Positions 1 to 64,000 of a stretch of DNA of 64,000 bases are shown here, one piece after another. Every line of letters begins with the position of its first letter. Position 1 is the first letter of the stretch. Below the pieces are notes generated by a model. The model was not told the origin of the DNA and searched no databases. It worked only from the letters and a program-made list of their open reading frames with translations. Both the position numbers and the translations under genes were made by a program. The stretch spans positions 75,206,001 through 75,270,000 of the forward strand of contig NC_086382.1 of assembly GCF_036588685.1 (NCBI RefSeq), written 5' to 3'. This DNA comes from Mytilus trossulus. Lineage: Eukaryota.

Positions 1-621
1 ATTTGAAACATGTAAATATTTACGATTTTTTTCTAGACAAAACATCATTAATGCCAATTACCAAGTCATATTGGTAGTCATTCTGCATGCCCACCTTCCC
101 ATTTTATAGGTGTGCAATTTTACGTATCGGGTTAATCTACATTTTTCATTTTCAAATTAAGTTTTTGCGACACTTGAACAGTAACATTATATCGCGCCGT
201 TGTACTGAAAACTAAACTGTGATAAAAAAAAATGCCAAAAGAATACACACTATCATTGAAACTCCATAAACCATGAACGAATTTTCTGAACGATCCCACA
301 TCAAAACGTTTATTAAAGCCGAATAGCAATTACCTATTTATGATTCATGATTCAATTCCTGATGAACATGAGCCTCCCTAAAAATAATTTGATATCATGA
401 AATATTACATTTGATTGAACTATCACTTGTTTAACCATTGTCACGAATCACAAAGGTTACCATTGCTGGCATTACTATATGAGGAATAACAAAAACCAAA
501 ACACTTTGTTCTGGTATAATATGTTTGCCCAGTTATACTGATCCGACGTTGGAAAAGCAAACAACAATTAGTCATTGCTCTTCGATTTTGTATTTATTAA
601 GCTTTTTTTGGTATTATTCAT

Positions 622-664
622 GCGTCACTGATGAGTCTTTTGTAGACGAACGCACGTTAGTTGC
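622..664 (+). ncRNA. Degenerate minimal hammerhead ribozyme motif
   Basis: GCGTCA-CTGATGA-GTCT-tttgt-AGAC-GAA-C... The CUGAUGA core and 4-bp stem II are intact, but GAAA lacks one A and the stem III / stem I 3' strand is decayed. Confidence 0.45.
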
Positions 665-1419
665 AAATACAAATTTTCCATCCGGGTATCAATGATGAGT
701 TCATTCATAACTTTTAGTTTCTAAAACCCCAGCACTGATTCCTTGCTGTATATAACCTTAAGGAGGCTCGCGGGTATAAGATTTTTCAAAAAAATAAACT
801 TTAATTTTCATTACATTTAATTGAGTGATATATGTTAATTTTGATATTTCATAGCTGACATCTTGACAAAAGCCGCTCTATTATTTTTCAATGTGGGTCC
901 ATAACTTATATAATTTGAAGCACCAAGATGATATACTACTTTGTCCAGTCTGTTTTTCTTTAATCCGGTCAACAATTTGGTAACAGATCTACCAGACTAT
1001 CGGTTAAGAAGATTTCAGACATGTAAAATACTAGTTCAGACTGTTAAAATTGACAACGATAAGGTTTAAGTACAAATCAGTACATCCGAGTGTGGTAAAA
1101 ATTAGGTTCACACGGCACGACAAAGGTCAATTACGAATCGGGAGACTGGTTTGGCTCGTTCCACAAGAATGATCGGGGTGGTAGATCTTGCTCTTCATCT
1201 CTCTGACTTTCTACCCGACCAAAAAAGAGCAAAATCTTCCACCCCGAACATTTTGTCGAAGGAGGTGTCAAAATATGTTGAGTAGGGCTTTGGAAGTCAA
1301 GCATTCAAGATGAGATCGGAATAAGTCGAGTCACGGATCCAATCATTTTAACATGTTTAAGGTCAATCGTATCATGTTTCATCTGTGATACACATTAATT
1401 AATCAATTTCCCGAAACAA

Positions 1420-1830
1420 CATACTTTGAATTTTTCGAAAAAAGTAAGGATTGTCTTATCCCAGCAATAAATTACGTTGGCTATATTTGGCACAACTTGA
1501 TGGAATTTGTGCTCTTCAACTTTGTACTTGTAGGCTTTAAAACTGTTTTGATCTGATGTAAACGAAACGCGCGTCTGGCGTAATAAACTATAATCCTTTT
1601 TTTCCCAACGTAACAATATCTTTATTGGATATTTGCTGTAACAATTTACTAAGTTTACAGCTTTAACTTAGTATCCCTCATGTTAGCATACCTAATAGTC
1701 AAGGGAAGCACTATTTGGCAAGGTATTATTTATTCATAATATTAGTATTCATAACATAAAATATTTCACAAAAAATATTCGATAAATTATTGTAATTATA
1801 ATCCTGGTACATTTGATAACTATTTACACT
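1420..1830 (+). mobile_element. Decayed retrozyme/Penelope-derived repeat with the 3' half of a hammerhead, interrupted by a ~196-bp retro-insertion
   Basis: GAAA-C-GCGC-G-TC-TGGCGT at 1564-1581. Insert 1598-1793 is flanked by TATAATCCT (1589-1597, 1797-1805) and has a minus-strand AATAAA plus A-run. Confidence 0.45.
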
Positions 1831-2565
1831 AGCAATCAATGAAACCGTTCAAATCTTGCTGTTCAGTGTGAATAATGTGCCGTGTTCATGACCTTACTTT
1901 GACCTATTATGGTTTACATTTACAAATTGTGACATGGATGGTGAGTTGTCTCGTTGGCAATCACACCGCATAGTTTAATGTCTATGCAACTACAAGTAAC
2001 TGTTGAACTACACTGATTGAGAACCTGCTGTTGAATTGAGCATAATATGAGCTTTCAGAGTCACCCCAAGGGATTTCATAGCATTCTTATAATGTCTATG
2101 ATCAGCATCGTCCATCTGTCTATTTTAACGCCAATTATCAGTCTGTAGCAGATAGTGATAATCATCTTTGGCGATTGACTTGTTTGCGATAAAAGGATTT
2201 CAATTGGTGAGTACTAGAAAATATAATGGATCAATAATATTTTTAGATTGATTCAATCAGACTATCAGGCATTGAAACCGCAAATCCAGCATACTAAAAG
2301 TGCTTAAAACCATTTGCTGTATATGAGAAAGTCTGCAAAGATAAACATAAACAATGTGTAAGCACTTTCTCATCTAGATTTCTCTGCGTCGCTTTTTGTC
2401 CACGCCTTCTTATTATTTCTGTCATTGCTAGAGATAGTTCTCTGTAAGCTCTAACAAACTTGTTGACAAATGCAGCTGCTCTATCGCCATGCAGATTTTG
2501 TAAATGAATGGCTTCTATCGTCTACAGAATAATAGCCCAAATATATGGACAATTTGTCCGTCTAT

Positions 2566-5069
2566 CAGAGATGGGTCCGATTACTTTCAATGTAATTGAT
2601 TAAATTACAATTACTTTGTCATATGTACGATTAAATTAAATTAATGATTACATCATTTCAGAAAGTGTCTGATTAAATTAATGATTACATTGGCAAAATA
2701 ATCTTGATTACATCTGATTACAATGAATAACAAAACAACATTTTGCATTATGTGAATGTATAAACCTTTAATATATAACTTTAGCGTTTTTTAGAAAGTA
2801 TTGTGTTTGCCATATTATAAAATGATAACTTCAAACTTCATCTATTGAATAAACCTCAAAAGTTCACTTCATGCATACATGAACATTGTGTTACTGGTTA
2901 TGTCGACCCATTGAACTTTATCATCATTAATTTCTGAACTTTTTTATTTCAATAAAATATAGCTTTTTAAAAAGCGTTTGCTGTTTGCCTTCTGACATAT
3001 TCTATACTGTAATTTATATTTGTTTCAAGGTGCAGTTTATGGGAGTTAAAATATGGATGAAATAAAGTTACCAGTTTAATCAAATAGTAAACAATATACA
3101 AGTGCTTAACATCATTGCATTTAACATGTCCAGTCTAAATACATACAAAAATTTGCTTATTTAAACAAGTTATTTGTCCATCTTTTAATAAATCTTGTGC
3201 TGATTAGTATAATTATGATCACAAGTCTGATTTTTACAGTGTCTCATAAGTCAATTTGTTTGGCTGGGTGTTGATTATTTTAAATATTGTATATGTTATA
3301 CTGTATATTGTTCAGATGTTAATCAATACGTGACACTTTAATAAAATATATTTTTTTTTTTTTTTTTTTTTATCTTTTACCATACAAATTGTCATACAGC
3401 TATACTCAGTTGGTAATTGCAATAAAAACAAACCTTAATTGATTTCCTACCTGTCAATGCAAAGTTGACAAAAATCACAACATTAAAAAAAGATTATAAT
3501 TAAGGGTTAAAAGAAAAGTATTACTTGAATATAACAGTTATTATCAAATTTATTAATACATCTTTAAATTGTGAATATATGTACAATATCATTCAGGGTT
3601 TGACACTAACATTAGTGGTGATGTAGTCCACAGGACTACCAAGAATTTTTTTTGAGTAGTCCTGGTAGTCCACCTCTATCACTGGTGAGGGCCGAACTAG
3701 CTAGGGGGTTTGGAACATGCCCCCAAGATTTTTTTTTGAAATAAGATGCAATTTATTGCCATCTGAGCACCTCAAAAACACACAAATGTTCATTTGAGTT
3801 TTGAATTTTTTTTTTTTTTTTCAGATAAATTAAAGTTGACATTGATTGAATAAATTTTATTACTCCTGAACTTTTCCTATCAGAAAATGTAGAAAAATAA
3901 AATGCAAAATCTGCAATCTGAGACAATTTCTAAGGCCTTGTTAGGTAGAGTTATTTGACCTTTTATTCTAGACTCATTTAGAAAAAAAAGGATAAAAATA
4001 AGTCAATGTTTTAAGTTTTCATTGTTCTTCAAACAGTTTATAAGATTTTGTTGTAGTGATACAATGTCTTTATTTGTTAACTTCATCATCACTGTTGAAA
4101 GCACTTCAGTGGATATGTTGCTGAAACAAAATGCCTTTAATAATACCATTTTGAATGACATGCATATGTTTTTTTTCTAATAAGAAAGCCACCAAAAAAT
4201 ATTGTTGCCTTTTTTTCAAACTACCTCTTCCTGTTTCTTTTTTGGGGGGTAATAATTTTGTTATCCAAATTTGGGAAGTATTTTTTTAACTCATCTGCGT
4301 AATTATTGCTGACCTTTGCTGTCTATTCTGCAGTTTCTTCACATTTTGGTTATCATACATTTTCATTTTACATTGAAAATCCCATGTGTTACAAACGCTG
4401 TGATGATTCTGATCAGAAATCTGGATCTCAAAGGTGCTTTCATAATATTGATATATAAAAATACGTTTTTCCAAATGCAATCACTGATTTTGAAAGTAAA
4501 TATTATTGGGAGGACTTTTATGCAAATTTTTATCATTGAAATAGCCAGACTATATACAAACAGAGACATAGACATATGATACAATATATAATTGTATTAT
4601 ATGTCTCTGATACAAATTAGATTTTAGGGGGGCACCGGACTACCGTTAGTGTCGAACCCTGTCTTTTACTAAGACCAGAAACATATAATTGTATTATATG
4701 TCTCTTTTTAGGCTATTGCTGACTTTTCAATACTGTAACAGTTTATGTTTTACTCAAGTATACAAATTTATCAACATGCTTTATAAAAAAAAAAGTAAAC
4801 CAAACTATCTTTCACATGTTCAATATAAATTGAATAAGAATAACAAAAAGTTTCCTTAATTGAACATAAACACAGTTTAAGATTTTTTTCATTGTAATCA
4901 GAATGTAATCATAAAGTAATCAGGATTACAGGGTATTTTGAAAAGTAATTGATTAATTTACATTACATGTAATCAGATTTTTGGCTGATTAATGAGCACA
5001 ATGATTACTTGAAAAATTGTAATCAAATACAGCTGATTAACGATTACAATTACAATTACCCCAACTCTG
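2566..5069. mobile_element. Non-autonomous hAT-superfamily DNA transposon (2504 bp)
   Basis: Exact 8-bp TSD CCGTCTAT (2558-2565, 5070-5077). TIR CAGAGATGGG...CCCAACTCTG. Many GATTAC/GTAATC subterminal repeats at both ends. No transposase ORF. Confidence 0.9.
3594..4661. mobile_element. TIR element nested in the hAT element
   Basis: 17-bp inverted repeats CAGGGTTTGACACTAAC (3594-3610) and GTTAGTGTCGAACCCTG (4645-4661), 16/17 match. No TSD visible. Confidence 0.6.
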
Positions 5070-5871
5070 CCGTCTATGGGATACATTTATATCCCTGCTA
5101 GTACAAAATGTATATGTCGTTATAAAGGTGACGACACTCAGATTCAACCTTGATCTTAGCTTGGTGATATTAAGTGTTTAGGTCTCATTGCATCTTGTTA
5201 TGGTCAACTTATTTGAGAGTACGGAATAATGTTTTCAGTTTGTCCACTTGTAAAGAAGCATAACTTTAGAACTGTAACAGTAACAGCGCCGCCCCCAATT
5301 TTTTAAACGTTCAGATGCACAAGGGTTAGAATCACTATCCTCTCGGTTGTGGATGTTACATACATATCAGACGTTTATACAATAAAATCGTTCATACCCA
5401 ACCGATTATCCATTAGACCCCTATACGATCAGGTTGATCTGGTATCGTCAAGTCTGAGATGAGATAAGGTATACTTGAATTAGTCTAACTGGTCGAGTAA
5501 AAAATGTAAAAAAGATAGTGACATGGTCAGGATCGTCGAATATGCATTTTATATATGGTTAAGCTGAAGTGAAGAAATTGTTGGGAAGTCATAAATTGTC
5601 GTCTATAGTCTTATTGCGGTCTGATAGATGTCATAAATTTCTAATCGACGGTTTATGCTTATTCGTGAAAATTTAGGCAATCGGAATCAGCGACTTGATT
5701 TCACAGGCACTATGTTACCTGCTATAACATATATGGGTCGAGCAAAAGCAAGTATAATTGATACCAGCTATAAAACAATTTAGACTTTTCCGCTTTGTAG
5801 TGTATGAAAATGTATTTCAACTGCAATTGGAACGCTTCATATTTTTGAGAGGTTAAACAGAGTAGGGGCCT

Positions 5872-6010
5872 TTTATAGCTGACTATGCAGTATAGGCTTT
5901 GCTCATTGTTGAAGGCCGTACGGTGACCTATAGATGTTGATGTTTGTGTCATTTTGGTCTTTTGTGGATAGTTGTCTCATTGGCAATCATATCACATCTT
6001 CTTTTTTATA
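5872..6010 (+). repeat. Short interspersed repeat (about 140 bp), multi-copy in window
   Basis: GCTTTGCTCATTGTTGAAGGCCGTACGGTGACCTATA...CACATCTTCTTTTT. Related copies lie at ~10998-11117 (inverted) and ~46165-46295, with more diverged ones at ~1900-1985, ~46585-46720 and ~59195-59310. Confidence 0.7.
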
Positions 6011-6748
6011 TATGGTGTAATGGTTCTGGTCTGGCGTGAGTACAACATAATTATGATACTTATGTCCAACTATGACAATGCTAATACTAGCAGTTTTATT
6101 TTAAAAGAAATTGCATATACAATTCATATTCTTAGTTCATTTTCTGAATGTTTACTGTATAGAACCCGTGTCAAAATGCGTTTTAACCGTTTTAAACTGA
6201 AGTTGGTAACGTTTCTGTTAAAGGTTGTTTAACAGATCAACGCTAATATAACAGATAAAATAAACATGTGTACTGTATATTCAATGTAACGTTGACACAA
6301 ATAAATATGATCCATCTGAATAAGATCATCAAGTTCATCAATTAAATTATAAAACACACATTTAAAAATCTATAAACAATATATATTTGGTTTTGACAGT
6401 TGTCCAATCTTACTAACAATGCATATCATTGCTCTAGTTTTTAAATTGTTTCTGTAGGGCAAACATTATGTAGACAGCATTTAAATTATAAACCAAACTG
6501 TTCATTTTATTTAGTTATAAGTATTAATATCTTACAACAATTTAGCCATGCATGCTCAGTAATATAAATGCACTGCTGAAGGAAATTTATGCTTTTTACA
6601 TAATATTTGGTAAGAAAATACCTTGGTATTAACGAGTAGAACGTTTATTCACTTTGAATGTGTTGACGGTAAAATATGAATACGCATAATCTACCAATTA
6701 ACACACAAGGAAATGTTTCAGGATCATGACATTTAATTGCTGTTAGTT

Positions 6749-7612
6749 AATAAAATTGAGAAAAGAAATGGTGAATGTGTCAAAGCGACAACAACCCGAC
6801 CACAGAGCAGACAACAGCCGAAGGCCACAAATGGGTCTTCAATGAAGCGAAAATTCCGGCACCCTTAGGTGTCCTTCAGCAGTCCCCTAAAACATATGTG
6901 TACTAGTACAGTGATAATCGACGTCATACTAAACTCCGAAGAATATACAGGAAAATGAAATTAAAAATCAAACTAGACTAACAAAGGCCAGAGGCTCCTG
7001 ATTTGGGACAGGCGCAAAATAGCGGCGGGGTTCAACATGTTTATGAGATCTTAACCCTCCTCCTAAACTTCTAGCCAATGTAGAAAAGTAAACGCATAAC
7101 AATACGCACATTAAAATTCATTTTAAGAGAAGTCCGAGTCCGATGTCAAAAGATGTAACAAAAGAATATAAATAAAAATGACTATAAAACATAGTTAATA
7201 ACAGACTACTAGCAGTTAACTGACATGCCAGCTTCAGACCTCAATTAAACTGATTGAAATATTATGTATTCATCGTATCAATATCAGACACAATCTCTGT
7301 CGTCATGGATTAAGTCTCATACTATCATAAAATATATGAGAAGAGCAGAACCTGTGTCATGCCAACAACTGTTAAAAAAATGTGTTTAGTTCCGATGCAA
7401 ATATCATATTAGTGAATTAATATTAAATTCAAAATATGCAATCTTAAATGACCTGACAACAGTATTGTACAATGTAACTATATACCTTCTTAATAAGTGT
7501 GTTTAAATGTTTTGTAAGCTTTTGAGGTGAATACTGACATTTTTGTGCTTTGTAAAGAATATTACCATAAACAAATTGGGTGTGAAATACCTGAACGTAT
7601 AAGATGTCTGCA
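6749..7612 (-). mobile_element. 5'-truncated retroelement (decayed protein C-terminus plus 3' region), probably Penelope-like
   Basis: Minus strand reads RHLIRSGISHPI-(frameshift)-YGNILYKAQKCQYSPQKLTK. It shares its terminus with the shorter copy at 10123-10289. Confidence 0.5.
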
Positions 7613-10122
7613 TGTCTTAAATAGGTTTAGAATTTGCCATTTGAGATGTTTGATAAGGGACGTTTTAATTTGAATTATCCTTGGAAAAAAGAGAACAACA
7701 AAATGTTTTGGACATAAATTGTTCTGGTTTAATCGATTGAGGTTTAAGATTGACAACAGAAACAACAGTATAAATTTTTTTTCTGTTGCCTTGTGTGCAA
7801 AATATTTACCCATGTTGAGTAGACAAGTACCTATTATTATGTTTTTGTACATTTTTTGTGCATAATTGTTTGAAGCTTTTTTAAAAAAAAGTATATGATA
7901 AAAACCTAATAATCGGTATACTAGTAAACCTGGAGTAGTTCTTGTAAACTTTTGGTCATACCTATCCACGTATGCTCAGCTTTTTGGAAATCAGTGATAA
8001 AAGCATAGGTCAAAATCTTTAACCCAGGCAGGGTATTTTTTAATGATTATACATTCCCCACACAACGATATCTTTCTCGTTCACCATTCAAATTAAAAAA
8101 AATCGTAATGACTTTTGACCTAAAAAGATTGAAAGATCGGACATATTTTTATTTTATTACGTATTTGAAAAAGTCAATACGATATTCAAATGAGACTTAC
8201 AAATTGTGTTATGTTTGGTGAAGATAAAAAATAATTTTACCTGGAGAAGCCACGAGTAAAATGTATTTTGGCATTGCACTTTGAAAATGACTTAATCAAT
8301 GGAATAAAACATCTTAAACATTTACTTTCTCTATTTTTCTCCACAATAGGTTATAAAAAAAATTTATCTTCTGTGTATCAGGAAAATTGTGTGCAAATAT
8401 AACAAGTGGCAATGCCAACCTTTCAGACCTTTAGTTTCATTGATGAATAATAATATGGACTCGTACAGTGTCCAATGTGAAGTTCAATCAAGTTAATGTA
8501 TCAATTTATACACGGTCTTATCAAATCAATATACCCGAATGAATAGCATTGGTAGTCTAGAAATAAAGTTATAGTAACTTAATCCAATCAAATTGCGTAA
8601 GGTTCCATTACAATGCAAGGTCCACATCATAATGCGTAATGGGGGTAAATTTTGGTAGGAAGAAAATTACAATTAATATTCATGTAATAACGATTAGAAA
8701 TGTGTCAAACAAAAAGTTAACTTTAGTTTCAAAAACTTGTCGTTCTGTAATTGTATAGTTTGCAGATATATCAATTGTGTATTACGACGATGAAAACTTA
8801 CATTATTATTGCCTTCTACAAAAACATCCTATTCAAGCATGCAATATTTAACAAATAATACGAGATACCGAGTAAAATCATTTCTAATAACGCTGCATTT
8901 AAATTTATTCTGATGCATACAGTGGTATTGTCATGAAGTGCGTTGAAAAGAACAATGGTATAGGAAACATCTAATTACCTCACAAAATGTTATCGCGCAC
9001 TAAAGGCTCGTTATAAAACATATAGTTATAAAGAACAGTGAAGAGTTTAGCAAACATAGGAAACACAAACACTAATTTACTAATGATATGGAAATTACGG
9101 TGTAGCAGTATAATAAAGAATTTCATTTAAAAAGAAATATGGTTGTCGTTCATTTCAGTCTTGTAAAAGTCTAGACGATGCTCTTCTTGAACACTCATTA
9201 AGAAACATTTTCAATTTGAACAGTTGTTAACTATATTTGAATTAATACAGCTTATAATCCGTGTCAAATTACTTATTTTACTGCAACACAATATTTCCTT
9301 ATTGAAAGCTAAGGTATAATGTCTACGTAAAGGTCTATGTTACAGTGCAACATTAACAAATATATATGCTATATGATATACTCATATCTTTAATGGGATA
9401 TACTAATGTATATTGTGTACATCGTGTTACTCCACAGAAATATTATGACAATAACTATTATTATTTAAAACAAGGCTGAACGCGTTATAAAAAGTAGGAC
9501 AATTCATATGTTTGACTATATATCTGGCAAGAGAAACTATTTAGTATTTGAGAGTAAAATAATTTTGAAAATGTTCAAGGACAAATGAATTATTAATTTA
9601 TTTTACTTTAGTAAGGACGAAAAAGAGTTTACAACGACATTTATAGGAATCGAAAACTAGTATATTTCAATCGATGTAAATGTTAGCTTGATAGCACATA
9701 TACCTATCTATATTTTCTGTAGTTGAATAGTTTCTTTTATATTTCAAACCATGTTTACTGGAAATAATGTCAGGGTTTTCTGCATATATGTATACTGCAT
9801 CATGCAATGAAGTTTTTTTTTTTTTATCTAAACATAGTTTTATCTTGTATGTTTCAAGCAAAGCAGGGAAAGGACGTCTTACCTTTGAATCGAATTCACA
9901 AACGCACGGTCATGCATACAAATGTCAACGATATAAATTCAGGTCAAATTTATAAACATGTTTGACGTTACAGAGTCTTGATAAGCAAACTAATGACTAT
10001 TGCCTGATATTTGTAAGCAAATTCACATTTTTTATTTTGTTTTATGCTTATTTGATTCCTTTTTTTAAAGTGTACAGCAAGCTTGAAAATGTCTTAAATG
10101 GTTAAAGTGTCTGACATAATTC

Positions 10123-10289
10123 ATAAAATTGAGAATGGAAATGGGAAATGTGTCAAAGAGACAACAAACCGACCAAATACAATAACAACAGCAGAAGGTC
10201 ACCAACAGATTATCAATGTAGCGAGAAATTCCCGCACCCGTAGGCGTCCTTCAGCTGGCCCCTAAAAATATATATACTAGTGCAGTGAT
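10123..10289 (-). repeat. Short 3'-end copy of the 6749-7612 element
   Basis: ATAAAATTGAGAA...TGTGTCAAAG.GACAACAA.CCGACCA...CTAGT.CAGTGAT aligns with 6750-6917. Confidence 0.75.
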
Positions 10290-10549
10290 GTAAACATGAG
10301 CACGAAAAAGTATAAATATCAATATATAAAATGATAATGCTTACAATAAAGAAATTTGGAAATAGGTCTTATAACTCAGTAGAAATAGATATCTGTCGAA
10401 TTGAACCATTTTTTTTTAATTTCAACATAAATAACAATAGGAATAAAATCACTAAAATATTGTTCGTTATCATAACGACGAAAAATAAGAGCAAATGATT
10501 TAATGATTCCTACTCGCTATGAAACCTATACAAATGAAGAAATTACTAG

Positions 10550-10770
10550 AAAGGAAAATCACAAAAATGCTGGTTGGTAATGAAAATTCAAAACAGAAAA
10601 TCCCTAATCTAATAGCATACCAAAGCACAAACGAAAGGACTGTCATATTCTGGACATGGTACATGCATGTTCTAAAGTAGAAAATGGTGGTTAAAACCTG
10701 GTTTTATAGCTAGTTAAACCTGTCACTTTTATTACAGTCAATACAACTTCAATAAATTGACAACGATTTC
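10550..10770 (-). repeat. Diverged inverted copy of the repeat at ~42585-42822
   Basis: GTAGAAAATGGTGG...AACCTGGTTTTATAGCTAG is the reverse complement of 42638-42675. Confidence 0.7.
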
Positions 10771-11379
10771 AGTAGAATGTAACAGACACAGGACATATCA
10801 CATTTACCTGCACGTGTTATCGACATAGTTAACTGAATGTTTGTTTTCCAGATAATACATGCATTTCACTTAGAAAACTTTAATAATTCACCGTTGGAGG
10901 TTTCACATTTTATGGTTAAACGATATCTACATAAATCATTCTAAAAACGACAAATAGTATATATAACTGCTTTCATTTGATATAGTAGTATTGTCAATAT
11001 AAAAAGAAGATGTGGTATGATTGACAATAAAACAACTCTTCACAAGAGACCAAAATTGGACAGGTATTAACAACTATACGGCCTTCAACAATGAGCAAAG
11101 CCTATACCGCATAGTCAAGTTGTAAAGTTCAGTCGAAACGGTTTTTCGGATAATCTTTGATCGATTCCTCGGTTTACCAGTAAAGTAGCTGATGTTCAAA
11201 TGTCTTTTCTACATAACTCTATAAACTCATCTATAAGGAGTTTATTCTAGGATTAATAACAACAACAAAAAGCACAAGACAAAATGTAATACATGTATTC
11301 AAGTTTAAAAATGTTCGATTGTCAAAATATCAAAATATGTCCATACTGATTTATAACAATTCTATTTGATATTTAGATT

Positions 11380-11428
11380 ATGAATTCGGACTGTAGTGTA
11401 CTAAAGACTCTCTTGCTCATTTTATCAG
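11380..11428 (+). CDS. Ig-superfamily membrane protein, putative first coding exon (signal peptide N-part MNSDCSVLKTLLLILS)
   Basis: Acceptor tttag at 11376, ATG at 11380, donor G|gtaag (phase 1). Joined to 21819-21854 it gives a plausible signal peptide in frame with the Ig exons. Confidence 0.6.
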
Positions 11429-12744
11429 GTAAGATTTTAGATTGATATGTCATCAACAAAAGCAACAATATTTTTATCTCCGGAAACTATGTTGCTCTTT
11501 AGACAACCCACTTTGGCCAACAAATCTGAACGAGTTTATTGGACAAATAATACACCATATACAGAACTTTTTTTTTTTTATCAAAACGAAGAACGAACCA
11601 GGTGTAGAACAAATTTAGGATAAGTTTACATACAGATGAACGTTTTTTTCCCTATCACTGGATAATAATATGCCGTGAAGTTTATGGGGGTTCGTGTTGC
11701 TTATTCTTTAGTTTTCTATGGTGTGTCATATGTTCTATTGATTGTCTGTTTGTCTTCCTCATTTCGCGCCATGGCGTTATCATTTTTTTTTTTTATGATT
11801 TTGACTGTCCCTTTGGGATTTTCCGTTCTTCTTTCAGAACAACAATTAGCTTTAGTTTTTCAGAGATTGTAGAAATCGAAGACTGCGGTCATGCGTATTT
11901 GCTTATATTCAGAATATCATGATAAACGTACGTCAGTAAACAGTGTAGTGATAGTTCAAGGTCAATGTAAGAATTGTAAAACGTCTCAGGATAGTATAAT
12001 CCTTATGGCCCATAAAATGCTGTCGTTCCACCTTTAACATACACTATGTTTTAACCTGTAATCCTTAAAATACCGTATTGAGCTATAACGGACATGACCA
12101 AATGCAAAACACTTCATCAAGACAATGCATAGCAAACTAGTTAGACAGACATTAACCGATGAACACCATTAAGTAACAGGTTACTTACTAACTGTGGACA
12201 GGTACATTCAGATTATGTTTTAATAACTAGTGTTTGTGAACACTTCATACGCTGTATCAACCGGCACAGTGGTATTCTGTAATGCCCATTTCGTCGATAA
12301 TAATTGGTTATCAAAGAAAGGTTGATTAAGATTTAATCGTCATGCTGTTATGCCTCGCGTTATTCTTTTAACTAGAAAACACCCGCGAAATCGCGGGCAT
12401 ATACAGCTTGTGAACTGTTGTAGGATGATTTTTTGTAAAAGATATCATGTATTGAAAATAACATAAACGGTATCTCCCTTTTTCCTAGGTCCGATATTTG
12501 TTTCCTTTCTGTTAAATTCAATTATATTCGTGTTTCTGGTTTACGACCATAATTATTCTTCTCTTTTGCTACAATGCTTCTTTTGATAAAGTCAAATCAA
12601 ATTAAAAATTTGCACCGTTTCAAACATGAAACAAATATCACTGCTTATATATAGACCATTATTAGTCTAAAAAATATGCTTCAATGACAATCCATCAGTG
12701 CTTTTTTTAAGAGCCTTATTAATATGCCAATGGTAGGATCTGAA

Positions 12745-13755
12745 TCATGTATATGTTCCGGACCATATGAGTATTTGGACCATACGCGTATGGTCATGAC
12801 CATATGCGTATACTCATATGGTCCGACCATACGCGTATGGTCGGACCATATGAGTATAATACTCGTTTGGTTATTAACGGGCCGGACCATATGAGTATTT
12901 GGACCATATAGGTATATATATTTTTTTCAAATTACATTATAAACGTTTCAATAATACAAAAACTTTATCTAAAAAAACAGTGATGGTTTAAAACATGACA
13001 TTTTTTTTAATTTTATAATAAAAAAACTACGTAAAAATTTAATATTGATGCCATAGTTAGTTTTCATCGCTAGTTACATTCCTGCATTTAGGTTTGGATG
13101 ACATTCACTTCCACACGGTATCATAGCTTTTTTGCATTTGCAAGAAATTTGTGCACGATCTTTTTCATTTACACATTTTGTTTGCGAGTGAAAAACAAGC
13201 CTTTTTTGCAGCTGCGTTCAGTGATACCGAGGTCTTTGGCAATTCTGATGTCTACGGTGTTTTTAAGAAGCTCTATATCTCAAATATCGTAAAACGACTG
13301 CAATACACCATCTTCACAACACAACTTAAATAAATTAATAATATGCTACTTTCCAGTGACTTCTTATGTAACAGTTCATTAAGAAATTTTTGGAATTTAA
13401 ATTTTTAGTCGACATATTGCCATTACTCGTAATAACAAATCGGTAATGACCATCGGTATAAAATGTGTTTACTTTAAATTTGACAACTAAGTAAAATTAA
13501 GTAACTATGTGAAACTTCTTATTATTATTTAGCTTATCTTTTTATTATAATATATGATAAAATTACCTATATGATAGCGTATTTTGAATGAACGGTCATA
13601 CCATATGAAGTTTAGAAGTATGAAAAGTAAACTGTAACAGAGTGTTAATTACCCCGACCATACGCGTATGGTCGGACCATATGAGTATATACCCATATGG
13701 TCATGACCATACGCGTATGGTCCAAATACTCATATGGTCCGGAACATATACATGA
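12745..13755. mobile_element. MITE/foldback element with ~100-bp modular palindromic TIRs
   Basis: 12745-12844 is a near-exact reverse complement of ~13654-13755. TIRs are built from GACCATA modules and the palindrome GACCATACGCGTATGGTC. Possible TA TSD at 12750-12751 and 13749-13750. Confidence 0.85.
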
Positions 13756-14395
13756 CTAATACCGACTTAGGCTAATTTGAAGGGTTGTCGATCGAAGGGG
13801 TCCTGATCCCGAAATCCCGGGCTTAAAACAATGAATTCTCGAGATGCAGAACTTAAAGAAATTCATATCCCGAAATCGAAAAATATATTTCTGGATTCCG
13901 TAAGGATCAATTCCCAAATCCCGAGCTTAAACACACCCGATCCTGACGCCCCGAAAAAGGTCCTGCCTCCCTCTTATCTCTACCTTACTTTATTTTTTGC
14001 CAAATCACTATTTTCCCTTTTAACAATAAATTATACATAGAAATTTCCTGACAGAATACAGAGAGTCTCTATATATTAAAGTAGTATTATCGTAAACGCT
14101 AAAAATATTTGTCCTCTCTAAAGGATATAATAGTTATGATTTTTGCGATCTAAACACCGTGATATGGAGAATGTTCTACGATTGGTTGTACTTGTGTCAC
14201 ATGTTTTACTTATTTTAATATAAATGCAACTGGTATGACCCCCCTGAATAGTAAACATTTAAAAAAAAACAGTAGACAGAATACAGAGATTCTCTATATA
14301 TCAAAGAAGTGTAATCGTAGTTTACATGTAGATAAACGCGAACAATAATTGTCCTATCTAAGGAGGTATTACAGTTGTGGTTCTTGCAATGGTAA

Positions 14396-15198
14396 TGTGA
14401 TGATTTTGTATCTAAGGTTAGATTGTATACATTGGTTACAGTTCGGCAGAAGCCTCGTTTTATATATTTGTATAATACTTAAATAAACATAGAAAAGAGT
14501 AAGATGTTTCGCGGGTAAACTTTGGGTCAGGTTCAATATAAAGGGGTGTTCCTTAGGAAACTCAGATACGAGTAACAAAACACTTTGGTAGAACACCCCT
14601 CCTTCAATAATGGTACGGCTACCATTGGGGTATATAAGCTGGAGAGAATCCTAGCTCAGGGTCGATTGTTGGAAGTTTTTGGAGACAAAAGACCACGGTA
14701 CGTTGATATTCGAGATCGCTCGCTCGTATATATATTGTGTTATTATTACTAAGTGTAATAAAGAACAGGTCGGTGCCTGTTATAAATACGGACTTGTATA
14801 TTTACAAGTGGAACCGTATTGTACCGTATAGGACAAGTGTGAGTCTGTGTGACCACCTTGTAAAGTACATAAGTGTTCCAACGGAACAAAGACAAGTGCG
14901 TAAACTTGAAGGGTACATTATTGTACCAGGAGGACAAGTTTGTTCCTGACCCAAGGACAAATTTGTAAGAGTACAAATTTGTACCAGTTGTATATATTTG
15001 AAGTAGAATAGTTTAAGATAGTTTGTTAAAGATTGCAAAGAGCAGTTGTACATATTTTGGTTCATTGACGTATATATATTTGAATAAAGATTATTTGTTA
15101 GATATTTTGTACATAGAACAATTTTGGATCCGGTATCAAACTGGTAACGTACTCATTCTAAATAGAAACAGACACGCTTACCCTGTGTACACGTTACA
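14396..15198 (+). repeat. Gypsy 5' LTR (803 bp)
   Basis: Direct repeat of 20521-21297; TGTGA...TTACA. Confidence 0.95.
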
Positions 15199-15203
15199 TA
15201 ATT

Positions 15204-15222
15204 TGGTGGCTAGCGGTGGGAT
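15204..15222 (+). promoter_or_regulatory. Primer-binding site, tRNA-Leu type
   Basis: TGGTGGCtAGCGGTGGGAT just after the LTR. It is complementary to the animal tRNA-Leu 3' end (TGGTGGCAGCGGTGGGAT) with one extra base. Confidence 0.75.
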
Positions 15223-15596
15223 CCAAATTGTTCATTTTTAAATCCATAGTGAAAGATTATGTCAAAATTTGATCATCTTATAAACTTATATCCAAACTGT
15301 CTTGTGAGAATTTACTGTTCACTTTTGCACAGATCATATTTGTTCAAACTGTTCACTTTTGCACAGATCAAAATTGTCCTGTTAACGTTTTAAATTTCCC
15401 ATGGTTAAATTACGATTATTATTTACATTAGGGATAAATGATCGATAGTGGTACAGGCAATATTTTGATTGACATTTATTACGTTGTACATTTATGACAT
15501 TGTGTTGATATTGTAATATTGTGAATGCATAGTTATATCGCAAATTAAAGTACAAAAATGTCTTTTGACGACGAATTGACAAAATAAATTGAAGGT

Positions 15597-16600
15597 ATGG
15601 AAGAGACAAGGTATAGAAACAGTTTTGTTTCGTCTACACCTAAAGATCAGGGTGTTCGTCCGAAAGATACTTTTATAAAAAGAAATGATTCGGGTCTGGA
15701 ATCAAGAGAGTCCTTATTGTCAAGAAAAGGAGATAATGTAAAAGTTGATTTACCAACATTCAACAACCCGAATACGCACAAAACTGTTAAATTTTCCCAA
15801 ATTGATTTAAAGGAAGGGGACACTTTGCCTTTACCCATAGATAATAGTTACAATAGGGAAAAAGACAAAACTGACAAATTAAAGTACCGACATACTGGTT
15901 ACACAGATAATTCTGGTGTGAAAATTAAACCATGTCAATATAACGGTAGCACATCATGGACGGACTATTTGTCCCATTTTGAAATGTGTGCACTTGTAAA
16001 TAATTGGTCGGAAAACCAAAAAGGGTTATATTTGGCGGTATCGTTAATGGGACAGGCACAGGCTGTACTTGGAGATTTACCAAGTGAAAAAAAACAAAAC
16101 TTTTCCGATCTAGTCAGCGCACTTGAAGAGCGATTCGCGCCTTCTAGTCAAACTGAGTTATATAGAGTTCAGTTTAAAGAAAGACGTCAAAAAGCCAGCG
16201 AATCTCTTCCCGAATTAGGCCAATCAATTCGGAGATTGTCCAATTTGGCATATCCTACTGCCCCATTGGACGTACGTGAAACTCTCGGGAAAGAGCAGTT
16301 TATTGACGCGCTCGTTGATTCGGAAATGCGACTGAGAATAAAACAATCGCGACCGAAAGGCTGTGAGACTTGCCGTTGAACTAGAGGCTTACAATAAAGC
16401 CAAAAATAACGTGAGAGAGGGACGAGGTTATTTACGGCAAACTAATAACGACGACGAATTAAGTAGGGGAGAAAAGATTACAAATAGTGACTCGCCAAAC
16501 AAAGACATCTTACCCAAAGTAAGAGGACAAATAAGGGTTGTTACAATTGTGGCAAATTTGGTCATTTAGCAAGGGACTGTCGCCTACCCCGAAGAAATCA
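15597..16600 (+). pseudogene. gag: Gypsy gag, frameshifted
   Basis: YNGSTSWTDYLSHFE...KEQFIDAL capsid-like region. Zinc knuckle CYNCGKFGHLARDC lies in a shifted frame at ~16539-16580. Confidence 0.85.
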
Positions 16601-16646
16601 GAACAAATATAATGGAAATAAGGGGGATGGGTCTGTCAAAACAGTA

Positions 16647-19600
16647 GTGAAAACTAGGAAACAAAATAACCGTAAGACAAATGAAGGTGCGGTAACAACA
16701 GCATTGGAAGCTGCTGGTATGTATGTCAAACTAAATGTAGGAGACATTGAAGCCAAGTTTGTGGTTGATACAGGAGCGACTTTGACATTGGTATCTTCCA
16801 AGTTATATGATAGGTTGACTCCATTAGATAAATCATATCTATGTGAAGTTAAGACAAGTGTTAGGTCAGTATGTGGCACTAAGCTAGAGCTTCGTGGAAA
16901 AGGCAGGTTTAATCTGCATTTCGGTCCAAATATGTTGCAATCCGAAGCTGTAGTGACTGATCTGCAAGTTGATGGTATACTTGGTTTGGACTTCATGAAA
17001 CGACATAATTGTTTAATTGATGTTAAGAATGGGCACTTTTTTATTGGTGATTTTAGGGTAGATTTATGTTTTCAGGGATCAATAGGCTGTTACCGAGTGG
17101 TTGCTTCAGAAGCAGTTGTTATACCGCCAAGGTCAGAAATTGTCATTTATGGCACGGTTTGTTTAGCAGAAGGTCAGAAATTACCTGCTGACAATGCTTT
17201 GTTAGAGGCAAATGAGCATGCAGGGAAAGACTACATTTTGACTGCTAGAACGTTGGTAAGGTCAGGCGAAAAAGTCCCTGTTAGATTAATGAACACAGAA
17301 CTAGATCCTAAGACCATCTATCCTGGTACAACTATAGCCCAAATGTCTGGTGTTGAACAAGTACTAGATGGTAATATTGGTTCAAATGAACAGACACATA
17401 ACGGACTTAGACCAGATTTACAAGATTTGTTAGACAGGACATCAGATGAATTGACTTCGAAAGACAAACAAAAAGTAAAATCTTTGTTGATAGAAAATCA
17501 GAACTTGTTTGCTTCATCTGATGTTGACTTGGGAAGGACCAATCTTGTAAAACATGAAATCAATACGGGAAACGCAAGGCCTTTTAAAGAACCGCCTCGT
17601 CGTACACCGTATCATTTGAACAAGGTAGTTAATGACAACCTTGACAAAATGTTACAAAAAGGGATTATTGAACCCTCCCATTGTCCCTGGGCGGCAGGGA
17701 TAGTCTTAGTTAAGAAAAAGGACGACACTTATCGCTTTTGAGTAGATTATAGACGCTTAAACAGTGTTACTCTAAATAAAGACGCGTATCCTTTACCGAG
17801 GATTGACGATTCGTTGGATCATTTAGCAGGAAATAAATGGTACAGTACTCTGGACTGTTGTTCAGGATATTGGCAGGTGGAGCTGGCCGAAAATGACAAA
17901 CATAAAACCGCTTTTGCAACGCGAAGGGGTTTATTTCAATTTCGGGTCATGCCTTTTGGGTTGTGTTGCGCTGCACAGACATTTGAGCGATTGATGGAAA
18001 CCATACTAGCTGGTTTGCAGTGGGAAACATGTCTGGTTTATAATGACGATATAATCGTTTTTGGAAAAACACTAGATAGTATGCTTGATAATTTAAGAGA
18101 CGTTTTTGCTAGGCTTAAATCGGCTGGTTTAAAGCTGAAGGCAGAGAATTGCACCTTGTGTACCACCAATGTTCGTTTCTTAGGACATATTATCTCTGAG
18201 GAAGGAATATCAACCGACCCAGACAAGATTAAGGCTGTTAAAGAATGGCCCACTCCTACACATATAACTGAAGTTCGTTCCTTTTTAGGTCTTTGTGGGT
18301 ACTATAGGAAATTTATTAAAAACTTTGCCCACATTACTAAACCACTTCACAAAATTACAGAGAAAGAAACTAAGTTTGTTTGGACTTCAGAATGTCAAGA
18401 ATCTTTTGACCAATTGAAAGGTAAATTAATAAACACACCAGTTCTTGCATATCCAGATTTTAATAAAGAATTCATTCTGGATACTGATGCAAGCAATTTG
18501 GCAGTCGGAGCTGTCCTGACACAAAAATCTGATGAAGGACTTGAACATGTTGTGGCTTATGCTAGTCGTACACTTTCAAAATCAGAACGAAGGTACTGCG
18601 TGACACGCAAAGAGTTGCTTGCTGTGGTTTGTTTTGTTAAACATTTCAAACCATACCTTTATGGTAGAAAATTCACAGTACGAACTGATCACGGATCATT
18701 AAAGTGGTTACTTAACTTTAAGAACCCAGAAGGACAGATAGCTAGGTGGATAGAGACACTAGGTTCATTTGAGATGCAAATTCAGCATCGACCAGGAGTG
18801 CAACATAGGAATGCAGACGCTCTTAGTCGTATTCCTTGCAAACAATGTGGCTATCATTCTGGTTTAGAAAATGAAATTGCTTTGACTGAGACTGAAAACC
18901 AACATGACAATTTTAATGCTACCACCCGGTTTGATAGTAGTAATGACAGAGATGATGACAGTAAATATCATGATCTGTCTTTAAAGGAAATTCAAAATAA
19001 TGATCATGACTTGAAAATAGTGACAAAATGGGTAGAAACAGACGAACGTCCAGATTACAAAGATATTTTTGATAAGGGATTTTTCTTGAGATCACTTTGG
19101 AATCAATGGAACAACTTAGAGTTAAGAGACGGACTTATTTACAGACGATTTGAAGACCCTGCAACCAAAATTGTAAAAATGCAGGCTATCATTCCCTTAT
19201 TAGAACGCAAAAAGGTACTACAGTTTTCACATGATGATAAATGTTCTGCTCATTTGGGTATCCATAAAACTTTGGCAAAAATTAGACAATCTTATTATTG
19301 GCCTGGATTACAAAACGACGTCAGGACTTACGTAAACGGATGTGACAAATGTGCAAAGCGAAAAAGTCCACAAAAGTCCAAAAGAGCTCCAATGGCTTTA
19401 GTTGAAGCTAAAGGGCCAATGGAAAGGATAGCTACAGATATCCTTGGTGAGTTGCCAGAAACAGAGAGTGGTAACAAATATATCTTGGTAGTTTCTGACT
19501 ACTATACAAAGTGGACGGAATCTTTTGCTATGCCAAATTTGGAAGCTAAATACTGTGGCTAAGATTATAGTTGAAGAAGTCATTGTAAGATTTGGTGTTC

Positions 19601-20377
19601 CTCATTGGATACATTCAGATCAAGGCAGGCAATTTGAAAGCTTGTTGTTTCAAGAGATGTGTTGTATTCTAAACATTAAGAAAACACGTACCACCCCATA
19701 TCATCCGAAATCTGATGGTATGGTGGAAAGATTTAATAAGACTCTTGCAACAATGTTAATTTCATTTGTGGAACAGAACCAGAGAGACTGGGATGAATAC
19801 ATTCCTTTTGTTATGATGGCATATAGGGCATCCGAGCACGAAACTACTGGGCAAACGCCAAATAGTCTCATGTTAGGTAGGGAACTATCAACCCCTTTAG
19901 ACATCATGTATGAAATGCCACCATCCGTTAAAGATATCCCTTCACATAAATGGGCTTGGGAACTAAAAGAGAAGTTAGAACACTCCCACAGCATTGTCAG
20001 AGGTAAAATCAAAGGACAGATGCGAAGACAGAAACACTATCACGACCTCAAACTGTCATGTCAAAATTTCAGAAAAGTATGGTGACCTTACATACAAAGT
20101 TGACTGTGGATATCGAGGAAAATCACAAGTTATACATGTCGACAGACTAAAGAAAAAGAAGAAACAGACATTAAGGACAGAACCGGATAACAACACTTTT
20201 GTCCCATTGGACACTGAAAATGATATAGTTGAAAACGACCCTATAGAAACTCTTTATTCACAAGACATAGCTGTTCACGAGTCAATGTTGCCTGAGGAAG
20301 AAACGCAAGAAAGTAGTTATGAAGGGTGTCGTGCAAGGCGAAAACCAGCTTGGATGGCAGATTATATTGTCAAATAG
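16647..20377 (+). pseudogene. pol: Gypsy pol (protease, RT, RNase H, integrase) with stop and frameshifts
   Basis: VDTGA protease; RT with MPFGL and YNDD; RNase H TDAS; integrase HHCC, then SDQG and GMVER. Stop at 17741 and frameshift near 19550. Confidence 0.95.
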
Positions 20378-20520
20378 ATTTTGTTGGATGGTTATATTGT
20401 TGTTGAATAGTTTTTGTACATTTATCTGAAGTATGTGTATATAGCATTTCTATGTTTTATCCGTTTGAAACATGATAATTTTAGACATGCGGGACGCATG
20501 TGTTTTTGAGGCGTGGGTTA

Positions 20521-21297
20521 TGTGATGATTTTGAATCTAAGGTTAGATTGTATACATTGGTTACAGTTCGGCAGAAGCCTCGTTTTATATATTTGTATAA
20601 TACTTTAATAAACATAGAAAAGAGTAAGATGTTTCGCGGGTAAACTTTGGGTCAGGTTCAATATAAATGGGTGTTCCTTAGGAAACTCAGATACGAGTAA
20701 CAAGACACTTTGGTAGAACAACCCTCCTTCAATAATGGTACGGCTACAATTGGGGTATATAAGCTGGAGAGAATCCTAGCTCAGGGTCGATTGTTGGAAG
20801 TTTTTGGAGACATAAGACCACGGTACGTTGATATTGTGTTATTATTACTAAGTGTAATAAAGAACAGGTCGGTGCCTGTTATAAATACGGACTTGTATAT
20901 TTACAAGTGGAACCGTATTGTACCGTATAGGACAAGTGTGAGTCTGTGTGACCACCTTGTAAAGTACATAATTGTACCAACGTAACAAAGACAAGTGCGT
21001 AAACTTGTAGGGTACATTATTGTACCAGGAGGACAAGTTTGTTCCTGACCCATGGACAACTTTGTAAGAGTACAAATTTGTACCAGTTGTATATATTTGA
21101 AGTAGAATAGTTTAAGATAGTTTGTTAAAGATTGCAAAGAGCAGTTGTACATATTTTGGTTCATTGACGTATATATATTTGAATAAAGATTATTTGTTAG
21201 ATATTTTGTACATAGAACAATTTTGGATCCAGTATCAAACTGGTAAAGTACTCATTCTAAATAGAAACAGACACGCTTACCCTGTGTACACGTTACA
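20521..21297 (+). repeat. Gypsy 3' LTR (777 bp)
   Basis: Matches the 5' LTR apart from about 15 substitutions and a 26-bp indel. Confidence 0.95.
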
Positions 21298-21818
21298 GTA
21301 ACACCATGAAATAGAGAACGGTCTGATTGGCTTATCTATTTTTCTTTTTTGTTATCTATCATACGATTGGTTGTATTTGCGCATGTTTCAAACAGGAAGT
21401 CTTATCTCTGACTAAAAGTCAGTTTGATGACGGAATCATTCCCGGACTCATTTTTTGTCGCTTTTCTCCCAAAATAACTCAATCTGAATAATCATAAGAA
21501 TGAATGACAAATGCAACTATGCATGTTACCCATAGGACACAGAGGCATGATGATTGATTTATTGTGGAAGGAAGAGAAGCGACACCAAAAATGAGGTCTT
21601 CTCGTTTAATAGTATAGATTTAGATATTTGATTGTTTCCGTATTAAAGATTCATTCAAATTTATTGCAAACCAAGAGCTTTGAAAACTTAAGAACATTTG
21701 TCTTTGATCAATTTTGCCTATCTTTGTTGACATACTGTCTCACTAACGTATTCCTCACATATACATGCATTTTACTATTTATATTCAATTAATTTTAATT
21801 TTAAACCATTTGTTTCAG

Positions 21819-21854
21819 TTTTTTTCCATGTAGAAGTTGTAGTGACTGCATCGG
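21819..21854 (+). CDS. Ig-superfamily gene 36-nt micro-exon (signal peptide C-part, VFFHVEVVVTAS)
   Basis: tgtttcag| acceptor and G|gtaagt donor; phase 1-1 and open. Confidence 0.6.
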
Positions 21855-22757
21855 GTAAGTATTCCCTCGATACTAATGAAATAGTTACGCAGCGATATTA
21901 TAAAGGGCGTTTCAATAAATTTCCCAATTTTATACACAAGTAACATCAAATTGAACTCTGAGTTATTTTTCTCTGTTTAAAAATCAAAATACACTTCAAA
22001 GGAGTAAACGGAGGGAAAAGGGCCTATTCTTATCTACATTCCAAACTTTTATTTATAGAAAAATATAAATACACTGCTGTCACGTGACTTCAAACTGAAA
22101 GTAACGACATTTTCCAAAAAGGAGAGCCATCAGTCAGCGTACAGGCATCAGCATACCCGCTCACTAGTATACCCTAGTATACCGGAAAGACACCACTCTA
22201 CCGAAAATCATTATCTTTAGTGAAACCAGAAATATTTTTAACAGTGATCTGATCTATATCTAACTTGTAAACAAATAAATAAGAAACCGTTACTGCTTTC
22301 ATTGTATTATTAATAAAAATTTATTCAGTTTATATTTTACGTCTACATTATTATGTCGCAACTTCTTCTTCTATATGTTTATCCTTCCAGTTATGGAATA
22401 CCTCCTCAACGGAACCGTCATTTTCTTAACCTTTTTATATTGTTAACACTGTGCTGGTTGTACTTTTATTTTCTATGACATTTTGTCTTAATCATATTGA
22501 GTCAAGTGTAATCATTAGTATGCAATTAATGATGATTGCTCTGCTCCTTGTGGGCTCTGTGATTAGCAATACAATGTTTGTTTGTAAAACTATGTTTGTT
22601 TGTTACATAGTACATGTACGCACTATATAGTCCTTTATCAAAGTTTATTTAAATCATATGTATATATCATCAATTATAATGGTCTTAATGATCCTTAATG
22701 GGCGTCTGCATTTACATATTAAACTATACTTACATGTACTAGTAATATATTGTAAAT

Positions 22758-23246
22758 CAGGGTCGGATCCAGTCATCTTAAAAAAGGCGGGTCCAACTAT
22801 ATGCTCCTATCCAAATGCATTGATCGTCCGAAAAAAGGGGGGTTCCAGCCCCTGGATCCGCCAATGCCAATGGTGATGAAGTTATATATTATAATAATTA
22901 TTAAAATGGGCCTGTCATTTTTTCCTTCAACAATTGCAGTTGAGGATCCAGAAATTGTCATAAGGAGACGTCAGAGACAGATTAAGGGGGGGCAGGCCCC
23001 TTTTTGTCGAAAAATTTGTTTGCTCATATAGGGAATCACTGAAGCGTGATTGGAGCGGCCCCCCTCTTAGAATGTCAGTTAGCCCCAAATTATGAACATT
23101 TTTGGATCCGCCACTAGATGCCCACAGACATAAGAGGAGGCATCGCTCCATTCCTGTTTCATTTATTCACTAATTACTTAACCAATTTTTTCCTACAAAA
23201 TGGGGGGTGGGGTTCCCTGCATGGAACCTTCCTAAATCTGCCTCTG
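22758..23246. repeat. Cluster of short decayed MITE-like elements with GGATCC-containing ends
   Basis: CAGGGTCGGATCCAG...CTGGATCCGCCAATG (22758-22866), CAGTTGAGGATCCAG...TGGATCCGCCACTA (22937-23116), and a partial third end to 23246. No TSDs seen. Confidence 0.45.
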
Positions 23247-23297
23247 AAATGAATAGTAGGGATACATATGGAAAGCATGCATATATATATATATATA

Positions 23298-24253
23298 CGA
23301 GTCTAAATTGAAAACTACGTTCAAACCTATGACTGCGTTGGATAAAAACCGCAATTTTTATACGTGTGCATGTCAAACAAATTTCGTTGTAGAAGGGTCT
23401 AAAAACAGCACAAACAACATTTTCCAAAAGACCAAAAGCGTGAAAAAGTATATTTAAACAAAACGCATTTGACTAACAGGTCGAACAACTGATGTTCTTT
23501 AACCCTGCTGACTGCCATTGGCGATTGCCAAATAAAATTGATCACAAGATGTAACAAAATGGATCTTAATATAAATTTAATACGTCACAAAAAAAAAAGT
23601 TTGTTAACTTGTGGACAGGATGTTGTGCCACAAACATTCGGTGTCAATATTTCTTTAGTACACCATATCCGGATTTCGACAATAAATGTCTCTTCAGTGA
23701 TGTTAGGGATCGAAACGGTATTTGGAAGGCCATATAAAAAGTACCCTCATTTTTTAGAGAAAGTACCCTCATTTTTAGATTAACTCTTGAATTTTAAGAG
23801 TCAATATATAGGATGAATTGATCATATAAACCGGAGGGAAAATATGATACATGCCCAAACAAAAAATATAAACGAGTCTAAATTGAAAACTACGTTCAAA
23901 CCTATGACTGCGTTGGATAAAAACCGCAATTTTTATACGTGTGCATGTCAAACAAATTTCGTTGTAGAAGGGTCTAAAAACAGCACAAACAACATTTTCC
24001 AAAAGACCAAAAGCGTGAAAAAGTATATTTAAACAAAACGCATTTGACTAACAGGTCGAACAACTGATGTTCTTTAACCCTGCTGACTGCCATTGGCGAT
24101 TGCCAAATAAAATTGATCACAAGATGTAACAAAATGGATCTTAATATTAATTTAATACGTCACAGAAAAAATTTTTTGTTAACTTGTGGACAGGATGTTG
24201 TGCCACAAACATTCGGTGTCAATATTTCTTTAGTACACCATATCCGGATTTCG
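23298..24253 (-). mobile_element. Retrozyme-like tandem element, 575-bp unit x1.66, inserted in a (TA)n tract
   Basis: Direct repeat with period 575 (23297 vs 23872; 23665 vs 24240). Contains a hammerhead and abuts (AT)n at 23281-23297. A near-identical inverted copy lies at 60780-61636. Confidence 0.85.
23660..23703 (-). ncRNA. Minimal type I hammerhead ribozyme
   Basis: Minus strand ACAUCA-CUGAAGA-GACA-uuuau-UGUC-GAAA-U-CCGG-A-UA^UGGUGU. Full catalytic core, 6-bp stem I, 4-bp stem II, palindromic stem/loop III. Confidence 0.85.
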
Positions 24254-24377
24254 TATACACAACTCGTCTAAACATCAACCCAACAATGTTAGATCTGTAA
24301 ATTTGCTTTCGCAAATTTTTGGTTCTTCCCACGCTGGGATTCGAACCCATGCTACTGTGATATCGTGACACCAAATG
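24254..24377 (-). mobile_element. Partial tRNA-derived SINE
   Basis: B-box/T-arm GGGTTCGAATCCC on the minus strand (24348-24336) followed by a non-tRNA body ending GTTGTGTATA. No full cloverleaf. Confidence 0.6.
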
Positions 24378-25652
24378 TGTCACTGGCATGTTAGACAAAT
24401 GTAAAATTATTCTGAATATTAATAAGTAAAACAAAACATAAGTTATTCGACTTTTACAGATCCAAGTCGATGTATTTACGTATTCTTGACACAGAATTTT
24501 GTGTTGTTTGAAGGTCAGACGGTACGCCAATATTTTTTCAATGATTCAAAACGAATAATAAAATAAATGAAATAGTAATTAAGGATGCATATCTCTAACA
24601 AATAACTATTGTATAACGTTGCTGTAATGAATACAAGCGACCGACAAAAAAGAGGTTGGAGATGTAGCTAGAGCTTTATAAATCTCACTGACTTGAAGCA
24701 GTTGGTACTAGAGGTTTTTCTTATCGATTCCTTACATAAAGTTTATCCCATTGTTTTAGGGGACTCGGAGTTCTATTTTCATAATGTCTATTGTTAACCT
24801 TATTTGTAAGATATAGGTAATTAATGCATTTGTATTTAGATGTTGATGTTAATTATTTGTATTCTAAATTCTTCTGTCTATATTAAATGTTTTCCTAAAG
24901 CACATGTCATGCGTAAATGAGATTTTATATTACCCAGCTTTACCAGATTGTTCATATGAAAGTACGGATTAAGATCAGTCCATGTAGACCAGAAACCTGA
25001 TATTTAGAGGGCATATTCAGATAGGGACTTTAACAGGTATTAAATTATTGTTCTCTATCCAATTTAACGTGCTCTTTTCGACTGCTAATTATTTACATAT
25101 ATTGCTTATCAAATCTCACCCGTTATTTAGAGAAGTTAATGATGATTAGATATCTGGCATAACTGATAGTGTATTCCAAACTTTTATTGATGTACATGTA
25201 TATTCAAGTCATTCAAAATATATACTAGTATTGGAAGGGGATGAACAGAGGTCTCCTTTATTTTTCTTTCTATTGTTTGACAAACGTCCACTAGAAAGTC
25301 GGAAGGACTTTGTGATGATGTCACCATGGTTTGTTTTTATAAGTAATTTGTTTGCTGTCTCATTAACATCATTCCAACAGGTACTGGTATTCTCTAAGAA
25401 CTCTTAAAGATTATGTAAATATATTTTATTAAAAAATTCTCTATATATAACAACGAGAAATAAAACGACAAATACAAATGACCTCGGATATAAAAAGTCT
25501 ATTAAACAGGCATACATTGTATGTTACACCCATAACCAAACATTCAAGGCCAAAACTCACACAATCATACCATATTACGCGTGAAATAAAAATGATTAAG
25601 CAGTTATTGCATCCGACATCTATGGTAAATAAATGCTAATACAGTGCAAGAA

Positions 25653-27752
25653 TATAATCTACATCCAGCACGCCATATCTCTGGTATTTAAAGACTCGTA
25701 CACGTTCAGACTCTACTTTCACCACCATACCCGTATTATAAAAAAGACTAATACAGATTGTTATTTTCGGGGTCGTTTTAGTCTCTTGTTGTTGTCCAAC
25801 TGACAATTATACCAAATCCTCGTTTTAATATCTCTGATTTACATCAACCACCATACCCATAAAATAAAAAGGCAAATACAGATCTATAACGTATATTCCC
25901 CCATACCCGTGGAGTATATAGCCTGATACATATCTATAATATACATCCACCACCATAACCGTGGTATATAAACACTAATACCAGTCTATAACCTACATCC
26001 ACCACCATACCCGTGGTTGTATATAAAGACTAATACCAGTCTATAATCTACATCCACCACCATACCCGTGGTTTATTAAAACGTATACCGGTCTATAATC
26101 TACATCCACCACTATACCCGTGGTTTATAAAGACAAACACCGGTCTATTATCTACATCCACCACCATACCAGTGGTATATAAAGACTAGTAATACCGGTC
26201 TATAATCTACATCCACCACCATACCCGTGGTATATAAAGACTAATACCGGTCTATAATCTGCATCCACCACCATACCCGTGGTTTATGAAGACTAATACC
26301 GGTCTATAATCTACATCTACCACCATACCCGTGGTATATAAAGACTAATACCAGTCTATAATCTACATCCATCACCATACCCGTGGTATAAAAAGACTAA
26401 TACCGGTCTATAATCTACATCTACCACCATACCCGTGGTATATAAAGACTAATTCCGGTCTATAATCTACATCCACCACCATACCCGTGGTATAAAAAGA
26501 TTAATACCGGTCTATAATCTACATCCATCACCATTCCCGTGGTATATAAAGACTAATACCGGTCTATAATCTACATCCACCACCATACCCGTGGTATATA
26601 CAGACTAATACCGGTCTATAATCTACATCCACCACCATACCCGTGGTATATAATGACTAATACCGATCTATTATGTACATCCACCACCATACCCGTGGTA
26701 TAAAAAGACTAATACCGGTCTATAATCTACATCCATCACCATACCCGTGGTATATAAAGACTAATACCGGTCTATAACCTACATCCACCACCATACCCGT
26801 GGTTTATAAAGACAAATACCGGTCTATAATCTACATCCATCACCATACCCGTGGTATAAAAAGACTAATACAAGTCTATAATCTACATCCACCACCATAC
26901 CCGTGGTATATAAAGACTAATACCGTTCTATAATCTACATCCATCACCATACCCGTGGTATATAAAGACTAATACCGGTCTATAATCTACATCCACCACC
27001 ATACCAGTGGTATATAAAGACTAATACCGGTCTATAATCTACATCCACCACCATACCAGTGGTATATAAAGACTAATACCGGTCTATAATCTACATCCAC
27101 CACCATACCCGTGGTATATAAAGACTAATACCGGTCTATAATCTACATCCATCACCATACCCGTGGTATATAAAGACTAATACCGGTCTATAATCTACAT
27201 CCACCACCATACCAGTGGTATATAAAGACTAATACCGGTCTATAATCTACATCCACCACCATACCCATGGAATATAAAGACTAATACAAGTCTATAATCT
27301 GCATCCACCACCATACCAGTGGTTTATAAAGACAAATACCGGTCTATAATCTACATCTACCACCATACCCGTGGTATATAAAGACTAATACCAGTCTATA
27401 ATCTACATCCATCACCATACCCGTGGTATAAAAAGACTAATACCGGTCTATAATCCTCATCCACCACCATACCCGTGGTATATACAGACAAATTCCGGTC
27501 TATAATCTACATCAATCACCATACCCGTGGTATATAATGACTAATACCGGTCTATAATCTACATCCACCACCATACTCGTGGTATATAAAGACTAATACC
27601 GGTCTATAATTTACATTCACCACCATACCCGTGGTTTATAAAGACTAATATCGGTCTATAATGTACATTCACCACCATACCCGTTGATTATAAAGACTAA
27701 TACTGGTCTATAATCTACATTCACCACCATATCCGTGGTTTATAAAGACTAG
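25653..27752. repeat. 52-bp tandem satellite, block 1
   Basis: Unit TATAATCTACATCCACCACCATACCCGTGGTATATAAAGACTAATACCGGTC (26201, 26253, 26461...). About 35 regular units after 25930, with degenerate units at the left edge. Confidence 0.97.
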
Positions 27753-30484
27753 TGTTGGAAATCACGCATAGAATAGAACGTTTACGTTACGTGGCATTAT
27801 TCAATGTATATCCAACGTTGTGTACTTATGACGTTAATTTGTACTTTAGTCATCAATACAAATTCATACAGTTTAGACGTCTTTGTTATTGCATGCAGTT
27901 TTTAGTAAAATGATATTGGTACCGTGACCAGATGAAGATGACTACAAAGCTTAAATCTATTCGAGCGGGACACAGAAGCGCAGTTTCTAGGATGTTAAGA
28001 AGATTTGAGAAGAGAAGTGTAAAAGAAGAAAAACCGGAAGAGGACGAGCTGGAAACAATTTTGGATACATTAAAGGAAAAGCAAGATATTCTAAAGGATT
28101 TGGATAAGAACATTTTGGATAGTGTACAAGAGGAGGATATAGAGCAAGAGATACTTGACACAGATGAGTATAAATTTAATTTAGAGACGAAAATACGCAA
28201 AATTCGTAAACTTATTCACGTTAAAACATCAAATTTAAATGCAGCCGCTAGAAGTTTTTCGCCGCACAATGAGACACTACAACTCATTCAAAATGTTGAC
28301 CCCGTATATAACAGAAGAGATGACTCACAAAATACTGGCCACAATTTCACGTCTTTACGTTTAAATTCTAGCGTCAATAGCAGCAATTTTCATAAACTAC
28401 CGAAATTGAATTTACCTACGTTTGATGGAAACGTACTTGAATGGCAATCCTTTTGGGATTCTTTTGATTCCGCAATTCACACCAACAACACACTAACCGA
28501 AGTTCAAAAGTTCAACTACCTAAAATCTTTACTAGAAGGAGAAGCGACATATACCATAGACAGATTTGCTCTTACGCACACAAAGTACAACAAAGCTATT
28601 GAACTCATACATGAAAGATTCGGACAAAAGCATAAGATAATTCAATCGTACATGCAAGCACTACTAGACATACCCGCACCAAAGAATACGCCTTCACAAC
28701 TTAGAAGTTACTATGACAGAACAGAGAAATACATAAGAGAGCTTGCATCTCTTGGACAAGCCCAAGACTCGTACGGCTCGTTATTAGTACCAGTCATACT
28801 CAACAAAATGCCCAGTGAAATACGCAAAAACTTAAAACACGTGAGCAGGGTTCAACAGATTGGTATGTTGGTGATCTTAGGAGATCAATCTTTAAGGAGC
28901 TGGCCATTTTAGAGTCTGGTACAGAAACATTTGAAAGTCCTAGTACTACAGCTACCTTCTACACAAACACAAAATCTCGCGAAAACTGGCCAAAAACCAA
29001 TTCACCACAGAAATCTTATCAAATTAGCTGCGCATACTGCAAGGAACCCCACTTTTCGTCAGAATGTACTAAATATAAAGACCAGAATGACCGCATGAAA
29101 ATTGTTAAAGAAGATAGATTGTGCTTCAATTGCTTAGGGCGACACCGCGTAGTAGATTGCAAATCTATATCAAACTGCAAGAAATCTATATCAAACTGCA
29201 AGAAATATGATAGACGTCAACACACAAGCCTATGCAACAACGACCATGATAAAGAAACTACAAGTACAAGTAGTACAAGTACAATACACAAACACAACGC
29301 GGAGGAATCTGAGACTTCTGTTTTATATTCATCTTTAAATTGTGATCGCCCAAATGTTTTATTAAAGACAGCAATAGCACCAATAAGCTACAAAGACCAA
29401 ACGATTGATGCAAAGATCCTTTTTGACGAAGGCGCCACAAGGTCATTTATTACAAGACATTTAGCGGAGAAATTGGAGTTAAAAACCACAGGAAGTAAAG
29501 CAATCACGCTATCTAGATTTGGAGACGATAATGAGAGCAACTCTTTTGAACAGCTAAACAAAGCTACAGTGAAGATAAAAACTATATATGGCCAAGAAAT
29601 ACCAGTCGATGGTTTGATTGTACCTAAAATCGCCGCACCATTTAAGACAAACATTGAAACTGCAAAACAGTTATCATGTTTGCAAAACGTAAGCTTAGTT
29701 CACGCCGTTACGGTGGATACATCATTTGAAATTTGACTGCTTGTTGGAGCTGAACAATACTGGGATATTTTCGAGGATGATATCATTAGGGGCGAGGGAC
29801 CAACAGCAGTAAAGTCCAACTAGGAAACTTACTCTCGGGACACCTCAAAAGAACCAGTTCAAACAACGAAACACACTTTAGCACTACCAATGTAGGAGAA
29901 ACGGAAGAGACACACACTACCGAGGATACAACAGAGAGGAATACTATAAACATTGAACAAATTTCTACAATTATGGACACTTCAAGGACAAAACATAGAA
30001 CCAAGTAAATGAAACAGACAAACCAGCTTTAATGTGGACAAGAGACAGTAACAAAAACAAACGCTTTTACGAGGATTAACAAGGAATGGGAAAATCAAAA
30101 TCTCAGTTCAAAAAGCTTAACTTATAGCAGGAATTGGATTACAGGGAGAAACTTACAAGAAAAAAAAAGTATAATCTGACACTTCACTATAACAAACTGT
30201 GGTTAAAAGTTTTAATTTTAATGATGGACTTTAAAGTTTATTACATTTTATTATTCTAACGGAAAAACTTTAATTATTTTACAAGTTTTAAATTTTCACT
30301 TTTCGTGGGCCGGAGAATGTTGGAAATCACGCACAGAGGAGAACGTTAACGTAACGCGGCATTGTTGTATATCCAACGTTGTGTACTTATGACGCTATCT
30401 TGTACTTTAGTCATCAATACAAATTCATACAGTTTATAAGTCTTTGTTATTACATGCAGTTTTTAGTAAAACAACTTTACAATA
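27753..30484 (+). mobile_element. Short BEL/Pao LTR retrotransposon (gag-protease only)
   Basis: LTRs 27753-~27915 and 30318-30484 start TGTTGGAAATCACGCA. 5-bp TSD ACTAG (27748-27752, 30485-30489). tRNA-His-like PBS TGGTACCGTGACCAG (27917-27931). Purine tract 30307-30317. Confidence 0.9.
27932..29840 (+). pseudogene. gag: BEL/Pao gag plus aspartic protease, frameshifted
   Basis: KLPKLNLPTFDGNVLEWQSFWDSF (DUF1759-like); zinc knuckles CAYCKEPHFSSEC and CFNCLGRHRVVDC; protease ILFDEGATRSFI. No RT, RNase H or integrase follows. Confidence 0.85.
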
Positions 30485-30599
30485 ACTAGTAATACCGGTC
30501 TATAATCTACATCCACCACCATACCCGTAATATGTAAAGACTAATACCGGTATATAATCTACATCCACCACGTGCCATACCCGTGGATATAAAGACTAA

Positions 30600-31143
30600 T
30601 ACCTTCTTCACCTGCATATGGAATATACATTTCCCAACTTATTAGGTATCAAGAGCTTGCAGCTCCTATTCGGACTTTGTAAAACGTCACCACTGTCTGA
30701 GCAGAAAGTTGATGAACCAGGGGTATGTCAAAGAACGTCTCATCCTTCTTCTAAAAAAAGTTCACCGGACGATACCCAGAACTTGTTGATAAATATTCCG
30801 TATCAACTTTACAAATAATACAAGATGGTCTTGAAGTATAGATTTTGCGTACTGACGTCGGGTTATCATCTTAATAACGTGTTATAGTATTCTTTTATTT
30901 GTCTTTATTAATATTACTTGTACTGTTAAGTCAGTTTTTTTTATATATATTCTTTTGGAGTGCCCCTGTGGTTTTGTAAAACATCATACTTTGAACGACA
31001 AAATTATTTCATTTACTATTATTACTTTTACGTATTATCTTGAATACTATGAATGACAAAACTATTTTATTCATAAATCCTACATTTTTTGTAAAGTCTG
31101 TTTTTTATGATATACATTTGACGTGAAACTGTACTTATGTATG
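30600..31143 (+). mobile_element. Duplicated 5'-truncated Penelope-like RT C-terminal fragment
   Basis: Copy of 32061-32603 at offset about 1462, including the same satellite junction. Confidence 0.7.
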
Positions 31144-31266
31144 TTTAATTTCATGTTGTTTCTAAATATGTATTTTAATTTATGTTTTGTCTATTATCCA
31201 TTTTGTTTGTAATTCATATGCCTATAAGGGCCCTTTGATTAGGAAAAAAACATATTTGATTTTGAT

Positions 31267-32065
31267 TATAAAGACTAATACCGGTCTATTATCTACATCC
31301 ACCACCATACCCGTGGTATATAAAGAGGAATACCGGTCTATAATCTACATCCACCACCATACCCGTGGTTTATAAAGACTAATACCGGTCTATTATCTAC
31401 ATCTTCCACCATACCCGTGGTATATAAAGACTAATACCGGTCTATAATCTAAATCCACCCACATACCCGTGGTTTATAAAGACTAATACCGGTCTATAAT
31501 CTACATCCACCGCCATACCCGTGGTTTATAAAGACTAATACCGGTCTATAATCTAAATCCACCCACATACCCGTGGTTTATAAAGACTAATACCGGTCTA
31601 TAATCTACATCCACCACCATACCCGTGGTTTATAAAGACTAATACCGGTCTATTATCTACATCAACCACCATACCCGTGGTTTATAAAGACTAATACCGG
31701 TCTATAATCTAAATCCACCACCATACCCGTGGTTTATAAAGACTAATACCGGTCTATAATCTACAGCCGCCACCATACCCGTGGTATATAAAGAATTATT
31801 CCGGTCTATAATCTACATCCACCACCATACCCGTGGTATATAAAGGATAATACCGGTCTATAATCTACATCTACCACCATACCCGTGGTTTATGAAGACT
31901 AATACCGGTCTATAATCTACATCCACCACCATAACCGTGGTTTATAAAGACTTATTCCGGTCTATAATCTACATCCACCACCATACCCGTAATATGTAAA
32001 GACTAATACCGGTATATAATCTACATCCACCACGTGCCATACCCGTGGATATAAAGACTAATACC
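31267..32065. repeat. 52-bp satellite, middle block
   Basis: Same unit, about 15 copies. A further ~2 units lie at 30486-30603. Confidence 0.95.
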
Positions 32066-32786
32066 TTCTTCACCTGCATATGGAATATACATTTCCCAAC
32101 TTATTAGGTATTCAAGAGCATGCAGCTCCTATTCAGACTTTGTAAAACGTCACCACTGTCTGAGCAGAAAGTTGATGAACCAGGGGTATGTCAAAGAACG
32201 TCTCATCCTTTTTCTAAAAAAAGTTCACCGGACGATACCCAGAACTTGTTGATAAATATTCCGTATCAACTTTACAAATAATACAAGATGGTCTTGAAGT
32301 ATAGATTTTGCGTACTGACGTCGGGTTATCATATTAATAACGTGTTATAGTATTCTTTTATTTGTCTTTATTAATATTACTTGTACTGTTAAGTCAGTTT
32401 TTCATATATATTCTTTTTGGAGTGCCTCTGTGGTTGTGTAAAACATCATACTTTGAACGACAAAATTATTTCATTTACTATTATTACTTTTACGTATTAT
32501 CTTGAATACTATGAATGACAAAACTATTTTATTCATCAATCCTACATTTTCTGTTAAGTCTGTTTTTTATGATATACATTCGACGTGAAACTGTACTTAT
32601 GTATCCCGTCATACTTTGAACCAAACAACTATTTTATTTATTATTATTACTTTTACTGTAAAATCTGTTTTGTTATATCTACTTTAAGTGACTATACATG
32701 TACGTAGACGTCATACTTTGAACGACAAAATTACTTTTATGTCTATTTATGATATTTATCTATGATATTTATTTACACCTGTACAG
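32061..32786 (+). mobile_element. 5'-truncated Penelope-like retroelement fragment (RT C-terminus plus 3' region), left part
   Basis: Translates IPSSPAYGIYISQLIRYSRACSSYSDFVKRHHCLSRKLMNQGY...KK-(fs)-FTGRYPELVDKY...DGLEV*. It joins the satellite at shared ATACC. Confidence 0.65.
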
Positions 32787-33501
32787 CACAGCAGACGCAC
32801 CTGTTTTTCGCACGGAGATAATATTTTAGATATTATTGTTTAGTTCCACAAAGTTTTAGAAAACTTTTAGTATTGAGTTTTAATACACTGCACTCACATT
32901 TCCCTGTCATTTATTGCATTTTTCAAAGTCAAGTGATAAGTTAGATTCGACATTTTTTTTTTTTTTTTTTTTCCACACCTTGCCCGGGAAAAAATGGCCG
33001 CCATTATGTTTTAGAATTTTTTTATCCCTTTGCCTCTGCCTTACACATTTGTTCACTAGTAGAGCTAATAAAGCTTTTCTGGAATATAAATAGATAATTC
33101 TAGGAAAATATAAATCAGCAAAACAAAGAATAACATTGGCTTTTCAAACCGAAGTTAAATCCGTTACCCAACTGAGCCTTCCAACGGTGGGAATATCCAC
33201 GACGCGTTGGCTCTTTGGGTTTTAACTTACTGATTATAATTTTATTCATTTGCTTATCAACATTGGCATTTTACTTGTAAACGAAATACTCATTCACTGC
33301 TTGAACTTTGCTTGAACTCTGCAAACTTGCTTCGCATTATCATCATCATATATTATTGGCACATTCTCATAAAAACAACGATATAAAGATAACAACATTG
33401 CTTTTGGATCACCGTAGACTTGCTTTGCATCCTCATTAAATTTTATCACATTCGTCAATTCAATAGTAGTAAACTTCACATCATAGTTTCTCCAGATATT
33501 C

Positions 33502-34235
33502 ATGTCGGAAGGCAAATTAAAGAAATATCTAAAAAGACCACTACCTCCTATTATTGGTAATAAAAAACTTACACCTGTTATCCTAACTGACAGCAAAGGA
33601 TTCGGCCTATGGGATCAAGTGTCCACACAAACAGAGTTAGAAATCAGGTGGTGGTGTAAGTCTTCCCGTACATCACAGAAGGCTTTCACGTGGCTACAAC
33701 AAAACATAGCACAAAATATCGAACGTATAGGAAATATACATTTATACGTCTGGTTAGGCACCTGTGATCTTACAACATATGATAGTAAATTTATATCTAT
33801 CACAAGTGAGCAAAACATCATTCAGCAAATCACTGATATTTATCAAGAAATAGTTGAGTTTCTAAAATCATATCCAGGCTGCAAAATTACTTTTCTCGAA
33901 ATTCCGCCATATTCTATCATCGATTTCAACAGCTATAAAAAACACGATAATCCATCAAGCTTCAAAAATCAGGAGGAACAATTAATCAAAAACGTGCAGG
34001 AATTAAATAACAACATCCGTTATATCAACTCTACTTAAGACATTTTATCACCTAATTTTGCCATTGATATCAACCATCACCACCAAGAAAAAACGTCAAA
34101 GTCTAAAAAGCTAACCCTCAGAGACAACTATATGTTCAAACTATATACAGGGACGGAATCCATCCTAAACCAGCATTGTCGAAAGTTTGGCTAAAGAAAC
34201 TGGCAACGCAGATACAAAGACAGTGCTGGGGTTAA
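33502..34235 (+). pseudogene. SGNH/GDSL esterase-like ORF of the LINE (one stop, one frameshift)
   Basis: Block I ILTDS, block III WLGTCD, and block V DGIHP at 34152 after the stop at 34038 and a frameshift. Ends RQCWG* at 34235. Confidence 0.75.
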
Positions 34236-34705
34236 TATCATAGACAACGGTGGGAATATCCACGACGTGCTCCCTGGTTCAACCTCTGCATCTGCAAGTT
34301 TTCTCAATCTCAGCTTAATCCGACAACCCATTGAGCCTTCCAACGGTGGGAATATCCACGACGCGTTGGCTCCTTGGGCATTAGGTTATATGTGTACACT
34401 TATTTTCATCTCATATTCATTTATGTTATACCAACCTATTCCATAACTTGAACCCTTGCGTCTCATCTTCCTGCTTTATATAATCTCATATATATCTGCC
34501 TCCAGCATATAATCTTCGCTTAACTACATATATTACTTGGCTACAACATTCTGCTTTACCGCATCATACTTGCTTATATAACATAGAATTTTACATCAAC
34601 AAATACTGGTACATTAAAATCATCTTTGTCATACAATCATTAGAGTGGCAACATTCTATTGCACACCACCTCACCTTTGTAGTCGGATCACACTATCATT
34701 CAATT

Positions 34706-36579
34706 ATGGCCGCACCAAGTGTTCCAACAAGACGGATAACTCGCATGAACTCTGGCAACAATCGCAAACCCATTATACAAAGACTACATACATGTACTAG
34801 ACAAAAACAAAGCCATTCACAGGAAAAATGATGCATGCTCAAAATCGCACATCGAATCCACCATGAAGCCTGGCAACAATTTGGTATTAGAATTTAGTAC
34901 AGCAGCATATGAGCTTGCCAGACTTGGTCTAAACAAAATGATAGACAATTCCACACAATAGTTTGGCCTAATTAGACACAGTGAGGAAAATCTGGACGCC
35001 AATGTTGACTCATGTATCAGTCTATAACCGAAAAAATGACAATACCCAGGGCAAAACTCTAAAATTTGTTATAAATCTTTATCATACCAGCTCAAGAATG
35101 GTCATTAATGGCTCAAGAGTAGATCTTTACATGGCTGAAATTCATGATAAATTATGCGACGAGCTTGCTATAAATGGTCACATGCTGTCAATTCTTAACG
35201 ACAACATCGCTTCAACTATTTCAACGTCAAATGGAGTGGGCGCAGATCAAAACCTTCCGGCAGCTAACATAATCTGTCGAGACAATATTGCTGATTTAGC
35301 CATTGAATTTAGGGATGATGAATGTCAAGATTCTAAACATGATGATATAGACATTTGTCCAATTTGCAACACAACCTCACTTCTAGACACTATTGAATGC
35401 ACTGAGTGCTCTTTATGGATTCATTATCATTGTGCTGGATTATCGCAATCGTCTGTTGATGCCTTAAATGCACTACCATTCATATGCTCTCTGTGTACTG
35501 ACAATATGTTGTATCAGGTTGACTCGTCAGCTTGTGACAGATTTCAAACTCAACAAATGGTACCATGTTCTTCTGTCTTGGTCAATGACAATAACGTAGA
35601 GGCCTCTCCGCCAATCTATGAAGCGAGTGACAATGAAGAGACAATTGTAAAAGAAATATTTATCCCACATGCTACACATGATCAGAGATCAAAGATCAAC
35701 TCCACTGTGAACTCGTCATCTAAAGGAAATGAAAATAGTCCTCAAACTCCTCCCACTTCTGAACAACCATCAACAGAGAATTTACAGAGAAAGGCAAAAC
35801 GTCAACCTCCTAAAGCAGCAAAATCAAAAAACATAAACATTGAAGACAAAGCATATATTATCAAGCTAGAAAATGAGATAAATAAGCTAAAATCAACTAT
35901 AGAACTTCAGAATACCCTCAAAAGCTTGCAAGAACAGCAACAATCATCATCTTTCAGTGCAAACAATATTCAACAATCCTCTCTGCCAAATCCGCAAACG
36001 TCAAATATTGGTAGCTCAAACATAGACGACCAGAGAATAAGAATGCTTGAGTTTCAAATAATGCAAAACATGTCAATGAACAACATGCTTGCTAACCAAC
36101 AAATGCAAATGATGATGCAACAACAACAGCTAATGCAGCAATCTTTTCTTCATTCCACTACTGGTTTCTCTACTTATCCTCACATGGCAACTCCAAGGCA
36201 TATTCCACCTCCTCCTGGGTATGTGCCAATTGTAATACCAAATTCAGTTCCAAATGGTAGATATGCTACTCCTGGGGTCTCGTATCATCACCCCCAATAT
36301 TATCGACATTTCCAGCCTCCTCCATATCCACAGTTTAATGCTCCGCAAAATCAACAACATCAGAATGTATATCAATCTTACAATAGCCAGCATATTCAAA
36401 GGGACTCGAGAGTAAACTTGCCACAACCTAATCCGACAGCGTCTCAGACAGACAGGCGCCATAGGCCACAGCAAAGTAAGAATCAGAACAAAAGTCAAAT
36501 TCCTCCTAGGCATCATAATAGCAATAGACATCAAATTCCCAAAGAAGTAATAACAAAACATAGGCATCAGGGAAAATGA
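34706..36579 (+). pseudogene. LINE ORF1 with PHD finger, coiled coil and Q/P-rich tail (5' frameshifts)
   Basis: CPIC...IECTECSLWIHYHC...FICSLC (C4HC3) and YIIKLENEINKLKSTIELQ. Probable start ATG at 34706, upstream of the tracked ORF. Confidence 0.8.
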
Positions 36580-37400
36580 GAACCTGACACATATACATCA
36601 AATGCAGAGTAAAGAGGGTTCTCCACTATTTAACTCGCCGAGCGATATCCCATGTGATTTCTCTGCAGTCTTATCTCCTCATGTTGGCTAACGTCCTATG
36701 CAAACCATATCGTCCTCAAACTACGTATACCCTCTTCAACCAGATGTAACAACAGTTGTAACCGACAGGGTCTGTTTCTGAACCTGTAACATCTAACAAC
36801 TCTTGTTTAGGGATCATCCAAAACGACATACCACCCGATCTAGGACTAAGCGAAGACCGGCAAAATCACCATCTCTAAAACCAACTTCTCATATTAATGC
36901 TGAAGAACATCTTAGATTAACAACAATTAATATGAAAGGGAAGGGAAATGCATTATTTATAAACTCACTAGAATCATCTTCTGACATTATTTGTATCCAA
37001 GAACATTGGTTATATGAATTTCAAAAACAATCATTATGTAATGTTCTACTAAATATGGACTAGATGTAGTGATACAAATGAGGAAATTTCGAATTTTAAC
37101 CGGCCAAGAGGCAAAGGTGGTGTTGCAATAGCTTGGAAAAGATTCTTGACTCCATCCATTTGTGAAATACCATCGGGAAACAACAGGATAATTGCAATTG
37201 AGCTGAAACCACCAATGAAGATCTGCATCATTTGTGTATACATGCCTACAAATAATTCTGGGGACTCATATTTAGAATACACAGAGTGTTTTGATGTTAT
37301 TAGCTCTCTTCGAAAAATGTACTCAGTATCGCATAGAATCGTCATTATTGGAGACTGCAATGGAACATTAAAACAGCCTAGAAACTACAACAAACATGAT

Positions 37401-39357
37401 GGGATAAGGAAACTTAATATAAGTCATTGTCAACTCAGAAATAATGCTAGCAACCTTAAATCTCATTTATTTAATCAGTTCTTATCTGAGAACACTTTTT
37501 GCACAAACTGTAACCATCCTGTTGAGGATAACAAACATTTCTTTTTTATTTGCCCTAAGTATAATGATGTAAGACAGATCCTTCTTGATTCCATTTACTC
37601 CATTGTTGATAATGTTGACATAAATATTGAATTACTACTTTTTGGAAACAGATTATTATCATATGATATGAATATTGCTATTTTTAAATCTGTTCAGAAA
37701 TATATCAGTGACACTCAACGTTTTGTTTGAAACTTACTTAATTTTTGTTTCATCTAGTCTTATTTTTTATTTTTTTATTTTTTTTCCTACACTCCAACGT
37801 TAATTCATTTATTCCACTAAGCAAGCTTATTGTCTCCTTCAAGCCATATATATATTTCTAATGACTTATAAAGGATATTTGCATGTTTCAAGGTAATTTA
37901 AATAACTGATGATTAATTGCCTATATATTTAGGTCTTTCCACTTTTCTGTGGAAAGACCTATTGTTTTTCTTCTGATTATTTTTTTTTTTTTTTTTTTTC
38001 TTCCGCCTAATTTTGTTCTTGCGATAAACATTTGTTTCGCAATATGTCGCTTAGATATTTTGTATATGATATCGAACAGTTTATGCGCTTTTGAAATTTA
38101 CCCTGTGTAAATGAATACTTTTCTTTGTAGGAGTTATCTCCCCAAACACTGTTTTCCTTGTTAGCGCATCTCCTTCGCAACCGTAAAAGATTATGACAAA
38201 TTTATTTTACAAAATTGCTCGTTATATCCTTCGCATGATTTGTCCTATTTTGACCGAAGCGATATGACCGCTCCATATGAGAGTTATTTCCCCTTATGCA
38301 TCTGATATAAGTGATATGAATTTCTATCTTATAAATCATAAGTGATAGAGACCTAGGATCTTTTGATTTGAGGTCCTTGGTCCCAAAAAATGAAAATTAG
38401 GTCAAGGTCAAAGGTCAAGGTCATATTCTAATATTTGAATTTGGCTTATTTTCACTTATATCCAAAGACTGTATAAGATATCAATAAATTATTTTTACTA
38501 AATTGTTAGTTGCGACATGTCGTAAGATGTAAATTTTGATTGCAAGCGTACGTTGAATGTAAAAGGGAGTTTTCTCGACTCTTGTATTTAAAAATACGCG
38601 TTATGTGATATAACTCATTAACTAAATATAATTGAGACCTATGGTCTTTGGTTTGAGGTCCTTGGTTTATGACCTTGAAATTGATCTCAAGGTCATAGCT
38701 TAATTTGACGTTCTAGATTTTGACCTTTGCTTTTATTCTATATGTATACATGATAAAGATATACAACTTTTAGAAAAAGGAATCAAACCATTTAACCTTG
38801 AAAAAAACAACCGGAAGTGAACTTTTGTAAACCGGAAGTAGCTATTTTTTTGTACTTTATTAATATAAAAGTATATAGAACCAGATATTTTTGGAACCAG
38901 GGTCAAGTAAATATTCAAATATAATCGGAAGTAACATTTTTCAAACCGGAAGTAACAAATTATCTCCCTTATTTAAAAAAAATGTATGAAAACAATATAT
39001 TTTTGGAATCAGCTTACTAGGAGCTATCATTTGACGATTGGAATGACATTTTAAACTTAGTTTCACAACTTTTCATATCAAAATACATTGTTTTGATGGA
39101 AAGACCTTCAATTGTTCTCTGAACAATTGGTTTTTAATTATTTATACTTTGCATTTATTAAGTAACACTGCTAACATATTTTGCTCGTGTGTGCTCACAA
39201 GTAGCATGCATGTTCCACTAAATTGCATTATTTTAAATACAGTTGTTGTAATTGAATCATACCTTGTACATGTATTATGGAGAGAGCTTATATAGGCTGT
39301 GCCTGTTGCTCAATCCTTTTCATATCTTAATGAAAATATGTTTAAAATTAAATCAAA
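37401..39357 (+). mobile_element. 5'-truncated CR1-like LINE inserted into ORF2
   Basis: 12-bp TSD AACAAACATGAT (37389-37400, 39358-39369). Encodes an ORF2 C-terminus (CTNC...EDNKHFFFIC...LLFGN...YISDTQRF*) plus a 3' UTR. Confidence 0.85.
37928..39135 (+). mobile_element. Helentron-associated (HINE/DINE-1-like) element
   Basis: 5' subTIR AGGTCTTTCCA (37931-37941) with adjacent inverted copy (37950-37960) and a T-run. 3' subTIR TGGAAAGACCT (39097-39107), hairpin CAATTGTTC-TCT-GAACAATTG (39109-39129), then poly-T. Confidence 0.85.
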
Positions 39358-42300
39358 AACAAACATGATTTACTTCTGCAAGCCTTTGTTCATGAAATGA
39401 ATTTTCAATCTTATCGATCAGAGAAATCAACTTTTTTTCATCATTCTGGATTGTCAACCTCTCAAATTAATTATATCTTGCACAATGCCACAAATGCTTT
39501 TCTTTAGGACTATAAGATCCATGACCAATGTCATTTCAATACATCAAGCCACATTGCCGTGAGTGCAAAAATGAATGTCAAATCAAAACCACTGAATAAA
39601 GCAATCAAATCAGGCTATATCAGTAAATTCAAACTGCAGTGGAAAGATATAGATAATGAAACATATCATAATCATATCAGTAATGAACTCTCTCAGCATA
39701 ATATTGAAAATCACTCAATAGAAGAAATCATGAACTTTCTATGCAACTGTCTCAAAAAAGCTGCTACAGCTGCTGTACCATCAAAGATCATCAAATTAAA
39801 AGGTCCACATTTCAAAGCATCTCCAACCACTCTTATGCTGCTCAAAACTAGTAAAGAAAAATATCAACTCTGGAAATCTCATGGCAAGAAAAATGATCAT
39901 CTTAAAACAGACAAAATTCTGGCTCAACGAAATCTTCGCAAACAATTCCGAAAGGAACAGTATATGTATAGAACCCAATTCTACAATGAACTAATAGACA
40001 ATCCTAGCAATGATATGTTTCATTATCTCATTCGTCGCAACAGAGGCTCCAAAAATAAAGATGCGATCTGTATAATAGAAAATGGTGAGCACCACTACTC
40101 TGCAAAGGACCAAACAAATAGCTTCTCTAGATACTTTGAGGACTTAGCTGTTCCGAAAGACAACGGTTATGATCCAGAATTTTTAGATCTCTGCAATATC
40201 CGGCATAACATATTTGATGAACTCTGCAAACAAAACAGCGACGAACCACAATTTAGTGCTCAAAATATCTGTGATGCAATCAAACAGCTACATTCTGGCA
40301 AGGCAACAGATGAACTAGGTCTTGCTGCTGAGCATTTTAAAAACTCACCAACAACAGTTACTCATTTTCTTACTAACTGTTTCAATAACATTTTCATCAA
40401 TCATCATATACCTGATATCTTTAAATCTGGTATCGTAACACATGTGCTCAAAAAAGGGAAAAATCCATTATTAATGGACAACTATAGAGGAATTGCCGTT
40501 ACACCTGTCATCTCAAAACTCTTCGAATGTACCATACTACCTCGCTTAACCTTGAATTTTGATCAGTCATCTCTACAGTTCGGCTTCACAAAAGGGTTGT
40601 CGATGGTTATGGCCAGTCGCATTATCACTGAAGCTAGGGCAGAAGTAAAATTAGTCACAATGGAACCTTTATTTCTTATTACTGTGGACAGCCAAAAGGC
40701 CTTCGACGTCGCAGATCACATCATATTATTATATGTGTTATATGACCATACTCAGAATCATTCTCTCTGGTCAATAGTGAAAATGTTTTACTCAGGGCTA
40801 GTTTCAAGAGTCAAATGGAAGAGAAATGTTAGTAACAGCTTTAATATTCATCAGGGAGTCCGACAAGGAGGCATTCTTTCACCTTTTCTATATAAAGTCT
40901 ATGTAAACAATCTGCTTGAGGATCTTAAATCGCACAGTCTTGGTCTTAAAATTGGCACAAATTATGTTGGCTGCCCAACTTGTGCGGACGACATATCCTT
41001 CTTGAGCAATAATCATCAGGAATTACAATGCATGCTCTCTGTTGCAACTCATCATGCCAGACAGTCAAGAGTAACAATAAATCCTACAAAAACTAAAGCT
41101 GTCATCCTCAACAAACCGAAAAAGATAAGCAAGTCCGATTTAAACTGGACCCTAGGCAACACCCTTGTTTATCCATCGGAAGACACAACACATCTTGGCT
41201 TAATAAGAGCAGAATTGAAGGAAAACAATCTAAATATTGATGCACGCATCAGCATTGCCAGACGTACTCTTTACTCTCTAATGAATACTGGTTTACATGG
41301 AACAAATGGACTAAACCCACAGACATCTTACAAGATATATCAGAGCTATGTTATTCCCCGATTGCTATATGGAATGGAAATACTCCCTCTTAACCAATGC
41401 CAACTTGGTATTTTGGCACGCTTTCACACAAAAACATTGCGAAATATTCACTCTCTACCTACACGAACAGCCACTGGATTAGTATTTATGCTGTTGGGAG
41501 CGCTAACAATTGAGGCAGAAATACATAAAAGGCAACTATCATTTCTATACAGTGTTCTCTCATGTAACAATTCAACAATCCAAGGTTTAGTTGACAGACA
41601 AGTCATTATGAATATTGATAACAATCTCAGCTTCTTCTGTAAGGTCACAGGTGTACTAACTGTATACGATCTGCCAAGTATATCTACACTTAGTCAAAAT
41701 TTACCGTCAAAATTAAAATGGAAAGCAACAGTTAAAATAGCAATTCAGGATTATTGGACTAAAACTCTCATTAAAGAAATAGAAACAAAGTCCTCATTAA
41801 CATACTTGGACAAAACCATGTTAAGAATTGGGCATACACATCCGGTTTGGACAAGTCTTTCCTCAACTGTATCAGATGTTAAAAAGGGAGCGATAAAAGT
41901 TCGTCTATTAACTGGGACTTATATTCTTGAATCTCACAGATCTAAATTTAGTGGTGGCAAGGAATCGGCATTATGTAAATGCTGTGGAACATCAGATGAA
42001 GATATAATTCATTTCCTTCTATTGTGTCCGGCTCTACACAAGCAGAGAAAAGAAACATTTAGCAAACTCAAGTCTTATGTGATCTCAGTCATTGGCACGA
42101 AATATTGGTCTGAGAATTTTAAAGGACATTTGGATCTGATAAAACTTATTGTTGACAGCTCTTTTCTGCTGCCAATGCTTAGAAATTGGACTGAACTGGA
42201 CAAAATTCATCGATTGGCTACGGACATGTGTTATAGACTCCATGCTCAGCGTATATGGAAATTACAAGGAAAATAATATCTCTATACTCAAAGATAAATA

Positions 42301-42496
42301 TGTATAGGCAATACATTCAGTGCAATAAGGAAAGATATGAAATGAACATTATGTACATATGTGTATAGGTAGAGGCAGGGTGTCCTGCTTTCCATTGTAT
42401 AAAGCACCCTATATTTTTAGATTTTAGTTGTGTACAGTAAATCTTAGTAAATATTGATAGGGCTTGGATATTTTTACCTTTTATTGCTTTTTACAG

Positions 42497-42822
42497 TGAT
42501 ATTAAGATGATAGCACATTATTGACTGTTGTACCCCTATTTTTGACATTTTTACTCTTCGAGTATGTTTGTTTTGTTCATTCATCGTTGACAATGTAATG
42601 GAATATGATGCGACTGTCATAAAAGTGAGAGGTTTAGCTAGCTATAAAACCAGGTTCAATCCACCATTTTCTACATTAGAAAATGCTTGTACGAAGTCAG
42701 GAATATGACAGTTGTTATCCATTCGTTTTATGTGTTTGGACTTTTGATTTTGCCTTTTGATTTTGCCTTTTGATTTTTGATTTTCCTTTTTGAAAGTTTA
42801 GTATTTTTGTGTTTTTACTTTT
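42497..42822 (+). mobile_element. Interspersed repeat, probably the 3' remainder of the Penelope-like element interrupted at 32786
   Basis: A second copy lies at 10550-10770. The satellite resumes in register right after it. Confidence 0.55.
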
Positions 42823-43592
42823 TCTATAATCTACATCCACCACCATACCAGTGGCTTATAAAGACTAATACCGGTCTATAATCTACATCCACCACCATAC
42901 CCGTGGCTTATAAAGACTAATACCGGTCTATAATCTACGTCCACCACCAAACCCGTGGTTTAGAAATACTAATACCGGTCTATTATCTACATCCACCACC
43001 ATACCCGTGGATTATTAAGTTTAATACCGGTCTATAATCTACGTCCGTCATCATACCCGTGGCTTATAAAGACTAATACCGGTCTATAATCTACATCCAC
43101 CACCATACCCGTGGTTTATAAAGACTAATACCGGTATATAATCTACATCCACCACCATACCCTTGGTTTATAAAGACTAATACCGGTCTATTATCTACAT
43201 CCACCACCATACCCGTGGCTTATAATGACTACTACCGGTCTATAATCTACGTCCACCACCATACCCGTGGTTTATAAAGACTAATACCGGTCTATAATCT
43301 ACATCCACCACCATATCCATGGCTTATAAAGACTAATACCGGTATATAATCTACATCCACCACCATGCCCGTGGTATTTAAGGACTAATACCGGTCTATT
43401 ATCTACATCCACCACCATACCCGTTGTTTATTAAGACTAATACCGGTCTATTATCTACATCCACCACCATACCCGTGGTATATAAAGACTAATACCGGTC
43501 TATAATCTACATCCATCACCATACCCGTGGTGTATAAAGACAAATACCGGCCTTTTATCTACATCCACCACCATACCCATGGTATATAAAGA
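42823..43592. repeat. 52-bp satellite, last block
   Basis: Same unit, about 15 copies. Confidence 0.95.
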
Positions 43593-44217
43593 CATCGGGT
43601 TGGTTGTGAAATTTCTTTTACACGAACGATTTATAACTAGTAGCAGCACTTTTTGAAAAATATGAAATGTGGCCTTTCTATCAATACCAGTATGTAGTGG
43701 GTTGGTATAGCTCTTGCACCTGCATTTTTTAATTACTTTAATGTGTAGATGTACATTGTAATACAACTATTGATTTTCCCCTTCAAGTCTTTGTTAAATT
43801 TGCACTTTTCAAAAAATTGTGCAGAATTGTCTTTGTTTCAAAAGTAAGAAGTACTTGACATGAGTAAAGTTTTATCCTGTCCAGTTCTATAGAAAAATGT
43901 TCTCATAACATTTCATTGCATATAAGAAAAAAAACATCATTGGAAGTAAACCAATCAAAATTCTCCCCTTATTCTATCTGTGCACAAGGTTTAATCACCA
44001 TGTAACCTCAAGATTACAAAATTTTCTATAGAAATCACAAATAAAAATACTGGTGTTTTGAAATACCCAAGACATATGATTATGATACAGAAATAGTTTT
44101 ACTGCAATAAAATGTAGGATTAATTACCTACAACGGTAAAATGCAAGGGAATATATTTTTCGAATTACTTTTGTAAACAACAGGATGTGACATACTATGA
44201 TTTGGTGGTATTACACC

Positions 44218-45359
44218 TAAAGAAGACCTTTTTGTTCAATAAACTGAATGAGATTTTTTTCCTTTGTTATACTGGTTATTTCAAGCATTTATGTCAAGTT
44301 TTGTCATAATCAGTTCAATAGTTTGAGAAAAATCTAGTATATTGAAAGGCGACATCTACAGCGATTCCAGCAAAATTTCTTCGACAAATCCAAACCAAGC
44401 CGCATCAAGATAGAATGTAGTGTGAAACAATAAATGATCAAATATCTATCTTTCTGCCTACACACAGTTGAATATGATACACACGATTATTTGAGGAAGA
44501 TAAATACCACTAATGAACCTCTTTGTCTTCTTTATAAGGTCTCTTTGGGTCAATTTATACCTCTTATTTCCTCAAAATTTCAACTTTTCAGGCAAATAAA
44601 TAAAAATAATGGGGTAACTTTCACTCATTTATGGTAAAAATGTTTACAGTCTCCAAGGAGGTTTCAATAAGTCCTTACGTAAAAATTAAATTTACGCTGC
44701 GTTCAAAAGAGGGACATAAAAGGCTTCTCTTTTAAAGAATAACTTGTCGTTACAACATTAGGAATAATTTCATCTGCTTATAACCATATATTTATTTAAG
44801 TATATTACCTAGGAAAATGTTATATCATTGCAAAATATAAGAAATAACCATCCCCTCCAAAAAAAATGTATATGCACTTAGTATGGCTTGTTCTGTCAAC
44901 TGAATATTCATGGTACAGGCCTATTTCAAGACAATTTTCTCATAAAATGTGTTTTGGAGACTCAATCAACTCAGAGTATTTCATTTTTTGTATTATTTCA
45001 CTTAAATAGCAAAAACATTTTAACACATGAGAATACTCATAAGGCCATAGGTGCATGTACAGCTTCCCATAAAGAAGACCTTTTTGTTCAATAAACTTAA
45101 TGAGACTTTTGTCCTTTGTTATACTGGTTATTTCAAGCATTTCTGCATGTCAAGTTTTGTCATAATCAGTTCTATAGTTTGAGAAAAATCTAGTATATTA
45201 AAAGGCGACATCTACAGCAATTCTAGCAAATTTTTCGACAAATCCAAACCAAGCCGCATCAAGATATAATGGAGTGTGAACCAATAAATGATCAAATATC
45301 TATCTTATCTGCCTACAAACAGTTGAATATGAAACACAAGATGATTTTAGGAAGATAAA
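44218..45359. repeat. ~287-bp direct duplication (44218-44504 and 45070-45359)
   Basis: TAAAGAAGACCTTTTTGTTCAATAAACT...GGAAGATAAA repeated at offset about 852. Confidence 0.85.
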
Positions 45360-45806
45360 ATGTACCCGGTTTGATGAGAAACATAAGTGTAAAATAAAAT
45401 ACATGTGTCGCTTTTATAAGGATGAATATATGAACCACTTTTAACTTCTTTCATACTGACGATAGTATATAATCCTAACAATGTCGTAGTCATTTATAAT
45501 TAAAGTATCTCATAATAGAACCATTACAATGCTATAAAACATACACACAGTAGCTTTAAGTGTGCCATAAACGTCGGAAATTGTCCCCCAAAGATAGAAA
45601 CACAATGACTTTAATCGTATCATTTGTGCACCTGAATGAATTCAGTGAAGGCATGTTGTTGTAATAAATTGAAATGTTACATCGGCAAAGATTATTTCTT
45701 TTGTATGTTTGGAACTAAATAACAAATTATTACTTGTGAGAAATGTCGTAGATTATAGCTCTCCGTTTTTTATATAAGGTTTGGTTTTTACATATTTTGG
45801 CCACGA

Positions 45807-45850
45807 GCATTACTGAAGAGACATGAATTGTCGAAATGCGCATCTGGTGC
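45807..45850 (+). ncRNA. Minimal type I hammerhead ribozyme
   Basis: GCAUUA-CUGAAGA-GACA-ugaau-UGUC-GAAA-U-GCGC-A-UC^UGGUGC; predicted cleavage after 45844. Confidence 0.85.
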
Positions 45851-46082
45851 AGAAAAATTGTTACAGTTAATGTTATTACTACCACGGGTCGATGCCTCTG
45901 GTGGACTTTTAAATTTGCTGTTACAAAATGTTACACATTATTATAAATTAAATAATGTATCTCCCTCATGCAAAGCTCTGATTCCTTTCACAGATTTGGC
46001 TATCCTTTTTGAACCTTTTGGATTATAGCTCTTCATCATTTGTATAAGCTTTGGTTTTTACATCTTTTGGCCACGAGCTCGA

Positions 46083-46126
46083 GCATCACTGAAGAGACAT
46101 GGATTGTCGAAATGCGCATCTGGTGC
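46083..46126 (+). ncRNA. Minimal type I hammerhead ribozyme
   Basis: GCAUCA-CUGAAGA-GACA-uggau-UGUC-GAAA-U-GCGC-A-UC^UGGUGC; predicted cleavage after 46120. Confidence 0.88.
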
Positions 46127-47457
46127 AGAAAAATTGTTACAGTTAATGTTATTATAAGGATTGTTTTACAGTATGCGGTACAGGCTTTACTAATTGTCGA
46201 AAGCCGTACGGTGACTTATAGTTGTTAATTTCTGTGTCATTTTGGTTTCTCGTGGAGAGTTGTCTTAATTGCAATCATACTACATCTTCTTTTTAAAATA
46301 TAAATGTACTGTTTTCGATTTTAAATGGACGACTATTTATCTTTTAATTTTATACTTTAGGAAAAGAGCTGCATAACATTGTTGAGCTATCGTATATGTA
46401 GTATGTATTCGTATTTATAATGAAATACAAAACAAAACGTGTATGATAAACGGATAAACAAAATATCGAGAAATTAAGGATGAATAAATGCAAGTACAAG
46501 AAGAAACTCACCTTTTTATCAATACATTTAAATAATTTAATGAATAAACACTTGTTTTTAAAACGGTTTGTTTCTATTTACATAGATATAGGAAGATGTG
46601 GTGTGAGTGCCAATGATACAACTCTCCATCCAAATAACAATTTGTAAGAGTAAACCATTATAAGTCAAGCTAGGGCCTTCATCACGGATCCTTGGCTCAC
46701 ACTGAACAACAAGCTATAAAGGGCCCCAAAATTACTAGTGCAAAACCATTCAAACGGGTCAACCAACGGTCTTATATTTCCAATATGGAATTTACGTTCG
46801 TTTTTCTACCGAGAATAGCAAAACCTCATGAAATATATCGTTGGAGTTTATAAACTAAATTTAATCCTCACCTGTGCCATGATTGGCCATTTCCGGTTTT
46901 TTTTCTAAAAAAAAAGAAGCGTGGTTGGTTACATGTTATGAATTTACTTACAATTCGGGATTTTTCTTCTTCAAGTAAACGGAATCAGAAAAAAAATCAC
47001 TATTCTATGTCGAATACCTTAAACTTGGCAAAGGATATAAAAGTTTTGCAGTAAAGTACGGTTTCATTTTTCAAGTACAACGTTATTTTAAAGAGTCCAT
47101 TGAGTAAAAGGTAAGGCAGGATAAGAAAATTGGGGGATTCAATGAAAAAAATAATTGTGAATTGATTTTTTTTTATCCTACATTGAACTTTTGATGTCGT
47201 CCTTTGATCTAGAGAAGACATTTAAATTGAATATTTAGATATTAAAAATGTTAAGATTTTTAACTTTAAACTTTACTACCAATTGCATAAAATTATAAAA
47301 CCAATGAATTTCAAATGCACAATTTATAAAAGCTAGAATTGTTATTGGAATCATTTATGCGAATTCACAATGGTAGCTTGAAACGACCTTGACCAGCTAC
47401 GTGAATATTAATCAGTCCATTCAACGTTATAGTACGTGTGTTCTATTTTCTATTTTC

Positions 47458-47770
47458 TAGCCGGAAGTCAAAGTTGGTTACTAGCCCTCGGGGTAAATAT
47501 CGATATAAGCCCTCAAAATCCATACCTAGCCCTCAAATTTGGCTTCCGGTAATCTGTTTTTGGCTTTGTACACCCGTCCACAGTGGGAGTTGTCAGCGGG
47601 TGGGCAACATTTCTAGCGTGTCCACTCTGCCCACCCATAGGAGTGGGCATGTTATTTCTTTTGTATAATCAAAAGACTTGCAAGTACAAACAATTGAAAA
47701 AAGCTGATAAGCAACTAAAGCAATATTTTTACAAAATAAGAGATTATAGCTAAAGTGGGTACGGGTGGGC
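47458..47770. repeat. ~310-bp dispersed repeat, second copy at 50064-50376
   Basis: TAGCCGGAAGTCAAAGTTGGTTACTAGCCCTCGGGGT...GTGGG.ACGGGTGGGC is shared; probably a DNA-transposon end. Confidence 0.8.
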
Positions 47771-47883
47771 CGTCTTTTCTATTGAACAAACATTGAATCG
47801 ATTTTGAATATGAGAAAATAAAATGCATCAATATTTAAAATCAATAGTACGAAGTAGTAGTATATTTTTATCGCATATTACAG

Positions 47884-48180
47884 ATGTTCCAAATGTTACT
47901 ATACCAAATGCGGAATATAGCATATGGAGTGGTTCGGCTATGACTCTAGAATGCATTATTGATTCTATTCCAAATCACACCGATGTATACTGGCAAAAAG
48001 AATCTCATGGTACAGTTATGAATATAACATCGTCTAGTACTAATGTATATGGTGCAACGGTCACTAAACCATCGTTGACCATCACCCACGTAACTACAGA
48101 TGACGAAGGGCAGTATATATGCTTGGCTGTTAATATTGTTGGAACTGGAAAAAGCAACCCCACTTCTGTGAAAGTATTAG
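47884..48180 (+). CDS. Ig-superfamily gene, Ig domain 1 exon
   Basis: ttacag| and G|gtaag; 297 nt, phase 1-1. LEC...VYW...PSLTI...DEGQYIC. Confidence 0.9.
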
Positions 48181-51086
48181 GTAAGATGTTTTATATTTTT
48201 TACAGTGACGAAGCATATTGAACATGTTGAAGCAATTTATTTAATGTTTATGTACCTATATTATGTTAACAGTGATAATACAAAAGTGATAATACAAAAG
48301 TGATAATACAAAATACAACTAAAAGACAACATAGCACAAAACAGATAATAAGACAAGTAAGACTAAGGCACTAGTTTTTGAATTTCTGGCGAAAGATTTT
48401 TTTTTTAGTAAAGACTATTAGATATAACTCTGAATCGATTTATTATTTTTGAACAACGATATGCGACTGTTGCCGTTTATTTTGTCTAAAATATTTTGTT
48501 GATTGTAGAGCTATGGTTATACCAGTACAATTACAATTATCTAATTGATACAAAATTGTGAAATTGATAAATGTTCACCACAATAACATCCCTGTAAAAA
48601 TGAAACACACTAGTTATGTTAATGAAGGTATTTGAATATATGTGGTTAAGAAATCCTCAACTTATTAATACAAATTTCCTGCAATGCAAAGATGAAAATA
48701 ATAATCATAAAAAAAGAAATGTAAAAGATATCCCTTTAGACACAGGCAAGCAGCACAAGTGACAAGGACGAAAGTCATGATCAGAAGAATGCACATATCA
48801 GTCGAAATTCAACTGATGGATGCTGAACTCCTTATGTTTATACTCGTATGAAGCAGAGCTCGCATGAAATCAAAGAAAACATAGACATAATGACGACAAC
48901 CTGTCTCTACGGAAAACACAATACTACAGCAGATAATCATCCCCTCCCCCCATTTACAATTTTACTTCTGATACTTTTTTTCTCTGTAAGTTATGGTTAT
49001 TACACCAAGTCTTTGGCATTGACGATTGTCAACCACACAAGTGCTTTAAAGGCACCTTTTTTCAAAGTGAAATGTAAACCTCCCGATTGCTCGTTCACAT
49101 TTTCACCACACAATAATATTTCATCTTTGTCATGTTATGAGAGGCGATCTAGGTAACCGAGAAAAAACGAAGAGAATTATTAAACAAATGACCACAATAT
49201 AGAATTAATCAGCTCATCAACTATTGACTGATTGATGCAGTCGAGGACTATGCTAATTAAAACACGAACAAATAGAACCAAAACATGACAGTTTGACTGA
49301 ATGGATCAAAAATGTTCGATCAGTCACAAAGAAGCGCATTTAAAAATGTCTTATGATATGAGCAAAATTGTTTTCAACCAATTACTAGTATTACTCGGAG
49401 AATGTTTATCCTTTGCACGAGAAATATGTCTTTGTTCCAGCAGATAAATGATTCAACGATATTGTCTTCGTAAAAAGCCATGTGTTCAATGTATAGCAAA
49501 CGAATTTGGAAAACACAACACATCTGGTCATCTCACATAGCTTTTAACATCATTTACAATGGATGACACTTTACAAAATCAAACATGTGTCCTTATTTCT
49601 TTTGATGTCAACATAAAAAAGTAAATCTACCGTCCTTATACTGGCTACAAATACTTTATGAAACTCCATTTGAAGACTATTGCAAAGATAAAATATTTGT
49701 GCCTGAATTTATTTTCTGAAGTGCTGACTACTATTGCAGAAAAAAACATGGCCATCAACATTATTGTGATGAAATGTTTCAACGAGTGCGGTCAATCTAA
49801 TGGGGATTCTGAAAAAACTTCTTAAGATCTTCCGCTTCACCTTACAATCTCTACAATTGTCAACAGCATTGATACTTTTGATTTTACTTCGCGTTACAAT
49901 ACTATTCCCCATGATCTATTAAAACATAGGCTCCACCATCTCATCAAACAGTGCGTGCTCCTTCTGTTAATATAGTAATCGTGAATACAAATCTCGTTTT
50001 TTGTATATAATTATTCTTATCACACATTTTTCACATATATGCACCTTTATGTGTGGCCAGTAATAGCCGGAAGTCAAAGTTGGTTACTAGCCCTCGGGGT
50101 CAGTATCGATATAAAACCTCGAAATCCATATCTAGTCCTCGAATATGGCTTCCGGTAATCTGTTTTTTGCTTTGTCCACCCGTCCACAGTGGGTGTTGTC
50201 AGCGGTGGGCAACATTTCTAGCCTGTCCACTCTGCCCACCCATAGGAGCGGGCATGCACTTTCGTTTGTTTAATCAACAGACTTGCAAGTACAAACAATC
50301 GAAAAAAGCTGAAAAGCAACTATAATCAATATTTTTACAAAATAAGAGATTAAAGCTAGAGTGGGCACGGGTGGGCTTTCCACGGTGGCCGATGGAAAAA
50401 GCAAAATCCACCCGAGCAGTTGTGTATGCAGTACGTTGTTTGGTAAGATGTTTATCTTTACATAACATAATTCACACTACAATTAACAATGTTTTGATTT
50501 ACATGTTTTACATGATATGGTTTAATATTAACTTGATATATATTTGTTCTTTCTTTCTATTATTTCAATATGTAAGATTAAAACATTAGTTGATGTATCT
50601 GTGGGTTGACATAAAGCATGTATTTCATTAAATGACAAAAACCTTACAACTTTATCATGTTTATCATTTGGCAGTATTGGAATTAGGCAAGAGCCAACAA
50701 TATGAATCTATAAATAAAGTCACACAATTATCTGATTTAAAAAAAATGCCCAAATACATTACTTATGTCAAACATTTACAACGAAACAATGCTTAATCAA
50801 ATGTAACCGGAACTCTTTGGTTCAATAAATCAAAGCAAAGCAAAGAGGACGTTCTTAAAACAAAAGAGAATTGAAAAACAGTATACCTGAGGGCACCCCT
50901 AGATAGAAAACTTCCAAATCATTTCGAAAGAAAGAATGTATTTTTGATATTGATTACAAAATATAAAAAAGCACCTCACCTGAAAATAACCGATGAATTT
51001 ACATGTACAATAAGTTATATTTAGATTTTAAGGGGTAATGTTCAGATGAAATTATATAAACAAATATATGTTTTGTTCATTGACAG

Positions 51087-51449
51087 GCGAGTTAGTAGTC
51101 AACTGTAGCATAACAAACTACACAGAGGTATATGGTTCACAGGTAACACTTCGGTGCAGTGTCACATACGAAACGAAGTTTGGACCTGTACGTGTATATT
51201 GGAATAAATATAACAGCATTGGCGAAGGCAGCATGGGCATTTATGTTCATCCTGCTTTGTATGAATTTGAACATTTTACCATGAACAGACTGTCTGTTGC
51301 AATTCCTGAAAAGAACGGGTTTGTTATGGATCACCATTATTTGACAATACAACGACTTACATTTAAAGATGATGCTTGGTACTATTGTATGGCGCACACT
51401 AATTTCTCGGTGGGAAGTAGCCCACCAATTGACCTAACAATCATTGCAA
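51087..51449 (+). CDS. Ig domain 2 exon (long, V-set-like)
   Basis: tgacag| and A|gtaagt; 363 nt. LRC...VYW...LTI...DDAWYYC. Confidence 0.85.
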
Positions 51450-52956
51450 GTAAGTAATTATTGACATTGCTCCAAGCGTATATAACTAGTTCACATATGA
51501 GGAATAAATCAATTCACAGATCGATAACAAAAGTCGAGGTTTCTTACTTGTCTTGAAACGATGACCACCATCGATAAATCTGACTTTCATTTTGGGGTCA
51601 ATTAAAATCACATACTATTAGATTCTCTGGTTTTAAAGTCTTTATTTGGCTTACAAATGGATGGTTTTAAAGATTCTAGTAAACATTAATCAAGAAAAGT
51701 AGTTCTGATGCATCAAATTTGTAAAGTTTTATTTTCATTATGTTTTGCTAATTAGATAATGATGAAGTGGTCTTCTAACTCCCCTGTAGAATATCATGAA
51801 CTTATAAACAAAAGAATATTAAACAGAAGATGTAATATGTTTGATAATTATCCGACCTTTCCCAACACCCTACGAAAACATAGATTTCTACATAATTAAA
51901 GATGGAAAAAATGTATAGATTTACAAAATTGATCACTTGCACTAATACAAAATAATACCAATTTCAGTGGACAAACAATTCAAAACTGTGTTTTTGTTTC
52001 TTTGTTAGTTGTTTAATCATTTTTCTTTTGATATTATGGTATTGGATTTGAAGAGCGAACCCGTTGCTTAAGATTTCGAATTGTTTGTCAGCTGAAAGTT
52101 ACAAAAATGCAAACAAACAAAAATACAACACGTTAAATTCATCTGATAAACACACTTAATCTACGCTTCTGACAATTTCTAAATATTAAAAATAGGACAT
52201 ATTCGTTACATTTTATTAGTCAGCGCACCAGTCTGTTTTGTCTCAATATCAGATCAAGCATAACGTTATCACTAAGATATGTAAACACTGTACGAAACAA
52301 AACAGAGTATGTTACTGCTGAGCATTAGCAAAGTTATATTGCAACATAAAATACTCGGCATTTTGTTTCGATATCGAGATAACTACTTTCCAATTAATAA
52401 TTTCACCAAGATATATTGATTGAATAAATATATATATATATGAGTGTAAAATGAAAATAAAAATTGTTCTTTTCCTTTCTTGTCGTCTTTGGTATGCATT
52501 TTGCATCATAGCATGATTATAACATGAGTACAAATAAAAACAAAATGATGCTACATGAATGTGCGATTTGTACTTTTTGGAATATCGACAGTCTGTTGAA
52601 AAATCAAATCACAAAAATAATCATAAACTTTTTATTGGGGACATAATCGTCCATCATATGGTGTTTTTGTCGTTATTAAGAAAAGAATTTCGAATGCTTG
52701 GAGAGCGTTATATCATGTGATCATTGGTAGTTTACCCTATAACATTGTTGTGCAAAATCCAACATTTCGAGATTAAACAACCTCAATAACTAAAGATTAA
52801 GAATAGTAGCGCCAAATACTTAATAAAAGAATTAGTAAGCACAATTCACAGATTGCTGAAAATATAGTGTGTATTACATAAGATGATGTCGATTTTTTTT
52901 AAACTTAGTTTTATGAATTGTAGTCATAAAATTTACAAGTATCTTCTGTTTTGATA

Positions 52957-53407
52957 CAGCCCTTGAATGGTGTAAACTTCCCCAAAAAACGTGTATGGTG
53001 TAATGGTGTATGGCATATGATGCTATGGTGTAAGGTGTATGGTGCTATGGTGTATGGTGTAAGGGGAATGGTGTAATGGTGTTTGATGAATGGTGTGATT
53101 GTGTAATGTGCGATATGGAATGGTGTGAATGATGAATATATACGACACTTCATTGGTTTAAAACGAAGTTCTTTTTATTTATTTTTTTCGTATTGTGAAC
53201 ATAAACAATTATATTAATCATAATATTTGAAATTTAATTGCATTATTGGTAATTTCGGATCGTGTAGATAGTATGGGGAATGGTGTATAGTGTAATGTGT
53301 CAGGTGTATGAAGCAAAGGTGTAACGTGTATGGTGTAATGCATGGTACAATGTGTATGGTGTTATGGTGTATTGTGTTAGTGGGAAGTTTTCACCATCCA
53401 AGGACTG
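52957..53407. mobile_element. Tc1/mariner-type MITE with internal ATGGTGTA-like repeats
   Basis: TA on both sides (52955-52956, 53408-53409). 26-bp TIR CAGCCCTTGAATGGTGTAAACTTCCC vs reverse complement CAGTCCTTGGATGGTGAAAACTTCCC. Confidence 0.8.
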
Positions 53408-53572
53408 TAGTTAGTTAAGGTCAAGGGTGTCACACAGAAAGAATAAGAATCTAATGCAGTCATTTCCTCAAAATTGTCAAATCAATGCATCAGTAATTGC
53501 TACGATCTCGATACAGAATCCTATCCTAAAAACTAAAATGATTTATATAATATACGTAAGTTTCCATTATAG

Positions 53573-53884
53573 ATCCAAAATATCCTGTTGTAAACATTGA
53601 ATCAAACCGGTATGTGGTGACATATGGCAGTTCACTCACCATCAACTGTTCAGTTCGTTCATCTGAACAGGATCCCGTAAATGAGATATATTGGAAGTAC
53701 AATAATAAGGGAATCATAACAAAGATTTCCGAAAAGACGGACGGGATATCAGGAAGTTCCATTAGAACGCCATCACTCACCATTTTGAAAATGACATCGT
53801 CTGAATCTGGAATCTACACCTGTTATGCTAGAAATGATATTGGAACAGGAGAAAGTCGACCAATAAATGTAATTGTTACTGGAG
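53573..53884 (+). CDS. Ig domain 3 exon
   Basis: ttatag| and G|gtaaaa; 312 nt. INC...IYW...PSLTI...ESGIYTC. Confidence 0.9.
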
Positions 53885-54828
53885 GTAAAACAAGGGTATA
53901 CTTATTTGGCGCTTAACGTTATGACCTAGCATGTTATTTTTGTACTTTTCTGTTGTTTACTATCGTTTCGTTTTGTTGCTGTTCTATGTACAGTTTATAG
54001 GTTTGTTATGTACTCCTATAAGTTCAGTTGTGGTTTTTTGAATATTGTTTTTCTTTATGTTTTCAATATCAAAACATTCATTCATTTATTTTAACACTAT
54101 CATATCTCATTCGGATGTTAAAATCGTACCAGTTGTCATACATTTTAGTAAGGATTGGTCCGACTGGGGAAATATTGACGCCCAGGTCTTGTTTGTATTA
54201 TCCTCAATTTCAAGTGCACCAGGATATATGAGATGTACTTAATGACGTAAATATGGGTTATTTAGTGATAGGACATCATCAATATATATAAAAGTGAAAT
54301 GAAGAATTTTGCAAGGTGCTTTTAAGAAGATTCTATATAAATCCTGCTTCATACGATTACAATGAAGAAATAAGGGATGCACAATGAGACACAATTAAAC
54401 CGAAATTTTGAATGAATTATCAATCCTACAAACTCAACAAATATATATTGTCTTTTCAAAAAGTCAGATATTTTGATAATATCATCTCCAGTGTTTTTTT
54501 CTGATTTAATCAATCTGATTTCTTTTCATAAACACGAATGATTATACCTCCTCCCCCCCCCCCCCCCAAAAAAGTCGACCAATTGAACATGGGGAAATAG
54601 CAGTGTATTGTGTATTGAAATCAAATATTAGTATTTATTGTATCTATTTATTTATCACATTGGTGATAATGTTTATTTTTAAGAAAAACGTACCACACTC
54701 TTCAAATAATAGAGAAAAACTGATTTAAAAGAAAAAAAGAGTTCATTTTGTTGCATGCGTTGCTCTCTTTAATTTCTGCCCATGTGTTTATTTGGTTTAA
54801 CATGTAATATTCCACAATTGAATTGCAG

Positions 54829-55121
54829 ATGTACCAACTGTTTATGTTAAAGGTATTCAATTAAGTACGGGGAAAACGTAACAATTGCCTGCAATATAAC
54901 TTCTAACCCACCTATCACAAATGTTTACTGGGAGAGAGAATTTAATGGTACGAAAAATGTGATTAATAGTTGGACAGCTGGCGTGCAAGGAGTTTCATTA
55001 GATGCACCATCGCTGACTATAGTAAAAACCACTACATCAAATAACGGATCTTACATATGTATAGCTTCCAATGATGTCGGAATAGGATACAGTGAAACTA
55101 CAAATTTAGAAGTCATCGGTG
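54829..55121 (+). pseudogene. Ig domain 4 exon carrying a frameshift (293 nt)
   Basis: ttgcag| and G|gtaagg. DVPTVYVK then a frame change to YSIKYGENVTIAC...VYW...PSLTI...GSYIC. Absent from the ORF track. Confidence 0.85.
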
Positions 55122-55318
55122 GTAAGGTTTTATAAAAAAATAATTATGATATGTTGAGATGTCTGATTTTACAATAACAATATTTTTTTACTTATGGTTA
55201 TTCAATGTTCTGTCTATAATTTTGGCCGTACAAAGTATTCAGAAATTATAAATGTGCTAAATTATTGAAAAACATTTATGAACTGTCAACCGTCTAGACA
55301 CTTTTCTCTGGTTTTCAG

Positions 55319-55618
55319 AGCTGCCATATATTAGTATTACAACGGATTTCCTACAAATGAAGTATGGTGAAAAAGTACACATATCATGTGTTGTGAATGC
55401 AATACCACCTGCAACCGAAATTTACTGGGAGAAAGAATTAAATGGTATCAAATATGTAATAAATACTGGGACTACTGGAACTGAAGGAATAACTGTTACA
55501 AATCCATCACTTATATTAATCCACGCAACAGATTCGGATGCAGGACTTTACAAATGCTTTGCAGTCAATGAGTTTGGAATGGGCTATAGTTCAGCAATTA
55601 AACTCAATGTTATAGGAG
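55319..55618 (+). CDS. Ig domain 5 exon
   Basis: tttcag| and G|gtaata; 300 nt. ISC...IYW...PSLIL...DAGLYKC. Confidence 0.9.
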
Positions 55619-56019
55619 GTAATATTTTTTTAAACTTGTATCAACAAGACTTCTGCATTTAACGTCAAGTTTATAGGTTTGATTTATTTTAACCAGTACT
55701 GCAATGTAATTTATTAGTTATGCATGAAACAATGCATGTAAGATAATGTTTCAACAGTAGTCATTTCAGTCTTCCATAATAATAGACGAACTTTGAAATA
55801 TGTCCTGACATACCATCAGAAAATCAATCTAGTAAAGCTAATGGTTAGTTTTACCGGCTTTGGATATTTGCCATAGAGAAAAAGATGTTCATGTTTATAG
55901 CACATGAGCAAAATGTATCGGTATTTTTTTTTTAATAAAGATTAAGGACTTATTCAATTTTGATTAAATGTTATACACACTGAAAACGAACATCATTGTA
56001 ATACTCTTCATTGTCGCAG

Positions 56020-56313
56020 GTATTCCTGATGTTGATGTTCCATCTATGACGCACCTAACAGGCATTGGTTACACAATAACTCTCACTTGTTCTATCAAAA
56101 ATGCCTTTCCTGCCATTTCAAGGGTGTACTGGGAGAGATATATACATGGCTCAATAACAAGACTTTCATCTGCTTCGATTGGAATCATGGGAGTCACCGT
56201 TGACAATCCATCGCTTATCATTCCAATGGCAATGGAATCGATGACTGGTGAATATACATGTTTGGCTGTTAACTCTGTCGGTACCGGTAGAAGCTTCCCA
56301 GCAAAATTGACAG
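56020..56313 (+). CDS. Ig domain 6 exon
   Basis: tcgcag| and G|gtggga; 294 nt. LTC...VYW...PSLII...GEYTC. Confidence 0.88.
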
Positions 56314-57338
56314 GTGGGACTATTATATGTCTTTTAATTGCCAATATTCTCTCTTTCGTGGCGTCTTTGTCACAACATGCTTAAGATACGCATATATAGG
56401 AAAACCGTCAGGGTGATATGTATTGATGTGCATTGTTTGTGATTGACTGTACAATATTTGAATCAAAGACCAGGTTGTAAAATTCTGAACAATTTTTATA
56501 TGGTGTGTAACACAACAAGTAGCGTTAAACCAACATTTTTTTCTGAAAATGTCCTGTAACGAATATGAACTAAATTGTTTCCGACCAATCAGGTGTTATT
56601 TTAGCAAATAGAAGAAATGTTTAGACTTTTTGATTACCACAGAGCATTAATATGGTTTTTTTTTAGTTTTTCTCAGAAAAATGTACTGAGGAGAGGTCAA
56701 ATGAGATTTTAACAATTTTAAAAACCAAAATTGAAAATATACAGTTAAGGCGAACCTCCTATAGAAAATGGTATAAGTGAGTTCTGCTTGATTTGACTCA
56801 TGAACATGACTATTTGTTAAGTCATATAACTAGAAGAATCTATGTCTAAAACAATAAAAGCAAATAAGGTGACAATATTTATAAAAGTTAAAATTTCAAA
56901 ATTTTATTTAAAAAGGGACACAGAACATGAACAGCTACACAAACACAACGTTAGGGAATCACATTTACTCTAAACGGAGTGAAACCGGTACAACTACAGT
57001 TTACGTATGTACTTTTATGCATGCATATATCCATATGTATAAACTGTAATTTTCTTTTACTCTTTAACATATCACATGTATCAGTAAACAGCTCATCACT
57101 AGATACATATTGCATTGGTCCCCATGTTAATAAGATGTACGTTTTCTGATATTATGAGATTAAATATATGACATTTGTATCTTTTTATAACATAATGCCA
57201 GATTGGTCTCAGTAAACGTTTTCCACGAAGAACCAATTGGTATTATTTGAAGAGCCTATTCCTTTCTTTATCTAAATTAGTATCTGATATGATTTACCAA
57301 ATTTGATAATTTTTCTAAACATTTTCATCTCCTTTTAG

Positions 57339-57398
57339 TTAAAGCAGGAGTTACACCAAACACTAACTCTGATGATTCGGATGATGACACAGACTACA
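57339..57398 (+). CDS. Acidic stalk exon (VKAGVTPNTNSDDSDDDTDY)
   Basis: Polypyrimidine-ttag| and A|gtatgt; 60 nt, phase 1-1, open. Confidence 0.75.
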
Positions 57399-57805
57399 GT
57401 ATGTATTTTATCAGAAGATATTATTTGTATACTGAGTGTTTGTGTTAAATTTATCTATTTATTCATAAATGTCATCATTTATAAGTTTGAAACACTCAGT
57501 CCTGTTTCTTCAATTTGCTGAGTTCATATCATATGTCGAATTAATAAAAATAAATGTGCACGGTCAAAAAAATATTTTTTGTTTCAATGTTGTCCTCTTG
57601 TTTCGTATTGTCTATATCTTTAGAATGTAATGTTGAGTAAAAGGTGTACACTTTACCATCATCAGTCTATTCATTTTTATTTCATTCTTGACAATGTCAT
57701 CTATACGTCTATTACTAGCATATACATTTTTATAACTTTTTTATAATGTTCAATTTGAAACCGATAGTTGATAGTTTTATATCGATGTAATTATTTCTTT
57801 CACAG

Positions 57806-57907
57806 CGGATACAGTAGTTAATGGAATAATAGGTGCGGTGAGTGCTGTAGCAGCGGTTGGATCACTAGTCATTGCTTACTGGGCTTACAAGCGCTCTAAG
57901 AAGCAGG
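57806..57907 (+). CDS. Transmembrane exon
   Basis: tcacag| and G|gtcagt; 102 nt. VVNGIIGAVSAVAAVGSLVIAYWAY followed by the basic KRSKK. Confidence 0.85.
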
Positions 57908-59458
57908 GTCAGTGTACAATTAATTTTATTTTATACAGTGTCGTTTTAATTGCTTTTGATTAAATAAAATATGATAAAATCATTCTTATTAAGAAAAAAA
58001 GGATATCGAGTATACATCCATGACGCAAAATAACAACACTTACAGCAAAACACACAACAACCAAAAAACATCGCTAATGTTCTAATTTGAATAATAATTT
58101 TGACACGAATAATACTTTTTTCCTCGCAGATTTAACCCAAAACATTATCGTATTTCAATGTTTTTATTTTCTTTTTGAAACAGTTTGATGGAGATATATT
58201 TTGTCGAATTTCAAAGCACCATTTTACACTAAAAATCTACAGTATTAGTTTACTTCTTCTAAACTCTTCTTCTGAGCTAGGATCTGTCGAAAAACAAATG
58301 AGCACATAGTTATAGAGTCCACATTGCTGTTGTGTTCCTCGCCTTGTTGACTTCTACTATACTAATTTGAATGTGTATAGGTGCTTCACGAAAAATATTG
58401 CTCTTAGGGTTCTTAATGCCTCGCATAATAAGTCATCATTTCAATAATGACTGCTCTGGTAAATGATGTTAGTAACAGCTAAACGTTTTGATTTATCATG
58501 TACTGTAGCTTTACAGATTCTTACACTATGTTTGATCTGCATCTCATCTAGAATGTCTAATTAAAGAAATATTCAGGCATGTTTTTTATTCAGCCAATTT
58601 TAAGATTGATCCTCTGCGGTCAATTCAGTACTGTTCAGACAATTATCTTCAGTCAATGAAGTATTATTCGGTAGGTTTGAAGTCAATTGTGAATGCTGTG
58701 GATGAATACACGTAAAATAATAATGAATAGATGAAAAAAAAAACATATCTTTATTTACCACAAACAACTTGTCAAAACAAATGTTAATTTTCTATAATTG
58801 ATAAATCTGAATATTGAAGAAAGAATGAAAATGATATTAAAATGTTTATAGTTGGAATGAATGACATTGAGACAATTCTCCACAAGATAATAGTTCATAG
58901 ATTGACAAATATTGCTCACTGTACGGCCGGTACTGGATAGTAATACGCGTGATACAAAGCCCAAAAATGACAAATGACAGTTCAAACGAGGAAACTAACG
59001 GCCTAATTTATATAGTAAATAATGAACGAAAAAAAATATTTAACACAGCAAAATTACAAAACCACTAGATAACACTCCTGACATGAGACTGGCATATATA
59101 TATTCAGAATGTGGCGGGTAAACAAATTAACGGGATCCCTACTATCCCTTTTGTCTTTTAAGATATTGTTTAATGAAAATTGACTGTTAATACAAATAAT
59201 GAGATGGTGTGATGAGCAACGAGATAACTATCCACCGAGGTGAAGATAAAGTGGATAATAGCAATTATAATCAACCATATGGCTTCCAACAATGAGATGA
59301 ACCTATACCGTATAATTGATGTAAGCCTAAACATGGAAATTATGACACAACCGATTATGAATACAAACCTCAATATGTATAACAAGACAAATTACGGAAA
59401 GCAAATATGACCATATGACGGAACACTTATATTCATCTTGTTTTGTTTTGCTTAACAG

Positions 59459-59513
59459 AAGATCAAAAGGAAAACAAATACAGAACTTCGTCAAATGACA
59501 GCAGAAACACAAG
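59459..59513 (+). CDS. Cytoplasmic-tail exon (EDQKENKYRTSSNDSRNT)
   Basis: T-rich tract-aacag| and AG|gtatgt; open in phase 1. A possible last exon starts at 60005 (R-L-H-stop at 60014, AATAAA at ~60122), with low confidence. Confidence 0.6.
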
Positions 59514-60779
59514 GTATGTACAAGTTTCTTCGTAGATTCAAATCAAATATGTCAAGCCTTGCACGTCATTTATAATAAAATATGTTTTCTTTACTACTAA
59601 TTCTACGCAAAGTTGGTTTCTCAAGTATGATATTTTACTTTGTTCATGATTATAACCAAACATGACAAAATGAGCATTTTTTCTGTTGAAATACGTATAA
59701 CTTTCTGTTATTAGCGTGGCATTTAAAGATTCAAATAAGTGTTTTCATCAGTCAGTGTTTATCATGTTAAACATTTAAAACAAAATTGTTTCTGATTTTT
59801 AAAATACAACAGCGTGTTTTTCTGAAACGTTTTCTTTTTAACTTCAACTGAACCTCTTCGAGCATTGTCACGATTATGGTTTATGTTGTAAGTATATATA
59901 ACATTTGTACGTTTTGGAAAAAATATTAACTAGTAAAAATGCGACTTGTCTTGACAAAATATTTGCTACTTCAAATGACAATATTTAAACTCTAATTTGT
60001 CTAGATTACACTGATAGTATCATCAATAATATTTTACGAATAGAAACTACATAGTAACAGAATAATGAGATCATAATACATTAAAGGACACCAATTGCTT
60101 CTGTCAAACATGTCAAACACGAATAAAACTCCGCGTCTATCTTCATAAGATATCGCACTTCACATTCAAATCAGCTTAAATAATTGGTATTCATATATAT
60201 AAACAGAGGGCTTTTAAGTAGGTAGGGAATTTTGAAACTATTAAAGCGAATACGAAAAAGATTATGATAAGTGAAATTTGGTTTTAAACAGTAATTGTAT
60301 GCTTAACTTCATGCTAAAAGCCTGAAAACGGAAAATGTGAAATCTTATTATGAGCGTAAGTTATTATTCTTATTTTTGTTTGTTTGGAACTCAATACACA
60401 TTGATATAGGTCAATCATTATGCCTGCTGTCAAAACAAATATGTTAAGTAAATTTGTATACGACGTGCAATTCAGTCTCATGTTAATGTGTATAGGAAAA
60501 CAAATAATACAAAAACTGAACAAATGTTATTTGTATTCAACATAAATGGGTGAATTAGTTTTCTGTTGAGTAACAAGAACACTACTAGAACTGGGAATGG
60601 TATGGACACTTATGCATAGAAATGTTCTGATAGAGGAAAATCATATACATAAGTTTGGGCACATTTATTCCGAGTACTAAGAACGGTTTTATGATTGTTT
60701 CTTGTACTTTCTGCGGCAAGCATTACCATGCAGTGATGTGACGATAAATATGGAATCGTATATATATATATATATATAT

Positions 60780-61636
60780 TTAAATTTATATTAGGATCCA
60801 TTTTGTTACATCTTGTGATTAATTTTATTTGGCAATCGCCAATGGCAGTCAGCAGGGTTAAAGAAAATCAGTTGTTCGACCTGTTAGTCAAATGCGTTTT
60901 GTTTAAATATACTTTTTCACTCTTTTGGTCTTTTGGAAAATGTTGTTTGTGCTGTTTTTAGACCCTTCTACAACGAAATTTGTTTGACATGCACACGTAT
61001 AAAAACTGCGGTTTTTATCCAACGCAGTCATAGGTTTGAACGTAGTTTTCAATTTAGACTCGTTTATATTTTTTGTTTGGGCATGTATCATATTTTCCCT
61101 CCGGTTTATATGATCCGTTCATCCTATATATTGACTTTTAAAATTCAAGAGTTAATCTAAAAATGAGGGCACTTTCTCTAAAAATGAGGGTACTTTTTAT
61201 ATGGCCTTCCAAATACCGTTTCGATCCCTAACATCACTGAAGAGACATTTATTGTCGAAATCCGGATATGGTGTACTAAAGAAATATTGACACCGAATGT
61301 TTGTGGCACAACATCCTGTCCACAAGTTAACAATTTTTTTTTCTGTGACGTATTAAATTTATATTAGGATCCATTTTGTTACATCTTGTGATCAATTTTA
61401 TTTGGCAATCGCCAATGGCAGTCAGCAGGGTTAAAGAACATCAGTTGTTCGACCTGTTAGTCAAATGCGTTTTGTTTAAATATACTTTTTCACTCTTTTG
61501 GTCTTTTGGAAAATGTTTTTTTGTGCTGTTTTTATACCCTTCTACAACGAAATTTGTTTGACATGCACACGTATAAAAACTGCGGTTTTTATCCAACGCA
61601 GTCAAAGGTTTGAACGTAGTTTTCAATTTAGACTCG
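60780..61636 (+). mobile_element. Retrozyme-like tandem element, ~573-bp unit x1.5, flanked by (TA)n on both sides
   Basis: Period 573 (60781 vs 61354). (TA)n at 60759-60779 and from 61637. Same family as 23298-24253. Confidence 0.85.
61231..61274 (+). ncRNA. Minimal type I hammerhead ribozyme
   Basis: ACAUCA-CUGAAGA-GACA-uuuau-UGUC-GAAA-U-CCGG-A-UA^UGGUGU; predicted cleavage after 61268. Confidence 0.88.
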
Positions 61637-61689
61637 TATATATATATTTATATATATTGATCTTAATTTCATCCATCTTTATTATGTTC

Positions 61690-63984
61690 TGACGAGCGGA
61701 ACTTCAGTCAAAGATGTTTGAGACTGTGCAAGATCCAATTTTAACTTTTAATACAGTTCTAACGTCAATTGCTGACAGAACTATTCCTAAGACCTCGGCA
61801 AATCCAAAACATCCCAGTAAACCATGGTTTGATGACGCATGTGATCAAGCCATAGGTGACCGTAAAAAATCTGAAAACGGTTCAATCAACAACCAACGAC
61901 GGAAAACTTGAGTAATTTCCGTATTTTTCGCGCTAAGGCACGGCGGACTTGTAGGCAAGCCCGACGAACATCCTGGAAAAAAATTGTCTCGGGTATTACA
62001 TCTCGCACTCCGATGACAAAAGTTTGGAATATGGTAAATAAAATAAAAGGTAAAAATTCTAAAGACACTGTAAAACATTTGAAAGACGGCAATAATTTAT
62101 TAACATCTGAAAAGGATATTGCCAACAAACTTGGTGAAACTTTTGCAAAGTCTTCTTCTTGTAACAACTACAGGGAAGACTTTAAAAAAGTTAAAAAAAA
62201 AACAAAAAGAAAAAATTAAATTAAACTTTAAATAAAAAAATGGTGAAAATTATAATAAACTATTTTCTCTTGAAGAACTTAAAACATCTCTGTCAAAAGC
62301 CCATGATACAGCTTGTGGGCCTGATAATATTCACTACCAACTCTTAAAAAACTTGCCAGATTCCTCGCTAGAAGCTCTCTTGCAGCTCATGAATAACATC
62401 TGGGAATCTGGTGATTTACCATCAATCTGGAAGCTTGCAACCGTCGTGCCTATTCCAAAACCAAGTAAAGATCATACGGATCCTATTAATTATCGACCAA
62501 TTGCTCTTACCAGTTGTGTCTGTAAAACACTCGAACGGATGGTCAATGATCGCCTTGTTTGGTTCATGGAATCCAATGGGCTATTAGCCAATATCCAGTG
62601 TGGATTCCGACAGGGTCGCAGTACTCTTGATCATCTTGTTCGATTCGAATCATTTGTCCGTAATGGTTTTGCGAAAAATGAGCATGTGGTGTCGGTCTTT
62701 TTCGACCTTGAGAAGGCCTATGATACTGCATGGAAATATGGTATTTTAAAAGATCTATTTGATATGGGGTTGAAAGGCAATATGCCTAATTTTATTTCTA
62801 ATTTTCTCTCTAACAGACAATTTAATGTTAGAGTTAATTCAACCATGTCTGATCTTTATGATCTTTATAAGCTTGGACTTCAATATGCTGTCAAACTAAA
62901 AGCGCATTCAGATAATCCTGCCTACAGCTGTGTTTTTAATCCGATTTATGAAGATATTTTTGCAAAACATGAAAATAAAATTCCTCCGTTAGGTTTACGT
63001 TTAAAACCACATTTAGCTTCTTTTGATTTAAAATCTGTTGCTCAAGTTCAAACTTGCAAATTTCCTCCATGGGAACTTCCCAAACCAAAAATGATATTTG
63101 ATCTCCGTGAACACAATAAAAATAAAACAAATCCTCTTTTAATTCAGCAACACTATGCTGAAATTAAAGCCGATTATCTCGATTTTTCAACTGTCTATAC
63201 TGATGGATCAAAAGATGGTGATAGAGTTGCATCTGCTGCTGTCTTCAGGGACAGAGCTGCAACCCTCCGTTTGCCATCTGATGCATCCATCTTTACTGCT
63301 GAAGCAGAAGCAATAATTTTGGCTTTGAAATTTATTGCTTCTTCAGATAAATCCAAATTTATTATATGTTCGGATTCACTTTCATGCTTACAAGCTATAC
63401 GAAATACTAAAATTAAAAACCCAACAATCCTGAAAATTTTATATGTAATGAGGAATTTAAAAATTCTTCTGAAAGAAATAATATTTCTATGGGTTCCGAG
63501 TCATGTTGGAATCCTTCGAAACACAGCTGTAGACCTTGAGGCAAAGAATGCCCTTGGTGACCCTCTATCTAACTGTGATATACCATATACTGATTTTAAA
63601 TCTAATATTAGAGAATATGTTTTTAATATATTGAAAAATAAATGGAGTAAAAAAGACGATAATAAATTGCATGAAATTAAACCTAATTTAGGCAAACCTT
63701 TTGATAATATTATGTGCAGAAAAGATCAGTGTGTTATTACTAGATGTCGTATTGGTCATACTAGAATAACACACGAGTATCTTTTAAAAAATGAAGATGA
63801 ACCACAATGTGTTCCTTGCAACTGCAAGTATACTATTAAACATGTTTTAATTAATTGTATTGACTTTGCTGATATTCGTAAGAAGCATTTCAAGGTCAAT
63901 AATATGTATGATTTATTTAATAATGTTCCATTTACAAATATTGTTGCTTTTTTAAAAGAAATTGGAATTTATTATGAAATATAA
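61690..63984 (+). pseudogene. 5'-truncated I/Nimb-like LINE ORF2 (partial RT, RNase H, zinc finger) with RT core deleted
   Basis: PWF, YRPIALTS, QCGFR and DLEKAYD are present, but QG and YxDD are missing. RNase H motifs YTDGSK, AEAEAI, SDSLS, WVPSHVG. C-terminal CVPC...HVLINC. Confidence 0.9.
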
Positions 63985-64000
63985 AAATGTTATTATATTT

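Follow-up and report, generated by a model that had tools for sequence, protein, structure and literature searches.

What reads a hairpin that a LINE carries several times, almost unchanged, around its 5′ open reading frames (ORFs)? The question is raised by a 64,000-nucleotide stretch of Mytilus trossulus DNA (contig NC_086382.1, positions 75,206,001 to 75,270,000; here called the window), in which such an element lies on the + strand. Its probable 5′ end (32991 to 33005) was placed by a AAAATGGCCGCCATT motif right behind a poly(T) run and by contigs from other copies of the LINE, which start around 32993 to 33020. We take the AAAATGGCCGCCATT motif to be YY1-like, and from its sequence the site may have a promoter role. 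Downstream lies ORF0 (33502 to 34235), a stand-alone gene resembling SGNH/GDSL esterases, whose reading frame is cut by a TAA at 34036 and shifts near 34142; the named proteins nearest to it are from Mytilus (97% identity). ORF1 (34706 to 36579, 5′ part broken) joins a PHD finger to a Q/P/H/Y-rich tail, its PHD match (E value of 8e-5, 23 bits) lying slightly below the 24-bit cutoff. ORF2 (36870 to 42276, start approximate) encodes an endonuclease, a reverse transcriptase (RT), and a C-terminal zinc motif; it is broken and is split by ~2.1 kb of foreign DNA (about 37400 to 39500), the first part of which, up to 37730, is the zf-RVT-like 3′ end of a different LINE. Elsewhere in the window, a 52-bp tandem repeat forms three arrays (25620 to 27750, 31160 to 32140, and 42700 to 43590), and a duplication with a spacing of 1,462 nt joins 30482 to 31142 and 31944 to 32604.

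The initial annotation had described two near-identical full hairpins and a third occurrence of their 23-nt core, and this description was borne out. The core occurs exactly three times in the window (33182, 34245, and 34341), always on the + strand, and was absent from 100 of 100 shuffled controls even when 3 mismatches were allowed. Copy 1 (33167 to 33219, core 33182 to 33204, + strand) lies in the ORF0 5′ leader, and copy 2 (34327 to 34378, core 34341 to 34363, + strand) lies in the ORF0-ORF1 spacer; both sit within a 77-nt repeat of 84% identity (33153 to 33229 and 34312 to 34388). The claimed distances of ~280 and 330 nt to the start codons were measured as 282 nt (ATG at 33502) and 327 nt (ATG at 34706), and the faint likeness reported for the sequence after the hairpins was recovered with a z score of 2.3, 7 of 300 shuffles being equally good. 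The third copy (34245 to 34267, + strand) consists of the core only, with a decayed lower stem; the duplex of its own flanks (−6.1 kcal/mol) was no more stable than those formed with 5 of 11 foreign flanks. It begins 9 nt past the TAA at 34233 to 34235, so that its spacing from the esterase stop was given about correctly, but this TAA ends the esterase only if the TAA at 34036 and the frameshift near 34142 are passed over.

Minimum folding energies (MFE) of the full, 53-nt copies were −21.4 and −22.1 kcal/mol (z scores of −3.1 and −2.7). Both the MFE structure and the comparative fold of the window copies pair CCCAA with UUGGG and GAGCC with GGCUC beneath a 5-by-5 internal loop; the CCAACG/CGUUGG stem drawn earlier is possible only in the window and is not a conserved pairing. 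The layout is not unique to the window insertion, since both of its hairpin sites are spanned by contigs from 4 of 4 DNA runs. No substitution fell within a hairpin among the 40 listed of 484 substitutions.

To follow the motif beyond the window, 50 of 63 ORF0 homologues were aligned, and 18 loci were fetched by protein alone, blind to the motif; 7 of the 18 had the window-like LINE layout. The window's hairpin type, designated type I (consensus core, C-R-R-Y-R-GUGG-N6-CCAC-R-A-C-G), was found in four related LINEs (L001, L005, L006, and L010) whose ORF0 proteins are 41 to 49% identical to the ORF0 protein P0001, giving 11 further copies. Among the same-clade ORF0-bearing loci (n = 7), these four have the motif, two (L003 and L009) have variant repeated hairpins at the places that type I occupies elsewhere, and in one (L004) neither type I nor a variant hairpin was detected. 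All 14 type I copies, from five elements including the window's, are on the sense strand, and 11 core positions are invariant among them. Between lineages, gapless identity was 57 to 87% in the core versus 18 to 40% in the 60-nt flanks. The consensus fold has a six-pair lower stem, a 5-by-5 internal loop (CRRYR/RACGN), an invariant GUGG/CCAC stem, and a variable hexaloop.

Changes on both sides were seen at all six lower-stem pairs, amounting to 21 cells versus 7.9 in shuffles (0 of 500 as high), a count inflated by the relatedness of the copies. Lower-stem pairing reached 85.7% in the true register versus 36 to 59% in slid registers. For 12 of 14 5′ flanks, the copy's own 3′ flank paired better than that of any other lineage (0 of 5,000 permutations as good; best of 24 arrangements with one copy per lineage), the exceptions being the window's third copy and the last copy of L010. 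The earlier description of a selected cis-element therefore stands: covariation and conservation in excess of the flanks, either of which might have been missing, were both found, and the motif is very probably a selected, structured element. The sense strand folds better than the antisense in just 8 of 14 type I copies, the two strands being about equal. Strand consistency and covariation, together with the strand bias of a second hairpin type described below, suggest that type I acts as RNA.

Two published consensus sequences that did not enter model training extend the pattern. In a curated bivalve LINE library (PMC10294476, supplementary file 25), the first 400 nt of each consensus, a scope without spacers or 3′ UTRs, were compared by an 8-mer search; the full core occurred in LINE_M.edulis_286 and LINE_M.edulis_262 only. 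By eye, the former has a 7-bp lower stem in the same register ahead of the ORF0 start, and the latter has a 6-bp stem in the same register ahead of an ORF1 start with STAAYELA, as in the window. Both families, which match the window's ORF0 or ORF1 start, are Proto2 by their published labels (labels only), and we have accordingly not kept the "RTEX-like" label of the initial annotation. The sections of PMC10294476 at hand also point out Proto2/RTE-X discordances, and the PTCADD motif of the window RT is absent from the few RTEX rows of the published alignment.

The Rfam scan suggested earlier matched no known family. The region from 32900 to 34800 gave 3 weak matches (E values of 0.86 to 6.5), none credible for the hairpin, and 9 hairpin-bearing loci gave no gathering-level match in Rfam 15. 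The motif is absent from Rfam 15 and is thus an RNA family new to that database; a literature search with Repbase reports and subscription journals outside its scope found no published account of it. Type I was absent by pattern and by model from the symbiont assembly G001 (150 of 1,559 candidates scored). Eight exact core matches in viral contigs (leviviruses and phages) are about what chance predicts, and a single 26-nt plasmid match was likewise set aside as chance. The viral contigs held no ORF0 relative; one type II pattern match was seen there (L087).

Type I sites occur in the 5′ leader (window and L001), in the ORF0-ORF1 spacer (window, L005, L006, and L010), and within the 3′ part of ORF1 (twice in L005 and three times in L010), with 1 to 4 copies per element and 48 to >600 nt to the next start. 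The hairpin had been said to stand in front of each 5′ ORF; this fits the leader and spacer of the window, but L005 and L010 carry copies inside ORF1, and L001 has none before ORF1. Such free position and multiplicity would be more readily explained by a protein-binding tag than by promoter, reinitiation, or ribozyme activity. Among the four functions first offered, the RNP-binding site thus fits best, and no support was found for the other three.

A candidate for the binding protein is ORF0, which is about 243 amino acids long in intact relatives. The AlphaFold (AF2) model of P0001 had a pLDDT of 94.8, and its top Foldseek and VIA matches were GDSL/SGNH proteins (best Z of 17.0, to bacterial GDSL enzymes; root mean square deviation of 3.2 Å over 182 residues); as modeled, ORF0 has the SGNH fold. 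Of 50 ORF0 sequences, 48 retain S31, D217, and H220, so ORF0 may be just an enzyme. Block III reads GTCD where GxND is usual, with C88 in 50 of 50. Residues 190 to 211 form a lower-confidence loop right before the DGIH motif, with 30% K/R versus 14% elsewhere, an excess seen in every one of the 50 sequences, whose median pI is 9.5. A PDB sequence search with the ORF0 profile gave no matches. The OSK domain of Oskar matched the ORF0 model at rank 20 (Z of 14.5), which is not specially close, and no OSK family was among the best 25 of 32 Pfam families. The ZfL2-1 esterase (4C1B) was not among the fold matches listed, which is uninformative. A longer ORF0-type protein was seen once among 6,311 candidates, a slight indication from sequence that ORF0 normally stands alone.

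Stand-alone ORF0 genes lie 5′ of gag or ORF1 in window-kind LINEs, CR1-like LINEs, Gypsy, and BEL/Pao elements (backbones called by motifs). This SGNH-ORF-first layout was noted at L007, L013 to L017, and L053 to L072 (Gypsy, BEL/Pao, CR1-like, and Proto2-labeled). The same literature search, with the same scope, found no published mention of a stand-alone SGNH ORF 5′ of gag or ORF1. The symbiont assemblies G001 and G371 gave at least 150 and 66 RT matches, respectively, and 19 and 7 ORF0 matches; both are bacterial assemblies heavily contaminated with host DNA, in the form of hundreds of eukaryotic transposon contigs.

Many stand-alone-ORF0 elements have repeated hairpins adjoining ORF0. Type II (A-U/A-U-G loop) comprises 26 copies in 9 ORF0 elements (7 CR1-like, 1 BEL/Pao, and L057). 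Its sense strand folds better in 20 of 23 copies, and its pair support is weak to modest (77% paired versus 73% when slid by +1). Type III was found in four Gypsy elements that form a 100/99 ORF0 clade, from the same two assemblies (G001 and G371). In the ORF0 tree (38 rows, about half without any typed hairpin), type I is confined to one 97/95 clade, and the BEL ORF0 forms a group with two CR1 ORF0s (98/98), the three sharing a hairpin subtype and having the most similar hairpins. L057 has an ORF2 31% identical to the window's, an ORF0 outside the type I clade, and a type II hairpin. Three or more hairpin types coexist within one assembly, and each of them goes with one ORF0 clade. Hairpin and ORF0 are neighbors, and co-descent alone could explain their matching trees.

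Covariance models trained on the hairpins of ORF0 elements were applied to ORF0-less controls. Types I and II were absent from 40 of 40 same-clade ORF0-less contigs (best E values of 0.43 and 0.06), which were picked by similarity to the window ORF2 (27 to 53% identity), come from other assemblies and probably other hosts than the type I elements, and include 20 in which ORF1 starts at least 130 nt inside the contig. Type II was also absent from 39 of 39 other ORF0-less RT contigs (best E value of 0.21). Of the controls, 13 of 39 and 3 of 40 contigs were screened by covariance model only, and the model R1 screen excludes L088 to L126. One extra LINE match to type II, L082, is 5′ truncated and falls in the RT clade of ORF0-bearing CR1 elements. 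By eye, the published mussel CR1 families with ORF0 have different leaders, which are not type I.

Outside LINEs, type II lies 100 to 460 nt past the stop codon, always on the coding strand, in six ORF0-less DNA-transposon-like contigs (L073 to L076, L083, and L084): one is a MULE by Pfam, two are weak DUF6589 matches, and three are unnamed. L081, a BEL element without ORF0, also has it in its leader. The presence of type II in ORF0-less elements means that action in trans or a host protein is needed. Type II in the DNA-transposon-like 3′ UTRs often has a long paired lower stem; L073 (G001:C117) has three copies inside a longer shared module, and L076 is MULE plus OTU by Pfam. Pattern matches in G371 (L077 to L080) and model matches L085 and L086 fall within bacterial or coding sequence and were rejected as chance.

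We tentatively favor the reading, drawn from the sequences, that the hairpins are a multicopy RNA docking tag bound by ORF0. The several hairpins on an element's transcript would serve as docking sites for a partner, which would be the element's own stand-alone SGNH protein, gripping through the basic loop. ORF0 would then load or route the hairpin-tagged RNA into the retrotransposition particle. ORF0 and hairpin together would form a cassette moved between LINE and LTR backbones, and the ORF0-less DNA transposons carrying type II would profit in trans; such profit would indicate a positive effect of docking. We infer action on RNA rather than on DNA, binding by a protein, and ORF0 as the binder; the least certain step is that this binding promotes RNP assembly or trafficking. 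A broader picture is possible though on balance doubtful: a portable bivalve module of an RNA-binding SGNH protein and its cognate hairpins that diversifies in specificity, passes between LINE, BEL/Pao, and Gypsy backbones, serves in trans those DNA transposons that have only the hairpin, in their 3′ UTR, and provides Rev/RRE-like or Oskar-like routing.

The proposal has a model in known systems. In Rev/RRE, lambda N/boxB, and MS2 coat/operator, a basic protein encoded by the element reads a hairpin or internal loop in the element's own RNA. We use these as a working model for the ORF0-hairpin pair, which is predicted from sequence and has no sequence or fold relation to them. The OSK domain of Oskar, with the nanos and oskar 3′ UTRs, resembles ORF0 in its SGNH fold and basic surface, and OSK binds RNA, according to the consulted parts of PMC12247748 and PMC10792757; OSK has lost its catalytic triad and is fused to LOTUS, whereas ORF0 keeps S/D/H and stands alone. 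The esterase ORF1p proteins of ZfL2-1 and of CR1, L2, and RTEX elements are like ORF0 in having the SGNH fold, in keeping S/D/H, and in lying 5′ of the RT ORF (PMC3905857, available portions). Here, in contrast, the esterase is a separate ORF0 ahead of a complete PHD ORF1 or gag, has C for N in block III, and is accompanied by a repeated hairpin; the same portions of that paper describe no cognate RNA element. They report lipid binding, but no binding of oligo-A RNA, by the ZfL2-1 esterase, and they speculate that esterase ORF1p proteins target structured RNA via basic peptides. Rotifer LTR and Penelope-like elements also have GDSL ORFs in common, as ORF3, and the available text of PMC5408684, which reports this, mentions no hairpin.

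Protein-binding stem-loops in retroelement RNA are already known; one that occurs in several copies and goes with a stand-alone SGNH gene in both LINE and LTR elements is a new form of them. The role of retrotransposon esterases and the recognition of their own RNA have so far been a matter of speculation (PMC3905857, available portions), and the motif provides a defined candidate ligand for them, along with several naturally differing specificity groups and controls that lack ORF0. If ORF0 binds, it would be the second case of an SGNH fold used on RNA, after Oskar, and would come with a set of possibly orthogonal protein-hairpin pairs.

The main rival, which we consider rather unlikely, is that a host RNA-binding protein reads the hairpin for localization, export, stabilization, or germline translation, that transposons exploit it, and that ORF0 is a mere neighbor. 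In its favor are the sense-strand type II copies in 3′ UTRs of unrelated ORF0-less DNA transposons and a type-II-like hairpin seen by eye 4 to 5 times in a CR1 family of another bivalve. It also has a precedent in the I-factor ILS, which is bound by Egl-BicD and of which two stem-loops per RNA are required (PMC13186709, accessible part). Like the hairpin, the ILS is a stem-loop of LINE RNA that may lie in coding sequence, and it works in pairs; the ILS and other Egl-BicD stem-loops have no sequence in common among themselves and have a host reader, whereas here an invariant GC-rich core tracks a gene of the element. Only the multicopy stem-loop layout is alike. Speaking against a host reader are the coexistence, within one assembly, of three or more hairpin types that each go with one ORF0 clade; the other, non-type-I leaders of mussel CR1 families that have ORF0 (by eye, from the published consensuses); and the absence of both types from ORF0-less LINE relatives. 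Were a host protein nevertheless the binder, the motif would point to a host RNA pathway on which unrelated classes of transposon draw.

Distinctly less probable is a translation element that brings ribosomes to ORF1 or ORF2 of the three-ORF RNA by internal entry or reinitiation. Copies do lie ahead of ORF1 in 4 of 5 elements and 250 to 750 nt before ORF2 in L005 and L010, and where ORF0 abuts the next ORF (L001 and L004) no copy lies in between. Against this, copies precede the first ORF or lie within ORF1, at 48 to >600 nt from the next start, and sister hairpins occupy 3′ UTRs with no ORF behind. In calicivirus TURBS, an invariant UGGGA core lies shortly upstream of an overlapping stop-start. 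UGGGA is present in 8 of 14 type I copies, a point in favor, but it is broken in the other 6, and no adjoining or overlapping stop-start was found, so that there is no TURBS signal.

We regard as improbable a DNA-level site, either an internal promoter or a dimeric transcription factor site (GTGG-N6-CCAC), driving subgenomic transcripts: the invariant part is indeed a spaced inverted repeat, and neither strand clearly folds better (sense ahead in 8 of 14 copies), but flanks that change in sequence yet stay complementary, and the single orientation of 14 of 14 copies, would be left unexplained. An unrecognized self-cleaving ribozyme is very improbable. Ribozymes are common in LINE leaders, and the hairpin has a core with an invariant internal loop; like the HDV-like, twister, and hammerhead ribozymes, it is a conserved structured RNA in a LINE 5′ region. 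It differs from them in lacking an Rfam match and in occurring in several copies per element, some inside ORF1, where cleavage would cut the template. It has just 11 invariant positions, and the hexaloop complement within 80 nt was at chance (3.9 nt versus 4.1 nt shuffled; 14 copies), giving no pseudoknot signal. Hardly credible is a neutral recent duplication unique to this insertion, as the initial annotation had considered, or a peptide repeat, for although the window copies are near-identical including the lower stem and their leaders are faintly alike, making duplication or conversion within the window subfamily likely, and although the ORF1 copies of L005 and L010 share one reading frame, the motif is conserved across other elements whose flanks cannot be aligned, both sites are present in contigs of 4 of 4 DNA runs, most copies are noncoding or not in that frame, and the invariant positions include would-be third codon positions.

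Several minor features were noted around ORF0. Rough home-made matrices found no consistent splice donor or acceptor there; the Gypsy elements L013 and L014 have strong splice-donor-like sites 13 to 19 nt ahead of the ORF0 start. Type III lies after ORF0 in L062, L063, L065, and L071 (Gypsy, divergent ORF0), where the copy includes a GGTAAGT donor-like site, and it recurs as repeats at the pol 3′ end in L062, L065, and L071. LINE_A.kagoshimensis_5 (CR1; PMC10294476, supplementary file 25) has 4 to 5 copies of a short ATTG-loop hairpin, type-II-like by eye, in its first 400 nt. Other lineage-specific repeated hairpins lie upstream of ORF0 in L059 and L060, at −95, +301, and +545 in L003, and at +171 to +314 in L009. 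An unpaired N-A-C 3′ of the upper stem recurs in many hairpins of several types, which may therefore belong to one superfamily.

Follow-up and report, generated by a model that had tools for sequence, protein, structure and literature searches.

A deleted retrozyme copy with two hammerhead ribozymes in a likely intron of a mussel Ig-domain gene

Can two self-cleaving ribozymes on the sense strand of a host gene cut its pre-mRNA, and how did they get there? The question is raised by a pair of hammerhead motifs in Mytilus trossulus, found in a 64,000-nt stretch (contig NC_086382.1 of assembly GCF_036588685.1, forward-strand positions 75,206,001 to 75,270,000) that we call the window and whose coordinates we use throughout. 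A first-pass annotation, made from the sequence alone, took the pair for a dimer that could excise a 276-nt RNA from an intron and affect its splicing. We now propose, with good confidence, that the pair sits in a copy of a 350-nt retrozyme, deleted and 5'-truncated, which is oriented in sense within what is likely an intron of an Ig-domain gene. When the host gene is transcribed, the two hammerheads would pair and cleave a minor share of the transcripts; a 276-nt circle would likely be released, and host mRNA would be little affected. The anatomy of the copy, its copy number, its fixed 3' end, its unique deletion and the spliced host gene on the same strand are established here.

In the window sequence, CTGAAGA cores start at 45813 and 46089 of the plus strand, and each hammerhead contains one GAAATGCGCATC, at 45833 and 46109. 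These positions set the predicted cuts after 45844 and 46120, 276 nt apart, which confirms both the intact cores and the predicted cleavage sites of the first-pass annotation. Hammerhead 1 (45807-45850, plus strand) and hammerhead 2 (46083-46126, plus strand) are of type I; in each of them stem I has 6 bp, stem II 4 bp (GACA/UGUC) and stem III 2 bp. In both of them loop III, GCGC, lies within the 8-nt palindrome AUGCGCAU: the palindrome previously noticed in stem/loop III is present, only longer than the 6 nt (UGCGCA) assigned to it. Likewise, the proposed GCAUCA strand of stem I holds for hammerhead 2 (GCAUCA/UGGUGC); hammerhead 1 has GCAUUA/UGGUGC instead, with two neighbouring U-G pairs, a change found in 2 of 79 sampled cores. 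The repeats that surround the ribozymes (45751-45878 and 46021-46154) are 89% identical.

Both ribozymes have CUGAAGA, GAAA and an AUC cut site, in agreement with the CUGANGA plus GAAA core and NUH cut site of canonical metazoan type I hammerheads. Their geometry is also the one given for this class in the definition of PMC4209133 (helix I 6 bp, helix II 4 bp, helix III 1-2 bp with a palindromic loop), and under that definition the label of 'minimal' hammerheads has to be dropped. A search of the window against Rfam at gathering thresholds gave 0 matches. The fold is backed by covariation, as had been argued: in an alignment of 13 cores, chosen by hand from three families, pairing holds in 97% of the cells and 4 of 12 pairs have changes on both sides, against 13-44% pairing in the same alignment when partners are slid by 1-3 columns. 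As the three families are related, these double changes represent few independent events. Covariation with a 575-nt family, on which the argument had been built, amounts to one compensatory pair in stem I only; the bulk comes from a third family, of 354 nt.

The pair belongs to a 404-nt stretch (45751-46154, plus strand) that matches a dispersed and tandem repeat family, below called family A. It holds about 1.5 units of 350 nt and is truncated at its 5' end, while its 3' end at 46154 is typical of the family and lies 34 nt past the second cut. The exact family core has 5,088 matches in the genome and the reversed pattern 0, so the matches are not due to chance. On contig C1, over the first 40 loci of the list, adjacent cores are spaced by 344-352 nt in 33 of 36 cases and by twice that distance in the other 3. 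Compared with the 350-nt unit, the window unit is short of 76, 3 and 1 nt and has gained a 6-nt duplication (46074-46079, plus strand) directly before hammerhead 2; 250 of 270 aligned bases are identical (92.6%, gaps excluded). The 276-nt length results from the 76-nt deletion, which is unique to this copy: its junction (45907/45908) and the 6-nt duplication each match the genome once. We rejected a 276-nt subfamily on account of this single junction match and of three other shortened copies, which miss the same region and break elsewhere.

Tandem repeats in the 150-450 bp range, a type I hammerhead in each, many copies, no protein or LTR and a GC content below 50% are among the marks of non-LTR retrozymes, and the family has all of these, its head-to-tail units being AT-rich and free of long ORFs. 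Target-site duplications, which in such retrozymes exceed 4 bp when present, are not seen at the window copy or at most of 43 copies, with long ones at L002 and L061. The window element is best read as a deleted, 5'-truncated and otherwise ordinary copy of the mussel 350-nt non-LTR retrozyme, a kind already known; one of thousands of copies, its locus has no support for being special. Contigs of runs X7 and X15 cover the repeat, but they can neither be assigned to one locus among the family copies nor serve as evidence of circles.

Two sister families populate the same genome: family B, with 17,626 cores and a 354-nt unit, and family C, with 3,041 cores and a 573-nt unit, the latter being the 575-nt family of the first-pass annotation. 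Two copies of family C are found in the window, at 23281-24253 (minus strand, antisense in the same intron, core at 23697) and at 60780-61653 (plus strand). Its units are longer than those published for mussels, often have an AUA cut site and end in (TA)n at +374; possibly, the family has a different mobiliser.

The host gene body extends from 47884 to 57907 on the plus strand. Pfam identifies six Ig exons: Ig1 (47884-48180), Ig2 (51087-51449), Ig3 (53573-53884), Ig4 (54829-55121), Ig5 (55319-55618) and Ig6 (56020-56313). They are followed by a stalk exon (57339-57398) and a hydrophobic, likely transmembrane exon (57806-57907) without a Pfam match. Ig2 is single-copy in the genome and shares a contig with Ig3 in run X7; the nearest named protein relatives are all from Mytilus. 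Four GT..AG joints are seen in contigs of X7 and X15 (the latter being RNA by our guess), which shows splicing of the gene in some animals, whatever the insert status of their alleles. The annotated strand is thereby borne out, the hammerheads being oriented like a spliced gene for a six-Ig membrane protein. Ig4, with 293 nt, is out of frame in this assembly, hence the allele may be broken, may skip Ig4 or may reflect an assembly error. Among the matches listed for X2 and X3, no contig or joint crosses 45751-46154 as an empty site would.

The second cut falls 1764 nt before the Ig1 exon, matching the reported distance of about 1.76 kb. Ig1 starts with a phase 1 acceptor and so needs an exon upstream. 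Among 48 strong donors scanned upstream of Ig1, we found a single internal candidate, a 36-nt exon at 21819-21854 (plus strand) that is the sole one of phase 1-1 and likely ends the signal peptide, and two ATG candidates, 11380 and 11891. The likely first coding exon is 11377-11428 (plus strand; ATG at 11380, MNSDCSVLKTLLLILS, phase 1 donor), with a predicted splice to Ig1; the two exons encode a signal-peptide-like leader in phase with Ig1. In X7, the 390 nt that contig 26 holds before Ig2 fit 297+36+52+5 by length arithmetic, that is Ig1, the two proposed exons and 5 nt. Phase, donor scan and length arithmetic agree, and the exons at 11380 and 21819 are likely signal-peptide exons of this gene, as first supposed. 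Measured from 21819-21854 to Ig1, the intron has 26,029 nt, close to the 26 kb announced.

The insert is therefore likely intronic. In a different reading, it lies upstream of the gene and is not transcribed by the host; no read directly joins 21854 to Ig1 (47884), two X15 contigs start 11 nt inside Ig1, related database proteins have differing N-termini, and none of the 9 and 4 protein matches is a full-length orthologue with the same N-terminus. We consider it very improbable given the phase 1 acceptor, the fit of contig 26 and the lack of any exon candidate between insert and Ig1 in the scan of strong donors.

The window contains other repeats as well. Arrays of a 52-nt satellite lie within the long intron at 25840-27751, 31266-32065 and 42823-43593. 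An element resembling an LTR retrotransposon spans approximately 14400-21250; its gag and pol ORFs are fragmented, its ends are repeated, and its motifs suggest Gypsy. Motifs likewise suggest LINE-like reverse transcriptase ORFs at 39508-42276 and 62236-63984, and a BEL/Pao-like gag-protease remnant at 27914-29736.

With the insert in the intron, Pol II coming from exons 11380 and 21819 would transcribe it too. As soon as the second ribozyme has been synthesised, the two would adopt a double-hammerhead fold through AUGCGCAU and cut at both sites. Nearest-neighbour energies place this cis dimer 8.8 kcal/mol above the ensemble and two monomer folds 21.4 kcal/mol above it; being 12.6 kcal/mol lower, the dimer that the first-pass annotation expected from host transcripts is supported as a prediction. 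In 12 intact tandems, the dimer lies 9.3 to 12.3 and the two monomers 18.9 to 22.5 kcal/mol above the ensemble. That the window copy folds worse than intact ones was rejected, since its dimer penalty is not higher than theirs. In these energies, which leave tertiary contacts aside, both active folds stay above the predicted ensemble.

The predicted product, a monomer or circle of 276 nt (45845-46120, plus strand), would follow the published retrozyme pathway (PMC7229834), in keeping with the release first suggested. In M. galloprovincialis, retrozyme circles are abundant and RtcB ligates the RNA in vitro to about 30% (PMC7229834). The notion that such hammerheads cleave as dimers only was overstated: a cloned mussel repeat self-cleaves near 0.1/min (PMC7229834), and most invertebrate hammerheads cut as monomers (PMC7761336).

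The window copy might also be catalytically silent in its context and release nothing. In local folds, again without tertiary contacts, stem I is mostly unformed in both ribozymes, its probability being near 0, and in ribozyme 2 the 6-nt duplication is a competitor of stem II; an extra U-G pair is present in ribozyme 1. Moreover, in vitro cleavage was seen for just 1 of 9 genomic dimers from Xenopus (bioRxiv 10.64898/2026.07.22.740005), so the window copy may be inactive as well. However, both of its cores are intact, none of the 12 other tandems has a smaller dimer penalty at 37 C, and an intact family copy performs equally poorly in the same local test at longer flanks, yet the family is shown to cleave. 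Silence thus appears unlikely to us.

If the copy is active, the outcome for the host depends on its rate. We calculated with 0.1/min and an elongation of 1-3.8 kb/min, where 1 is an assumed lower bound and the cleavage rates are those of other copies at 37 C; published elongation is 3.5-4.1 kb/min (PMC10274809). At this rate, each site would have been cleaved in 5-16% of transcripts by the time the Ig1 acceptor is made, and in 42-49%, up to about half, if splicing lags by 5 min. The dimer could possibly cut much faster than 0.1/min, and at 0.8/min the share rises to 31-76% per site. By chance, a 26-kb intron should contain about 0.26 exact sense cores, clustering ignored.

The first-pass reading forms a rival in which the sense dimer cleaves so quickly that host mRNA is reduced or altered, making it a cis-regulatory or deleterious ribozyme in the intron. 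In its favour are the predicted dimer fold, the next 3' splice site only 1.76 kb away, the shares calculated for 0.8/min, CPEB3 as a precedent (PMC10274809) and the Xenopus retrozymes, which after normalizing are significantly depleted in introns in data not split by strand (bioRxiv 10.64898/2026.07.22.740005). In a zebrafish reporter, too, the natural hammerheads N79, N107 and N117 placed in an intron caused losses of up to 3-fold, compared with 20-fold for an engineered ribozyme (PMC11856399). We nonetheless find this rival quite unlikely, slightly more so than silence. The family rate is about 0.1/min (PMC7229834), and splicing survives a slow intronic hammerhead, though not a fast HDV ribozyme (summarised in PMC2995048). 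The deletion and substitutions are those of a drifting repeat, and Ig4 is out of frame in this very allele.

Our conclusion is a slow copy that would release circles occasionally. Its position is a common one, 42-44% of Xenopus retrozymes being intronic (bioRxiv 10.64898/2026.07.22.740005). Exon tethering would rescue most cut molecules, and the effect of the insert on host mRNA and splicing is probably small, considering the slow family rate, the usual sparing of splicing by slow intronic hammerheads and the Ig4 frameshift. Our literature search found no published work on effects of intronic retrozymes on their hosts. Read-through transcription as a source of retrozyme RNA has already been proposed (PMC7761336).

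The 3' end of the copy hints at how it arrived. In a position-ordered sample of 43 family copies (two of which, L069 and L070, are identical), 42 end 32-40 nt past a cut site, with scattered 5' ends; the window copy, at +34 from its second cut, is among the typical ones. For family B, the end lies at +40 to +47 in 18 of 23 cases, and for family C at +374 or +375 in 10 of 21, mostly into (TA)n. A constant 3' terminus beyond the cut would imply reverse transcription across the cut site, and thus a circular or uncleaved multimeric template. The window copy would then have arisen by target-primed reverse transcription of such an RNA, with its start 34 nt beyond the cut and probably with a Penelope-type enzyme. 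Insertions of Penelope-like elements (PLEs) often finish in a 30-40 bp tail (PMC8557442).

A putative partner is found at L193. It encodes 1056 aa with an N-terminal GIY-YIG domain at aa 183-273 and a reverse transcriptase (RT) match at E 0.033, below the cut-off. GIY-YIG before RT is the domain order of Naiad elements (Craig et al. 2021, PMC8557442), and L193 shows the other Naiad features tested as well, a tandem pLTR and no hammerhead core in the stretches scanned. One of its segments is also found in families A and B: three of four comparisons score 39-42, where shuffles reach 30-32 at most; in the fourth, the best match is a different segment. Family C has no similarity to the Naiad-type element above shuffles.

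The common segment forms a stem-loop of about 70 nt in the Naiad-type element and in families A and B (L193:1084-1175; L078:2175-2267, minus strand; L007:1390-1461; L103:1219-1290). All 16 pairs are kept and 3 are changed on both sides, in a structure drawn from these same sequences and in one comparison of two lineages. The stem-loop start occurs 57 times in the genome. Retrozymes A and B stop just before the stem-loop, where copies of the Naiad-type element often end too: of 47 distinct matches to its terminal repeat, 16 finish no more than 7 nt from the stem-loop start, 5 extend through it and 26 fall short of it. In the window copy only the 5' half of the stem-loop remains (45877-45907, plus strand), as the 76-nt deletion after 45907 took the 3' half along with a UUCG hairpin.

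These comparisons suggest that the Naiad-type element is the mobilising partner of retrozymes A and B, its enzyme presumably binding the stem-loop and starting beside it. Alternatively, the stem-loop may reflect shared ancestry without current use. We give an even chance to a wider reading: retrozymes A and B, as RNA circles produced by ribozymes, would be parasites of a Naiad Penelope that has no hammerhead, using a common stem-loop that binds the RT and sets its start, and the window copy would be a host-transcribed circle donor without the signal. Its circle, deprived of half of the putative enzyme-binding stem-loop, would likely be a dead end.

Neither the 30 GIY-YIG loci scanned nor the 18 longer stretches contained a hammerhead-bearing PLE with the retrozyme end. 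In print, a link between PLEs and retrozymes concerns Penelope pLTRs in Xenopus only (bioRxiv 10.64898/2026.07.22.740005), and according to a 2020 review animal retrozymes lack any motif indicative of their mobilising element (PMC7761336). Neither a Naiad-retrozyme link in mussels nor a fixed retrozyme 3' end turned up in our literature search; supplements, subscription papers and Repbase may contain such data.

Three further observations concern the Naiad sequences. One Naiad subfamily carries, within its terminal repeat, a 28-nt piece that matches the 3' terminus of family B and has multiplied along with the repeat (L194:554-582 and 5154-5182; also L081, L086 and L210). Fragments of the Naiad terminal repeat ending at the family terminus are present in the window at 42576-42823 (plus strand) and 10544-10766 (minus strand). 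Seven tandem stem-loop starts, 131 nt apart, make up G000:C12:27544246-27545056, possibly a hammerhead-less mini-element.

As one repeat copy, the single locus is of little importance. Its unique junction, however, makes RNA of this one intronic copy separable from that of thousands, offering a test of the published but unproven read-through model. A covarying stem-loop shared at a shared terminus would provide retrozyme mobilisation with a specific partner and a testable signal. Were the parasitism of Naiad true, the missing mobilising partner would be named together with a cis signal for Naiad reverse transcription, and the window copy would be a natural loss-of-function control.

Among known systems, the closest are the non-LTR retrozymes of M. 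galloprovincialis, with about 5,000 type I hammerheads in repeats of some 350-390 bp (Cervera and de la Peña 2020, PMC7229834). Shared with them are the type I hammerhead, non-coding tandem repeats of about 350 nt, a count near 5,000 cores, low GC, the lack of LTRs and a monomer delimited by successive cuts. The window copy differs as a 1.5-mer with a 276-nt unit, and its likeness to the published families is one of description; core patterns define three families in this genome (5,088, 17,626 and 3,041 cores) versus two in PMC7229834. As in the newt and axolotl satellite-2 retrozymes, which act as double hammerheads, the palindromic loop III permits a cis dimer of neighbouring units. Unlike the newt-type motif, where helix III has 1 bp and the dimer is required, the window motif has 2 bp, and the cloned mussel repeat cuts alone.

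The minimal hammerheads of Penelope pLTRs likewise combine a type I core, a palindromic loop and a dimer model, but have a helix II of 7-8 bp, a helix I of 4-5 bp and a reduced or absent helix III (PMC4209133), as opposed to 4, 6 and 2 bp in the window, where no PLE ORF lies beside the motif. Hammerheads of the minimal PLE type do occur in this genome, at L092:719, L205 and L206; with a longer helix II, a GCGC loop and C-terminal GIY-YIG elements nearby, they differ from the window motif. Conserved intronic ribozymes, such as the HDV-like one of CPEB3 and the intronic hammerheads of amniotes, are also self-cleaving RNAs lying in sense in an intron; they are single, conserved and domesticated, unlike the window element, a repeat copy with no sign of conservation. 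Finally, the Naiad-type element, unlike retrozymes, is autonomous, has no hammerhead core in the scanned stretches and bears an extra 24-nt hairpin in its stem-loop; still, this element (L193), akin to the Naiad Penelope-like elements of PMC8557442, shares with families A and B both that stem-loop and the position of the terminus.

What the first reader, a model, noticed from the sequence alone, without database searches (positions are those of the whole stretch)
60759..61657. A ~575-nt hammerhead retrozyme family that appears to target (TA)n microsatellites with a fixed 3' end
Seen: two near-identical copies (23298-24253 minus, 60780-61636 plus) of a non-coding 573-575-bp unit, present as 1.66 and 1.5 tandem units. 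Each has a complete minimal hammerhead. Both end at exactly ...CAATTTAGACTCG followed by (TA)n, about 370 nt after the cleavage site, while the 5' ends differ. Inside the unit the same position continues TTTATATT (~61063), a partial mimic of the target. Established: minimal type I hammerheads with palindromic loop 3 characterise Penelope-like elements and animal non-LTR retrozymes, which give circular RNAs. Inference: a circular RNA is reverse-transcribed more than once around, primed from a nicked (TA)n tract at one defined site, by an RT supplied in trans. I cannot tell whether this family or its targeting has been described.
Basis: partly seen in the sequence, partly recalled or inferred. 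Interest (0 to 1): 0.85.

Follow-up and report, generated by a model that had tools for sequence, protein, structure and literature searches.

The report
Hammerhead retroelement inserted into TA repeats
A young, abundant, non-coding mobile element of a probably mussel-like genome, made of 574-base tandem units that each carry a hammerhead ribozyme motif, always ends at one fixed internal point and sits in TA-repeat tracts; the kind (animal retrozymes tied to Penelope-like elements) is known, and this precise footprint is the useful part.

Summary
Both window copies are 1.49 and 1.67 tandem units of a 574-nt, 34% GC unit with no reverse transcriptase frame. Each has one complete type I hammerhead. 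Each ends at ...TTTAGACTCG, 368 nt past the cleavage site, joined to (TA)n.

Genome-wide, the 21-nt end occurs 5151 times. Of these, 2700 continue into the next unit and about 1600 run straight into TA repeats.

In a sample chosen by position, 43 of 48 insertions have (TA)3 or more at the 3' junction (2% by chance), and 31 of 48 have it at the 5' flank. The 5' ends vary. Lengths run smoothly from 0.05 to 9.4 units.

Best reading: a non-autonomous dependant of Penelope-like elements (a non-LTR retrozyme). It is copied by target-primed reverse transcription that starts at an internal UA-rich docking site and integrates into nicked (TA)n. A Penelope-like family with a C-terminal endonuclease in the same genome ends ...TTAGACACTT|(AT)n and is the candidate helper.

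A circular-RNA, rolling-circle template fits the data but is not shown. Multimeric transcripts and later array growth also occur.

The scan had noted this family before on other DNA of this genome (s1-820520).

The parts
60759..60779 (.). (TA)10 tract on the 5' flank of copy B
   Evidence: It is one of only three TA tracts of 16 bp or more in the 64-kb window, and all three touch ends of this family.
60780..61636 (+). Copy B: 1.49 units (unit positions 291-574, then the full unit 61063-61636)
61229..61276 (+). Type I hammerhead of copy B. Predicted cut between 61268 and 61269. Helix III is AU/UA with the palindromic loop CCGG.
   Evidence: 79.5 bits with the model built here; 98.4% of cells paired, three pairs with compensatory changes; 2147 exact copies.
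61057..61070 (+). Internal unit junction GACTCG|TTTATATT: the reverse-transcription start point followed by the UA-rich primer-docking stretch
   Evidence: The two junction classes G|TATATA and GTTTATAT|ATA fit two annealing registers on this stretch.
61580..61601 (+). Hairpin CTGCG...CGCAG lying 35 nt before the 3' end. The 5'-end hot spot (unit positions 538-544, window 61600-61606) lies at its 3' edge.
   Evidence: 6 of 48 5' ends fall in 7 nt. Reading this as a pause site is inference.
61624..61636 (+). Fixed 3' terminus ...CAATTTAGACTCG of copy B
61637..61663 (.). TA-repeat tract at the 3' junction of copy B
23298..24253 (-). Copy A: 1.67 units. The 5' end is inside a hammerhead (unit position 194). 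The 3' end is ...TTTAGACTCG at 23298.
23658..23705 (-). The complete hammerhead of copy A (cut between 23666 and 23665)
23282..23297 (.). (TA)8 at the 3' junction of copy A
24254..24376 (-). 5' flank of copy A: a 124-nt 5'-truncated copy of the 441-nt tRNA-like tandem family, ending ...GTTTAGACGAGTTG plus a degenerate TA (tgtatac). Copy A landed in that element's TA tail.

Best explanation
This is a non-coding, non-autonomous retroelement of the animal (non-LTR) retrozyme kind. It depends on the reverse transcriptase and GIY-YIG endonuclease of a Penelope-like element (PLE).

Shown by sequence:
- Copies share one 3' terminus (...TTTAGACTCG, sometimes running 4-7 nt further into TTTATAT).
- They have variable 5' ends and lengths from 31 nt to more than 9 units.
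- They sit in (TA)n, usually with TA repeats on both sides.
- Independent copies hit the same tract, tail to tail.

Inferred mechanism:
- The endonuclease nicks a (TA)n tract.
- The freed 3' end anneals to the UA-rich stretch UUUAUAU just downstream of ...UUAGACUCG in the RNA.
- cDNA synthesis starts there, 368 nt downstream of the hammerhead cut. This is internal initiation, as shown in vitro for a Poseidon PLE.
- Synthesis runs until it falls off, with roughly a 50% chance per unit.
- Copies longer than one unit need a template without an end at the unit boundary. That is either a monomeric circular RNA made by dimeric hammerhead cleavage plus ligation (favoured, about 0.45), or multimeric transcripts of source arrays (about 0.4).
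- Some long arrays grew further after insertion.

The likeliest helper is a PLE lineage with a C-terminal endonuclease and a Cys-rich linker upstream of GIY-YIG. Its own copies end ...TTAGACACTT|(AT)n.

Both window copies carry a single complete hammerhead, so neither should release unit-length RNA. They are probably inert offspring.
For: - Counts of the 21-nt end: 5151 in total, 2700 internal, 834 followed by TATATA, 799 followed by TTTATATATA, reversed controls 0.
- Sample chosen by position (all sites on contig 1, 0.9-29.5 Mb): 49 of 60 blast-defined pieces end at the unit end. Of 48 clean insertions, 43 have (TA)3 or more within 14 nt at the 3' side and 31 at the 5' side. Random 14-nt windows give 2.2%.
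- Lengths run 0.05-9.4 units with a survival of 0.4-0.56 per added unit and no break at 1 or 2 units.
- Units within an array are 99.5% alike, against 95.9% between arrays. Arrays carry 2-18 fixed non-consensus columns. Five of the nine arrays with 4 or more units differ only or almost only by singletons.
- Tail-to-tail partners sharing one TA tract are only 82-96% alike, so they are independent hits on the same tract.
- Hammerhead: variation falls at N7, at H17 (A or C) and in loop 2. The palindromic loop 3 changes as a pair (UCCGGA, UCUAGA, UGCGCA). A helix I pair switches between AU and GC.
- PLE context: 615 GIY-YIG candidates in the genome. The L080 fragment 2500-3508 is flanked by TA tracts on both sides and ends ...TTAGACACTT. 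The same end occurs in L073.
- Relatives of that fragment are proteins with RVT_1 plus a C-terminal GIY-YIG.
- Literature: retrozymes proposed as PLE dependants (PMC7229834; bioRxiv 10.64898/2026.07.22.740005). (TA)n preference is reported for Naiad PLEs, and the CX2-5CxxC linker is hypothesised to give Neptune PLEs a microsatellite bias (PMC8557442). Internal initiation and multimeric templates (PMC11167929).
Against: - No sequence homology was found between the unit and any autonomous PLE I could read: L081, and the fragments in L080 and L082. The helper is inferred from a shared short end motif and a shared target only.
- Arrays in L036 and at contig 7:11577133 show alternating or block variants, which a monomer circle cannot give.
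- The unit-length RNA is not unusually structured (z = -1.6).
- Rfam finds no hammerhead here even at E up to 10, so the ribozyme call rests on the motif and covariation, not on an assay.
- In the one PLE studied in vitro, initiation was at a site not homologous to the target (PMC11167929). The docking by homology proposed here differs from that.
Confidence: 0.8

Rival explanations
1. Same PLE-type retrotransposition, but the template is a linear multimeric transcript of a source array (no circular RNA). Long arrays owe part of their length to unequal crossing-over after insertion.
For: PMC11167929 concluded that unprocessed multi-copy RNA is the dominant substrate in vitro and found no reads ending at the hammerhead site. 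Arrays in L036 and at contig 7:11577133 have alternating or block variants. Contig 1:46466266-46473770 shows a roughly 1741-nt higher-order spacing.
Against: Between-array differences are largely fixed within arrays, and most arrays are star-like. That calls for a frequent single-unit bottleneck. A monomer template gives this directly. A multimer template gives it only with extra homogenisation.
Confidence: 0.4
2. A satellite DNA that spreads by recombination or segmental duplication. The TA repeats would be microsatellites born from the unit's own TA-rich end rather than a target.
For: Long homogeneous arrays exist. One pair of arrays 54 kb apart on contig 5 has identical structure and flanks, which points to a segmental duplication. 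The 3' TA tracts are longer than the 5' ones (median 15.5 against 6 nt).
Against: About 2400 dispersed loci are inferred on many contigs. Half of the sampled copies are shorter than one unit, with a fixed 3' end and a ragged 5' end. TA repeats also lie on the 5' flank in 65% of copies. Different copies and other families share single TA tracts.
Confidence: 0.04
3. A SINE-like dependant of a LINE (non-PLE) whose reverse transcriptase makes or recognises (TA)n tails.
For: The window and loci hold several LINE-type reverse transcriptases. 5' truncation and a fixed 3' end are also LINE/SINE hallmarks.
Against: TA repeats occur on both flanks rather than as a tail only. Tandem and inverted tail-to-tail arrangements and a hammerhead are PLE hallmarks (PMC8557442, PMC4209133). 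No LINE ending in this motif was seen. EN+ PLE copies with the same kind of junction were seen.
Confidence: 0.06
4. A non-autonomous Helitron or Helentron carrying satellite-like repeats. These are rolling-circle DNA transposons that insert at AT or TT and are common in bivalves.
For: Insertion in A/T dinucleotide context, a hairpin near the 3' end, and tandem internal repeats.
Against: Helitrons have a fixed 5' end and a CTRR 3' end. Here the 5' end is ragged at every unit position and the end is CTCG. The units carry a conserved, covarying hammerhead.
Confidence: 0.02

Closest known systems
Metazoan non-LTR retrozymes (Cervera and de la Pena 2020, PMC7229834), including the 350-390-nt Mytilus galloprovincialis families
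   Same: Non-coding, low-GC tandem units, each with a type I hammerhead that has a short helix III and a palindromic loop. Thousands of copies. Proposed dependence on PLEs.
   Different: The unit is 574 nt, above the 150-450 nt range given there. The hammerhead strings and end motifs were not found in that paper's one supplementary file held as text, nor in the searchable library. That paper reports no microsatellite target (the word is absent) and no fixed internal 3' end. Circular RNA was shown there and not here.
Endonuclease-bearing Penelope-like elements with microsatellite bias: Naiad reported, Neptune hypothesised (Craig et al. 2021, PMC8557442)
   Same: (TA)n as the preferred target, partial tandem and inverted arrangements, 5' truncation, and hammerheads in the canonical clades.
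   Different: This element encodes nothing. Naiads lack canonical hammerheads, and the Naiad copies next to these arrays (L047, L056) sit at non-TA sites with another 3' end. No shared sequence with a PLE terminal repeat was found.
[quoted passage not shown] 2024, PMC11167929)
   Same: cDNA starts at defined sites inside the RNA, downstream of the hammerhead. The target is AT-rich. Tandem copies follow.
   Different: The start here is 368 nt past the cut, against about 85-92 nt in PAc. It sits next to a target-like UA stretch, whereas the PAc start site is not homologous to the target. Here there are two registers 4-7 nt apart. In PAc the two start sites are separated by the 30-40-nt tail sequence.
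Bivalve tRNA-derived SINEs with LINE partners (PMC11481361)
   Same: The neighbouring 441-nt family has a tRNA-like box B segment and forms direct and palindromic arrays.
   Different: That paper links its SINEs to LINE tails and never mentions PLEs. The 441-nt family here ends ...TTTAGACGAGTTG|(TA)n like the hammerhead family.

Membership tests
Non-LTR retrozyme (PMC7229834) | A type I hammerhead in the repeated unit | tested here: met
   Core CUGANGA...GAAA, with 6-bp, 4-bp and 2-bp helices. 98.4% of cells are paired and three pairs show compensatory changes. There are 2147 exact copies. Rfam itself gives no hit.
Non-LTR retrozyme (PMC7229834) | Short non-coding tandem repeats (about 150-450 bp) of low GC | tested here: inconclusive
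   The units are tandem, 33.6% GC, and the longest open stretch is 84 aa. But the unit is 574 nt, outside the published size range.
Non-LTR retrozyme (PMC7229834) | Expressed as unit-length circular RNA after self-cleavage | not testable with these tools
Non-LTR retrozyme (PMC7229834) | Dispersed copies bearing retrotransposition marks | tested here: met
   Fixed 3' end, ragged 5' ends, and about 2400 termini inferred from the counts. Target-site duplications cannot be read inside TA repeats.
Non-autonomous derivative of a Penelope-like element | Sequence homology to the terminal repeat or UTR of an autonomous PLE | tested here: inconclusive
   No similarity to the three PLE sequences I could read. 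Only the short TTAGAC end motif is shared. More PLE copies could not be fetched.
Non-autonomous derivative of a Penelope-like element | PLE-style insertion architecture: partial tandems, inverted tail-to-tail copies, 5' truncation | tested here: met
Non-autonomous derivative of a Penelope-like element | Same target as co-resident endonuclease-bearing PLEs | tested here: met
   The PLE fragment in L080 lies between two TA tracts. Those in L073 and L082 abut a TA tract at the 3' end. (TA)n preference is published for Naiad and a microsatellite bias is suggested for Neptune.
Non-autonomous derivative of a Penelope-like element | The 30-40-bp 'tail' extension at one end of insertions | tested here: inconclusive
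   There is an excess of copies carrying an extra 31-37 nt (5' ends at unit positions 538-544, 6 of 48). Whether this equals the PLE tail is unclear.
Helitron / Helentron non-autonomous element | Fixed 5' terminus and a CTRR-type 3' terminus | tested here: not met
   5' ends fall at all unit positions and the 3' end is CTCG.

The most novel reading that the evidence does not exclude
A short terminal signature marks the internal start signal of one (TA)n-targeting Penelope-like lineage with a C-terminal endonuclease. The signature is YAGAC, then 2-7 nt, then a UA-rich stretch that pairs with the nicked (TA)n target. That lineage would mobilise several unrelated non-coding families through it: the 574-nt hammerhead family, a 441-nt tRNA-like tandem family with more than 7000 exact ends, and smaller ones. 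Penelope-like elements would then have a whole guild of SINE-like dependants recognisable by motif. Each transposition of the hammerhead family would pass through a single-unit circular RNA.
Probability: 0.3. Interest if true: 0.7.

Novelty: new member of a known kind. Interest (0 to 1): 0.5.

Why it matters
Dependence of animal retrozymes on Penelope-like elements has rested mainly on co-occurrence and on similarity to PLE terminal repeats. This family supplies thousands of young copies with a base-precise start point, a readable docking stretch and a strict target. The helper, the start signal and the circle-versus-multimer question all become testable, by in vitro target-primed reverse transcription and by RNA sequencing. 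It also explains why long TA tracts in this genome are crowded with nested and tail-to-tail repeats. That matters for repeat annotation and assembly of such genomes.

Tried and rejected
- Rfam, at gathering thresholds and at E up to 10, found no hammerhead. A model built here recovers all copies and a sister family.
- Folding of the unit-length RNA gave z = -1.6, so there is no rod-like structure to report.
- I tested whether tail-to-tail pairs come from one event that primes both strands. Rejected: the partners are only 82-96% alike.
- The intact 1056-aa Naiad family as helper: no shared end, no TTAGAC terminus, no TA tract in the piece read. Related Naiad fragments lie inside retrozyme units at non-TA sites.
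- A family-level 4-mer tally of TA-abutting ends did not put AGAC on top, because most clusters are 5' truncation points. The motif claim rests on the few recurrent true 3' ends only. Two of them (the 441-nt end and the ...CTCAGACGTACTTA end) belong to one composite unit, so they are not independent.
- ARAGORN calls no tRNA in the 441-nt family.
- Searching papers and one supplementary file for the sequence strings gave no hit.

Full report
WHAT IS THERE. Window 60780-61636 (+) and 23298-24253 (-) are 857 and 956 nt of one repeat with a 574-nt unit (reference unit 61063-61636). The two align almost base for base.

Copy B is unit positions 291-574 plus one full unit. Copy A starts at unit position 194, inside a hammerhead, and runs 1.67 units. 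Both end ...CAATTTAGACTCG and are followed at once by TA repeats. At the internal unit junction the same G is followed by TTTATATT.

The unit is 33.6% GC, the same as the window. A trimer has no open stretch longer than 84 aa.

THE HAMMERHEAD. It lies at 61229-61276 and 23658-23705. It has the CUGANGA and GAAA cores, a 6-bp helix I, a 4-bp helix II, and a 2-bp helix III capped by the palindrome CCGG. The predicted cut is after AUA, 368 nt before the 3' end.

PMC4209133 describes exactly this layout as the canonical metazoan type I hammerhead, thought to act as a dimer. It is not the helix-III-less 'min-HHR' of Penelope-like elements.

Rfam does not see it.

Across 18 distinct variants, 98.4% of pair cells are standard pairs. 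Changes fall at the permissive N7 and H17 positions and in loop 2. The self-complementary six bases of helix III and its loop change on both sides at once (UCCGGA, UCUAGA, and UGCGCA in a sister family at window 45805-45852 and 46081-46128). One helix I pair switches between AU and GC. The variants were collected with a pattern that required the cores, so core conservation is not evidence; the pair changes are.

The exact 42-nt motif occurs 2147 times in the genome.

THE FAMILY. The genome is 1.30 Gb, and the window is contig 10:75206001-75270000. A unit search saturates, with 793 candidates of which 37 were scored, many 98-99% identical to the window unit.

Exact counts of the 21-nt end, all with reversed controls of 0:
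- total: 5151
- followed by the internal continuation TTTATATT: 2700
- followed by TATATA: 834
- followed by TTTATATATA: 799, a few of which are internal in a 553-nt subfamily

So there are roughly 2400 termini, and at least two thirds join perfect TA repeats.

UNBIASED SAMPLE. I fetched every site of the 21-mer on contig 1 between 0.9 and 29.5 Mb (49 loci) and delimited copies by blast.
- Of 60 pieces, 49 end at the unit end. The rest are copies broken by later insertions.
- Junctions read G|TTTATATA... (21), G|TATATA (14), G|TGTATA (4) and G|TTTAYATA (2). Most of the other eight are degenerate TA.
- Of 48 clean insertions, 43 have (TA)3 or more within 14 nt of the 3' end, 31 within 12 nt of the 5' end, and 30 have both. 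Random 14-nt windows give 2.2%.
- In the 64-kb window, the only three TA tracts of 16 bp or more are the three that touch this family.

THE START SITE. The two main junction classes are what two annealing registers on the RNA stretch UUUAUAU would give. In the first, a primer ending in TA repeats pairs from position +4, and the cDNA then includes TTT. In the second, it pairs from +1 with one mismatch, and the cDNA starts at G. This reading is inference.

The 5' ends fall all over the unit. There is no peak at the hammerhead cut (unit position 207, window 61269). There is a hot spot at positions 538-544 (6 of 48), just 3' of the hairpin CTGCG...CGCAG. That may be a pause site or the PLE 'tail'.

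TEMPLATE. Lengths run 0.05-9.4 units (median 0.98). The fraction surviving each further unit is 0.4-0.56 over the first three units (small counts beyond), with no break at 1 or 2 units. The template therefore has no end at the unit boundary.

Units within an array are 99.46% alike, against 95.9% between arrays. Arrays carry 2-18 columns that are fixed within the array but differ from the family majority. In five of the nine arrays with four or more units, the internal differences are only or almost only singletons. Together these call for a frequent single-unit bottleneck. A monomeric circular RNA read round and round supplies that directly.

Against a pure circle model, the L036 array has alternating variants, the contig 7:11577133 array mixes 551- and 572-nt units in blocks, and contig 1:46466266-46473770 has a roughly 1741-nt higher-order spacing. 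So multimer templates or later unequal exchange also act.

Only 12 of 48 sampled insertions have two or more intact hammerheads. Neither window copy does, so both are probably inert.

TARGETING RATHER THAN TAIL. Three tail-to-tail pairs in the sample share one 22-28-bp TA tract. The partners are only 82-96% alike, so they are separate events.

Many flanks are the TA-adjacent ends of other repeats. The 5' flank of copy A is a 124-nt copy of a 441-nt tRNA-like tandem family that ends ...GTTTAGACGAGTTG plus TA.

HELPER. Pfam GIY-YIG finds 615 candidates in the genome, among them many 1056-aa open frames.
- L081 holds one of these. The endonuclease is N-terminal, which is the Naiad layout. It shows no similarity to the unit.
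- Naiad fragments related to it sit inside retrozyme units at non-TA sites.
- L080 2500-3508 is a 5'-truncated PLE with a C-terminal GIY-YIG and a Cys-rich stretch upstream of it. It lies between two TA tracts and ends ...CATTCTTAGACACTT|(AT)n. A short-helix-III hammerhead-like motif lies about 70 nt upstream, with C in place of U4 in both copies read (L080 and L073). The same end recurs in L073.
- Its relatives in public data are proteins with RVT_1 plus a C-terminal GIY-YIG.
- A second class in L082 has a CX4CxxC linker and abuts (TA)10 at its 3' end only.

Thus TTAGAC followed by 2-6 nt and then TA repeats closes the hammerhead family, the 441-nt family (7165 exact ends) and at least one autonomous-type PLE. 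The pattern occurs 9202 times, against 1241 for the reversed control, though the two big families dominate that count. I take this as a lead to the helper, not as proof.

LITERATURE.
- Retrozymes as PLE dependants: PMC7229834 and bioRxiv 10.64898/2026.07.22.740005. Neither reports microsatellite targeting.
- (TA)n preference for Naiads, and a linker-mediated microsatellite bias hypothesised for Neptune: PMC8557442.
- Internal initiation, an AT-rich target and multimeric templates: PMC11167929.
- No paper in the searchable library combines retrozymes with microsatellite targeting or holds these sequence strings.
- The library lacks most subscription journals, and Repbase and Dfam could not be searched.

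EARLIER NOTES OF THIS SCAN. s1-820520 describes a 566-nt variant of what appears to be the same family, in (TA)n with a fixed internal 3' end. s1-827350 describes a tRNA-like head beside antisense hammerhead repeats bracketed by (TA)n. I reached the same points independently on this window and on my own sample.

LIMITS. 

VERDICT. This is a real, young, very abundant member of a known kind. Its added value is a base-precise start site and strict (TA)n integration. The circular-RNA step remains inference.

Noticed in passing
window 24254-24376 (-); L082:3357-4440; L080:3535-4075: A 441-nt tandem-unit family with a tRNA-like box B segment (GGTTCGAATCC; ARAGORN calls no tRNA). It ends ...GTTTAGACGAGTTG followed by TA repeats. 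There are 7165 exact ends in the genome, with long direct arrays and inverted array pairs at exactly 441-nt spacing. The unit is composite and also holds the ...CTCAGACGTACTTA end often seen beside TA tracts. It may be a second PLE dependant.
   Followed up: partly
window 45805-45852 and 46081-46128 (+); L056:1076-1123 (-): A sister hammerhead family with nearly the same helices I and II but the palindromic loop UGCGCA, spaced 276 nt apart in the window. It is embedded in a different repeat.
   Followed up: partly
L080:2500-3508; L073:228-660: 5'-truncated Penelope-like copies (C-terminal GIY-YIG, Cys-rich linker) ending ...TTAGACACTT next to TA repeats. A short-helix-III hammerhead-like motif lies about 70 nt upstream, and its core reads CCGAUGA (C at U4) in both copies.
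   Followed up: partly
L081:2544-5711 (contig 10:30946043-30949210) and more than 15 other places listed: A Naiad-type Penelope-like element (N-terminal GIY-YIG) with an intact 1056-aa frame in many copies, in tandem at 4277-nt spacing. It looks currently or recently active. Diverged fragments lie in the window at 30572-30835 and 32034-32298.
   Followed up: partly
L047:1711-2747; L056:1454-3744: Naiad-related fragments (about 60% identical to the 1056-aa family) inserted inside retrozyme units at non-TA positions. L047 shows a 5-bp overlap of unit positions (494-498) that looks like a target duplication.
   Followed up: no
window 25840-27751, 31266-32065, 42823-43593: Three arrays of one 52-nt minisatellite (15-37 copies, about 90% matches).
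   Followed up: no
window 15597-20085, 27932-28912, 39559-42276, 62353-63984: Other retroelements: a Gypsy-type gag-protease-RT-RNase H-integrase element, a DUF1759 (Bel/Pao-type gag) frame, a 905-aa LINE-like reverse transcriptase, and an RT plus RNase H frame just downstream of copy B.
   Followed up: partly
contig 5:76912794-76916941 and 76966954-76971100 (L012/L013 and L006/L010): Two 2.1-unit arrays 54 kb apart with the same 5' point, the same flanks and the same TA tract. This is a segmental duplication rather than two insertions.
   Followed up: no
L038:3603-5084: A 1.48-kb element with terminal inverted repeats (GGCCGTGTTCA...TGAACACGGCC) inserted into a retrozyme unit.
   Followed up: no
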